Assembly: GCF_008000775.2 (NCBI RefSeq)
Contig: NZ_CP042905.2
Span: 1,740,001-1,772,000 of the forward strand
Direction of reading: 5' to 3'
Source of the DNA: Promethearchaeum syntrophicum
GTDB taxonomy: Archaea; Asgardarchaeota; Lokiarchaeia; Sigyniarchaeales; Promethearchaeaceae
Length of the DNA stretch: 32,000 nucleotides
In this document: positions 1 through 32,000 of the stretch, one piece after another
Numbering within the stretch: position 1 is the first letter of the stretch
How the letters are laid out: each line of letters starts with the position of its first letter
The notes under the pieces: generated by a model
The model's input: the letters and a program-made list of their open reading frames with translations, nothing else
The model's database searches: none
Told to the model about the DNA's origin: nothing
Translations under genes and position numbers: made by a program

Positions 1-1086
1 ATTACTCACCTCTATGGATGGTTGCAAAAGATCACCCAATTCTATAAAGCCAATATCTTTCCTGTGATTGTGTTTGATGGTAAACCCGATCCTTACAAAC
101 GACTCACAACCAAAGATTATGCTCGGGATTATTTGGCGGTAAAAAAAAAATATGAGAACGCAATTGAAAAAGGAGACTCTCAAAGGGCAAAAAAATTCGC
201 CTTATCCAAATCGTTCATGTTCCTAAATTGCATCCACGAATCCAAACTACTGCTCGAAATGTGTGGAATTCCTGTCATAATGGCCCCCTCCGAAGCCGAA
301 GCCCAATGTGTGTCCCTCCAAAAAGAAGGGTTGGTCGAGTATGTGGTATCCACTGATTTTGATGTCATGTTGTACGGATCCCCACAAATTATCCGAAAAA
401 TTACCTTTCAAAGCCGAAAAAAAATCCAAGGCAAGTGGGTATCCTATCAACCTAATATTGAACTGATTGAGACCTTTGCGAATTTGGATCGCATGGAAAT
501 TACCCTTAAGCAGTTGGTTGACCTAAGTATTTTGGTGGGTAATGATTATTATCCAGGAGTCAAAAAAATCGGTCCATCGAAAGCCCTGCAGTCCATTAAG
601 TATTTTAAGACTCTGGAGCGGATCATGCACAAACACCCGCATTTATTTTCCAATCTTTCACTCCAAAAAATTCACCGCATCCGGGAAATGTTTCAAAATC
701 CCGAAGTTATCCGAAAACCCAAAATAACCCCTCACCCACTTAATCTGGATGGATTAAGAAAATTAATGACCGATGATCATTCATTAAATTCAGAACGAGT
801 AGAAAAAAGGTTAACAACTTTAGAAAAAAGGCACACAAAGATGGCCAAGAAGTGGGATTTCGAATTGGAAAAACTCATTTATGAAAGAGATAATAACACC
901 AATAAATTCCTGCAAAGACAGTTGGATCGCGCCAAAAAGAAGATTCCCGATAGATTTACTCCGAAATTAGAATTTATATCAGCCATCAATTACAAAAAAT
1001 CAAAAACCAAATCAAAACGAAAGCCACGAGTCCAACAAAAAATATATCATAAAAAATTAATTTTGAAACACAAAAAGGAGGTATAA
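1..1086 (+). CDS. fen: Flap endonuclease FEN-1 (XPG/Rad2 family), 5'-truncated by the window edge, with a long Lys-rich C-terminal tail
   Basis: Frame 1 is open from base 1 (ITHLYGWLQK precedes the listed TTG at 22). Motifs VFDGKP, APSEAEAQC (acidic metal-binding cluster of the XPG-I region) and GNDYYPGVKKIGPSKAL (H3TH) match the FEN-1 family. Confidence 0.9.
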   Translation: MTHLYGWLQKITQFYKANIFPVIVFDGKPDPYKRLTTKDYARDYLAVKKKYENAIEKGDSQRAKKFALSKSFMFLNCIHESKLLLEMCGIPVIMAPSEAEAQCVSLQKEGLVEYVVSTDFDVMLYGSPQIIRKITFQSRKKIQGKWVSYQPNIELIETFANLDRMEITLKQLVDLSILVGNDYYPGVKKIGPSKALQSIKYFKTLERIMHKHPHLFSNLSLQKIHRIREMFQNPEVIRKPKITPHPLNLDGLRKLMTDDHSLNSERVEKRLTTLEKRHTKMAKKWDFELEKLIYERDNNTNKFLQRQLDRAKKKIPDRFTPKLEFISAINYKKSKTKSKRKPRVQQKIYHKKLILKHKKEV

Positions 1087-1194
1087 AAAAAATAGATCTA
1101 CTCAAAAAAGAATTAAATTTGCATATCTTGACTCCATTGTTCCTTGCATTCTATAGAGCAAAATTTATAATTTTGTTGTTCTTGACATTTGTTG

Positions 1195-1411
1195 ATGTGG
1201 GTTTTAAACCGTTTCGGGAGCGGTTTCAAGCATATTTCACACTGAAGATATTCCGAAGGATTCAACCTTTTCACAAGAATCACCAAAAGATGACCAAATT
1301 TTAGCGAAGTCTCTAAAATTTCTTTTTTGTGTGAAATGTGGACATAAAAATACTGTTACAGACCGCTTCTGTAAAAATTGTGGCAGGGAAATAAACGAAT
1401 CTCCTGATTAA
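1195..1411 (+). pseudogene. Small double-CxxC zinc-ribbon gene, apparently interrupted by a frame change
   Basis: A TATA-like TTTATAA (1164-1170) lies 28 nt before ATG 1195 (frame 1), which stops at 1243 after 16 codons. Frame 2 is open 1208-1411 and encodes ...FCVKCGHKNTVTDRFCKNCGREINESPD, but has no ATG/GTG/TTG before the first Cys. A strong T-tract follows. Confidence 0.3.
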
Positions 1412-1425
1412 AAATAATCCTGTCG

Positions 1426-1455
1426 TTTTTTTTATTATTATTTCTTTTTTTTTTT
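1426..1455 (+). terminator. Oligo-T tracts (T8 and T11), archaeal-type terminator candidate
   Basis: T8 at 1426-1433 and T11 at 1445-1455 lie just downstream of the zinc-ribbon reading frame and upstream of the next promoter. Confidence 0.4.
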
Positions 1456-1470
1456 CTTCAGATTTTGATA

Positions 1471-1479
1471 TTATAAATA
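1471..1479 (+). promoter_or_regulatory. TATA box for the 1499-5467 gene cluster
   Basis: TTATAAATA is centred ~24 nt upstream of ATG 1499, which is leaderless-type spacing. Confidence 0.45.
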
Positions 1480-1498
1480 CCAACTAACTAACATTTCC

Positions 1499-1810
1499 AT
1501 GGAATCCACTTTACGATCCCAAACCGTCCCTATCAACCCGCGTGAAATTAAAAAACATTCCGTTCTTTCTCAGAAATGCCCCATTTGTAAGCAAGAAATA
1601 TCATTTGGCGTCGAACACGGGTTTTTAGAGAAAGTCGAACGATATCCTTATCCTCATGTGATTTTACATGGGGATCCGCTTCATGCACTTATAGTCTATA
1701 TTGATGCGGATTTTCTGATTCGGGGGGCGGACACGGCGCGAAGTATTGAAATTCACCGCAATAGCAATACTTTTTCGCAGATCATTAAGAAGTGGAGTAA
1801 TCCATATTAA
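1499..1810 (+). CDS. Hypothetical protein with one CPxC motif and a His-rich segment
   Basis: 103-aa ORF directly behind the TATA box. It contains CPICKQ and YPYPHVILHGDPLHALIVYID. No family recognised. Confidence 0.6.
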   Translation: MESTLRSQTVPINPREIKKHSVLSQKCPICKQEISFGVEHGFLEKVERYPYPHVILHGDPLHALIVYIDADFLIRGADTARSIEIHRNSNTFSQIIKKWSNPY

Positions 1811-1835
1811 TCAAATAAAAAAGGAGAAAAAACCT

Positions 1836-2054
1836 ATGGCAACCCAAACCCAAACCCAAGTTCGAAATCACGATTCGAATCGAAAATTTGTTCGGTGTGC
1901 AATGTGTGAAAACGAAGCAACTCAACAACATTTTGTGGATGCGGCAGGCGGAATCTTGTGTGTGTGTGATAATTGTAATTTCATTTTAGAACTCAAAGAT
2001 CGCATTGCAGACCTCGAAGCCGAACTTGCTCTGTATAAAACTGAGGGAAATTAG
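1836..2054 (+). CDS. Small Cys-rich (zinc-binding) protein with a C-terminal coiled-coil segment
   Basis: ATG 1836 is preceded by AAGGAG at 1821-1826. It contains CAMCEN...CVCDNC and LELKDRIADLEAELALYK. The listed start at 1746 overlaps the upstream gene and lacks an RBS. Confidence 0.6.
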   Translation: MATQTQTQVRNHDSNRKFVRCAMCENEATQQHFVDAAGGILCVCDNCNFILELKDRIADLEAELALYKTEGN

Positions 2055-2396
2055 ATGTATAGTCAAATGAGTATCGGAGAATGTCCCGAGTGCGGGGATG
2101 AACTCTATCTTTTTAAGACCAAATCGCATAAAAAGGTCGCCAAATGTATGAATGATGATTGCCCAAAGCAGTTAGCCTACGGCGTTCCAAAACGGGGAAA
2201 AATTGAGGTAACGGGATTGAAATGTCCAAAAAATCATCTTCCTGTGCTGGCAATTATTCCCAATATCCGATTAACCCAAGGAAAATATAAGCAGAACACT
2301 AAAGGGATTTATTTCTGGACCAACTCTCCGTGTTTTACTTGTCGGGAACAGAACAGCTGTGACATTAGGAAAGAAGCCCAAGAAGATTATGAATAA
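2055..2396 (+). CDS. Zinc-ribbon protein, topoisomerase-type C4 finger-like, probably two ribbons
   Basis: The ATG directly abuts the upstream stop (2052-2054). CPECGDELYLFKTKSHKKVAKCMNDDCPKQ fits the CxxC...C..(C) pattern of topoisomerase DNA-binding Zn ribbons. A second Cys cluster is CFTCREQNSC. Confidence 0.6.
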   Translation: MYSQMSIGECPECGDELYLFKTKSHKKVAKCMNDDCPKQLAYGVPKRGKIEVTGLKCPKNHLPVLAIIPNIRLTQGKYKQNTKGIYFWTNSPCFTCREQNSCDIRKEAQEDYE

Positions 2397-2408
2397 CCGG
2401 GATGACCA

Positions 2409-2969
2409 ATGAGCCACAACTATGACGGATCGCTGTCGGGGGGCGATTATGGTTTTTTCTATCAATACACCCGCTTTTTGGATTACATTCATAATAATCA
2501 AGACCTCAAACCCTTTAATTTTAGGAAAGTAGCAAGTGATCTCTCTCTATCTGAAGATCAGGTGTTATTCTTTTTTCAACAATTAAAAATCTCGTTCAAA
2601 ATTTTCCTTGATTCCCAACAGAAATTGCAAGAGAAGATCATCAATAAAATGAATACTATCTATTTTCAATCGCTCAAACAAGATGAACATATCGAAATTT
2701 CAGAGTCGGATATGAATACTTTTGCGGATTTTCATTATTTATCATCGATTAAAGCTTGGACCAAAAACATTATTGAAAAACATCCTGATATACAATCCTT
2801 ATATGACTCCTATCCCGCACTTTTTGAAGAAATTAATAATAATAAATGGATAGCTTCGGAATCAGGAGCATATTTTTCCAATGAATGGAAGAATTTTGCT
2901 ATGTTAAACCAAGTTCCCGATATTTTGGAATTTAATAATTTGAAGTTGAAAGTGAAAAACGAGAAATAA
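2409..2969 (+). CDS. Hypothetical protein (186 aa)
   Basis: ORF lies 12 nt after the previous stop on the same strand. No motif recognised. Confidence 0.55.
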   Translation: MSHNYDGSLSGGDYGFFYQYTRFLDYIHNNQDLKPFNFRKVASDLSLSEDQVLFFFQQLKISFKIFLDSQQKLQEKIINKMNTIYFQSLKQDEHIEISESDMNTFADFHYLSSIKAWTKNIIEKHPDIQSLYDSYPALFEEINNNKWIASESGAYFSNEWKNFAMLNQVPDILEFNNLKLKVKNEK

Positions 2970-3052
2970 ACCTTATTAAGACCTTCGTTCAAATAAAATA
3001 CAAAGTGTTTAGAGATAAAACACGTCGTTAAAAAAAAGGGAAAATCAACAAG

Positions 3053-5467
3053 ATGAAAGATATAAAAGGAACACTTTCAATTTCAGATTTATTTCGCACG
3101 AGTAACAACTATACTTTTCTCATCGGGGCAGGAGCGTCAATGGAATCTCCTTCTAACTTACCGTCTGCGAGGGAAATAGTAAAAACGATTGTCGAATTAT
3201 GCACCCCTGACGAATATATTGAGTCTATTTTATCACTACCATCCCTTAAATATGAGATTTTGATTGAGAATATTAACAATATTAGCAGAATCGATCCCAA
3301 AGTGGAATTTTTGGATTATTTTGACAATAATATTAGCCCAAATTTAATCCATATGTTTATTGCTCAGCTGGTAATTAATGGAAGAGGACGACACCACATA
3401 ATTACAACGAATTTTGATTATCTCATAGAACATGCTTTTTCTAATGTGTTACCTGACAATGAGAAAGAAAACATTATTCCAATCATCACAAAATCTGATT
3501 TTTCTACCTTTGAAAATATTGATGATTTATATAAATCGGGAAAATTTCCCATTTGTAAAATTCACGGTTCAAAGAAGAATATAATAACCCAAACAAATAC
3601 ATCAGATTCATTAATAACGGATATTACTTCCTTCGGAAAGAACAGATCAGAGGGTGAAACATTCGCCATTGAACCGTTTAAAAAACCTTTAGTAAATAAT
3701 TTAATGAAAGGGCAAACTCTTGTGGTAATGGGATATTCAGGAGGGGATGATTTTGATATTAGCCCTATGTTACGGGAATTAGAGGAATTGAAACAGATTA
3801 TATGGATCCAACATTCTTCTTCAAAACATCCTGAAATTATCCCTATTTCAAAAAACCAAGATTTTCGGTTGATCAAGAATAAAAATCTAAATTCAGAGCA
3901 ATTAGTGATGGAACTCAGTGATCTCAGAGGATACGATAACTATATAATAAAAATAAATACCTTGCAATTAGTAGAAGTATATTTGGATGCCCTTTTGCTA
4001 AAGGGGAAATTAAAGAAAAAAAGCATTTTGAAAAATCAATACACAAGTAATTTTGAACAATGGCTTGGAAATAATGCAGTGTATAAAAGTATCATAATTT
4101 ATGAAAAATATTATTTTGCTGGAAATATATTATCCGATTTAGGTGAAATGGAAAAGGGGTTATCAAGCTATAAAAAAGGGCTTCTTTTAACACCCAAATC
4201 AAACCAAAAGGAAATATCTCTTTTCCTTAATAATATAGGGACGTTCTATAAGGCAAGGGGCGAATATGAAAATGCATTGAAGAATTACCATGAAGTTCTG
4301 AAAATTGACGAGCAACTCGGCGATCTACAGGGAAAAGCAACTGCTCTTAATAATATTGGGTCGATCTACTACGCACAAGGCGATTATGAAAATGCACTGA
4401 ATAATTACCAGGAAGCCTTGAAAATTGACGAACACCTCGGCGACCTACAGGGAAAAGCAACTGATCTTAATAATATCGGGATGATCTACAAAGCACAAGG
4501 CGATTATGAAAATGCACTGACAAATTACCACGAAGCAATCAAAATTGCCGAACACCTCGGCGACCTACACGGAAAAGCAGCAAGACTTAATAATATCGGT
4601 ATAATCTACGATGCTAAAGGCGATTATGAAAATGCATTGAAAAATTACAACGAAGCACTCAAAATTGCCGAACACCTCAGCGACCTACAGGGAAAAGCAA
4701 CAAGACTTAATAATATCGGGATGATCTACAACGATAAAGGCGATTATGAAAATGCACTGAATAATTACCACGAAGCCCTCAAAATTGACGAACACCTCGG
4801 CAACCTAAAGGGAAAAGCAACTGATCTTAATAATATTGGGTCGATCTACTACGCACAAGGCGATTATGAAAATGCACTGAATAATTACCACGAAGCACTC
4901 AAAATTGCCGAACGACTCGGCGACCTAAAGGGAAAAGCAGCTACTCTTAATAATATCGGGATGATTTACGATGCACAAGGCGATTATGAAAATGCACTGA
5001 CAAATTACGACGAAGCACTCAAAATTGCCAACCAGCTCGGCGACCTACAGGGAAAAGCAACAAGACTTAATAATATTGGGTCGATCTACTACACACAGGG
5101 TGATTATGAAAATGCACTGACAAATTACCACGAAGTACTCAAAATTGCCGAACAACTCGGCGACCTACAGGGAAAAGCAACAAGACTTAATAATATCGGT
5201 ATGATCTACAAAGCACAAGGCGATTATGAAAATGCACTGACAAATTCCCACGAAGCACTCAAAATTGCCGAACAACTCGGCGACCTAAAGGGAAAAGCAA
5301 CTGATCTTAATAATATTGGGTCGATCTACTACGCACAAGGCGATTATGAAAATGCACTGACAAATTTGGACCGAGTCCTTGAAATCTATAAAAAAATAAA
5401 CCTACCTAATTACATAAAGCAAACTCAAGATAATATTGAAATCGTGAAAAAGCGGATGCGAATGTAA
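3053..5467 (+). CDS. SIR2-like (SIR2_2 type) domain protein fused to a ten-unit TPR array
   Basis: The N-terminus has FLIGAGASMESPSNLPSAREI, IITTNFDYLIEHA, CKIHGS and LVVMGYSGGDDFDI (Rossmann Gly loop, catalytic Asn/Asp and His positions of SIR2). The C-terminal half is 10 x 40-aa kinesin-light-chain-type TPRs (NNIGxIYxAQGDYENALxNYxEALKI...). No GK[ST] P-loop is seen between the domains. Confidence 0.85.
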   Translation: MKDIKGTLSISDLFRTSNNYTFLIGAGASMESPSNLPSAREIVKTIVELCTPDEYIESILSLPSLKYEILIENINNISRIDPKVEFLDYFDNNISPNLIHMFIAQLVINGRGRHHIITTNFDYLIEHAFSNVLPDNEKENIIPIITKSDFSTFENIDDLYKSGKFPICKIHGSKKNIITQTNTSDSLITDITSFGKNRSEGETFAIEPFKKPLVNNLMKGQTLVVMGYSGGDDFDISPMLRELEELKQIIWIQHSSSKHPEIIPISKNQDFRLIKNKNLNSEQLVMELSDLRGYDNYIIKINTLQLVEVYLDALLLKGKLKKKSILKNQYTSNFEQWLGNNAVYKSIIIYEKYYFAGNILSDLGEMEKGLSSYKKGLLLTPKSNQKEISLFLNNIGTFYKARGEYENALKNYHEVLKIDEQLGDLQGKATALNNIGSIYYAQGDYENALNNYQEALKIDEHLGDLQGKATDLNNIGMIYKAQGDYENALTNYHEAIKIAEHLGDLHGKAARLNNIGIIYDAKGDYENALKNYNEALKIAEHLSDLQGKATRLNNIGMIYNDKGDYENALNNYHEALKIDEHLGNLKGKATDLNNIGSIYYAQGDYENALNNYHEALKIAERLGDLKGKAATLNNIGMIYDAQGDYENALTNYDEALKIANQLGDLQGKATRLNNIGSIYYTQGDYENALTNYHEVLKIAEQLGDLQGKATRLNNIGMIYKAQGDYENALTNSHEALKIAEQLGDLKGKATDLNNIGSIYYAQGDYENALTNLDRVLEIYKKINLPNYIKQTQDNIEIVKKRMRM
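4229..5428 (+). repeat. Ten in-frame tandem 120-bp units (40-aa TPR units); the last unit degenerates
   Basis: GGCGATTATGAAAATGCACTGA recurs every 120 nt, at 4380, 4500 and so on up to 5340. Unit 2 (4349-4468) and unit 6 (4829-4948) share their first 62 nt exactly and 109/120 nt overall by hand count. Confidence 0.95.
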
Positions 5468-5557
5468 TTGTTTCTATAGGTTAATTGAATGAGAATTGGT
5501 ATAATTTTGCTGTGAGTGAGGGTTTTTAAATCCTCAAACGATTTTACATTGCGACTT

Positions 5558-5564
5558 AAAAAAA
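5558..5564 (-). terminator. T7 tract downstream of the GTPase gene
   Basis: A7 on the + strand (T7 on the - strand) lies 10 nt past the stop at 5575-5577. Confidence 0.3.
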
Positions 5565-5574
5565 TTTTAGTTCA

Positions 5575-6183
5575 TTAAATCAGTTTCTGCCTCAATATTT
5601 TCTGTATCATATCAATAAAAATTCTCTTAACATTTCTTAATTCACTTCTATCAATTGCTACCGCAGGATATACTATTCTAAATCCGAGAGCATCTTTATG
5701 AGCAAGAGGTAATCGCATAATCCTTCGAAACCGATCTTCTTTAACCACATCGGGAAGATCCCTTTTGTTTAATTGAATAAGAATTGGAATATTATCCCGA
5801 TGAATAAACGATTTGAGTTCCTCGAATGATCTGAGGTTGTTATCCATTTTATCCAACGAAGAATCCGCCACAAAAATCACCCCATCGGCATTTTGGAGAA
5901 CATATTCTCTTGTAGATAAAAATCGTTCCTGACCTGTAGTGGTCGCCACATTCACAATCACATCCAAGTTGAACGACGCCAACGAAAACTTAAAATGGAC
6001 CGAATCATTCCACAACGTTCTCTCATCGGTTGTAGCAATCGAAAAGCCATGGCTAATTTTGTAAGGGGCAAAGATTTCTTGCAGTCGTTCAAAATTGGTG
6101 GTTTTTCCTGCCTCGCCACAGCCCCAATACATAATTTTGAGTTGCATGAGTTTGGTTTTCGGAAGGGCTTTAGTCGAAATCAT
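5575..6183 (-). CDS. mglA: MglA-like small Ras-superfamily GTPase
   Basis: G1 is GCGEAGKTT. G3 is TTTGQE, with Thr replacing the usual Asp as in MglA TVPGQ. G4 is NKRD. The DGVIFVADSS and QLNKRDLP blocks resemble Myxococcus MglA as I recall it. The listed start 6204 is TTG; ATG 6183 or ATG 6147 (MQLKIMYWG...) is more plausible. Confidence 0.85.
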   Translation of the reverse strand: MISTKALPKTKLMQLKIMYWGCGEAGKTTNFERLQEIFAPYKISHGFSIATTDERTLWNDSVHFKFSLASFNLDVIVNVATTTGQERFLSTREYVLQNADGVIFVADSSLDKMDNNLRSFEELKSFIHRDNIPILIQLNKRDLPDVVKEDRFRRIMRLPLAHKDALGFRIVYPAVAIDRSELRNVKRIFIDMIQKILRQKLI

Positions 6184-6718
6184 CGTCAATCCCCCCCAGC
6201 ACAAATAGTTCGCGCTTCATTTGATTAATATGGCTCAAAAACTCGGCTTCGGACATTTTCATGGTTTTATTCATGTCAATATCCTGTTTTATCTTTTCCT
6301 TAATCCCGGCGGATGCTCTTTGCATTAACATCACAATAAGACCGATATTTATCTTGTTTTTCCCAATAACTATCAAGACAATTTCTTTAGGAAAAGGTTG
6401 CACATCCACATAACCAATCGAATGCACGAAGAACTTTTTATCATCAAAAATCAGAGTAGCGCGTTTTAGGTCACTGGCGGAAAAGAAATCCCGAGCTTGT
6501 TTTCCTATACCATACAGTGCTGCCCCAATTGCCCCGACATCCCAATAATTGATATCTGTGTCAAAAAAGGTATTGGTGGCAAGAACTTTGGCATCGGAGT
6601 CGGTGATCACCAACCCCATGAGTGAAGAAGTGTGTGAAAGTTGCCCGTATTTGAGTCTGATATCATCCAAGATTTTAGCAAGACCATTGCCTCTGATCTG
6701 ATCAGGAACTGTTTTCAT
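6170..6718 (-). CDS. mglB: Roadblock/LC7 domain protein (MglB-like) with a C-terminal extension
   Basis: LMGLVITDSDAKVLATN...GAIGAALYGIGKQARDFF...ATLIFDDKKFFVHSIG fits the Roadblock/LC7 pattern. It lies immediately upstream of the GTPase on the same strand. Confidence 0.7.
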   Translation of the reverse strand: MKTVPDQIRGNGLAKILDDIRLKYGQLSHTSSLMGLVITDSDAKVLATNTFFDTDINYWDVGAIGAALYGIGKQARDFFSASDLKRATLIFDDKKFFVHSIGYVDVQPFPKEIVLIVIGKNKINIGLIVMLMQRASAGIKEKIKQDIDMNKTMKMSEAEFLSHINQMKRELFVLGGIDDDFD

Positions 6719-6739
6719 GAAAAATTAGGACAATGGAAG

Positions 6740-6748
6740 TTTATAAAA
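6740..6748 (-). promoter_or_regulatory. TATA box for the Roadblock-GTPase bicistron
   Basis: The minus strand reads GCTTTTATAAAC, centred ~26 nt upstream of ATG 6718. Confidence 0.45.
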
Positions 6749-6750
6749 GC

Positions 6751-6760
6751 AAAAAAAAAA
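6751..6760 (-). terminator. T10 tract immediately after the 499-aa gene
   Basis: A10 on the + strand (T10 on the - strand) directly abuts the stop codon at 6761-6763. Confidence 0.45.
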
Positions 6761-8260
6761 TTAATCTTGGAATAATTTAAAGATTTTATTTTGGGAATCT
6801 CTCGTTCTGGCTCTCAACGATGTAATTAATTCAGGATTGAAGTCTCTTTCCCCATATTCTTTCTTTAGTGCGGTTAGTTTTTTTTGATATTCTCGATGGA
6901 AATTTCTGATTTCGGGGGATTTGGATTCATGGGCAAACATTTTTTCAAATTCTTTGGGAGACACAGATTGAGGCTTCTTTTCCACAGGTAAAATATGCGA
7001 CACCATCGGTTCTTTTTTGAGATGGGATCGTATGATTTCATCCTCCGCATATTGAAATAAATCCATTGTCTTGAATTCGGGAGACGCAAACATCGAGCAA
7101 ATATCAATAATTTGGGCATGTTTATCCAGTAAGTACTGCCCGATTTGAGATTTGGTTATATTTGCACTTTTGATTTCTTCCCTGATATAATATAAAAATA
7201 ACTTTTGGAAGAATTCCATCGGGATTTCGGTTTGCCATTGGTGGGTTCTGAGATAACAATATTTTTTTTCAGGAGTAGAAAAGGTATCGTGGGTAGGAAT
7301 GGTAATATCTCTTAATGAAAAGGAAAAGGCGTTAAACGTACTATCATTACTTAACAACCCCCATATTTCCTCATTGATTTGATCCTCTTTGTATATTTCA
7401 ATTTCTTCGATAATTGAGTCTTTTTTAATGATTGTGGATTCTATGGGTTCTTGTTGAAATGATACTTCATTTTTCTCTTGGTCTTTCGATTCAATTATAT
7501 GATTTTTTTCCTCTCTTTTTTCCTCTTGTGCTGGTTCTTCGGGATTTTTTGGCAAACTGCTGGGTTTTATGGTTTTTTTTGTATATTCGGGCAATTTTAC
7601 ATTATAATATTTCTCACAAATAGCACATATAGCCTTTTGTTCAAAAGTGGTCAAATCTTTACAGAAATCTTGATAATCTTTTTTTTGTATTCCGGGCAAG
7701 ATTTGAAACAAATCTCCTACTTTCTCCTCAATGGATGATAAATATTCCTTGAGGGCAAAAATCCCATCCGTTTTGAGCCTCGAAATAAGAGTGTCTTTTA
7801 TCCATTTATATGCTAAGGAATTAGCAGAGATTAACGATTTTGGGGTTAACTGCGAAATTTTTTTAATTTTTTTGTTAAACACCGCTATCTGCTGAAAATC
7901 GGAATAATCGATCTTTTGATCTTTTTCTAGCGCAAGAAATAAAATCTCAGGATATTTGATCACTTCATTCATTGATGCTTGAGATACATTCTTGAGGAGA
8001 AGGATCGATTTTTTTTCGCCGTCATCATACTGACTGAAATATCCTTCGAGATGCGCTGGATTGGTGATGTTATTCATATCGATTTCTTCGATAATATAAA
8101 ACACTCGCAATAATTCGAAGAGGCCATCCAATTTAGCACTATATTCGAAAGGGCGAATTACCACACTGCATCCTTTAATTAAAAGTAAATAGAGCAGTTT
8201 TTGGTGCACATAATCATAATTAAGTTCGGTTGAAGATTCCATCATCATTAGTAGTTCCAC
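6761..8260 (-). CDS. Hypothetical protein (499 aa) with an acidic central linker
   Basis: Long ORF with no family recognised. The central stretch is Glu/Lys-rich (PEEPAQEEKREEKNH...). The likely true start is ATG 8248, which sits 26 nt below a TATA box; the listed start 8260 is GTG. Confidence 0.7.
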   Translation of the reverse strand: MELLMMMESSTELNYDYVHQKLLYLLLIKGCSVVIRPFEYSAKLDGLFELLRVFYIIEEIDMNNITNPAHLEGYFSQYDDGEKKSILLLKNVSQASMNEVIKYPEILFLALEKDQKIDYSDFQQIAVFNKKIKKISQLTPKSLISANSLAYKWIKDTLISRLKTDGIFALKEYLSSIEEKVGDLFQILPGIQKKDYQDFCKDLTTFEQKAICAICEKYYNVKLPEYTKKTIKPSSLPKNPEEPAQEEKREEKNHIIESKDQEKNEVSFQQEPIESTIIKKDSIIEEIEIYKEDQINEEIWGLLSNDSTFNAFSFSLRDITIPTHDTFSTPEKKYCYLRTHQWQTEIPMEFFQKLFLYYIREEIKSANITKSQIGQYLLDKHAQIIDICSMFASPEFKTMDLFQYAEDEIIRSHLKKEPMVSHILPVEKKPQSVSPKEFEKMFAHESKSPEIRNFHREYQKKLTALKKEYGERDFNPELITSLRARTRDSQNKIFKLFQD

Positions 8261-8268
8261 CTGGCGGG

Positions 8269-8279
8269 TATATTTAAAA
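8269..8279 (-). promoter_or_regulatory. TATA box for the 499-aa gene
   Basis: The minus strand reads TTTTAAATATA, centred 26 nt upstream of ATG 8248. Confidence 0.4.
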
Positions 8280-8445
8280 TCACACTAAATTCCCAAACGG
8301 AAAATTTTTCGAAATTTGAATTGGTGGACGCAAAATTCAAAGCAAATAGTACCGTTCGCGAGAAGTTTCTAGCTCTGAATTCGCCCGAAATATTCTAAAT
8401 ATCACTGATTTTATAGTAGGGAGACCGAAAAACAAGACTAGAATG

Positions 8446-9681
8446 TTAGGATATCGGGGGCGAAAATGCAAATTCGGAAAAAATCACAGGTTGGGGAGGC
8501 ACTTCCAAAGATGGGGATATCCCTTTGAATGTTTTTTCTATAGCGGGAATTCCAAATGCCTCAAGATATCTTGAAGGTTGTGTAAATTTGGAAAAGATAT
8601 TTTTATTTTTAGTGATAAATTCCGATGTCCTTCTGTGTTTTATTTTTTGGCTGATGGGATTGTTATGAATAACAAGAATTGGAACTTGGGGTTTAATGGC
8701 GATCAATGGTTTTGGCTCTTCTATTATCGGTTCTGCATGTAATTTCTTCGTCTTTTCTTGGATGGTTTCCTCCGGGATAACCACATGCATTGTATTATCT
8801 AAATGGGATAAATATTCTTGATATTTTTGTTTGAGGATATTAATTTTTACATTTTTTATATGGGAATATACCGTACTCGCGGTGATTTCCAAACTTTCAG
8901 AAATTTGGAGAATGGAGGCAACTTTTTCTAATGATAAGATCCTGAGAGCGATGGAAACAGCACTCGCCGCAATAACTCTACTCTTAAAGCCCAATCTTCC
9001 TTCGAAGTTTCTCGCGATTTTGAACGCGATCCTTCTTACTTCCGATGATAATCGAAGATCCTGACACGCTTTGGAGATATTTTGATGAATCATCATCTTC
9101 AAGGTTTCCGCTTTTTCTTTGAATAAATCAGGAAGTTCATTGGAAATCGCCTTTACACAGATGAAAAATTCGCGATGATCAATATTTTGCTCCGCTAAGA
9201 GGGTTTTTAGCGAGATATTTTTTAATTGTTGAGACATCACCACATAATAGATAGTAGTACAAAATAAGTGCGTATTTCGAGACTTGGTATGTTTTTTGAT
9301 TTTAGGAAAAATCTTGAAAAAGAAATCCATAAACAGTTTAATATCGGCTGCTATTCCGAATTTAGCGATTAATGTGTTAAAGAGTACACGGGCTTCGGTT
9401 TTCTCGTCTTTGGATAATGATCTGTTGATCTTATGTAAGCGGGCAAAATTAATGTGACTGTTCTTTATTTTTCGTTCTGAATCATTGCCTATCTGAGTCC
9501 CGTTTAACAAAAGAGCATGAGTTTGGAATGCATTGCCATTTTTATCAGTTTTGAACCCTCCAATATTATATTGGATTACAGGGCCTTCTACCGTTAATCC
9601 ACATCCACGACATACGAAAAAGCCGTCGGATTCTGCGATCTGTGAAGATCCGCATTCTTGACATTCGAAATTTGCGATCAT
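8446..9681 (-). CDS. tfb: Transcription factor B (TFIIB family), divergent, with a ~110-aa Pro-rich C-terminal extension
   Basis: The N-terminal Zn ribbon is CQECGS...CRGCG. Two cyclin-like repeats follow (LFCTTIYYVV..., RVIAASAVSIALRIL...ASTVYSHIKN). The tail is EPIIEEPKPLIAIKPQVPILV...PPQPVIF. Confidence 0.8.
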   Translation of the reverse strand: MIANFECQECGSSQIAESDGFFVCRGCGLTVEGPVIQYNIGGFKTDKNGNAFQTHALLLNGTQIGNDSERKIKNSHINFARLHKINRSLSKDEKTEARVLFNTLIAKFGIAADIKLFMDFFFKIFPKIKKHTKSRNTHLFCTTIYYVVMSQQLKNISLKTLLAEQNIDHREFFICVKAISNELPDLFKEKAETLKMMIHQNISKACQDLRLSSEVRRIAFKIARNFEGRLGFKSRVIAASAVSIALRILSLEKVASILQISESLEITASTVYSHIKNVKINILKQKYQEYLSHLDNTMHVVIPEETIQEKTKKLHAEPIIEEPKPLIAIKPQVPILVIHNNPISQKIKHRRTSEFITKNKNIFSKFTQPSRYLEAFGIPAIEKTFKGISPSLEVPPQPVIFSEFAFSPPIS

Positions 9682-9703
9682 TTTTCTTCCCCAAAATTTA
9701 AGG

Positions 9704-9711
9704 ATATATTA
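9704..9711 (-). promoter_or_regulatory. TATA-like box for tfb
   Basis: The minus strand reads TAATATAT, centred ~26 nt upstream of ATG 9681. Confidence 0.35.
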
Positions 9712-10080
9712 CTTTGAAAATGATCCCAATATAAAGCCCACCACCAACCCCTCCATGCGTCGCCTCATGTTCGCAGTTTTGACATTTTTCACCCTAACCA
9801 AAAACCCTTGAAAAATTTTTTTTTAATGGATGGGATTTAAAAAATATCGATCTTTAAATAAATAAACTACAACATAACAAAAAAATCCTTTCCGTAGGGG
9901 GAAAATGTAGCGGAAATATTTCTCCATCTATCTAAGAGTTACATTGGAGATTTTTTATCCTCTATTTTTGCGGGTATGCCTAAAACCAGATCGCCATCCC
10001 ACATCATAATATTCTAGCTTTATATTTAAAATACGAGAAAAAAAATCCAAAGAATTAACGTGGAGTTCCAATAATGTAAG

Positions 10081-10120
10081 AAAAAAAAAACAAAAAAAGA
10101 GGGCGGGGGTGTTATCCTCT
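10081..10120 (-). terminator. Short hairpin followed by T7-G-T10, terminator candidate for the 1069-aa gene
   Basis: On the minus strand, AGAGG...CCTCT forms a 5-bp stem (10098-10102 / 10116-10120) just after the stop at 10123-10125. T7 and T10 runs follow (10081-10098). Confidence 0.4.
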
Positions 10121-10122
10121 GT

Positions 10123-13100
10123 TTATATGTGGGTTGATAAAATTTTCTGATATATTTTCTGTTTATTTTTGAAAATTATCCCACTCACACCCGCTCCAAC
10201 CGATCCAAGGGAAAGAATTGTTTCAATAATATAATTTCCGATTTTCGTCGCCTTCTTTTCAGGCACTATTTCCGATAAATCGAGGACATTAACGTAAAAA
10301 AACCCTGTTTCAGGATATTTTAGGTAATATTTTCCATCAGAGGTAGAAAAGTGATACGTATAGTTTCCAATATCAAGATCCAGATCATATTTGAAAATTT
10401 TATTTTTTGCATCATTTCCGTTGAGAGCGTGCATCGAATAAGTGGCTCCATTAATAGTTAGGTTGACATATTCGGCGGAGTTCTCTTGATTATCCGAATA
10501 CGATATCAGAAATTCAAAGTGATTTTCAACATTCGATAAAGTCTCACTATGTAAAATTGGAGGCGTATCCCCAAGGAAAAGAAAACGTGTCGAAATATTT
10601 TCCAAAAAATCAAAATTGAAATCCCACACTAGGGTATAGTTTTGATTTTGGTGCAGGTGGTCGGATATATCACAATTCCAATTTATCACCTCCTGTTGGT
10701 GATCAACCGCCATAGCCCCAACTTGATAAAAAGCTATAAAATTAGCTTCATCATCATATAAATAGAGTTCGGGGATTACTTTGGAGGCCAAAGATTCGGG
10801 GCATTCGACTGATAACTGCGACGCCACCGTATCTCCATTCGATATTATTTCTGCATTTCTGAAAAAAGGAATAGAAACGTCTACTGAAAAGGGATACGAG
10901 TAATTGGTTTCTCTAAACGTGAAATCAAAGGATATCCCCCAAGAGTAGGGATCAAATTCATCGAATTGGGGCATCACTTCACAAGCCGCCATAGATCCCA
11001 AAGAAGCCCAATTAGTAAAATCGGTGTCGTAGCCTCTAATACTCAAGTTATCTACCGAGATCACGGAAGAGATGGAGCTAAATTGTGCGAGATATGTATA
11101 ACTTTCCCCCAAGATTTGATTTGGCGGGATATCCATGTACACCTTGATATGGCCATCTTTAAGTAGTTGGGAAACAAACTTCACATCATCTTCAGGATAA
11201 TGATCTTGGGTTATAATGTATTGGATTAGATCCCGTATTTGTACATGCGACGTTTCAGAAATTAAATCGACATAAGAACATTCCATTTTATCCATTAATA
11301 CTAATAACTCGGTCTTTTCTTGGATTGAACAAGCATCCCATTCATTTTCGAATGCAAACACTAAATAATTTTTCAATTTTTCGGCATTAATGCCATTGCC
11401 CCCGAGAATTTCTTCGATAGACACAACATATTTTAAGGCTTGAAATCTCCCAATATTTTTATTTTCAATTGACTCAGAACAATTCACATACCAATAATCA
11501 CCGTCCTCCATGATGAACTGTTCACAATATGAAAGAATTGAACTAATCTCTGGTAACGTATAATAATCATAGAGGTCATTCAAAACATCGTAATTTAGTA
11601 GAAATTGTTGGGATTGAAGGGCATAAAATGTAGATTCGAGATTCCCGCACACCATTTCTTCAGGTGAATTACTAAAAAAACCTTCGGAAGTTAATTTGCC
11701 ATGAATCCACCAGATAAAATCATCGTAATCCGCTCCAGCAGCAGCGGCAAAGTTTTCTAGCAATCCGAACTCATTCAGAAGACTAAGAGAAAAATAATTC
11801 GTGGCTATCGGATAATATGTCCATTCATTCCAATTTCGCATAATTTTATAACTTTGATCCTGCACGTTAGTTGAAATATTTCTCAGATCGCCGAAATAGG
11901 TGGCAAACTGTCTGGACATAACCAGATCAAAAATCTGACTCTCATTGATTCCAGCATATTTGAGCGATTTAAACTTTAGATAATCCCCTTTCGCCGAGTT
12001 CCAGATATTTGATATATATGTTCCGCCTCCTTTTTCGGTCAGAAAGGAATCATAATAATCAATATATTTAGACTCATCCACCAAATTCCACACGCCTATA
12101 TTGGTGAGATAGTTCACGATTAAAAATTGCGAAAACAGATCATCCCCAGGAACGTCTGATGCCCAATAAAAATAATTATATTCCCGATCCAATCTTGTCT
12201 GGTCAAGCAGATTTGCCGAAATTAAGGTATTTTGGCAATTGTATATATCGGGAAATTGTGCTTCTGCCTCTAAAATTCTAATACAATCCCCCAAAATAGC
12301 GGTTCCGTAGTAGGTGATGATATCTGGGGATGCTTTATCATTCCATTGACTGTAAAAACAGTGAGTACTCGGATTGTTTAATCCATTATCCAACACAAAA
12401 TTAATAAAATTATCTTTAACTCCAGAAAAATCCCCCTCAATCATTTCAATCGTGTTTAATGCCAACCACGACGCATAGAAGAATTCCCAACCCACAATTA
12501 CATCTTCGGAATATTCACTAAAGGCTCCATTTCCGAAAGGAAGGATTTCCAGTGATCTTTGTCTACTCGCAATAAAATTCCCAATTACATTTTTTTGAAA
12601 AACAGAAAAGATAGTTGCATCAAAATCGTTGAGAGCCAATAACGCTTCGACAGAATAATAGGTTTCTAATAATGTAGAATTTGGTGAATATAAGCTTCCA
12701 AACCCTCCATCCACATTTTGCGTTCCCCAAATACCAGAAATCCAATTCGAAACCTGTCCCCCAGAAAAAGCAGCGAGGCGATCACATTTTTTTAACACGA
12801 CCAACGCCATTTCATGGGTGATTTCAGGGGTATAAGGGGCCAATAGAAGTTCTCTTCCGTCGGGATAGCCTTCATTATAATAGGTATAGTTAATATTTTC
12901 TTCGAATACTTCCGTCTGGGCATTATAGTGACTGGTCAGATAGTCCAAAATTTTATCTGCGTGGAGGGCGAGGCGACTTGGATCGATGTCATAGAGCGTT
13001 GACACAACATAATACGTAGCGATAATGGAGGGAGGTCGATCGTAAATAATGTTATCATTTTCTAAATATTCGTAAAAATCGGTGATGATTTCGGAATTAT

Positions 13101-13332
13101 CTAGCAGGTCGGGATTCGGAAGTGATTGAAAAATAATATTTTCTCCTGTTACGTCGCTCGGTAGGGGAAATTTAAGTATGTCATTTTCGGTTGAATTGTA
13201 CGGATAGTTTGGTTCGGATGATTCCAAAAGATTATATTCGGATCCAGCAAGATTTCCACCCATAAAAATATTCCACCCAAATACCAAAAAACATACAATG
13301 AGGATTTTTTTTTTTAGATGATGATTGTTCAT
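10123..13332 (-). CDS. Large membrane-anchored surface protein with prenyltransferase/terpene-cyclase-like alpha-alpha repeats
   Basis: It has an N-terminal signal/anchor (KKILIVCFLVFGWNIFMGG) and a C-terminal TM (ILSLGSVGAGVSGIIF) followed by a basic tail. Repeats such as GTQNVDGGFGSLYSPNSTLLETYYSVEALLAL fit the QxxDGGF/W toroid-repeat pattern. Confidence 0.75.
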   Translation of the reverse strand: MNNHHLKKKILIVCFLVFGWNIFMGGNLAGSEYNLLESSEPNYPYNSTENDILKFPLPSDVTGENIIFQSLPNPDLLDNSEIITDFYEYLENDNIIYDRPPSIIATYYVVSTLYDIDPSRLALHADKILDYLTSHYNAQTEVFEENINYTYYNEGYPDGRELLLAPYTPEITHEMALVVLKKCDRLAAFSGGQVSNWISGIWGTQNVDGGFGSLYSPNSTLLETYYSVEALLALNDFDATIFSVFQKNVIGNFIASRQRSLEILPFGNGAFSEYSEDVIVGWEFFYASWLALNTIEMIEGDFSGVKDNFINFVLDNGLNNPSTHCFYSQWNDKASPDIITYYGTAILGDCIRILEAEAQFPDIYNCQNTLISANLLDQTRLDREYNYFYWASDVPGDDLFSQFLIVNYLTNIGVWNLVDESKYIDYYDSFLTEKGGGTYISNIWNSAKGDYLKFKSLKYAGINESQIFDLVMSRQFATYFGDLRNISTNVQDQSYKIMRNWNEWTYYPIATNYFSLSLLNEFGLLENFAAAAGADYDDFIWWIHGKLTSEGFFSNSPEEMVCGNLESTFYALQSQQFLLNYDVLNDLYDYYTLPEISSILSYCEQFIMEDGDYWYVNCSESIENKNIGRFQALKYVVSIEEILGGNGINAEKLKNYLVFAFENEWDACSIQEKTELLVLMDKMECSYVDLISETSHVQIRDLIQYIITQDHYPEDDVKFVSQLLKDGHIKVYMDIPPNQILGESYTYLAQFSSISSVISVDNLSIRGYDTDFTNWASLGSMAACEVMPQFDEFDPYSWGISFDFTFRETNYSYPFSVDVSIPFFRNAEIISNGDTVASQLSVECPESLASKVIPELYLYDDEANFIAFYQVGAMAVDHQQEVINWNCDISDHLHQNQNYTLVWDFNFDFLENISTRFLFLGDTPPILHSETLSNVENHFEFLISYSDNQENSAEYVNLTINGATYSMHALNGNDAKNKIFKYDLDLDIGNYTYHFSTSDGKYYLKYPETGFFYVNVLDLSEIVPEKKATKIGNYIIETILSLGSVGAGVSGIIFKNKQKIYQKILSTHI

Positions 13333-13350
13333 AGGAGAAAAATATCTTAG

Positions 13351-13360
13351 GAATATATAA
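13351..13360 (-). promoter_or_regulatory. TATA box for the 1069-aa gene
   Basis: The minus strand reads TTATATATTC, ~24 nt upstream of ATG 13332. Confidence 0.4.
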
Positions 13361-13402
13361 TACGCAAATTTTTACACTTTTGCTTCTTAAATAATAATAG
13401 CA

Positions 13403-13410
13403 TTTTAATA
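13403..13410 (+). promoter_or_regulatory. TATA-like box for the 88-aa gene
   Basis: TTTTAATA lies ~30 nt upstream of ATG 13437. Confidence 0.3.
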
Positions 13411-13436
13411 GATAAGACAAGGAAGCTTACTCCCCT

Positions 13437-13703
13437 ATGATTAAAAAATTATCAATCGAAGTCGAAAAAGGCAAATTCACGGAATATCTCTTCGATGAAT
13501 CGAAATTATATAGGTTTCAAGATCTCCCTACCGAAGCTCAGGTAGAAATTTTAACTGCGGTACAGATTCTTTACAATTTAAGACTGATTCCGGAGGACGT
13601 CTTCAGAGATAAATATTTACACTTAATCGAGGAACACAGCGTTTTTCTGCATATGATGGATGATCTTGCAGACACCGGGGCTAAACCCTCGAACAACTCC
13701 TGA
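13437..13703 (+). CDS. Hypothetical protein (88 aa)
   Basis: ORF with an upstream TATA-like element. No motif recognised. Confidence 0.45.
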   Translation: MIKKLSIEVEKGKFTEYLFDESKLYRFQDLPTEAQVEILTAVQILYNLRLIPEDVFRDKYLHLIEEHSVFLHMMDDLADTGAKPSNNS

Positions 13704-13756
13704 CATATCTCAGATAGATAACATCGTATTTAGAGGTGCAATAATGTTTTTTTTGC

Positions 13757-13765
13757 TTTTATAAA
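13757..13765 (+). promoter_or_regulatory. TATA box for the 13787-16662 operon
   Basis: GCTTTTATAAAC (the same 12-mer as at the Roadblock promoter) is centred 26 nt upstream of ATG 13787. Confidence 0.45.
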
Positions 13766-13786
13766 CAGATACGCAGTATTATCTTT

Positions 13787-15019
13787 ATGCGAAACCCCGT
13801 CAAAGTGGAAATTACGGCTCTGCTAATCATCTCTAGTATGTTATTGCTAACCTTGTCAAACTGTATTATTTTTAGTGGTTCCGTGCAAGATACCGACGAA
13901 ATGGATAATACCGATACAGCCATTTACCCATCACTTCTTTATGATTCCGTCGAATTTTTTCCCGAAGGGAGCAATGTTCTTACTTTAAACCATTCCTTTC
14001 AAAAAGACTGGATCTATTACTTCTCCTTTGAATCTTACGTCCCTTTCTCAGATATTTTTACATTGGATGTCTTCTGTCAAACGCCTGCCAGTCGTAATTA
14101 TCATTTCTTTGATTATAATATCTCCATTGAAAATGATATTACTAAAATTTACTTTGAATACGGGGCAACCGAATCGGGGGATTATCTTATCACTATCGAG
14201 GTCACCACCTCCCAAAATATCAATCTTCATATCTTTCTCGAAGAATATATGCCTTTAGATGCTTATTATTCCAAATTTAACACCATTCCGCTGAACGAAA
14301 GCAGCTTATTTTCGGATATTCATCAATATTCGCTGTTAAAAAACGACATGGAATATGAATATCCTGTGAAAGATGATGTGGCGTACAAATTTAATTTTTT
14401 TCGGGTAAATCCGATAAGCCTTACGGATATCACCGAAAATCTCTTTGAAAATCCCACGGTGGAAATGAAGGTAACCTTAGATGAAATCGAATACGAAATA
14501 TATCGCACCATTCCTACTCTTGATTATTCTCTGTATGGAAATGTTGAAAATGAGGGCTTTTTTGATTTAGAGCGGAATTTTATCAATGATACATTCACCG
14601 AACGGTTTGGAGCTCATTGCACGGGAAATTTAACCATCGATATTACTCTCGAAGGCTTTATTCCATTTGATCTCAATTTTGCGTTTTTAGTATGGGAAGT
14701 CAGCGACATAGGAAATGGGACGGATGGAGTGGGCGAAACCGATAATAGCACTATTCCCAACCCCTTTGATAGTGACGATACAGAATTATATAATAAGACT
14801 TTAGCAAATACTTTAGATTCATGGTTAGCAAGTATCGGGTTTTTCATTGAAAGTAACTGGTGGACGATGGTTATTGTGGTAGGGGCTTTTTTAATTTTCA
14901 CGCTCATCAATGGCAAATACAAATTCGTATTCAAATCTCAAATCAACAAATTCAAAGATCGCAGTGGCAGTGATGTGTACGATATGAGGGAAGAAACTCT
15001 CCAGGAGGCTACGAATTAA
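13787..15019 (+). CDS. Membrane-anchored extracellular protein (signal anchor plus C-terminal TM)
   Basis: N-terminal hydrophobic segment ITALLIISSMLLLTLSNC, multiple N-x-S/T sequons, and C-terminal TM WWTMVIVVGAFLIFTLI. Confidence 0.7.
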   Translation: MRNPVKVEITALLIISSMLLLTLSNCIIFSGSVQDTDEMDNTDTAIYPSLLYDSVEFFPEGSNVLTLNHSFQKDWIYYFSFESYVPFSDIFTLDVFCQTPASRNYHFFDYNISIENDITKIYFEYGATESGDYLITIEVTTSQNINLHIFLEEYMPLDAYYSKFNTIPLNESSLFSDIHQYSLLKNDMEYEYPVKDDVAYKFNFFRVNPISLTDITENLFENPTVEMKVTLDEIEYEIYRTIPTLDYSLYGNVENEGFFDLERNFINDTFTERFGAHCTGNLTIDITLEGFIPFDLNFAFLVWEVSDIGNGTDGVGETDNSTIPNPFDSDDTELYNKTLANTLDSWLASIGFFIESNWWTMVIVVGAFLIFTLINGKYKFVFKSQINKFKDRSGSDVYDMREETLQEATN

Positions 15020-15904
15020 ATGGGGTTCTTTCTCAATATGGTAATTGTTTTTATCGTAGGCAAAGCAATAGTTAAACTTTTTACTATGATCGTGTTCAGG
15101 GTGCGATTCCTAAGATCTCCTCTCCGTAGGATCTTACGCATCGGGGTAATATTTCATGAACTGAGCCATTTTGTTATTGCAAAAATGTTATTCATCCCGG
15201 TAAGGTTTTCCGATATTAACTTCCATACAAAAGACGGAGGAGGGGTAGTGACTGTTTTTATTACTGAAGAATTTACCAAAAGGATCAGTTTTCTTAAAGA
15301 TTTATTGATTGCTGTCGCCCCACTTTGGGTAGGAAACTGTGTTATCATGGAGCTCTATCATATCTTTTTCACGACCGATGCAATAGGGCTCCAAATTGTG
15401 TCTGTCTTATTCACGGTTATTATTTTACTCGTGTGTATCCCGTCCCCCTCCGATATGAAAAATTTAGTCAATACAATATTTTTCAAGCCCTATGTGGCTA
15501 TGAAGCAAATTATTTTCCTAGTGATATCTTTCTTGATATATAATCTTTATTTCGATTTCTTCTATCAATTCGCGCCCATGTATCCCTATCTCTTTGAATT
15601 TCTTATGTTACTAGTGATAGTTGGGAGTTTGGAGATATTCTTCGTGATTTTCAAGTTTGTCATGATTAAGCTTTTTTCCATCACGGCGAACAAACCTATC
15701 GGATTTTATAAAGGGGGGTCAGGGAATGTTAGGGAAATGTTTCCATCGAGAAGACAAAGAAGGAAAAATCGAAAAATGTCCCGTTCAGAGTTATTTACCC
15801 TTTTACCTTATGATGATGAAACCGCAGCGGAAGAATTTGCCCAAGCAATGATTGAAAACAATGCCATGATGATAGATATTGAAAACGCCGAGGAAGAAAA
15901 ATGA
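15020..15904 (+). CDS. Polytopic membrane protein with an HExxH motif (putative intramembrane or membrane-embedded zinc metalloprotease)
   Basis: ATG 15020 directly abuts the upstream TAA. It contains VIFHELSHFVIAKM, several hydrophobic helices and a charged C-terminal tail. Confidence 0.55.
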   Translation: MGFFLNMVIVFIVGKAIVKLFTMIVFRVRFLRSPLRRILRIGVIFHELSHFVIAKMLFIPVRFSDINFHTKDGGGVVTVFITEEFTKRISFLKDLLIAVAPLWVGNCVIMELYHIFFTTDAIGLQIVSVLFTVIILLVCIPSPSDMKNLVNTIFFKPYVAMKQIIFLVISFLIYNLYFDFFYQFAPMYPYLFEFLMLLVIVGSLEIFFVIFKFVMIKLFSITANKPIGFYKGGSGNVREMFPSRRQRRKNRKMSRSELFTLLPYDDETAAEEFAQAMIENNAMMIDIENAEEEK

Positions 15905-16662
15905 GTCACAAAGACCAATTCAAAAAAAACCCTAAAATATTCATTCATCCTGCTTACCCGATTTTTTTGGAGGGTGTCTTTAGATATGCAAAACAGCAAG
16001 AAATAAAAATAATTTTGAGTGAAAAAGTCGGAGATGCTGTTGATCTGCCCAACCTAAGAAAAAAAATGGGGCTGATTGAAATTTCTGATAATGTAGCTGT
16101 ATTAATACTAACGAAAAACTCCCTTCCTAACGAAATTGCCGATTTTGGTGAGTTCAAGAATTTTCTCCTAGGGTTTTCTGAATCTTACGCATCTCCCATT
16201 ATACTTCTGCAAGGATATCCGAAATGTCTGGAGGGCAAAGATCCCAAAATAGTTTTAGCGATCCAGGGAACTTTCATGAAATTATTTTTAGATGAAGGCG
16301 TCGGAGTTTTACCTACCCGATCCCTTTTGGATACAGCACTTTGTTTAAGGAGTGTTGCCAAACGGGTACAAATTATTGATAAACCCCCATCTCTAGCACG
16401 AATCAAACCAAAATTTTCTAAATCGATTGATGCTCAACACTTTTTTTTGGAAGGATTAATGGTATCAGGACCGAAAACTTCGCTTAATTTAAGTGATAAA
16501 TTTGACAGTCTGTTTGATGTAATTAAAGGAATACAGGAATCCCAAGTCATTTTTACGAAAACGGGGAATCCCAAAGGAGTTATTGGTCCGATTGAGGATA
16601 TAGAGGGTAGCAGTATTGAATTTGTTCGCCAAAACAAGATTATGCTTTTTGATGAATTATAA
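15901..16662 (+). CDS. XPF/ERCC4-family nuclease-like protein with a degenerate catalytic motif plus (HhH)2-like C-terminus
   Basis: Its start overlaps the upstream stop (ATGA at 15901). The layout parallels short archaeal XPF: KVGDAV (GDY-like), VAVLILTKNSLP in place of VAVERKxxxD, PIILLQGYP (like PILLVEG), DTALCLRSVAKR, then GPKTSLNLSDKFDSLFDV (HhH-like). Confidence 0.5.
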   Translation: MSHKDQFKKNPKIFIHPAYPIFLEGVFRYAKQQEIKIILSEKVGDAVDLPNLRKKMGLIEISDNVAVLILTKNSLPNEIADFGEFKNFLLGFSESYASPIILLQGYPKCLEGKDPKIVLAIQGTFMKLFLDEGVGVLPTRSLLDTALCLRSVAKRVQIIDKPPSLARIKPKFSKSIDAQHFFLEGLMVSGPKTSLNLSDKFDSLFDVIKGIQESQVIFTKTGNPKGVIGPIEDIEGSSIEFVRQNKIMLFDEL

Positions 16663-16717
16663 AAAAAATAAGTGGTTTAAACTTTTAAGGACAAATTTGA
16701 TTATAAAATTAGAATGA

Positions 16718-17260
16718 GTGAATTATATGGAATGGCATGAATGGGTTCTTTGGATAATTGCAGTGTTGGGTTTTCTCCTCTCATTAATAAATGGCATTTA
16801 TAACATAAAAAAATCAACACCACGCTTAAGAATCACGTTTGAGGCGAAAGATTCAAAAATGATAATATTGAAAAACTTAAGTGATGAGATTTTTATCATT
16901 AGAACATTAAAATTTATTTTATACAAAAAAAAATATAATTATTATCTATTTCCAGTGAATGGTGATTTTACATTTAGTAGTTTTAGCATTCCTCCAAAAA
17001 AAGTGAATTATAATGATGTACATGATTTCTATGAATTGAATAAATATATTAAAACTCAAAAATTGAAATATCCAATAAAATACAAAATAGAAGCATTGGA
17101 TGATTCAGATAAAAAATATTACTCGAAAACGAGAATTCTAATATCATCCGATGAAGAAAAGTATGATTTAGATGATAGATTATTTCATTCCTTTTTCACT
17201 GCTCAATTTCGGGTTTTTTTCTTGAGGATAAAAAATTATTTAGAAAAATATAAAAAATGA
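16718..17260 (+). CDS. Hypothetical N-terminally membrane-anchored protein in a very AT-rich islet
   Basis: TM segment WVLWIIAVLGFLLSLINGI. The probable start is ATG 16727 rather than GTG 16718. No family recognised. Confidence 0.45.
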   Translation: MNYMEWHEWVLWIIAVLGFLLSLINGIYNIKKSTPRLRITFEAKDSKMIILKNLSDEIFIIRTLKFILYKKKYNYYLFPVNGDFTFSSFSIPPKKVNYNDVHDFYELNKYIKTQKLKYPIKYKIEALDDSDKKYYSKTRILISSDEEKYDLDDRLFHSFFTAQFRVFFLRIKNYLEKYKK

Positions 17261-17446
17261 TCCATATTCATGGAACTGATCAATAGGTGTTCCTCAACTC
17301 TGCCACAACTACCTCTTATCTTCAAATTATATCTTATCCCTACGGGAACAGCTTCTCTATAATGATCGAAGTTTTTTGAGTTCATAACAGATAAAAAAAA
17401 AGCTACATAAAAAATCAAAAATAAGGTCAATTTCATTGGAATTTCT

Positions 17447-20400
17447 TCAAACCATACTTATTATGAAATACTCAATCCGATTAATCAATTTAAGAAGATT
17501 TTTTTCTTTAGTTGAGTCGGTTTCTTTAATCCATTGGTATCTCTCCCGAAATTTATCTATAAGTCCATCGGTTTGTGGATTGTTTTCAATTTTTTCCATA
17601 GCTTTTTCCCACCCCGCTTTAAGAAATTCATACGATTCTTTGAATTCCCCTTTTTCATATAGCATCCTGCAAGGAACTATGATTTCGCTCAGTTCGAGGT
17701 CAAATTCGTCCATCCATTCATCATTAGGGATTTTTTGTGAAGGGGGATTTTTTGGGGGAATAGTCGCAGGTAACACGGTAGGATCTTTCATTGGTTCCCT
17801 TTCCTGGATAACCGAATCGTCAGGAATAATGATCAGATTATCTTCGGACTGATCGAATTCATCTTCCTTAATACAATCTCGGGCTTTCACGGTGAGTTTA
17901 TACCCCGTGATCTCGAAACTTTTCCCGCCTACTGTCTTTTCTTCTACCAAATAGCCTAATTTTCTAAGATTGTCAAATATCCCCATAATTGATTTCTGGG
18001 TAGCTGCAAGTTCTCCATGGGAATTTTCCGCAAACAATTCACTGAGATGGGTAACGATTTGATCCTTTGTCAGATAGGGCAACTGGTCCAATTTAAGGAC
18101 ACTACTTCTGAGAAAAAGCAGCAGATTCTTATTAATGTGGGTGTCAGGAAAATCAGATTCTAAAAGGGTTTTGGGTTGGGTGATTTCCTCTGCATCGAGC
18201 AGTTGCGGAGGAGTTAATTGGAAATCGTGGATTTTCGTTGCGCTAATTCTGGTCATGTGAGGAGATTCAAAATACTTTGCCAAATTAAACTGGAAGACAT
18301 ACGGGGTGATATATTTCGGTCTGAGCACAATACATTTATCGGGATCAATGGTGGACAAATAATGGGATTGATAGGACACTTTTCTAGACGATCCTTGTAA
18401 ATGTTGGATATTGGTAAAATTTTCATCAAAATTCATAAACCCGTTAAGAATTCTTAGATTTGATTCCATCTGAGTCCGAAAGATAAATCTGTTCTTAAAA
18501 AGATTCAATACTGTGGGGTGGATTTCACTAATATTGGTTCCTGCTCCTACTAAGATATGCTGTTGTTTAATAAGTTGGAAAAGTGTGGAGTTAACCTGTG
18601 TATTTTGACGCATTTCGATTCTATTATTAAAAAGAATATCAAGCGCGGGAAGGACTATAGTTCTCGGAATTCTTTTTTGATTTTTGATCTCATCCAAATC
18701 CATTTCATAGATATATTGATATTGGGCTAGAAAGGCTTGAATAAACAGATTCTTTATATTATTGTCGTTTAAGATCTCCAAATTAATGATGAGGGTGGAA
18801 GCATTATCGGTTACGCCATCAAAGGGAATCCATTTTTGGATCGGGGTATCAAATGTCTTAACGAGAAAATCTTTTTGCAGCATATTCAAATCCGCATAGA
18901 CGGGATTTTGGTTTTTATAGTAATTTTTAATCCCATCCCCTTCAATGGAGATTTTATCACATACAGCCGAAATGGTAATATGGGTAGTATGGTCCACCGA
19001 TCCCCATGCGGATTTAAGGAGGGCTAATTGCCCATCGTGGTAGTGGAATACGCGCCCAAACACATCAATGATAGACGAAATATAGGATATGAAGGTTGGC
19101 CCTCGTTGATTATGAGGGAGGTCAAACAGTTCAATCCCAATATTTTCTCCCGCGGTTAAATACGTAATATTATTCACTGTGTTGTGTTTTTCGAGATGAC
19201 CAACCAAATGTTTCCAGGTCCCATCCCAATCAAATATTAGACAAGGAAATCGATGGGCTAAAAGCTCCGCCACACACCGAATTAATCCTTTTTGGGTATT
19301 TTTGTATGACTCTCCTAAGAAAAGGACATTTTCCTGTAATTCATTAAATGATATGCCTCCTGGGGTTTCGAGTGATATATTTTCAGGATTAAACGCATGT
19401 CCAAAAATAATTTCATCTTGAAGAAGGGGGGTAGAAAACTCCCCAGCGTAGTTTATCGGTAAAAATTTATGGATTTCTTCGGGAAGGGCGATAAACGGGA
19501 CCAGGGAAATGCCCGTTGTAAAATGGAGATTTAATAGGGAATTAAACGTGGAATACAGGCGCGCTTTGGTTAAATATTGATATATGATATTTGGTTTAAT
19601 AGACACGATTCCACAATTGGGAAATGCCATTTCGAACAGAGGCAAAAACGTATTCTGCAGGATTTTTGAATTCGTGATTAAATCCTTATCAGAGACTTCG
19701 ACCACATTCTGGTCTCTTACCATCCCGATCGAAAAGATTGGTTGGAAAAAATAAAACCCGCAATTTTGTCTTTCCAGCGAATTTCGTAAATGAGGTTTTT
19801 CTGACCATTTCTCCCAAAAATCACTAGATAATAATTGTTTAAACCGATTCATAGAACTGATCCGACGGGTATGAAATTGGATGGACACCGAGAAATTTCC
19901 AGATACAACATGATGAAGTAAAGATCTGTAAAATTTGACTTGATTAAACAAAAACGCTTTATTGAACGTGGTCATGCTGTAGTGCAGTTTTGAATATATC
20001 TTCTTCTTAAAATAATCATAAAAATGCAGACTTTTTCCCAATTTATGATAGAGAAATTCCCCTGAGGGAAACATATCAATCATGCTAAAATTTGCATCAT
20101 GAAATTCTAAGAAGTTGTTCCACCAGAAGTTAAGAACCATTAGAAGACATAAAATAAGAGACAAGAAAATCATAATAAAATATAGAATTCTGTTGTCGAT
20201 GCGGTATGTTAAGTACCACAAAACCCCTAAATTTCCCAAAAACCCCAGAATGGGGCGAATCCAAAGAATCCACCCTTTTTGATTTGGAGGCGAATTTAAT
20301 ATAGAATCTTTTTTAATGTGTTCATATCTTTTTCCTGTAATTGAACCTCGCAACGAATTAATTAATTCACCCCCAAATAAAGCGGAAAATTTGAAATGGG

Positions 20401-21151
20401 CGAAATTGGTTTCCAGAACGTTTAAAATCGAAATATAACTTTGCTTCATTGTATATAATAAGTTATCTATGGTGTGTTTAGAGGGAAATCGATAGGTTCT
20501 CGTGATGAAAATCGTATATTCAAACACCGTCTGAGCATCTCTATTTACTGTCTCGTTTTTTAAATTTTTTATTCTATCCCCGTAAATTGAATTCATATTT
20601 GACGTATCCGCTTCCACATTCTTGAGATCAATTTGAAAAGTCAGCGGAATATTCGTCTTTAATGAATAGAGAACTCGGAGGAAATTCTCAAAATTTGATT
20701 GGATATGGAGCGCGGTAGATCTGAGAGCAAGCCCCATGACCGCCACGACTTTATGATTGGATCGATTGGAAAAGAGCATAAGATTACCATTTTTCGGATG
20801 GACGGGTTGAGATGGATGTTTAATTACCGATCGAGCAGGATCTAACGAAATTTCGGCAATATACGTACGGAGAGAAGGGAGATGGACTCTCTGTATACTC
20901 CGTCCAAAGAATTTCGGAGAAAAATGAAGCGATTGATCGGAGAAAAATACAAATAAATTAAGTATGATCAAAACTCCCGACATCCCTGCCAATGTGGCGG
21001 GTTTGATATGAGGAAGAGCTAAGGCATATATCCAAATAATTCCAATCAAAGATAATAAATACCCAAATATGGATTTTCGTATCGGGGATTTAAAATAATC
21101 TTTATATTCTAACGGATCATAATTCAGGGTTTTTTTAGGAATTTTCTCCAT
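17447..21151 (-). CDS. 1234-aa membrane protein with a FtsK/HerA/VirB4-like domain lacking canonical Walker A, and a C-terminal winged-helix-like segment
   Basis: There are two TM hairpins (aa ~28-70 and ~293-344). ENVLFLGESYKNTQKGLIRCVAELL..CLIFDWDGTW and HILVGAGTNISEIHPTVLNLFKNRFIFRT follow the HerA/VirB4 P-loop layout, but no GK[ST] is present. LRKLGYLVEEKTVGGKSFEITGYKLT is wHTH-like. The CDS call is solid; the domain call is tentative. Confidence 0.8.
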   Translation of the reverse strand: MEKIPKKTLNYDPLEYKDYFKSPIRKSIFGYLLSLIGIIWIYALALPHIKPATLAGMSGVLIILNLFVFFSDQSLHFSPKFFGRSIQRVHLPSLRTYIAEISLDPARSVIKHPSQPVHPKNGNLMLFSNRSNHKVVAVMGLALRSTALHIQSNFENFLRVLYSLKTNIPLTFQIDLKNVEADTSNMNSIYGDRIKNLKNETVNRDAQTVFEYTIFITRTYRFPSKHTIDNLLYTMKQSYISILNVLETNFAHFKFSALFGGELINSLRGSITGKRYEHIKKDSILNSPPNQKGWILWIRPILGFLGNLGVLWYLTYRIDNRILYFIMIFLSLILCLLMVLNFWWNNFLEFHDANFSMIDMFPSGEFLYHKLGKSLHFYDYFKKKIYSKLHYSMTTFNKAFLFNQVKFYRSLLHHVVSGNFSVSIQFHTRRISSMNRFKQLLSSDFWEKWSEKPHLRNSLERQNCGFYFFQPIFSIGMVRDQNVVEVSDKDLITNSKILQNTFLPLFEMAFPNCGIVSIKPNIIYQYLTKARLYSTFNSLLNLHFTTGISLVPFIALPEEIHKFLPINYAGEFSTPLLQDEIIFGHAFNPENISLETPGGISFNELQENVLFLGESYKNTQKGLIRCVAELLAHRFPCLIFDWDGTWKHLVGHLEKHNTVNNITYLTAGENIGIELFDLPHNQRGPTFISYISSIIDVFGRVFHYHDGQLALLKSAWGSVDHTTHITISAVCDKISIEGDGIKNYYKNQNPVYADLNMLQKDFLVKTFDTPIQKWIPFDGVTDNASTLIINLEILNDNNIKNLFIQAFLAQYQYIYEMDLDEIKNQKRIPRTIVLPALDILFNNRIEMRQNTQVNSTLFQLIKQQHILVGAGTNISEIHPTVLNLFKNRFIFRTQMESNLRILNGFMNFDENFTNIQHLQGSSRKVSYQSHYLSTIDPDKCIVLRPKYITPYVFQFNLAKYFESPHMTRISATKIHDFQLTPPQLLDAEEITQPKTLLESDFPDTHINKNLLLFLRSSVLKLDQLPYLTKDQIVTHLSELFAENSHGELAATQKSIMGIFDNLRKLGYLVEEKTVGGKSFEITGYKLTVKARDCIKEDEFDQSEDNLIIIPDDSVIQEREPMKDPTVLPATIPPKNPPSQKIPNDEWMDEFDLELSEIIVPCRMLYEKGEFKESYEFLKAGWEKAMEKIENNPQTDGLIDKFRERYQWIKETDSTKEKNLLKLINRIEYFIISMV

Positions 21152-21170
21152 AACAACATTGATAGCCCAT

Positions 21171-21208
21171 CCTTATAAAAACAAAAAAAATCAATGCGAT
21201 TTTAAATA
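21171..21208. promoter_or_regulatory. Back-to-back divergent TATA boxes
   Basis: The minus strand reads TTTTTATAAGG (21171-21182), 25 nt from ATG 21151. The plus strand reads TTTTAAATA (21200-21208), 29 nt from ATG 21233. Confidence 0.45.
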
Positions 21209-21232
21209 GAAACAATTTTAATAGTTTTTATC

Positions 21233-23029
21233 ATGGATCCCTTCTACGTAAAAGTGGATGAAATTAAACACACTGTCGAGGAAAAGAACTATGAATTATC
21301 GTTAAGCCTCTATTCGGTATTAATCGAGACCTTCACGGAACCCTATCATGAATTTGAGATAAAACGCCTCAATCTAGATAAGCTCATGGCGACAGTATCG
21401 AAAAAATATTTTAAGAGGCAATTAGATGAAAATATCACATATTGCCAAGACATGATTAAAAATAATGATGTTGAGCAAGCTAAAATTTATTTGGATAAAG
21501 CCAAGAAAAGTTTAGGGAATTTAAATAGCAAATTCATTATATCTCAAAAAATAAAATTAAGAAAATTAAAAAAGGAAATCGCGATATTAGAAACCCCGCT
21601 TGATGTGTATCCTGAACCCGACTTAGACGAGTGTATTGATGATAAGCTTGTTCAAACGATTATTCCCGAATTTGATGAAAAATATTATAAGGCCACCTCG
21701 GAGTTGGTGGATGGATCGCTCAAACAAAATGGCTATTCCCGAATTAAAATCATACCAGAATCATTAATATTGGAGAATATTTATCGGTCTTTCGACCATC
21801 TCTATTATAAAATTCATAACGATCCTGAAGACGAACCGGCATTACTCTCGTTAATTTTCGTAAAGGTGGAATCCTCAAAGGGCAATATCAATTTAAGATA
21901 TCCCGAAGTTGATTATAAACCCATGGAACAAATGGGAAGTGCCGAAAGACACGTGATTCTCAATGATGTGGTGCATTTTCCGATTAGGATATTTAAACAT
22001 CTACTAACCACCATGGCCCAAAAAGACTACGAATCTTTTCGGATCACCACGGAAATATTTGAGGATTTACTCGTCAAAGTCTTTCCCCATGCAGAAATCC
22101 TTCAACATCCTCTTCGTGTAAAAAGTGGAGCTAAACAAATGGAAATCGATGCCCATGGTATAATTCTCTTAAAAAAATCCCTCTATCAAACTCAACTTCC
22201 AGGGCTACGATCGGATCATATCTATTTTCTAACGCAAGCTAACCTGCAACCCTTCATCGATTTTGAGGATAAAAAATATTTCGCATATATTTCAGCCAAA
22301 AAAGAGACCATCGAAAATTATGATTCCCCCAAACAAAAACACGGATTCTTCTCCCGCCAGTCCAAAATAGGATTTATCATTACCCCCCTCTTATTTATAT
22401 CTGCGCTGGCGGCGTTCTTGAACCAAGAACTCTTAACCCCGTTTCTGATTTTTGATTCAGTGTTAGCGATATTGACGGTGGGGCATGGAATATTCCAAAA
22501 AATTTTCGGGGAGGCAGAGTTATACAGGATAAGTGAATGGTGTATTCTTTCCCGCGACATCCGAAAATGGGACAAAGTCTTCGGGTTTCTTGCCGATGAA
22601 CATACAATAAATCTAATAAGTGCAGAATGTTCGAATTTCGGCAATCATCAAACATTAAGGGATCCCAAGAAGTTTACCCTCCCCTTTCTTCATAATTTTT
22701 CCCTGAAGATGTTCTTAAAAAGAAAAAAACTTCAAAAATATTACATAGATCCTGCAACAACGAAGATTAAGACCAAAAGCAAAGAATTCGGGCAAAAAAT
22801 CAAAGAGAAAACGATCAAAATATCAACCACATTAAAAAAGAAACCATCAAGATCTCCGCATCCCCCTAAGTTCAAAATAAAACACGTAAGAGACAGAGGG
22901 AAATCCACCACATTTTCTTCAACGAAACCTAAAATGCACATCAAGAAAAGAAGGAAGTTACCCTCCCCGTCTCCTCTATCGAGAAATTCAATCAAATTAA
23001 CATCGATCAATTCGTTTTTGGAGGATTAA
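21233..23029 (+). CDS. Hypothetical 598-aa protein with a central TM hairpin and a Lys/Pro-rich basic tail
   Basis: Hydrophobic GFIITPLLFISALAAFL...FLIFDSVLAILTVGHGIF. The tail is KKKPSRSPHPPKFKIKHVRDRGK. The segment FEDLLVKVFP...AKQMEIDAHGIILLKKS loosely resembles a restriction-endonuclease-like core, which is weak evidence. Confidence 0.75.
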   Translation: MDPFYVKVDEIKHTVEEKNYELSLSLYSVLIETFTEPYHEFEIKRLNLDKLMATVSKKYFKRQLDENITYCQDMIKNNDVEQAKIYLDKAKKSLGNLNSKFIISQKIKLRKLKKEIAILETPLDVYPEPDLDECIDDKLVQTIIPEFDEKYYKATSELVDGSLKQNGYSRIKIIPESLILENIYRSFDHLYYKIHNDPEDEPALLSLIFVKVESSKGNINLRYPEVDYKPMEQMGSAERHVILNDVVHFPIRIFKHLLTTMAQKDYESFRITTEIFEDLLVKVFPHAEILQHPLRVKSGAKQMEIDAHGIILLKKSLYQTQLPGLRSDHIYFLTQANLQPFIDFEDKKYFAYISAKKETIENYDSPKQKHGFFSRQSKIGFIITPLLFISALAAFLNQELLTPFLIFDSVLAILTVGHGIFQKIFGEAELYRISEWCILSRDIRKWDKVFGFLADEHTINLISAECSNFGNHQTLRDPKKFTLPFLHNFSLKMFLKRKKLQKYYIDPATTKIKTKSKEFGQKIKEKTIKISTTLKKKPSRSPHPPKFKIKHVRDRGKSTTFSSTKPKMHIKKRRKLPSPSPLSRNSIKLTSINSFLED

Positions 23030-23032
23030 ATT

Positions 23033-23185
23033 ATGATATGTGAAAAAATGAGACGATATGAGCCCCCAACCGTTGTCCAATGCCCGTATTGCAAACAGCG
23101 AATTTTTGTGCGCAATCCTGGTCTTCTTTACTATTCTTGTAATAAATGTGGGCGGAACTTTTCTTCCTTCGGAAATATCTATTAG
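23033..23185 (+). CDS. 50-aa zinc-ribbon protein (below the ORF-track size cutoff)
   Basis: GGAGGA at 23020-25 lies 7 nt before ATG 23033. It translates to MICEKMRRYEPPTVVQCPYCKQRIFVRNPGLLYYSCNKCGRNFSSFGNIY, with CPxC...CxxCG. Confidence 0.5.
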   Translation: MICEKMRRYEPPTVVQCPYCKQRIFVRNPGLLYYSCNKCGRNFSSFGNIY

Positions 23186-23360
23186 AAATTACATTTCCTA
23201 TGATCAGAATAATCAAATAAAGAAAAAATACAAAAATCAAGGATAGAAAGAACGAAAAAATTTAGTCAGCTCCAAGGTAATTCTTATTCTCAATTTCTTT
23301 CCTTCTTTTCTTAATAAAAACGATAACATAATTAGTAAGTGAAACACTTAATAGTTGATT

Positions 23361-23370
23361 TTTTAAATAT
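23361..23370 (+). promoter_or_regulatory. TATA box
   Basis: TTTTAAATAT is centred ~25 nt upstream of ATG 23390. Confidence 0.4.
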
Positions 23371-23389
23371 TTTGTTAGGGCAAAATATC

Positions 23390-24394
23390 ATGATGAACAT
23401 ATATCTGGAAAAAAAACTAGTATACGGAAACCGAGCATCTATTAAATTGTGGAATTTTAATAATGACAATATCGTTGATTATTTTAAGAATAGATTTAGT
23501 TCATATCTGTCTGAATTGGGATTATCTTGGCATCCTTTTATACATCCAGAAAACCATATTGCAGTAAAAAATGTACAAACTAAAAAGAACGATTTCTTTA
23601 TTGATATCAACCACAGTTGTTGTGAAGGCGAAGAATGGCGTTATCTAAATTTTGATATGAATCACCTTATATTTTTTGATATATCAGATAAAGAAAAAGA
23701 ATTCAGAGTTCTAAATCAGTTTAATGAAAGAATTAAACCAAAAAACAAGTCTAATGAAATACTTAACATAGATGAAACCAATACAGAGTTTTTCCTCAAT
23801 CCATCGTTCGTTCTTATCTTATATGATTCGACAAATGAATCAGGAAATTATCACCTACCTGAATCCTATTCACTTTACATTCCATCATATTCTGATTTAA
23901 ATATTATTGGACAAAAACACTTTGATATCCAAGGTTTTTATGACTGGCTTTACAAATCCACTTTTAGAAAGACCAGGGGTGTAATACAAGAAAGAAATCC
24001 TAAAGTTTTAAAAATGTTTAAAGATTTTCATGATAAATCTCCTGCTAAAGATATAAATATTATTGTAGCTCACATTGCTAGATATAAAACTGATAATATG
24101 GAAAATATTAACGATAAATCACGATTATCTCAGATTTTGAATCATTTTTCACAGAGTGAACTGAAAAAAATGGGAGAAGAATTACAATTAACAAAAATTC
24201 CGATGAGAAAGAAACAATTAATAAAATCTCTTGTCGATTTATCAGATCAACCTAATAATAGAGACAACATTATGAAAATTTGCATGAGTTGTTTGCAAAA
24301 GGAAGCCCAAATTCTTAAATCAAGCAAAAAAATGAAAGAATTTGTATCTCAATTTGAAAATATGCTTGGTGTTAAAAATCTAAAGAAAAAATAA
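23390..24394 (+). CDS. Hypothetical protein (334 aa) in a very AT-rich islet
   Basis: The ORF listed from GTG 23339 has an in-frame ATG-ATG at 23390 at leaderless distance from the TATA box. No family recognised. Confidence 0.55.
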   Translation: MMNIYLEKKLVYGNRASIKLWNFNNDNIVDYFKNRFSSYLSELGLSWHPFIHPENHIAVKNVQTKKNDFFIDINHSCCEGEEWRYLNFDMNHLIFFDISDKEKEFRVLNQFNERIKPKNKSNEILNIDETNTEFFLNPSFVLILYDSTNESGNYHLPESYSLYIPSYSDLNIIGQKHFDIQGFYDWLYKSTFRKTRGVIQERNPKVLKMFKDFHDKSPAKDINIIVAHIARYKTDNMENINDKSRLSQILNHFSQSELKKMGEELQLTKIPMRKKQLIKSLVDLSDQPNNRDNIMKICMSCLQKEAQILKSSKKMKEFVSQFENMLGVKNLKKK

Positions 24395-24412
24395 AACCCT
24401 AATCCCAAAAAC

Positions 24413-25147
24413 CTAATTTTTTACAGATCGGAACCTTCGAAAGAAATTACTCCTTTGTTTGACGGAAAATTCATCAAGAAAATATTGTTCTCTTCGGGTT
24501 AATTCGATTTTCTGGGATTTTCTTCTAAAATACTCTTTCATATATTTCTCAAATATCTTGATCTTATCATACAATACCGAAGGAGAGATGAAATCAAAAT
24601 AAAAATCTAATTGATCGACGGAAAGCCATTCATCTTCAAAATTCGCGGCAAAATATATGGAGGTTATGGCAAAAGTTCGGTATTCCCCAGGCAATACAAA
24701 ATTATTTCTGATCATCGTAGATAATGCGATGGCTTTTTTTTGGATTTCGCGACTTAACCCCACCAAATCGCAGATGTTTCTTATATGATCATTAAGCGAA
24801 TGATTAATCGGTTTCAAATCGAGCTCTTGGCAAAATGTAGCATATAATCTGAGATGATTTGAAAGATGGTGAGTGGCCCGAATATCCAGGGTGGTTTTGA
24901 TCGTTCTCAGCGAGAGATATAATTTTTCTTCTAAATTGAGCCTGTAAAAACATATCGCTAATAACATTTTATCGTGAATATTGTTAAATTGCTGTGTTTT
25001 TCGGGCATTTTCAAATAATTCCACAATTCTGCGAGAGTAAATGGGAGAAAGCTGGAGATGGAAAATTAGATTAAATACTTTTTCTTCGATGTGGCTTCTT
25101 TCCACATTCTTGGAATTCCCATTATATTTAGTTAAAATCTGACTCAT
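24413..25147 (-). CDS. TFIIB-core-like (two cyclin-fold repeats) protein lacking the N-terminal Zn ribbon
   Basis: LQLSPIYSRRIVELFENARK...LLAICFYRLNL...LRLYATFCQELDLKP...DHIRNICDLVGLSREIQKKAIALSTMI...FAITSIYFAANF follows the TFB core repeat pattern with no CxxC pairs. ATG 25147 is preferred over TTG 25165 because it sits 25 nt below a TATA box. Confidence 0.6.
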   Translation of the reverse strand: MSQILTKYNGNSKNVERSHIEEKVFNLIFHLQLSPIYSRRIVELFENARKTQQFNNIHDKMLLAICFYRLNLEEKLYLSLRTIKTTLDIRATHHLSNHLRLYATFCQELDLKPINHSLNDHIRNICDLVGLSREIQKKAIALSTMIRNNFVLPGEYRTFAITSIYFAANFEDEWLSVDQLDFYFDFISPSVLYDKIKIFEKYMKEYFRRKSQKIELTRREQYFLDEFSVKQRSNFFRRFRSVKN

Positions 25148-25167
25148 GAAAGAAGAAGAAATCAATG

Positions 25168-25176
25168 ATATTTAAA
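25168..25176 (-). promoter_or_regulatory. TATA box for the TFIIB-core-like gene
   Basis: The minus strand reads TTTAAATAT, centred 25 nt upstream of ATG 25147. Confidence 0.4.
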
Positions 25177-25226
25177 GAGCAAATGCGACAGAAAGAAAAT
25201 TCGAAAAAGCCAAAAAGCAAAAAAAA

Positions 25227-25421
25227 TCAGAAATAGATTCTCGAGGATTTTCCGCTCAGTAGACATATTAAAATCCCTACCCCTATCAGAATTTCTGTCG
25301 ATCCAATCCAGGTAATAGACCGAGTTTGTGCAAGAATAAAATTCTTTAACCCCTGAAATACGACCAAAATGCCTATTAGGATTATGCAAAACATAATCGG
25401 TGAACTTGACGATAGTCTCAT
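25227..25421 (-). CDS. Possible small two-TM membrane protein (64 aa)
   Basis: ATG 25421 lies 25 nt below the minus-strand TTTTTAAATC. There are two hydrophobic stretches, IMFCIILIGILVVF and ILIGVGILICLL. It competes with the overlapping 87-aa TTG-initiated frame. Confidence 0.3.
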   Translation of the reverse strand: MRLSSSSPIMFCIILIGILVVFQGLKNFILAQTRSITWIGSTEILIGVGILICLLSGKSSRIYF

Positions 25422-25440
25422 ACAAGATATTCGTTGGGAG

Positions 25441-25478
25441 GATTTAAAAAAACGGAATTCATTAGGGTTTTATATATT
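25441..25478. promoter_or_regulatory. Divergent TATA boxes
   Basis: The minus strand reads TTTTTAAATC (25441-50). The plus strand reads TTTTATATATT (25468-78), 25 nt upstream of ATG 25498. Confidence 0.4.
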
Positions 25479-25497
25479 CATCTTTTAATAACTAATT

Positions 25498-25827
25498 ATG
25501 TCATCCCAAAATGCAAATTACGTCGTAAAAATGAACACAGCCCTGAGTAATAAACCGTTTTTTGTCAAAATCACGGATCCGAATATATCAATTTCCCGAA
25601 ATTTTTCCGAAGCAATTTTCGTCCTTAGAAATACAGGAAGACCGTTGGAAAGTGATCAATTCCACCAACTTTTTGAACATCATCAAATTTTTTATAGTGG
25701 AAAAACAGTACAAAAAGGAGAATTCTTTCGGGATTTATCTACAATAAGCCAAAATATTAATGAACAGAACATGACGTTGGTGGAACTGGATTTAGTTTCA
25801 AGTCATTCAGGAGGGAAAAATAAATGA
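25498..25827 (+). CDS. Hypothetical protein (109 aa)
   Basis: ORF at leaderless distance from a TATA box. Its stop overlaps the next start (ATGA). Confidence 0.5.
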   Translation: MSSQNANYVVKMNTALSNKPFFVKITDPNISISRNFSEAIFVLRNTGRPLESDQFHQLFEHHQIFYSGKTVQKGEFFRDLSTISQNINEQNMTLVELDLVSSHSGGKNK

Positions 25828-26324
25828 TTAGTTTTTCACGAAATAATATTGGATGTGTAGCTTTAGTATTTACGATAGCATTTCTTATTTCAAATTCTAC
25901 ATCTGCAATCTATAATGATACTTATGAAAAATATATTTTTTTGGAATCCTATTATTTTGAAGAAAATCAGATGATCATGTGTACCATCAGAAGCACTGTG
26001 GGAATGGATTACTCAATTCAATTCCGCCGCAGTCCAGACCGTATCTCTGGTCCAGAACACACAGAAAGAACCATAGAAGGAAATACATTTTACATATTTA
26101 CTTTTAATACCTTAGATAGCCACCATTTTACTTTAGTTGCCAATGATATTGACGGTATAACTTATCACGTCAAATTTTTTCAAGCTATACCCAAATGGAT
26201 AATTAATATTGGCACGATGGTTTTTGGATTGACATATGTTATTTGGGTAATTTATGATAAAAAATTTGCTGAAAAAATAGAATATACAATGAAGGCAGAT
26301 AAAAATGCGAAACCAAAATATTGA
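25824..26324 (+). CDS. Small membrane-anchored extracellular protein
   Basis: Signal/anchor CVALVFTIAFLISNSTSA and C-terminal TM IGTMVFGLTYVIWVIY. It is translationally coupled to the upstream ORF. Confidence 0.55.
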   Translation: MISFSRNNIGCVALVFTIAFLISNSTSAIYNDTYEKYIFLESYYFEENQMIMCTIRSTVGMDYSIQFRRSPDRISGPEHTERTIEGNTFYIFTFNTLDSHHFTLVANDIDGITYHVKFFQAIPKWIINIGTMVFGLTYVIWVIYDKKFAEKIEYTMKADKNAKPKY

Positions 26325-26590
26325 TATCCCCTAGTTCGGTAATTTTCTCCCAAGATATTTTTTTTTACTTTCACTTTTCGGTATCATTCTTTAAATAGGA
26401 TGACTGAAAATAGAATTCCAGTCCAGTTAAGTTTAAATAGGTCGAAGTTTCTTAAATTTATTTAAGGGAATAAAAATTCGGGTGTCATTATCACAAGAGA
26501 CTACTTTTTCCAAGAGAAAGGACAAAATTCGGATCACCTATTTGCCTCACTTCCGTACAGACTAAAAATTAAGAATTACCCGATGAGCTC

Positions 26591-26602
26591 GATATTAAAT
26601 AC
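26591..26602 (+). promoter_or_regulatory. TATA-like box
   Basis: GATATTAAATAC is centred ~27 nt upstream of ATG 26624. Confidence 0.35.
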
Positions 26603-26623
26603 TTCAAACAAATGAAGGTGAGT

Positions 26624-26824
26624 ATGGAATTGATTGAGAAAAAACCTATCAAGATCAATAACGATACCATTACATTATATATTTATAAGAGAGATAATGG
26701 GAAACTCGTGCTTTGGCGGGGGAACGATCTGGACAACCGTAAAAATCACCTATTCGAATCCTATCACCAGAATTTAATTAATGTTTTTATTTCCAAATTC
26801 ATCAAAAGCATTCTTGTAAAATGA
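26624..26824 (+). CDS. Hypothetical small protein (66 aa) coupled to the HNH gene
   Basis: The in-frame ATG 26624 fits the TATA spacing better than the listed 26612. Its stop overlaps the HNH start (ATGA at 26821). Confidence 0.45.
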   Translation: MELIEKKPIKINNDTITLYIYKRDNGKLVLWRGNDLDNRKNHLFESYHQNLINVFISKFIKSILVK

Positions 26825-27501
26825 TCAGCATGAATAGAAAACTAAAAAAAATCATTGCATTGCGAAATTCCTATCCTACCCCCAAATTTCTAAAATGTTA
26901 TCTGGAATCGGATACAAAATATAAACATATCAAAGGGAAGGATGCATACGCGGCTATTCTCTCCCAAAATAATGATAAACGGGTTCATCATCGCTTTTTT
27001 ATTAAAGGTTTGCCCCGGAGTTGGGATCCCAAGCATAAAACCTACTGGATGATATTTGATTTTGAGGCTCAAATTGGAGATATTATTGAATTTCGCAGAT
27101 CTTCCAAAAATTATGCAGAAAAAATATACTATATTGCGTACCCCAATGAAAAAACCCGTAATTTGATGGAAATTTCACGATTTGACGCTTATAGAGTTGT
27201 AAATGATCGCCAAACATATTTAAAAACCCAAAATAACCATCTCCGAACGATTCCCGCCTCGGTAAAATGCCAAGTATGGGAACGGGATGATCATCGGTGT
27301 GTGTATTGTGGTTCAACGGTCAATCTGGAATTCGATCATATCATTCCGTTTTCATGGGGTGGGTCTAACTCTCCTGAAAATGTTCAATTGTTATGTAGGA
27401 CATGCAATCGGAGAAAATCGGATACGTTAACTGATGGAAATACTAAATCACTAATTCGAACCCATGTAAAAAATCAGCAGAATAAGAAAATTGCTTCTTA
27501 A
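26821..27501 (+). CDS. HNH endonuclease with an uncharacterised ~150-aa N-terminal domain
   Basis: CQVWERDDHRCVYCGSTVNLEFDHIIPFSWGGSNSPENVQLLCRTCNRRKSD carries the H-N-H core flanked by two CxxC pairs. Confidence 0.85.
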   Translation: MISMNRKLKKIIALRNSYPTPKFLKCYLESDTKYKHIKGKDAYAAILSQNNDKRVHHRFFIKGLPRSWDPKHKTYWMIFDFEAQIGDIIEFRRSSKNYAEKIYYIAYPNEKTRNLMEISRFDAYRVVNDRQTYLKTQNNHLRTIPASVKCQVWERDDHRCVYCGSTVNLEFDHIIPFSWGGSNSPENVQLLCRTCNRRKSDTLTDGNTKSLIRTHVKNQQNKKIAS

Positions 27502-29069
27502 TTACTCCAACTGGGAAACAATAACCCAAGAAACAACGTAAGAATATAACAGATTAAAGAACCCAAAATTGGAAATACTACAATCCCATCGACAATTCCA
27601 TCGCCCCCAATTAAAATTTTTCCCGTTGAAGTGATAGGATAAAAAAAATCAGTTGTTACCGTAGCAATAAAGGTTGAGAGACAAATTAGGAAAGGCGAAA
27701 GTGGGGTTTTGATGATTTTTTTCCCTCTAAAAATTTCAGTGAAATAATTTACATCGATTTTTATATTAATTTTTTGCCTAATCCAAAATAAAATCCCCAC
27801 ACCTAAAATCGGAGGTAAATAAAAGGCTATCGAATTTAAAAAATGAAAATGAACTGGGTTGGAGTATGGTAAGGATATTGTTTTTAATAGTAACGACAAA
27901 AGAACTTGAGCACCCATTATTATTAGAAAATAGACAATCCCGAACGATTTTTTTTTCTGGTATAGTAGCCCGATTATGCCAATTATTATAAAAATAATCG
28001 CGGGAATTATTAACCCGTATAGATGCCCAAACCATTGTACAGCAACCTTGGTAAAAAAATAAAAATAGACTCCCGCATCAACACCTGCTTGAGAATCGGG
28101 ATAATAATGCACGTAATCTTGTTCTATAGAAATAATCATTTTTAAAATTACGAAAAGTGAAACCGAGAAGATGATTTTATTCAAAGTTTTATTTTGAAAA
28201 TGTTCAAATTCATTATATTTTGTCTTTTCTATAATGCAGATCAAAGATACATACTTTGGATTTATGGGTTCTTTTTGAAGAATCATTTGAGATGTTAAAA
28301 CGGCTGTAAATATAACCATACCTACCACTTTTAGGTTTACCGGATTTATTACTCCTCCCATTTCTGCTGTTGGTAAAAGTGAACCCAGAAGGAATATACC
28401 AGAAATGATCATATTCCAAAATGCATAATAGGAAAATCGAAAATTATCTGATTTTACAAGGTTGTCTTTGATTAGGCTTAATTCATGATTATCCTTTTTT
28501 TCATAGATATACTCATGCGATTGATTGAATTTAATAAAACTTAGAACAAAAACTAGAGCATAAAGAGAGATGTTTGAGAATATATTAACCCTTCCCCAGA
28601 ATTCATCTATTTGATGGATAGTAACATAACCACCTTTCCAAAATACGATAAAATTATACATGGGAATGGTAGTGACAATGTAAAATATAATAAACAAAAT
28701 AAAAATCCATTTCATTTTTGTCTTAAAATATCCCAGCTGCAAGATTACAGAAACCAAATAGAAAATGAGAAATCCTGCGAAAAAAATCCAATGCCCATGA
28801 GTAATGGGGATTTCATCATTTCCCATATTTCTCTGATTTATATTTAAAATAAGATATGTAAGAAGAATCGAAAATGTATACAATCCAAAGCAAATTTGGG
28901 AGAATATCAATGAAATATGCCATGGATTTCTTTTTTCTGATTTGATTTTTTCTTTTCCTCTATATACGCTTTTAATAGCAAAGATAAATGCTATAGTTCC
29001 TAAAAATCCATTAACAATTACTCCCAAATACCATACTAGCGGTAGATTCGTGCTACTCAAAAAAAACAT
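27498..29069 (-). CDS. Polytopic integral membrane protein (523 aa, more than 10 TM segments)
   Basis: The ORF is almost entirely hydrophobic helices. Its stop overlaps the HNH stop by 4 nt (convergent). No family recognised. Confidence 0.8.
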   Translation of the reverse strand: MFFLSSTNLPLVWYLGVIVNGFLGTIAFIFAIKSVYRGKEKIKSEKRNPWHISLIFSQICFGLYTFSILLTYLILNINQRNMGNDEIPITHGHWIFFAGFLIFYLVSVILQLGYFKTKMKWIFILFIIFYIVTTIPMYNFIVFWKGGYVTIHQIDEFWGRVNIFSNISLYALVFVLSFIKFNQSHEYIYEKKDNHELSLIKDNLVKSDNFRFSYYAFWNMIISGIFLLGSLLPTAEMGGVINPVNLKVVGMVIFTAVLTSQMILQKEPINPKYVSLICIIEKTKYNEFEHFQNKTLNKIIFSVSLFVILKMIISIEQDYVHYYPDSQAGVDAGVYFYFFTKVAVQWFGHLYGLIIPAIIFIIIGIIGLLYQKKKSFGIVYFLIIMGAQVLLSLLLKTISLPYSNPVHFHFLNSIAFYLPPILGVGILFWIRQKINIKIDVNYFTEIFRGKKIIKTPLSPFLICLSTFIATVTTDFFYPITSTGKILIGGDGIVDGIVVFPILGSLICYILTLFLGLLFPSWSN

Positions 29070-29088
29070 TCCTTGATCTTAGAATTTA

Positions 29089-29098
29089 ATTTATATAA
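29089..29098 (-). promoter_or_regulatory. TATA box for the polytopic membrane protein gene
   Basis: The minus strand reads TTATATAAAT, centred 25 nt upstream of ATG 29069. Confidence 0.4.
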
Positions 29099-29252
29099 TA
29101 TTAAAACCTTTCACAGAAACTTTTTTATTCCAATTTTTCCATATTTAAAACACACTTCTTTTATTACCACAACATTAATGAAAAATAGAAATAAAAAAGA
29201 AAGAGACAAAGTAGGATAACATAAAGCAAAAGAAGTAGAGTAAGTGAAAAAA

Positions 29253-32000
29253 ATGAAAAAATCAAATAATAAAATATCAATAGCAGGAATTTTTCTTTTC
29301 TGTACTATTATCGTTGGGTTTGTGTTTGTGCCGACTCCATTGAATCTGCGTCTTCCCACTGATGGAGGGGATGATCCACCACCCCCACCACCAAGACCTT
29401 TTAGTTGGGTAACATTAGCTCCTGACCAAATTTGCGATTCAGATGATGATATTATCTATCTCTCTTGGAGGGCTGATTCGGGTTATGGTGATAGATGGAC
29501 AAGACTTGAACGAAAACTGCATGATTATGACAATTGGATAATTGTTGGATCTACTTCTGGGTGGAGTAATTATGCGTATGTTACATTTCCAGTGATGGTA
29601 CCAACTGGTGTTGGTGTTGGAGAAACTGAAATTTATGATTATAGAGTCACCTTTCATGATTCAAGTGGTAGTCATACTAATATTGCGGAGGTAACTGTTG
29701 TTGGTCCGTCACCACCAACGCCTTTTAGTTGGATAACATTAGCTCCTGACCAAACATGTGATGAAGGAGATACTATCTCTCTCTCTTGGAGGGCTATTTC
29801 GGGTTATGGTGCTGAAAGATGGACAACACTTGAACAAAGTCTGTCTGGAGATGACGATTGGGAAGAGATTGGATCTACTTCTGGATGGAGTCGATATGGA
29901 GATATTACATACTCCGTTACTGTACCAACTGTTGGATGGGGAGAAACTGAAATTTATGATTATAGAGTAAACTTTCATGATTCCAGTCCTGGAGATGGTA
30001 ATCATTATGATACAGCAGTAGTCACTGTTGTTGGTCCACCAATACCAACGCCTTTTAATTGGCTAACATTAGCTGGTCCTCAAACATGTGATGTAGGAGA
30101 TACAATCTATCTCACTTGGAAGGCTGAATCGGGTTTTAGTGATAGATGGACACAACTTGAACGAAGTCTGCATGGATATGACAATTGGATAAATGTTGAT
30201 TCTACTGCTGGGTGGAGTGATGATGTTGATGTTACATTTGAAGTGACTGTACCCACTGATGTTGGTGTTGGAGAAACTGAAATTTATGATTATAGAGTAA
30301 ACTTTCATGATGATTCTAGAGAAAACTATCATGATTCCAGTTATTATACCGGTAATCATTATAATATAACTGAAGTCACTGTTGTTGGTCCAAGGGCTTT
30401 TAGTTGGTTAACGTTAGCTGGTCCCCAAACATGTGATTTAGAGGAAGGGAATACTATCTATCTCACTTGGAAGGCTGATTCGGGTTTTGGTGATGATAGA
30501 TGGACAACCCTTGAACGAAGTCTGCTTGGAGAAGACGATTGGGAAGAGGTTGATTCTACTTCTGGGTGGAGTGATAATGAGGATGTTACATATGAAGTGA
30601 CTGTACCTACTGTTGAATGGGGAGAAACTGAATATTATGAGTATAAAGTAAACTTTCATGATTCCAGTCCTGGTGATAATAATCATGAGCATATAGCAGA
30701 AGTCACTGTTGTTGGTCTGCCAGGACCAACGCCTTTTAAGTGGCTAATAAATCCTCCTCTTGAGCAAACATGCTATTTAGGGGATGGGAATACTCTCTCT
30801 CTCACTTGGAAGGCCGAATCAGGTTTTGATAATGATAGATGGGCAAAACTTGAATATAAAGTGAAAGGTATTGGCGATTGGATGCATGTTGAATATTATC
30901 CTGGGTGGCTTGATAATGATGATGTTACATTTCCAGTGATTCTACCAGCGGTTCTTCCTGGAGATACTATCATCTATGAATATAAAGTAACCTTTCATGA
31001 TGATTCTAGAGTAAGCTTTTATGCTTCCAGTGAAAGTTCCGGTATTCATGAGGATACAGTAGAAGTCACTGTTGTTGGTGAGACAGCACTATATCTATCA
31101 TTGACTCCTCTAGAAAGAACTAGTTCATATGGGACAAGTATAAGTCTTATTTGGAAGGCCCATTCAACGCTAGATTCAGACCACACAGCAGAATTATTCC
31201 AAGATTCCGATCCTGATCCGATAGACAGTAAAGTTTGGACTGATGGTGAAGAAATTAGTTTTTCAGTCGATTTACCTGTAGTTTCTTATGGAATTCAAGA
31301 GGTCTATTACCACATAGTAGTATCTGATACATATGATACAGTTAATGATACAGTAAAAATCACAGTTACTGGGTTAGCTGATACCTTCTTATATGATGAT
31401 CCTGATGACGGTATGGGCAATCCAAAGGATTATTGTGGTGTTGCTTTTGTTGCTTGGGAAGAATCCTATAGTGCTTCTGATGTAGCATATAGTGGTGAAT
31501 TACCAGATCTAAATGAATTATACACATTAAAAGATTTTAATTATGTTCAAAATCTGAAAGATAATGGATATAAGGTATTCCATGTATCAGATTATGAGAA
31601 GGCAGAATATTTTGATGTGTTTCTCGAAGCGTTGGCTCTAGCAGATGTTTTTGATACACGGATGTTTGTTATGACATTCATGCACGGAGCTTTCTTAACG
31701 GGAACTGAATGGAAAGTTCCTAATGATTTTCTTGATGGAAGTGATATTACTTTTGGAGATTTTACAGATCAACTCACTCCTGAAAAAATTATAAGTTCTG
31801 CTGCTATTCATTATCCAGGATATGTTGCTGAAGGACAAGTTGAAGAATTGATATTTTATGCAGCTCCTTGTTTTGCAATGACAGCATTAATTCCTAATGG
31901 ATTAGGTTATAATCTTGGTACCGAAGATGATGGACTTAAGAGAATTTCAAAAGCCGGAGTTATATTTGGAGTTAAGGGGGAACAAGGAAAGGTTGCTGAT
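29253..32000 (+). CDS. Large secreted/anchored surface protein (3' partial): signal anchor, poly-Pro linker, six tandem beta-rich repeats, then a possible caspase-fold peptidase domain
   Basis: My own translation of frame 3 from ATG 29253 (GTG 29244 is also in frame) gives MKKSNNKISIAGIFLFCTIIVGFVFVP...DDPPPPPPRPFSWVTLAPDQ... It is open for 916 codons to the window end, so it is missing from the ORF track. Confidence 0.85.
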   Translation, partial: MKKSNNKISIAGIFLFCTIIVGFVFVPTPLNLRLPTDGGDDPPPPPPRPFSWVTLAPDQICDSDDDIIYLSWRADSGYGDRWTRLERKLHDYDNWIIVGSTSGWSNYAYVTFPVMVPTGVGVGETEIYDYRVTFHDSSGSHTNIAEVTVVGPSPPTPFSWITLAPDQTCDEGDTISLSWRAISGYGAERWTTLEQSLSGDDDWEEIGSTSGWSRYGDITYSVTVPTVGWGETEIYDYRVNFHDSSPGDGNHYDTAVVTVVGPPIPTPFNWLTLAGPQTCDVGDTIYLTWKAESGFSDRWTQLERSLHGYDNWINVDSTAGWSDDVDVTFEVTVPTDVGVGETEIYDYRVNFHDDSRENYHDSSYYTGNHYNITEVTVVGPRAFSWLTLAGPQTCDLEEGNTIYLTWKADSGFGDDRWTTLERSLLGEDDWEEVDSTSGWSDNEDVTYEVTVPTVEWGETEYYEYKVNFHDSSPGDNNHEHIAEVTVVGLPGPTPFKWLINPPLEQTCYLGDGNTLSLTWKAESGFDNDRWAKLEYKVKGIGDWMHVEYYPGWLDNDDVTFPVILPAVLPGDTIIYEYKVTFHDDSRVSFYASSESSGIHEDTVEVTVVGETALYLSLTPLERTSSYGTSISLIWKAHSTLDSDHTAELFQDSDPDPIDSKVWTDGEEISFSVDLPVVSYGIQEVYYHIVVSDTYDTVNDTVKITVTGLADTFLYDDPDDGMGNPKDYCGVAFVAWEESYSASDVAYSGELPDLNELYTLKDFNYVQNLKDNGYKVFHVSDYEKAEYFDVFLEALALADVFDTRMFVMTFMHGAFLTGTEWKVPNDFLDGSDITFGDFTDQLTPEKIISSAAIHYPGYVAEGQVEELIFYAAPCFAMTALIPNGLGYNLGTEDDGLKRISKAGVIFGVKGEQGKVAD
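29397..31373 (+). repeat. Six in-frame tandem repeats of 324-345 bp (108-115 aa); the sixth is divergent
   Basis: Units start at 29397, 29721, 30051, 30396, 30732 and ~31083. The shared pattern is PFSW.TLA..QTCD.GDTI.L.W.A.SG...RW..LE..L...D.W......GWS....V.....P...GETEIYDY.V.FHD....H....VTVVG. Confidence 0.85.

Follow-up and report, generated by a model that had tools for sequence, protein, structure and literature searches.

A SIR2-TPR protein of Promethearchaeum syntrophicum, a candidate one-gene sensor and NAD-destroying effector inserted beside an independently conserved cluster of small genes

Depletion of NAD+ by ThsA, DSR1/DSR2, SIR2-HerA and SPARSA is established, and DSR1 and DSR2 are defence-associated sirtuins. 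These two are the closest analogues, in working logic, of the SIR2-TPR protein described here, an 804-aa candidate stand-alone sensor-effector encoded at positions 3053–5467 (+ strand) of the window, a stretch of 32,000 nucleotides from the Asgard archaeon Promethearchaeum syntrophicum MK-D1. Like DSR1 and DSR2, it combines in one polypeptide an N-terminal immune-type SIR2 NADase domain and a large C-terminal helical-repeat sensor (in SIR2-TPR a candidate sensor), with neither an NTPase nor an obligatory partner gene. It matches neither the DSR1 nor the DSR2 profile of PADLOC, however, and whereas the C-terminal domain of DSR2 is HEAT-like, SIR2-TPR has a canonical TPR_12-type array, built of 40-aa units that are nearly identical. 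Unlike DSR1/DSR2, its family is archaeal (Asgard) with several paralogues per genome, and it is a putative NADase. SIR2-STAND/Avs5 proteins (EfAvs5, PDB 9jap) share with SIR2-TPR the structural class of the SIR2 domain (Foldseek E = 3.2e-6) and a C-terminal repeat sensor, but their defining central STAND NTPase is absent from SIR2-TPR and from every paralogue examined. The best sequence-profile match of the SIR2 domain is SPARSA Sir2-APAZ/short pAgo (PDB 8jkz, 8in8), in which the TTNFD and GAGxS motifs align; unlike SPARSA, SIR2-TPR has no APAZ domain and no nearby Argonaute gene, and ends in a TPR array. Thoeris ThsA, SIR2-HerA and KomC (Kongming) belong to the same SIR2 fold class (Foldseek E from 1e-6 to 2e-5), yet the fused SLOG or Macro domain and the adjacent TIR, HerA or KomA/B gene are missing here. 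Eukaryotic SIRim proteins (FAM118B/SIRanc; TPR-like or NACHT fusions) likewise carry an immune-type SIR2 domain (FAM118B filament, Foldseek E = 3.7e-4). Fusion of a eukaryotic SIRim to a TPR-like (PF14938) domain has been described (bioRxiv 10.1101/2024.09.18.613514), and PF14938 also matches SIR2-TPR (E = 4.6e-18); the sequence relatives found for SIR2-TPR are nearly all Asgard.

The SIR2 domain spans residues 1–316 (positions 3053–4000, + strand). An initial annotation, made from the sequence, had recognised a SIR2_2-type domain with three motifs, and both were recovered: Pfam SIR2_2 matches residues 115–247 (E = 8.5e-12), and GAGAS, TTNFD and KIHGS lie at residues 25–29, 118–122 and 169–173. 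In alignments of 23 and 30 sequences, G25, A26, G27, S29, N120, D122, H171 and GYSG 227–230 are invariant, and all three motifs are kept in 81 of 83 genomic homologues. Profile alignment places TTNFD opposite the TTNFD of SPARSA Sir2. The NAD-site residues are intact, and the protein is a predicted enzyme. The AlphaFold model (pLDDT 91.8, pTM 0.83) has eight β-strands, in line with the “seven or more strands” that SIRim proteins are reported to have (bioRxiv 10.1101/2024.09.18.613514), which supports assignment to the immune-type fold. Residues 246–301, part of what had been taken for a linker of ~120 aa, form in this model extra β-strands that extend the Rossmann sheet of the SIR2 domain; capping helices come next and connect to the TPR array. 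When the model was compared with the PDB by Foldseek, the best 17 matches were all immune SIR2 NADases, including SIR2-HerA (8.9e-7), KomC, EfAvs5 SIR2-STAND, ThsA, SPARSA and FAM118B, and a PDB profile search returned SPARSA Sir2 (E = 1.8e-5) and KomC (E = 1e-3). Canonical sirtuin deacylases (CobB/Sir2Tm) share with it the Rossmann fold of the superfamily and the Gly-loop, Asn and His positions, but match only weakly (Foldseek E of at least 0.018; 23–26 bits with NCBIfam deacylase models whose cutoffs are 221–243), and the four-cysteine sirtuin zinc module is absent from the SIR2-TPR sequence. As far as the model and profiles go, the SIR2 fold of SIR2-TPR is thus of the immune-type NADase class and not that of a sirtuin deacylase. 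The best specific match in PADLOC was the pAgo-associated SIR2 (Aga_SIR2); no named system was recognised by PADLOC at the locus, an observation that speaks against a role in conflict. The reported lack of an NTPase also stood, since neither GK[ST] nor GxxxxGK[ST] was found by regular expression, and Pfam detected no NTPase domain, either in this protein or in paralogues of 1,053–1,888 aa.

The TPR array comprises ten 40-aa units in a register that starts at residue 391, as had been counted previously, and occupies residues 391–790 (positions 4223–5422, + strand). Pfam TPR_12 matches it (E = 1e-80), and at the DNA level it is a 120-bp repeat of 9.5 copies with 86% matches. The near-identical units, a repeat number that varies widely between paralogues and a modelled fold resembling the peptide-binding TPR domain of LGN/Pins indicate a sensor-like array, a candidate site of ligand binding. 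Comparison of the units gave a pN/pS of 0.51 overall and 0.20 outside the variable positions, where the repeats are, by this measure, under strong purifying selection. The overall value gives no clear sign of positive selection within the repeats, which also counts against a conflict role.

Upstream of the SIR2-TPR gene lie four further ORFs on the + strand, and the same-strand arrangement of all five with gaps of 25, 0, 12 and 83 nt agrees with the initial annotation. The proposed TATA box at 1471–1479 is present as a TATA-like element, TTATAAATA, within positions 1470–1479 (+ strand; ATTATAAATA), ~20–28 nt 5′ of the ORF1 ATG. It sits equally far from the ORF1 start codon in the congeneric contigs L086 and L088, a conservation for which AT-richness alone would not account. 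ORF1 (DSAG12_02147; 1499–1810, + strand) encodes a CPxC/His-rich protein of 103 aa that matches a P. syntrophicum protein at 100%; its other homologues are 48–81% identical, with 67–74% in L086, L088 and L089. ORF2 (1836–2054, + strand; 72 aa) encodes a zinc ribbon (CxxC...CxCxxC) with a coiled-coil-like tail after it, is 66–71% identical in the same three contigs, has an extra copy in L086 (41% identity) and gave only sub-threshold family matches in Pfam and NCBIfam profile searches. The open-reading-frame listing offers a longer ORF2 frame from a TTG at 1746, but homologues called in related contigs have 70–73 aa and support the ATG at 1836. ORF3 (2055–2396, + strand; 113 aa) is a double zinc-ribbon protein whose first ribbon is of topoisomerase-I type (residues 6–68, weak match to NF005555, E = 6.3e-6); it is 88% identical in congeners and has 34 representative relatives, and across its family C10, C13, C31, C36, C57, C96 and C102 do not vary and C93 hardly does. 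ORF4 (DSAG12_02150; 2409–2969, + strand; 186 aa), the final gene of the cluster, likewise matches a P. syntrophicum protein at 100%, has no match in Pfam, NCBIfam, PADLOC or PHROG, and is genus-restricted, since every one of its 19 homologues is at least 72% identical. The earlier descriptions of the four proteins were thereby upheld. ORF1–4 (1470–2969) are, judged by these comparisons, a genus-conserved unit of mostly zinc-ribbon small proteins with its own conserved TATA element. A distant ORF1 homologue adjoins an ORF3-like gene in L091, and others lie immediately 5′ of a Hel308/Ski2-like helicase in L106 and L108; such partners point to a nucleic-acid-related role for the cluster.

The cluster is found without SIR2-TPR in four congeneric contigs (L086, L088, L089 and L109). 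In L109 the slot is empty and ORF4 directly abuts an Arf-like GTPase gene: window positions 2130–2944 align with 1–802 of L109 and positions 5584–7282 with 995–2705, leaving ~190 bp between them. Homology to the window breaks off at the same points in L086 and L088, where the slot between ORF4 and the GTPase gene holds two unrelated genes of 242 aa each and a PLDc_2 (PLD-type) nuclease-like gene, respectively. Because congeners keep the flanks with other cargo or none, the unstranded segment 2945–5583 is read as a strain-specific insertion in a variable slot, and the SIR2-TPR gene is, on this comparison, a recent arrival beside an unrelated, independently conserved four-gene cluster. The right flank is the Arf/Ras-like small GTPase gene itself (5575–6204, − strand; Pfam Arf, E = 3e-8), outside the feature and 84–90% identical in L086 and L109. 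A degenerate fragment of this gene (aa 120–149) remains as a scar at the margin of the insert (5470–5559, − strand; 50% identity over 30 aa by tblastn, E = 4e-5), and analogous duplicated fragments of the GTPase and ORF4 3′ ends surround the cargo genes of L086.

The initial annotation had joined the four small proteins and SIR2-TPR in a single candidate conflict module of co-expressed genes; in such a module the zinc ribbons would sense or regulate and SIR2-TPR would execute. The common strand and the short gaps favour such a module, and the 83-nt gap before SIR2-TPR contains no oligo-T terminator, so that read-through co-transcription is possible in MK-D1. We nevertheless consider the module very improbable, and the comparative data already largely refute it. 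Relatives of ORF1–4 adjoined SIR2-TPR homologues at none of 85 loci (1.27 Mb searched), the very outcome that the initial annotation had named as fatal to its claim; ORF1 and ORF3 keep conserved partners of their own at other loci, and the small genes 5′ of other SIR2-TPR family members are not zinc ribbons. This absence of co-occurrence, the persistence of the cluster without SIR2-TPR in congeners, the turnover of the slot and the different genomic context of each of the nearest SIR2-TPR relatives (70%, 64% and 55% identity) together show the five ORFs to be two evolutionarily independent units, apparently neighbours by chance in MK-D1. Co-transcription there, if it occurs, would be an accident of the insertion site and not a conserved system, and the upstream small proteins would be dispensable for the mechanism proposed below. 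What endures of the earlier interpretation is its protein-level part, an intact SIR2_2 domain fused directly to TPRs without an NTPase; the five-gene system does not.

The explanation we favour, with modest confidence, is that of two independent units in which SIR2-TPR alone would act as a sensor and NAD-destroying effector triggered by a TPR ligand. A protein or peptide, perhaps a protein of viral origin or one produced under stress, would dock in the TPR groove; its binding would relieve autoinhibition, cause the SIR2 domains to oligomerise, or both. Hydrolysis of NAD+ by these domains would then bring the cell to arrest. By analogy with DSR-type proteins, such ligand-switched NAD+ hydrolysis is the most likely mode of action, following the one-protein sensor-effector logic of DSR1/DSR2.

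A housekeeping or regulatory role, in which SIR2-TPR would be an NAD-dependent deacylase, ADP-ribosyltransferase or controlled NAD+ consumer whose TPRs recruit cellular substrates or partners, is possible but in our view rather doubtful. It draws on the family as a whole, by our comparisons an undescribed and almost exclusively Asgard one (80 protein and 264 genome homologues), which spans Promethearchaeota as well as MAGs labelled Hermod-, Hod-, Sigyn-, Hel- and Odinarchaeota and is strongly conserved in sequence. Its members, of 598 to ~1,900 aa, keep one plan throughout: an N-terminal SIR2 domain, a TPR solenoid of variable length and no NTPase. The genes immediately beside the 85 homologues mostly serve metabolism or housekeeping (e.g. 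NadB, LMW phosphatase, methyltransferases, aldolases), and no defence hallmark was recognisable among their most frequent families, which sits poorly with a conflict role. One conserved-position clade of 23 loci, encoding proteins of ~803 aa, keeps a housekeeping role in play: in 21 of the 23 an L-aspartate oxidase gene, nadB (NF006567, 696 bits; cutoff 629), follows 85–132 nt downstream on the same strand. On the upstream side lies a divergent LMW phosphatase gene, and 13 loci also encode a Macro-domain (ADP-ribose-binding) protein. Median identity within this clade is 69% for the SIR2 domain versus 76% for NadB, and such positional and near-NadB-level conservation is unusual for defence genes. 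In L001, the 55%-identical homologue also has an ADP-ribosylglycohydrolase gene 3.7 kb away. Against a housekeeping role stand the fold and profile matches to immune NADases, the low deacylase scores and the missing zinc module; the several divergent paralogues per genome with highly variable repeat arrays; and the position of the window copy, which falls outside the nadB-linked clade and is strain-specific, in a slot occupied in a congener by a PLD nuclease gene. It is unlikely that SIR2-TPR is a decaying or functionless passenger brought in by recombination and currently unused, as might be read from the fast turnover of the slot, its gene-fragment scars and the absence of the exact protein from the public gene-call collection. 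The 804-codon frame is intact, all family-invariant catalytic and structural residues are present, the AlphaFold model is very confident, and the repeats outside their variable positions are strongly constrained.

The initial annotation had grouped five plus-strand open reading frames into one operon-like unit, and its layout was reproduced: ORF1 to ORF4 lie at 1499–1810, 1836–2054, 2055–2396 and 2409–2969, the gene for the 804-residue SIR2-TPR protein at 3053–5467, and the successive gaps are 25, 0, 12 and 83 nt. A TATA-like element (TTATAAATA) precedes them at 1471–1479, with its spacing to the ATG kept in two related contigs. ORF1 and ORF4 correspond to DSAG12_02147 and DSAG12_02150 of Promethearchaeum syntrophicum, respectively (each 100% identity), and the other genes of the window include a FEN1-type nuclease, an Arf-like GTPase, a roadblock-like protein and many ORFs lacking a Pfam match. 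A scan for bacterial sigma-70 promoters and intrinsic terminators was discarded as not meaningful for an archaeon; its terminator-like matches are the TPR repeat on the minus strand.

The domain assignment of the last ORF held up in a Pfam profile search (SIR2_2, E = 8.5e-12; TPR_12, E = 1e-80), as did the motifs GAGAS (residues 25–29), TTNFD (118–122) and KIHGS (169–173) and the ten 40-residue TPR units, which are encoded by a 120-bp DNA repeat present in 9.5 copies with 86% matches. The PF13289 (SIR2_2) match spans residues 115–247 and scores 45.8 bits against a curated cutoff of 24.5. All of the residues expected at the NAD site are present (GAGAS, Asn 120/Asp 122 and His 171), and Gly 25, Ala 26, Gly 27, Ser 29, Asn 120, Asp 122, His 171, the GYSG segment 227–230 and Asp 235 are invariant in alignments of the family, with the three catalytic motifs kept in 81 of 83 genomic homologues. 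A segment of about 120 residues that had been described as a linker between the SIR2 and TPR parts actually consists of the C-terminal end of the SIR2 fold and of helical caps, according to a structure model with a pLDDT of 91.8. A cryptic NTPase in residues 255–385 was considered and rejected on this model and on motif and Pfam searches, and a motif search bore out the reported lack of a Walker A motif in the protein as a whole.

When the SIR2 core was compared with PDB sequences by phmmer, only noise was returned. A sequence-profile search aligned the TTNFD and GAGxS motifs of the family with those of the SPARSA Sir2 protein, and a Foldseek search of the PDB with a model of the domain (pLDDT 85.8) gave 17 top matches that are all immune-type SIR2 proteins, among them SIR2-HerA, KomC, EfAvs5 (SIR2-STAND), ThsA, the SPARSA Sir2-APAZ protein and human FAM118B. 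Sirtuin deacylases appeared only at E ≥ 0.018, and the NCBIfam deacylase models reached about a tenth of their cutoffs (NF001752, 23–26 bits versus 221). The modeled domain contains eight β-strands, compared with the seven or more reported for the immune-type SIRim subfamily. Judged by motifs and model, the SIR2 domain belongs to the immune structural class and retains an intact NAD site, and SIR2-TPR is a candidate NAD+ hydrolase.

In structural comparison, the TPR part can be superposed on the TPR domain of LGN/Pins, which binds peptides. Members of the family range from about 600 to about 1,900 residues, and six long paralogues contain only extra TPR repeats, with SIR2_2 above the E-value cut in five of the six and an NTPase in none; neither SIR2-TPR nor these six has an NTPase match in Pfam, and matches to the Walker A pattern across the family are sporadic and non-conserved. 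A neighbor-joining tree splits the paralogues into many deep clades, and at least two or three members are encoded in some single genomes. The pN/pS ratio at repeat positions was 0.91, a value that is uninformative on positive selection, the positions having been picked for being variable. The 80 protein homologues of the SIR2 region come from Asgard MAGs or genomes wherever the source gives a name. One family member lies on a contig labelled ‘Candidatus Nanopelagicaceae bacterium’ (L074, DATKTW010000104.1); its closest partner in the tree is on a Promethearchaeota contig (L076), and L074 is probably mis-binned rather than a source of a bacterial homologue. The literature searched contained no description of an Asgard SIR2-TPR family and no mention of the locus tags of this region, and SIR2 is never mentioned in two surveys of Asgard and archaeal defence systems among it. 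The family is large, uncharacterised, essentially confined to Asgard archaea and absent from the PADLOC models; it extends a known kind of protein and is not a new kind of system.

In order to compare gene neighborhoods, species-representative genomes were scanned with a profile, which identified 264 encoded relatives (a single-sequence scan of genome contigs with the SIR2 domain had returned no match); 80 of these loci were retrieved and, with five further contigs, gave a set of 85 loci and 1.27 Mb that was searched by tblastn with ORF1 to ORF4. No relative of these four ORFs lies beside any SIR2-TPR gene in this set, the sole match being a weak ORF1-like one on contig L026, on the opposite strand and at a distance of about 10 kb. 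The three nearest relatives of SIR2-TPR (70%, 64% and 55% identity) have three different neighborhoods. We also considered whether non-homologous small zinc-ribbon genes might accompany other members, and rejected this, the small ORFs directly upstream of the family members in L003 and L004 having no cysteine motifs. Conversely, the order ORF1-ORF2-ORF3-ORF4 is preserved in the congeneric contigs L086, L088 and L089 (66–88% identity) with SIR2-TPR absent, and the small-gene cluster of a fourth congener, L109, lacks it as well. The conserved co-occurrence expected of the proposed five-gene conflict module was found at 0 of 85 loci. Its absence is what the initial annotation had named as grounds for refutation, and it was checked in both directions, from the homologue loci and from the small genes. 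SIR2-TPR is thus cargo specific to this strain in a slot prone to recombination, and ORF1 to ORF4 form an older cluster independent of it. The five-gene module is not supported and, as an accident of insertion, should not be carried forward; the part of the earlier interpretation that described an effector plus a sensor lacking an NTPase switch did find support.

The slot itself is delimited by nucleotide alignment with L109, in which about 190 bp separate ORF4 from the GTPase, roadblock-like and ~460–500-residue genes that come after SIR2-TPR in the window, and in which a 411-residue gene also occupies the position matching the downstream order there. The breakpoints fall at window positions 2944/2945 and 5583/5584. 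The slot is empty in L109 (803–994), contains a PLDc_2 gene with weak DrmC/NucT-like matches in L088 (10562–12039), and contains two unrelated 242-residue genes in L086 (10123–13668), where they lie between duplicated 3'-end fragments of ORF4 and the GTPase gene. In the window, a degenerate copy of GTPase residues 120–149 (5470–5559, minus strand; 50% identity, E = 4e-5) sits right after the SIR2-TPR stop codon and adjoins the intact GTPase gene. The segment between ORF4 and the GTPase gene is a cargo-exchange hotspot in the genus Promethearchaeum, the copy in the window a presence/absence polymorphism, and the duplicated fragments bordering the L086 cargo suggest that exchange proceeds by recombination at the conserved flanks. 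The slot offers a natural experiment on the swapping of cargo genes in Asgard genomes. A viral or proviral origin is not supported, because scans of viral contigs with ORF4, the ORF3 family and the SIR2 family and a tblastn search of phage genomes found no relatives, and PHROG matches were negligible.

Variability extends to the left of the small-gene cluster. Between the FEN1 gene and ORF1, L088 has about 6–7 kb of extra genes (2206–9083), which encode an LRR protein, DUF8156 and several unknowns and are missing from window 1087–1498, and a similar gene set lies upstream of ORF1 in L086 (~2400–8268). The gene at the left end of contig L086 (9–797) is homologous, in inverted orientation and with 81% nucleotide identity, to a gene at window 23399–24199, 20 kb from ORF1 to ORF4, and this indicates rearrangement between congeners.

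SIR2-TPR was compared with several known systems. The PADLOC run suggested in the initial annotation named no system, and its matches to SIR2 and TPR models were only partial. In working logic DSR1/DSR2 come closest to SIR2-TPR, which shares with them the architecture of a SIR2 domain and a helical-repeat sensor in a single gene and no NTPase, but no DSR model is among the PADLOC matches at E ≤ 0.1. In STAND or Avs-type SIR2 proteins, a P-loop NTPase (NACHT or NB-ARC) occupies the center and separates the effector from the repeats; SIR2-TPR has none. The SLOG/Macro domain of Thoeris ThsA is likewise absent, the C-terminus being a TPR array, and no TIR match indicative of ThsB was found among the neighboring ORFs scanned against Pfam. 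The Aga_SIR2 profiles of SPARSA match the SIR2 part only (query residues 94–254), with no APAZ region in the match and no short Argonaute among the window ORFs scanned against Pfam. In contrast to canonical sirtuin deacylases, the protein has no four-cysteine zinc module (no CxxC...CxxC in residues 30–115) and no equivalog-level match. There remains a candidate in the form of a single gene, considered single because no neighbor is conserved, in which an immune-type SIR2 domain is wired directly to a TPR sensor; the protein has a directly fused TPR solenoid, no NTPase and no conserved partner gene.

In such a protein, the TPR array would bind a protein ligand and binding would switch on the SIR2 domain to hydrolyze NAD+, perhaps by way of oligomerization, which is suggested by PDB titles that describe several of the structural neighbors as filaments or large oligomers. 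The alternative is a stable cellular role outside defence, in NAD or ADP-ribose biology, and it fits at least one clade of 23 proteins of about 803 residues, which have a fixed neighborhood (a subset of contigs L006–L043, e.g., L007:9962–14052). In 21 of the 23, nadB, encoding an L-aspartate oxidase that passes the NCBIfam cutoff, lies 85–132 nt downstream on the same strand; a divergent LMW phosphatase gene lies upstream, and a Macro-domain protein is encoded at 13 loci. De novo NAD+ synthesis begins with NadB, and the gene order of this clade ties a predicted NAD-consuming domain to the synthesis of NAD and the handling of ADP-ribose. Conservation of the SIR2 domain within the clade (median identity 69%) nearly equals that of NadB (76%). 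Across the family, the neighbors are mostly metabolic and not defence genes, although the slot of the window copy contains a PLD/DrmC-like nuclease gene in one congener (L088). A function outside defence is therefore a serious possibility for the family as a whole. The window copy, however, lies outside the nadB clade and behaves as variable cargo, and for this reason we rate the conflict-type sensor-effector reading somewhat higher than a stable cellular role for this gene.

The preprint in which the SIRim subfamily was defined (bioRxiv 10.1101/2024.09.18.613514) reports fusions of eukaryotic SIRim domains to TPR-like and NACHT domains. A bolder proposal, which we regard as improbable, is that the Asgard family forms an undescribed repertoire of innate-immune receptors without an NTPase, with several paralogues per genome whose TPR arrays would each recognize an invader protein of its own, with NAD+ depletion as the consequence, that the clade fixed beside nadB would couple NAD+ destruction to resynthesis, and that it might be a relative of the SIRim-TPR fusions seen in eukaryotes. 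Asgard archaea are the closest archaeal relatives of eukaryotes, and such a repertoire would add an NAD-depleting arm to their immunity and bear on the origin of eukaryotic SIR2-type immune proteins; if the family is instead tied to NAD homeostasis, as the nadB clade hints, an ‘immune-type’ SIR2 domain would have a housekeeping role. P. syntrophicum MK-D1 is among the very few cultured Asgard archaea, so that the gene could be studied in its native host.

The small-gene cluster has relatives of its own. All of the ORF4 homologues are at least 72% identical, so this family is restricted to the genus. The ORF3 family comprises proteins of about 100–135 residues with eight conserved cysteines, and the first ribbon of ORF3 resembles the C-terminal zinc ribbon of topoisomerase I. 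A 20-sequence alignment was too diverse for a pattern scan, and the six-sequence alignment used instead retrieved mostly topoisomerase-type ribbons from halophile metagenomes, with full-length matches only in L090 and L091. In L091 (4470–5172), a high-GC and evidently non-Asgard metagenomic contig, an ORF3-like double zinc-ribbon gene is directly followed by an ORF1-like gene (42% identity over 86 residues), and the pairing of the two therefore reaches well beyond the genus. In two Promethearchaeota contigs (L106:4480–7492 and L108:2053–2670), ORF1 homologues with 45–48% identity precede a Hel308/Ski2-like DEAD-box helicase gene, at a distance of 12–70 nt and in the same orientation. These partners elsewhere suggest a nucleic-acid-related role for the cluster.

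Two further frames lie to the left of ORF1. A minus-strand frame at 1113–1286 encodes a 57-residue zinc-ribbon protein with counterparts in L086 and L088 (43–59% identity), and a plus-strand open frame without an ATG lies at 1262–1411 and ends with a CxxC...CxxC peptide (…CVKCGHKNTVTDRFCKNCGREINESPD*); for the latter frame, L086–L089 and L109 gave no convincing counterpart, and it may be a relic. Exact look-ups of the 804-residue SIR2-TPR protein and of P0082 (UniProt A0A5B9DFB2) returned no record. P0082 is a second ORF4 paralogue of P. syntrophicum, with 184 residues and 83% identity, which means that the small-gene cluster is at least partly duplicated at another place in the genome.

Follow-up and report, generated by a model that had tools for sequence, protein, structure and literature searches.

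The giant 1234-aa protein of the archaeon Promethearchaeum syntrophicum MK-D1 contains, as judged by profile comparison, a HerA-type P-loop domain without catalytic motifs, and is a member of a family that had not been described before and whose named members all come from Promethearchaeota. In the interpretation we favour, which we give about an even chance of being correct, it would be a non-catalytic, HerA-derived membrane scaffold organising the products of conserved neighbouring genes. A scaffold is preferred to a motor because the HerA core lacks catalytic motifs and the gene stays beside a metalloprotease-like gene and other partners. Features of the window (the whole stretch of DNA analysed, 32,000 nucleotides) are collected in Table 1.

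Table 1 Features of the giant-protein locus, in window coordinates.
Feature	Coordinates	Strand	Basis
GTPase (Arf/Ras-like), roadblock protein and 499-aa protein	5575..8260	(-)	linked to giant gene, 5 loci
c3, 1069-aa very acidic surface protein	10123..13332	(-)	weak prenyltransferase-toroid match
c4, 410-aa acidic protein	13787..15019	(+)	conserved in 6 loci
c1, 294-aa polytopic membrane protein, HExxH and PSxxD	15020..15904	(+)	conserved residues, TM segments
c2, 253-aa Hef/XPF nuclease-domain-like protein	15901..16662	(+)	NCBIfam Hef, PDB 1j22
Giant membrane pseudo-ATPase gene, 1234 aa	17447..21151	(-)	ORF list; 100% match to QEE16332.1
C-terminal helical bundle, aa ~1143-1234	17450..17725	(-)	AF2 secondary structure, pLDDT 50-76
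Probable winged-helix segment, aa ~996-1091	17879..18166	(-)	AF2, Foldseek, profiles; all sub-threshold
HerA-like P-loop domain without catalytic motifs, aa ~600-960	18272..19354	(-)	profile matches, hhalign
Domain X copy 2, aa 355-527	19571..20089	(-)	hhalign
TM hairpin 2, aa ~300-350	20102..20254	(-)	hydropathy; conserved in family
Domain X copy 1, aa 86-267	20351..20896	(-)	hhalign
TM hairpin 1, aa 26-72	20936..21076	(-)	hydropathy; conserved in family
Divergent spacer, 81 nt, two TATA-like boxes	21152..21232	(.)	sequence
598-aa partner gene DSAG12_02163	21233..23029	(+)	ORF list
50-aa four-Cys Zn-ribbon ORF	23033..23185	(+)	ORF list

The divergent gene pair and its distribution

The genes for the giant protein and its 598-aa partner, both annotated as hypothetical, are divergent, with their ATGs 81 nt apart. 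TTATAAA (21173-21179) lies ~25 nt from the minus-strand ATG, and TTTTAAATA (21200-21208) ~29 nt from the plus-strand ATG. Both TATA-like elements are kept in three Promethearchaeum relatives (L002, L014 and L015), and the plus-strand element also in a locus of 30% identity, L021. We infer that they are promoter elements, and their spacing from the ATGs suggests leaderless or near-leaderless transcripts. The ORF list and spacer sequence agree with the first-pass annotation on the ORFs, their coordinates, the 81-nt spacing and the TATA-like boxes. Both genes are taken to be real on the basis of homologues at 57-76% identity in related genomes and, for the giant protein, a divergent family of 65 clusters.

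The giant protein has no match in Pfam, NCBIfam or PADLOC. An exhaustive profile search recovered full-length matches in 65 representative clusters, mostly 1150-1340 aa in length, and all named members come from Promethearchaeota (Asgard archaea). Similarity within the family tracks taxonomy, and the gene context is stable and chromosomal, consisting of cellular genes. Gene linkage was analysed in a sample of 19 loci, of which several cover little sequence or are close relatives of one another.

The 598-aa protein begins with a TPR-like helical bundle (aa 1-115) and a middle domain, followed by a TM hairpin located by hydropathy (aa 377-422) and a basic tail, with a SINSFLED motif at the protein's end; the net charge of the protein is +20. 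A restriction-endonuclease-like segment proposed earlier found no support in Pfam, NCBIfam or PADLOC. Clear homologues of the gene are limited to Promethearchaeum and one other, distant lineage (L021). Loci L020 and L027, from a second subfamily, probably encode remote homologues, as their proteins align collinearly with it from end to end (hhalign probability 33%, E 4.6e-4) and share the hhKI..GN....DYK and terminal SFLED motifs.

Only 3 nt separate the 50-aa ORF from the TAA of the 598-aa gene, to which it is probably translationally coupled, as had been proposed; a GGAGGA precedes its start by 8-13 nt. It matches Pfam Zn_Ribbon_TF with an E-value of 3e-5, under the gathering score. The only other loci in which it was detected are L002 and L015, both of Promethearchaeum; there all four Cys are retained and third codon positions account for about half of the nucleotide substitutions, a coding-type pattern. 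The idea that the divergent pair and the Zn ribbon make up the system has to be revised: the 598-aa gene has the limited distribution just described, the Zn ribbon was seen only within the genus, and the most constant partners (c1, c2, the two surface proteins and the GTPase-roadblock module) are encoded beyond the opposite end of the giant gene. Genes of the 598-aa type are present in 7 of the 19 loci. TFIIB-type Zn ribbons and a TFIIB-cyclin-like gene were also seen near the locus.

Architecture of the giant protein and its HerA-like domain

Almost every one of the 35 family members in the alignment shows both hydrophobic regions of the giant protein, and the protein is predicted to be membrane-anchored via two TM hairpins; hydropathy and family conservation thus agree with the hairpins first described, two here and one in the 598-aa protein. 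From the charge distribution, all soluble parts would be cytoplasmic. A suspected internal duplication was borne out by self-comparison of aa 75-300 with aa 352-600 (hhalign probability 98.3%, E 2.5e-14; controls ≤0.2%), which indicates a real duplication, with one copy of a ~170-aa domain, domain X, after each hairpin.

A PDB search with the family profile returned 8j4u_M (E 0.006), 4d2i_A (E 0.0087) and 11kk_A as the top three matches, all HerA and all aligned over one and the same region, with marginal E-values for HerA similarity (0.006-0.65). Alignment of the family against two HerA alignments with hhalign gave probabilities of 91.6%, 90.8% and 94.4% (E 8e-7 to 9e-8), compared with ≤0.3% for reversed or column-shuffled controls, and five motif blocks occur in HerA order. 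Pfam, NCBIfam and PADLOC detected no HerA similarity on any family member. Two AlphaFold models had pLDDT values of 34 and 43 and were unusable. Sequence profiles identify aa ~600-960 as a HerA-type P-loop domain related by real homology, the match to the HerA ATPase core running over aa ~620-960; the FtsK/HerA-like layout originally recognised is thereby confirmed, with HerA as the closest relative.

The hhalign alignment covers a flanking helix and the FDWDGTW block near the P-loop, with the Walker A strand outside it. The Walker A position is occupied by LFLGESYKNTQKG; the expected site of the giant protein is without G-x4-GK[ST], and none of 64 family representatives has a Walker A in the right place. 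CLIFDWDGTW aligns with HerA FIILDPNGEY, VLPALD with the Walker B sequence VIEEAH, and GTNI with SQRP. A motif table of 35 members shows other sequences in place of Walker B (EEAH) and of the REGRKFG and SQRP blocks, which are invariant in HerA. The absence of Walker A and Walker B, noted at first in the single protein, is thus family-wide, and no intact P-loop emerged on alignment. As the canonical catalytic residues are missing throughout, the family has most likely lost ATP hydrolysis; nucleotide binding would still be compatible with the loss of these motifs.

The C-terminus may comprise a winged helix and a helical bundle, the latter preceded by an acidic, proline-rich linker and strongly conserved among close homologues. 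The winged helix already suspected there fits the shape of the AF2 model (helix-helix-helix-strand-strand, pLDDT 55-75), while all of its matches are sub-threshold, including PadR/VanR/LmrR/ORC winged helices in Foldseek (E 0.03 or worse), the Nse3 winged helix (E 0.1) and DUF4194 (E 0.076).

Conserved neighbours and possible roles

Of all the neighbouring genes, c1 accompanies the giant gene most constantly, in 11 of the 19 loci, and its start overlaps the giant-gene stop in L023, L029 and L030. Its invariant residues are H46, E47, H50, S142 and D145, its matches to Pfam DUF3267, M50B and M50 are sub-threshold, and it resembles an S2P/M50-type protease. The nuclease-like c2 matches NCBIfam Hef (9e-11) and PDB 1j22 (E 0.0046), reads LTK at the position of the ERK motif, and adjoins the giant gene in 8 loci; in one of them, L018, it precedes that gene in the same orientation. 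The tightly packed c4-c1-c2 operon is headed by c4, which resembles c3 in having a signal-like N-terminus, a C-terminal TM anchor and strong net negative charge. In L023, c3 follows c1; in L022, the module of c3, the 499-aa protein, roadblock and the GTPase comes directly after the giant gene. A DENN domain was looked for in the 499-aa protein and was unconfirmed.

In the proposed scaffold, the two TM hairpins would anchor the giant protein in the membrane, where it would sit on the cytoplasmic face and retain the part of a HerA/FtsK-type protein that forms rings and docks partners. The partners organised there would be the S2P-like HExxH protein c1, the 598-aa protein with its hairpin anchor, and c2; the gene for c1 appears often to be translationally coupled to that for the giant protein. 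Surface proteins and a small-GTPase module are further products of the locus.

Regulated intramembrane proteolysis is a possible but unlikely alternative, in which c1 would cut within a TM hairpin of either the giant protein or the 598-aa protein, much as happens with SREBP or anti-sigma factors, freeing a cytoplasmic fragment with a winged helix or basic tail to act on DNA or transcription. The HExxH and a conserved Asp of c1 are invariant and lie inside hydrophobic segments, its sub-threshold matches are to M50-type families, and both candidate substrates carry TM hairpins. In addition to the coupling of c1 to the giant gene in three loci, L029 and L030 each have a canonical Peptidase_M50 gene two positions upstream, and TFIIB-related genes are close by. 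However, the external loops of the hairpins, of few residues, offer hardly any space for a site-1 cut, the winged helix is tentative, the protease activity of c1 is a prediction, and a dead ATPase of 1200 aa would be unusual as a releasable factor.

The dead ring might instead serve as an envelope or secretion platform of VirB4/VirD4/EccC type, docking or gating the export, anchoring or processing of the two surface proteins c3 and c4; c1 would trim the C-terminal anchors of both, and the GTPase module would act as regulator. The signal-like, anchored and acidic character of c3 and c4, their continued linkage to the giant gene and the tight packing of the c4-c1-c2 operon are in keeping with this. 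We nevertheless consider it quite unlikely, as the PDB profile search recovered no VirB4, VirD4, FtsK or EccC chains, several loci are without c3 and c4, and the locus offers no energy source save for one intact ATPase in L025.

Could the HerA resemblance itself be spurious, aa 600-960 forming an unrelated alpha/beta domain? Sequence-to-profile libraries gave no significant match, the PDB E-values are marginal and the AF2 model is uninformative, but the convergence of all three top PDB matches on HerA over the same region, the 91-94% probabilities from two independent HerA alignments and the shared order of five motif blocks make this improbable. Activity through non-canonical residues, or a regulatory role beside an active paralogue, is distinctly improbable. 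D838 (D or E in most members) lies three positions past the Walker B site, many members have a basic residue close to the P-loop position, and in L025 the second gene downstream codes for a 639-aa protein whose Walker A and B are intact; yet GK[ST], the acidic pair, SQRP and REGRKFG are each missing from every member, and the L025 ATPase occurs in one locus only and has no significant similarity to the giant family. An anti-virus defence island or domesticated mobile element of SIR2-HerA or DUF4297-HerA type, suggested by the best PDB match (the HerA of a SIR2-HerA defence complex), nearby SIR2_2-TPR and HNH genes, and DEAD/ResIII helicases near the gene in relatives, is very improbable, since PADLOC finds nothing, the SIR2-TPR gene is common to only two loci, the ATPase such systems need is dead here, and the taxonomy-tracking similarity and stable cellular context differ from the patchy spread typical of defence genes.

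Comparison with known systems

Archaeal HerA (4d2i; partner of NurA, Mre11 and Rad50) and YjgR (11kk) are collinear with the giant protein over the C-terminal two thirds of the ATPase core, from the FDWDGTW-LDPNGEY block after the P-loop helix through the Walker B strand, REGRKFG helix and SQRP strand to the C-terminal L..L..GE...G....P..V strand pair. As with HerA, a gene for a nuclease-fold protein adjoins, XPF-like here and NurA there, although c2 is without the ERK motif. In the giant protein, by contrast, Walker A, EEAH, REGRKFG and SQRP have given way to other sequences. Its N-terminal part showed no HAS-barrel-like domain, and it is 2.5 times longer, with a predicted membrane anchor of two TM hairpins and the duplicated domain X. 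The best-scoring solved relative is the HerA of the SIR2-HerA and DUF4297-HerA anti-phage systems (8j4u, 8su9 and similar entries; E 0.006), over the Walker B-to-sensor region. In contrast to that HerA, the giant protein appears membrane-bound and has lost the catalytic motifs, and its gene has no PADLOC match and no conserved SIR2 or DUF4297 partner.

The DNA translocases FtsK and SpoIIIE have a domain order like that of the giant protein: an N-terminal four-TM anchor, an extended linker in the cytoplasm, a P-loop domain of the FtsK-HerA superfamily and, at the C-terminus, a module resembling a winged helix. The giant protein differs in lacking motor motifs, in having a duplicated globular domain as linker and in that its winged helix is putative; the family profile recovered no FtsK or SpoIIIE chain from the PDB. 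EccC/EssC of type VII secretion and VirD4/VirB4 of type IV secretion offer a precedent, as membrane-anchored rings of the FtsK/HerA superfamily that include P-loop domains with a docking or regulatory role in place of a catalytic one. To our knowledge, they always keep at least one active ATPase domain, whereas the sole P-loop domain of the giant protein appears dead, and the PDB profile search gave no sequence link to them. As for the GTPase module, the text of Liu et al. (bioRxiv 10.1101/2020.10.19.343400), as searched, makes no mention of a HerA-like protein; the DENN-roadblock-Rab-like GTPase operon of Asgard archaea that it describes resembles the GTPase, roadblock and 499-aa genes found here.

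Locus and family of the giant protein

ORF listing matched the gene positions of the first-pass annotation exactly. QEE16332.1, annotated as hypothetical in Candidatus Prometheoarchaeum (Promethearchaeum) syntrophicum, has the same sequence as the giant ORF, and the 598-aa ORF is DSAG12_02163 of the same organism. The divergent arrangement was also recovered, with 81 nt between the two start codons and a TATA-like element before each, ~25 nt away on the minus strand and ~29 nt away on the plus strand; both elements are kept in related loci. The 50-aa ORF starts 3 nt past the stop of the 598-aa gene, with GGAGGA ahead of its start. In the hydropathy profile, the giant protein has its expected hydrophobic pairs at aa 26-72 and ~300-350, and the 598-aa protein has one at 377-422. 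No RNA genes emerged when the window was scanned with Rfam and for tRNAs. The 180-aa and 351-aa ORFs flanking the divergent pair are without counterpart in related loci, where their sites hold an EMP24_GP25L-like or DUF5655 gene, or nothing. An ORF of >916 aa that runs past the window end, with a signal-like N-terminus and a net charge of about -103, probably encodes another surface protein.

A word-indexed search identified three close relatives of the giant protein, with 64-67% identity. An exhaustive profile search of 1.84 billion representatives enlarged the family to 65 clusters at E 0.001 or better, 18 of them at 1e-30 or better. Most clusters are 1150-1340 aa long and match end to end, and members beyond the genus share 16-30% identity with the window protein. 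All source-named members are hypothetical proteins of Promethearchaeota, Promethearchaeia or Lokiarchaeota. With one genome scanned per GTDB species, members turned up in Lokiarchaeum ossiferum B35, in species of Promethearchaeum and in two more MAGs, of which one carries the label Promethearchaeota and the other is an unclassified 'uncultured archaeon'; the genome scan, by an 8-member alignment, gave 6 loci, and the metagenome scan 1. The family divides into two groups. The larger (P0030 and its like) has its own consensus, the window protein sits in the other, and both hydrophobic hairpin regions are kept throughout the family. None of the curated models covers this family, and nothing on the giant protein appeared in the literature searched by accession, by locus tag or for HerA in Asgard archaea. 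The giant protein belongs to a new Promethearchaeota family and is membrane-anchored. All of its soluble domains are predicted to be cytoplasmic, because basic residues flank the hairpins on the N-terminal and post-hairpin sides.

HerA-like core, duplicated domain and C-terminus

Searches of Pfam, NCBIfam, PADLOC and PDB sequences with single proteins gave nothing useful for the giant or 598-aa protein, and 35 aligned family members scanned singly against Pfam and PADLOC gave no HerA match. A PDB search with the 35-member profile returned HerA proteins as the top three matches, all aligned over the same stretch: 8j4u, the NTPase of the SIR2-HerA complex (E 0.006), 4d2i, Sulfolobus HerA (E 0.0087), and 11kk, YjgR (E 0.65). 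Comparison of the family with an alignment of 21 archaeal HerA fragments by hhalign gave a probability of 91.6% (E 8e-7, 165 columns). Addition of nine full-length HerA-like proteins from viral contigs, with intact GNTGSGKS, gave 90.8% (E 1.2e-6), and the ATPase-domain sub-alignment alone scored 94.4% (E 9e-8) against HerA; reversed or column-shuffled HerA alignments as controls stayed at <=0.3% and E 0.2 or worse. The alignment is collinear across five blocks, in which the giant protein and HerA read, respectively, RFPCLIFDWDGTW and NARFIILDPNGEY, IVLPALDILF and AVIEEAHVFL, FQLIKQQ and REGRKFG, GTNI and SQRP, and YLSTIDPDKCIVLRPKYITPYVFQFN and LSSLDVGEAIIIGKIVKLPAVVKID. By profile comparison, the core of the giant protein is homologous to HerA and falls in the HerA clade of the FtsK-HerA superfamily. 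The PDB profile search returned no FtsK, SpoIIIE, VirB4 or VirD4 chain at E up to 10, and the 35 members had no Pfam match to the T4SS ATPases VirB4/VirD4, so the protein was assigned to neither the FtsK/SpoIIIE nor the VirB4/VirD4 group.

The pseudo-ATPase reading of the first-pass annotation holds for the whole family, because no member has GK[ST] and the Walker B and SQRP positions are replaced. The P-loop position of the giant protein reads LFLGESYKNTQKG. Walker A (G-x4-GK[ST]) was absent at its expected place from 35/35 aligned members in a motif table and 64/64 representatives in a pattern scan, the P-loop strand itself lying outside the hhalign-aligned region and its flanks inside. The HerA alignment shows no variation in EEAH, REGRKFG or SQRP, and the giant protein has other residues in place of all three. 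VIEEAH lies opposite VLPALD, with a family consensus of I-P-x-h-D/E-h-h-F in which the Walker B acidic pair is not kept, and the residues opposite REGRKFG and SQRP are not conserved across the family. These alignments indicate that the catalytic motifs have been lost family-wide, and we know of no other FtsK-HerA family in which this holds for every member. On its sequence, we rate the giant family as a branch of the HerA clade that has been inactivated, is anchored in the membrane and carries a duplicated domain.

An internal duplication had been suspected in the region before the core. Family sub-alignments of aa 75-300 and aa 352-600 matched each other by hhalign with a probability of 98.3% (E 2.5e-14, 149 columns; controls <=0.2%), which establishes the duplication at the profile level. 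BLAST self-comparison of the giant protein detected no duplication, the signal appearing in the profile-profile comparison alone. The repeat unit, domain X, spans aa 86-267 and aa 355-527, one copy after each TM hairpin, and the copies share motifs such as PF..i.F, IPfTyQ and NFpHfK..L.G.eLi. Its fold had no match in the PDB profile search or the HerA-like comparison, and in the HAS-barrel comparison the sub-alignments with each copy scored about 1% or less against full-length HerA-like proteins. Domain X was also considered as a relative of HerA N-terminal domains or of an intact ATPase encoded at another locus (L025), and profile comparison revealed no relation to either. In two related loci, L002 and L019, the giant gene reads as two ORFs, a pattern that may reflect a true split behind domain X copy 1, an error in the assembly or an in-frame stop codon; in L002, the tblastn alignment runs straight through.

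AlphaFold2 models built from 4-6 close homologues had pLDDT values of 34 (the giant monomer) and 43 (the 598-aa protein) and were of no use for fold assignment, and Foldseek with both gave nothing below E 0.03. The winged-helix tail proposed from the sequence kept its secondary-structure pattern, with three helices and a beta-hairpin at aa ~996-1091 (pLDDT 55-75 in the poor model) and a four-helix bundle at the end. The matches to this region were sub-threshold: PadR, VanR, LmrR, ORC and RQC winged helices at E 0.03 or worse were the best Foldseek hits for the segment, a 20-sequence profile of it reached the Nse3 winged helix at E 0.1, and Pfam DUF4194 matched the tail at E 0.076. A winged helix at aa ~996-1091 is plausible.

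Genes linked to the giant gene

The first-pass annotation had taken the divergent pair and the Zn ribbon as one system. Neighbourhoods were compared by protein clustering over 13 loci and later additions, a small sample with several loci short or closely related, and the most constant partners were found on the other side of the giant gene. The giant gene is recurrently linked to c1, c2 and a gene for a 598-aa-type protein. Coordinates are collected in the table.

Coordinates of features in the window and in related loci (L-numbers)
Feature	Locus	Positions	Strand	Description
Giant gene	window	17447-21151	-	1234 aa
598-aa gene	window	21233-23029	+	divergent partner
50-aa ORF	window	23033-23185	+	Zn ribbon
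C-terminal motif S-I-N-S-F-[LM]-[ED]-D	window	23006-23029		end of 598-aa gene
C-terminal motif	L020	1286-3274 (whole 598-aa-type gene)		
C-terminal motif	L027	1849-3576 (whole 598-aa-type gene)		
C-terminal motif	L021	5166-7532 (whole 598-aa-type gene)		
c4-c1-c2 operon	window	13787-16662	+	c4 end 15019
c1	window	15020-15904	+	294-aa polytopic membrane protein, invariant HExxH, conserved PSxxD
c2	window	15901-16662	+	253 aa, resembles Hef/XPF nuclease domain; NCBIfam Hef 9e-11, PDB 1j22 E 0.0046
c3	window	10123-13332	-	1069 aa, net charge -89, C-terminal TM anchor, weak prenyltransferase alpha/alpha-toroid match
GTPase module	window	5575-8260	-	Arf/Ras-like GTPase, roadblock (MAPKK1_Int-like) protein, 499-aa protein
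103-aa protein	window	1499-1810	+	CPIC...HGDPLH
804-aa protein	window	3053-5467	+	SIR2_2 domain, then many TPR repeats
411-aa protein	window	8446-9681	-	N-terminal TFIIB-type Zn ribbon
180-aa ORF	window	16718-17260	+	flanks divergent pair
351-aa ORF	window	23339-24394	+	flanks divergent pair
250-aa protein	window	24413-25165	-	weak TFIIB cyclin-repeat similarity
ORF >916 aa	window	29253-32000	+	runs past window end
Split giant gene	L002	8972-12682		300 + 925 aa
Split giant gene	L019	1439-3453		383 + 288 aa
Peptidase_M50 gene	L029	5601-7712		703-742 aa (both loci)
Peptidase_M50 gene	L030	6945-9173		
639-aa protein	L025	13170-15089	+	intact Walker A (GMPKTGKT) and Walker B (ICLDEAH)

The genes c4, c1 and c2 form a tight three-gene operon, c1 starting at the nucleotide after the c4 end and overlapping c2 by 4 nt. 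In c1, the residues H46, E47, H50 and D145 never vary and fall within hydrophobic segments; Pfam matches to M50, M50B and DUF3267 were all under the gathering score, and an RseP-type protease was matched in the PDB at E 0.23. On these features c1 looks S2P/M50-like. It is present in 11/19 loci, across both subfamilies, and its start overlaps the giant-gene stop codon in L023, L029 and L030. In L029 and L030, which belong to a divergent family branch, the giant gene has the coupled c1 downstream and also, two genes upstream, a canonical Peptidase_M50 gene. The XPF-like c2 adjoins the giant gene in 8 loci, in one of which (L018) it lies upstream and on the same strand; its similarity to the XPF/Hef (ERCC4) nuclease fold is supported, and the catalytic ERK is not kept, reading LTK. 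The surface protein c3 and the 410-aa anchored surface protein c4 are acidic, with signal-like N-termini and C-terminal anchors.

The 499-aa/roadblock/GTPase module is linked to the giant gene in five loci. In L022, c3 follows the giant gene directly, and the giant protein, c3, the 499-aa protein, roadblock and GTPase are encoded in one tight same-strand array. A DENN-roadblock-GTPase operon is described for Asgard archaea in a preprint (Liu et al., bioRxiv 10.1101/2020.10.19.343400). The window module resembles that operon as described there and probably corresponds to it; a DENN domain was sought in the 499-aa neighbour and not confirmed.

DEAD/ResIII helicases and a ~100-aa protein also recur near the giant gene. 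Homologues of the 103-aa window protein lie near it in L017, L020, L021 and L024, in some of these beside a DEAD/ResIII helicase. The 411-aa protein has homologues beside giant genes in L024 and L026, and the 804-aa protein has one in a single other related locus (L019). A weak TFIIB-like similarity was noted for the 250-aa protein. In L025, the 639-aa protein with intact Walker motifs is encoded two genes downstream of a subfamily-2 giant and its c1, in this one locus only; profile comparison detected no significant similarity to the dead giant family, and the protein may be an active partner ATPase.

For the 598-aa protein, a restriction-endonuclease-like segment had been suggested. The suggestion gained no support: the protein has no match, to the PD-(D/E)xK fold or otherwise, in Pfam, NCBIfam or PADLOC, and the candidate Asp is not kept in a low-confidence alignment to probable remote homologues. 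AlphaFold2 gave a confident fold for the N-terminal 115 residues alone; they form a helical bundle, and its best Foldseek matches, which are weak, are to TPR domains. Clear homologues occur in Promethearchaeum relatives and one further lineage, L021, where a 788-aa homologue occupies the same divergent position beside a giant protein of 30% identity. In the second subfamily, L020 and L027 encode a 662-aa or 575-aa protein upstream of the giant gene on the same strand. These share the layout of the 598-aa protein: a helical head, a middle domain with hhKI..GN....DYK, a TM hairpin, a tail and a terminal SFLED/YLDD, the L027 protein starting with an HhH domain. Comparison by hhalign was collinear end to end and weak (33% probability, E 4.6e-4), and the two are probably remote homologues of the 598-aa protein. 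In L017 (L. ossiferum) and L022, the divergent-position gene also encodes a TM-hairpin protein; the upstream positional analogues in L017, L024, L019 and L018 gave no signal against the 598-aa protein, and that in L022 a weak one (34%). The extreme C-terminal motif is common to 598-aa-type proteins of both subfamilies. Separately, the TPR-like head shows weak similarity to the kind of TPR clamp that binds acidic peptides at C-termini.

The Zn ribbon proposed for the 50-aa ORF was borne out, with two CxxC knuckles, CPYC...C(N/P)KC, kept in three genomes. The ORF is retained in L002 and L015 at 65-68% identity with all four Cys, and third codon positions account for about half of its nucleotide changes; it is absent downstream of the L021 homologue of the 598-aa gene. 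The Pfam model Zn_Ribbon_TF matched it at E 3e-5, under the gathering score and not as specific evidence of the TFIIB family.

Possible function and relation to known systems

We infer that the giant protein would keep the body of a ring-forming HerA/FtsK-type protein and would serve at the membrane as a docking platform or scaffold rather than working as a motor. A serious alternative, or an addition to the scaffold role, is a proteolytic relationship to the S2P-like c1, with the giant protein as substrate or regulator, which the tight coupling of the two genes favours. The giant protein might instead handle the co-encoded surface proteins. A defence role is unlikely because the cellular context of the giant gene is stable and the PADLOC result was empty; the SIR2-HerA and DUF4297-HerA systems had no PADLOC match and a SIR2-TPR gene occurs in 2 loci only, which places the locus outside these systems.

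Among cultured organisms, P. syntrophicum and L. ossiferum are the references for the archaeal ancestry of eukaryotes, and a large share of their proteins carries the label hypothetical. The comparisons place one large conserved hypothetical membrane protein in the HerA/FtsK superfamily, with a domain architecture and a set of travelling genes, and a Pfam or NCBIfam model started from the family alignment could end its orphan annotation. A membrane-anchored, apparently dead HerA-type protein coupled to an S2P-like protease, beside a GTPase-roadblock module, offers a testable entry point that could open Asgard membrane biology, regulated proteolysis or DNA-membrane contacts. Going well beyond the scaffold reading, and to our mind improbable, the family could be the membrane receptor of an Asgard-specific machine, in which a dead HerA/FtsK-type ring, cut or gated by the S2P-like protease and wired to the GTPase-roadblock module, tethers or releases DNA or DNA-bound partners. 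Candidate DNA-binding parts would be the putative winged helix, the basic tail and the HhH domains that c2 and the L027 partner carry. Such a receptor, if real, would give the closest cultured relatives of eukaryotes a prokaryotic counterpart of SREBP-type signalling or of the tethering of chromatin to membranes.
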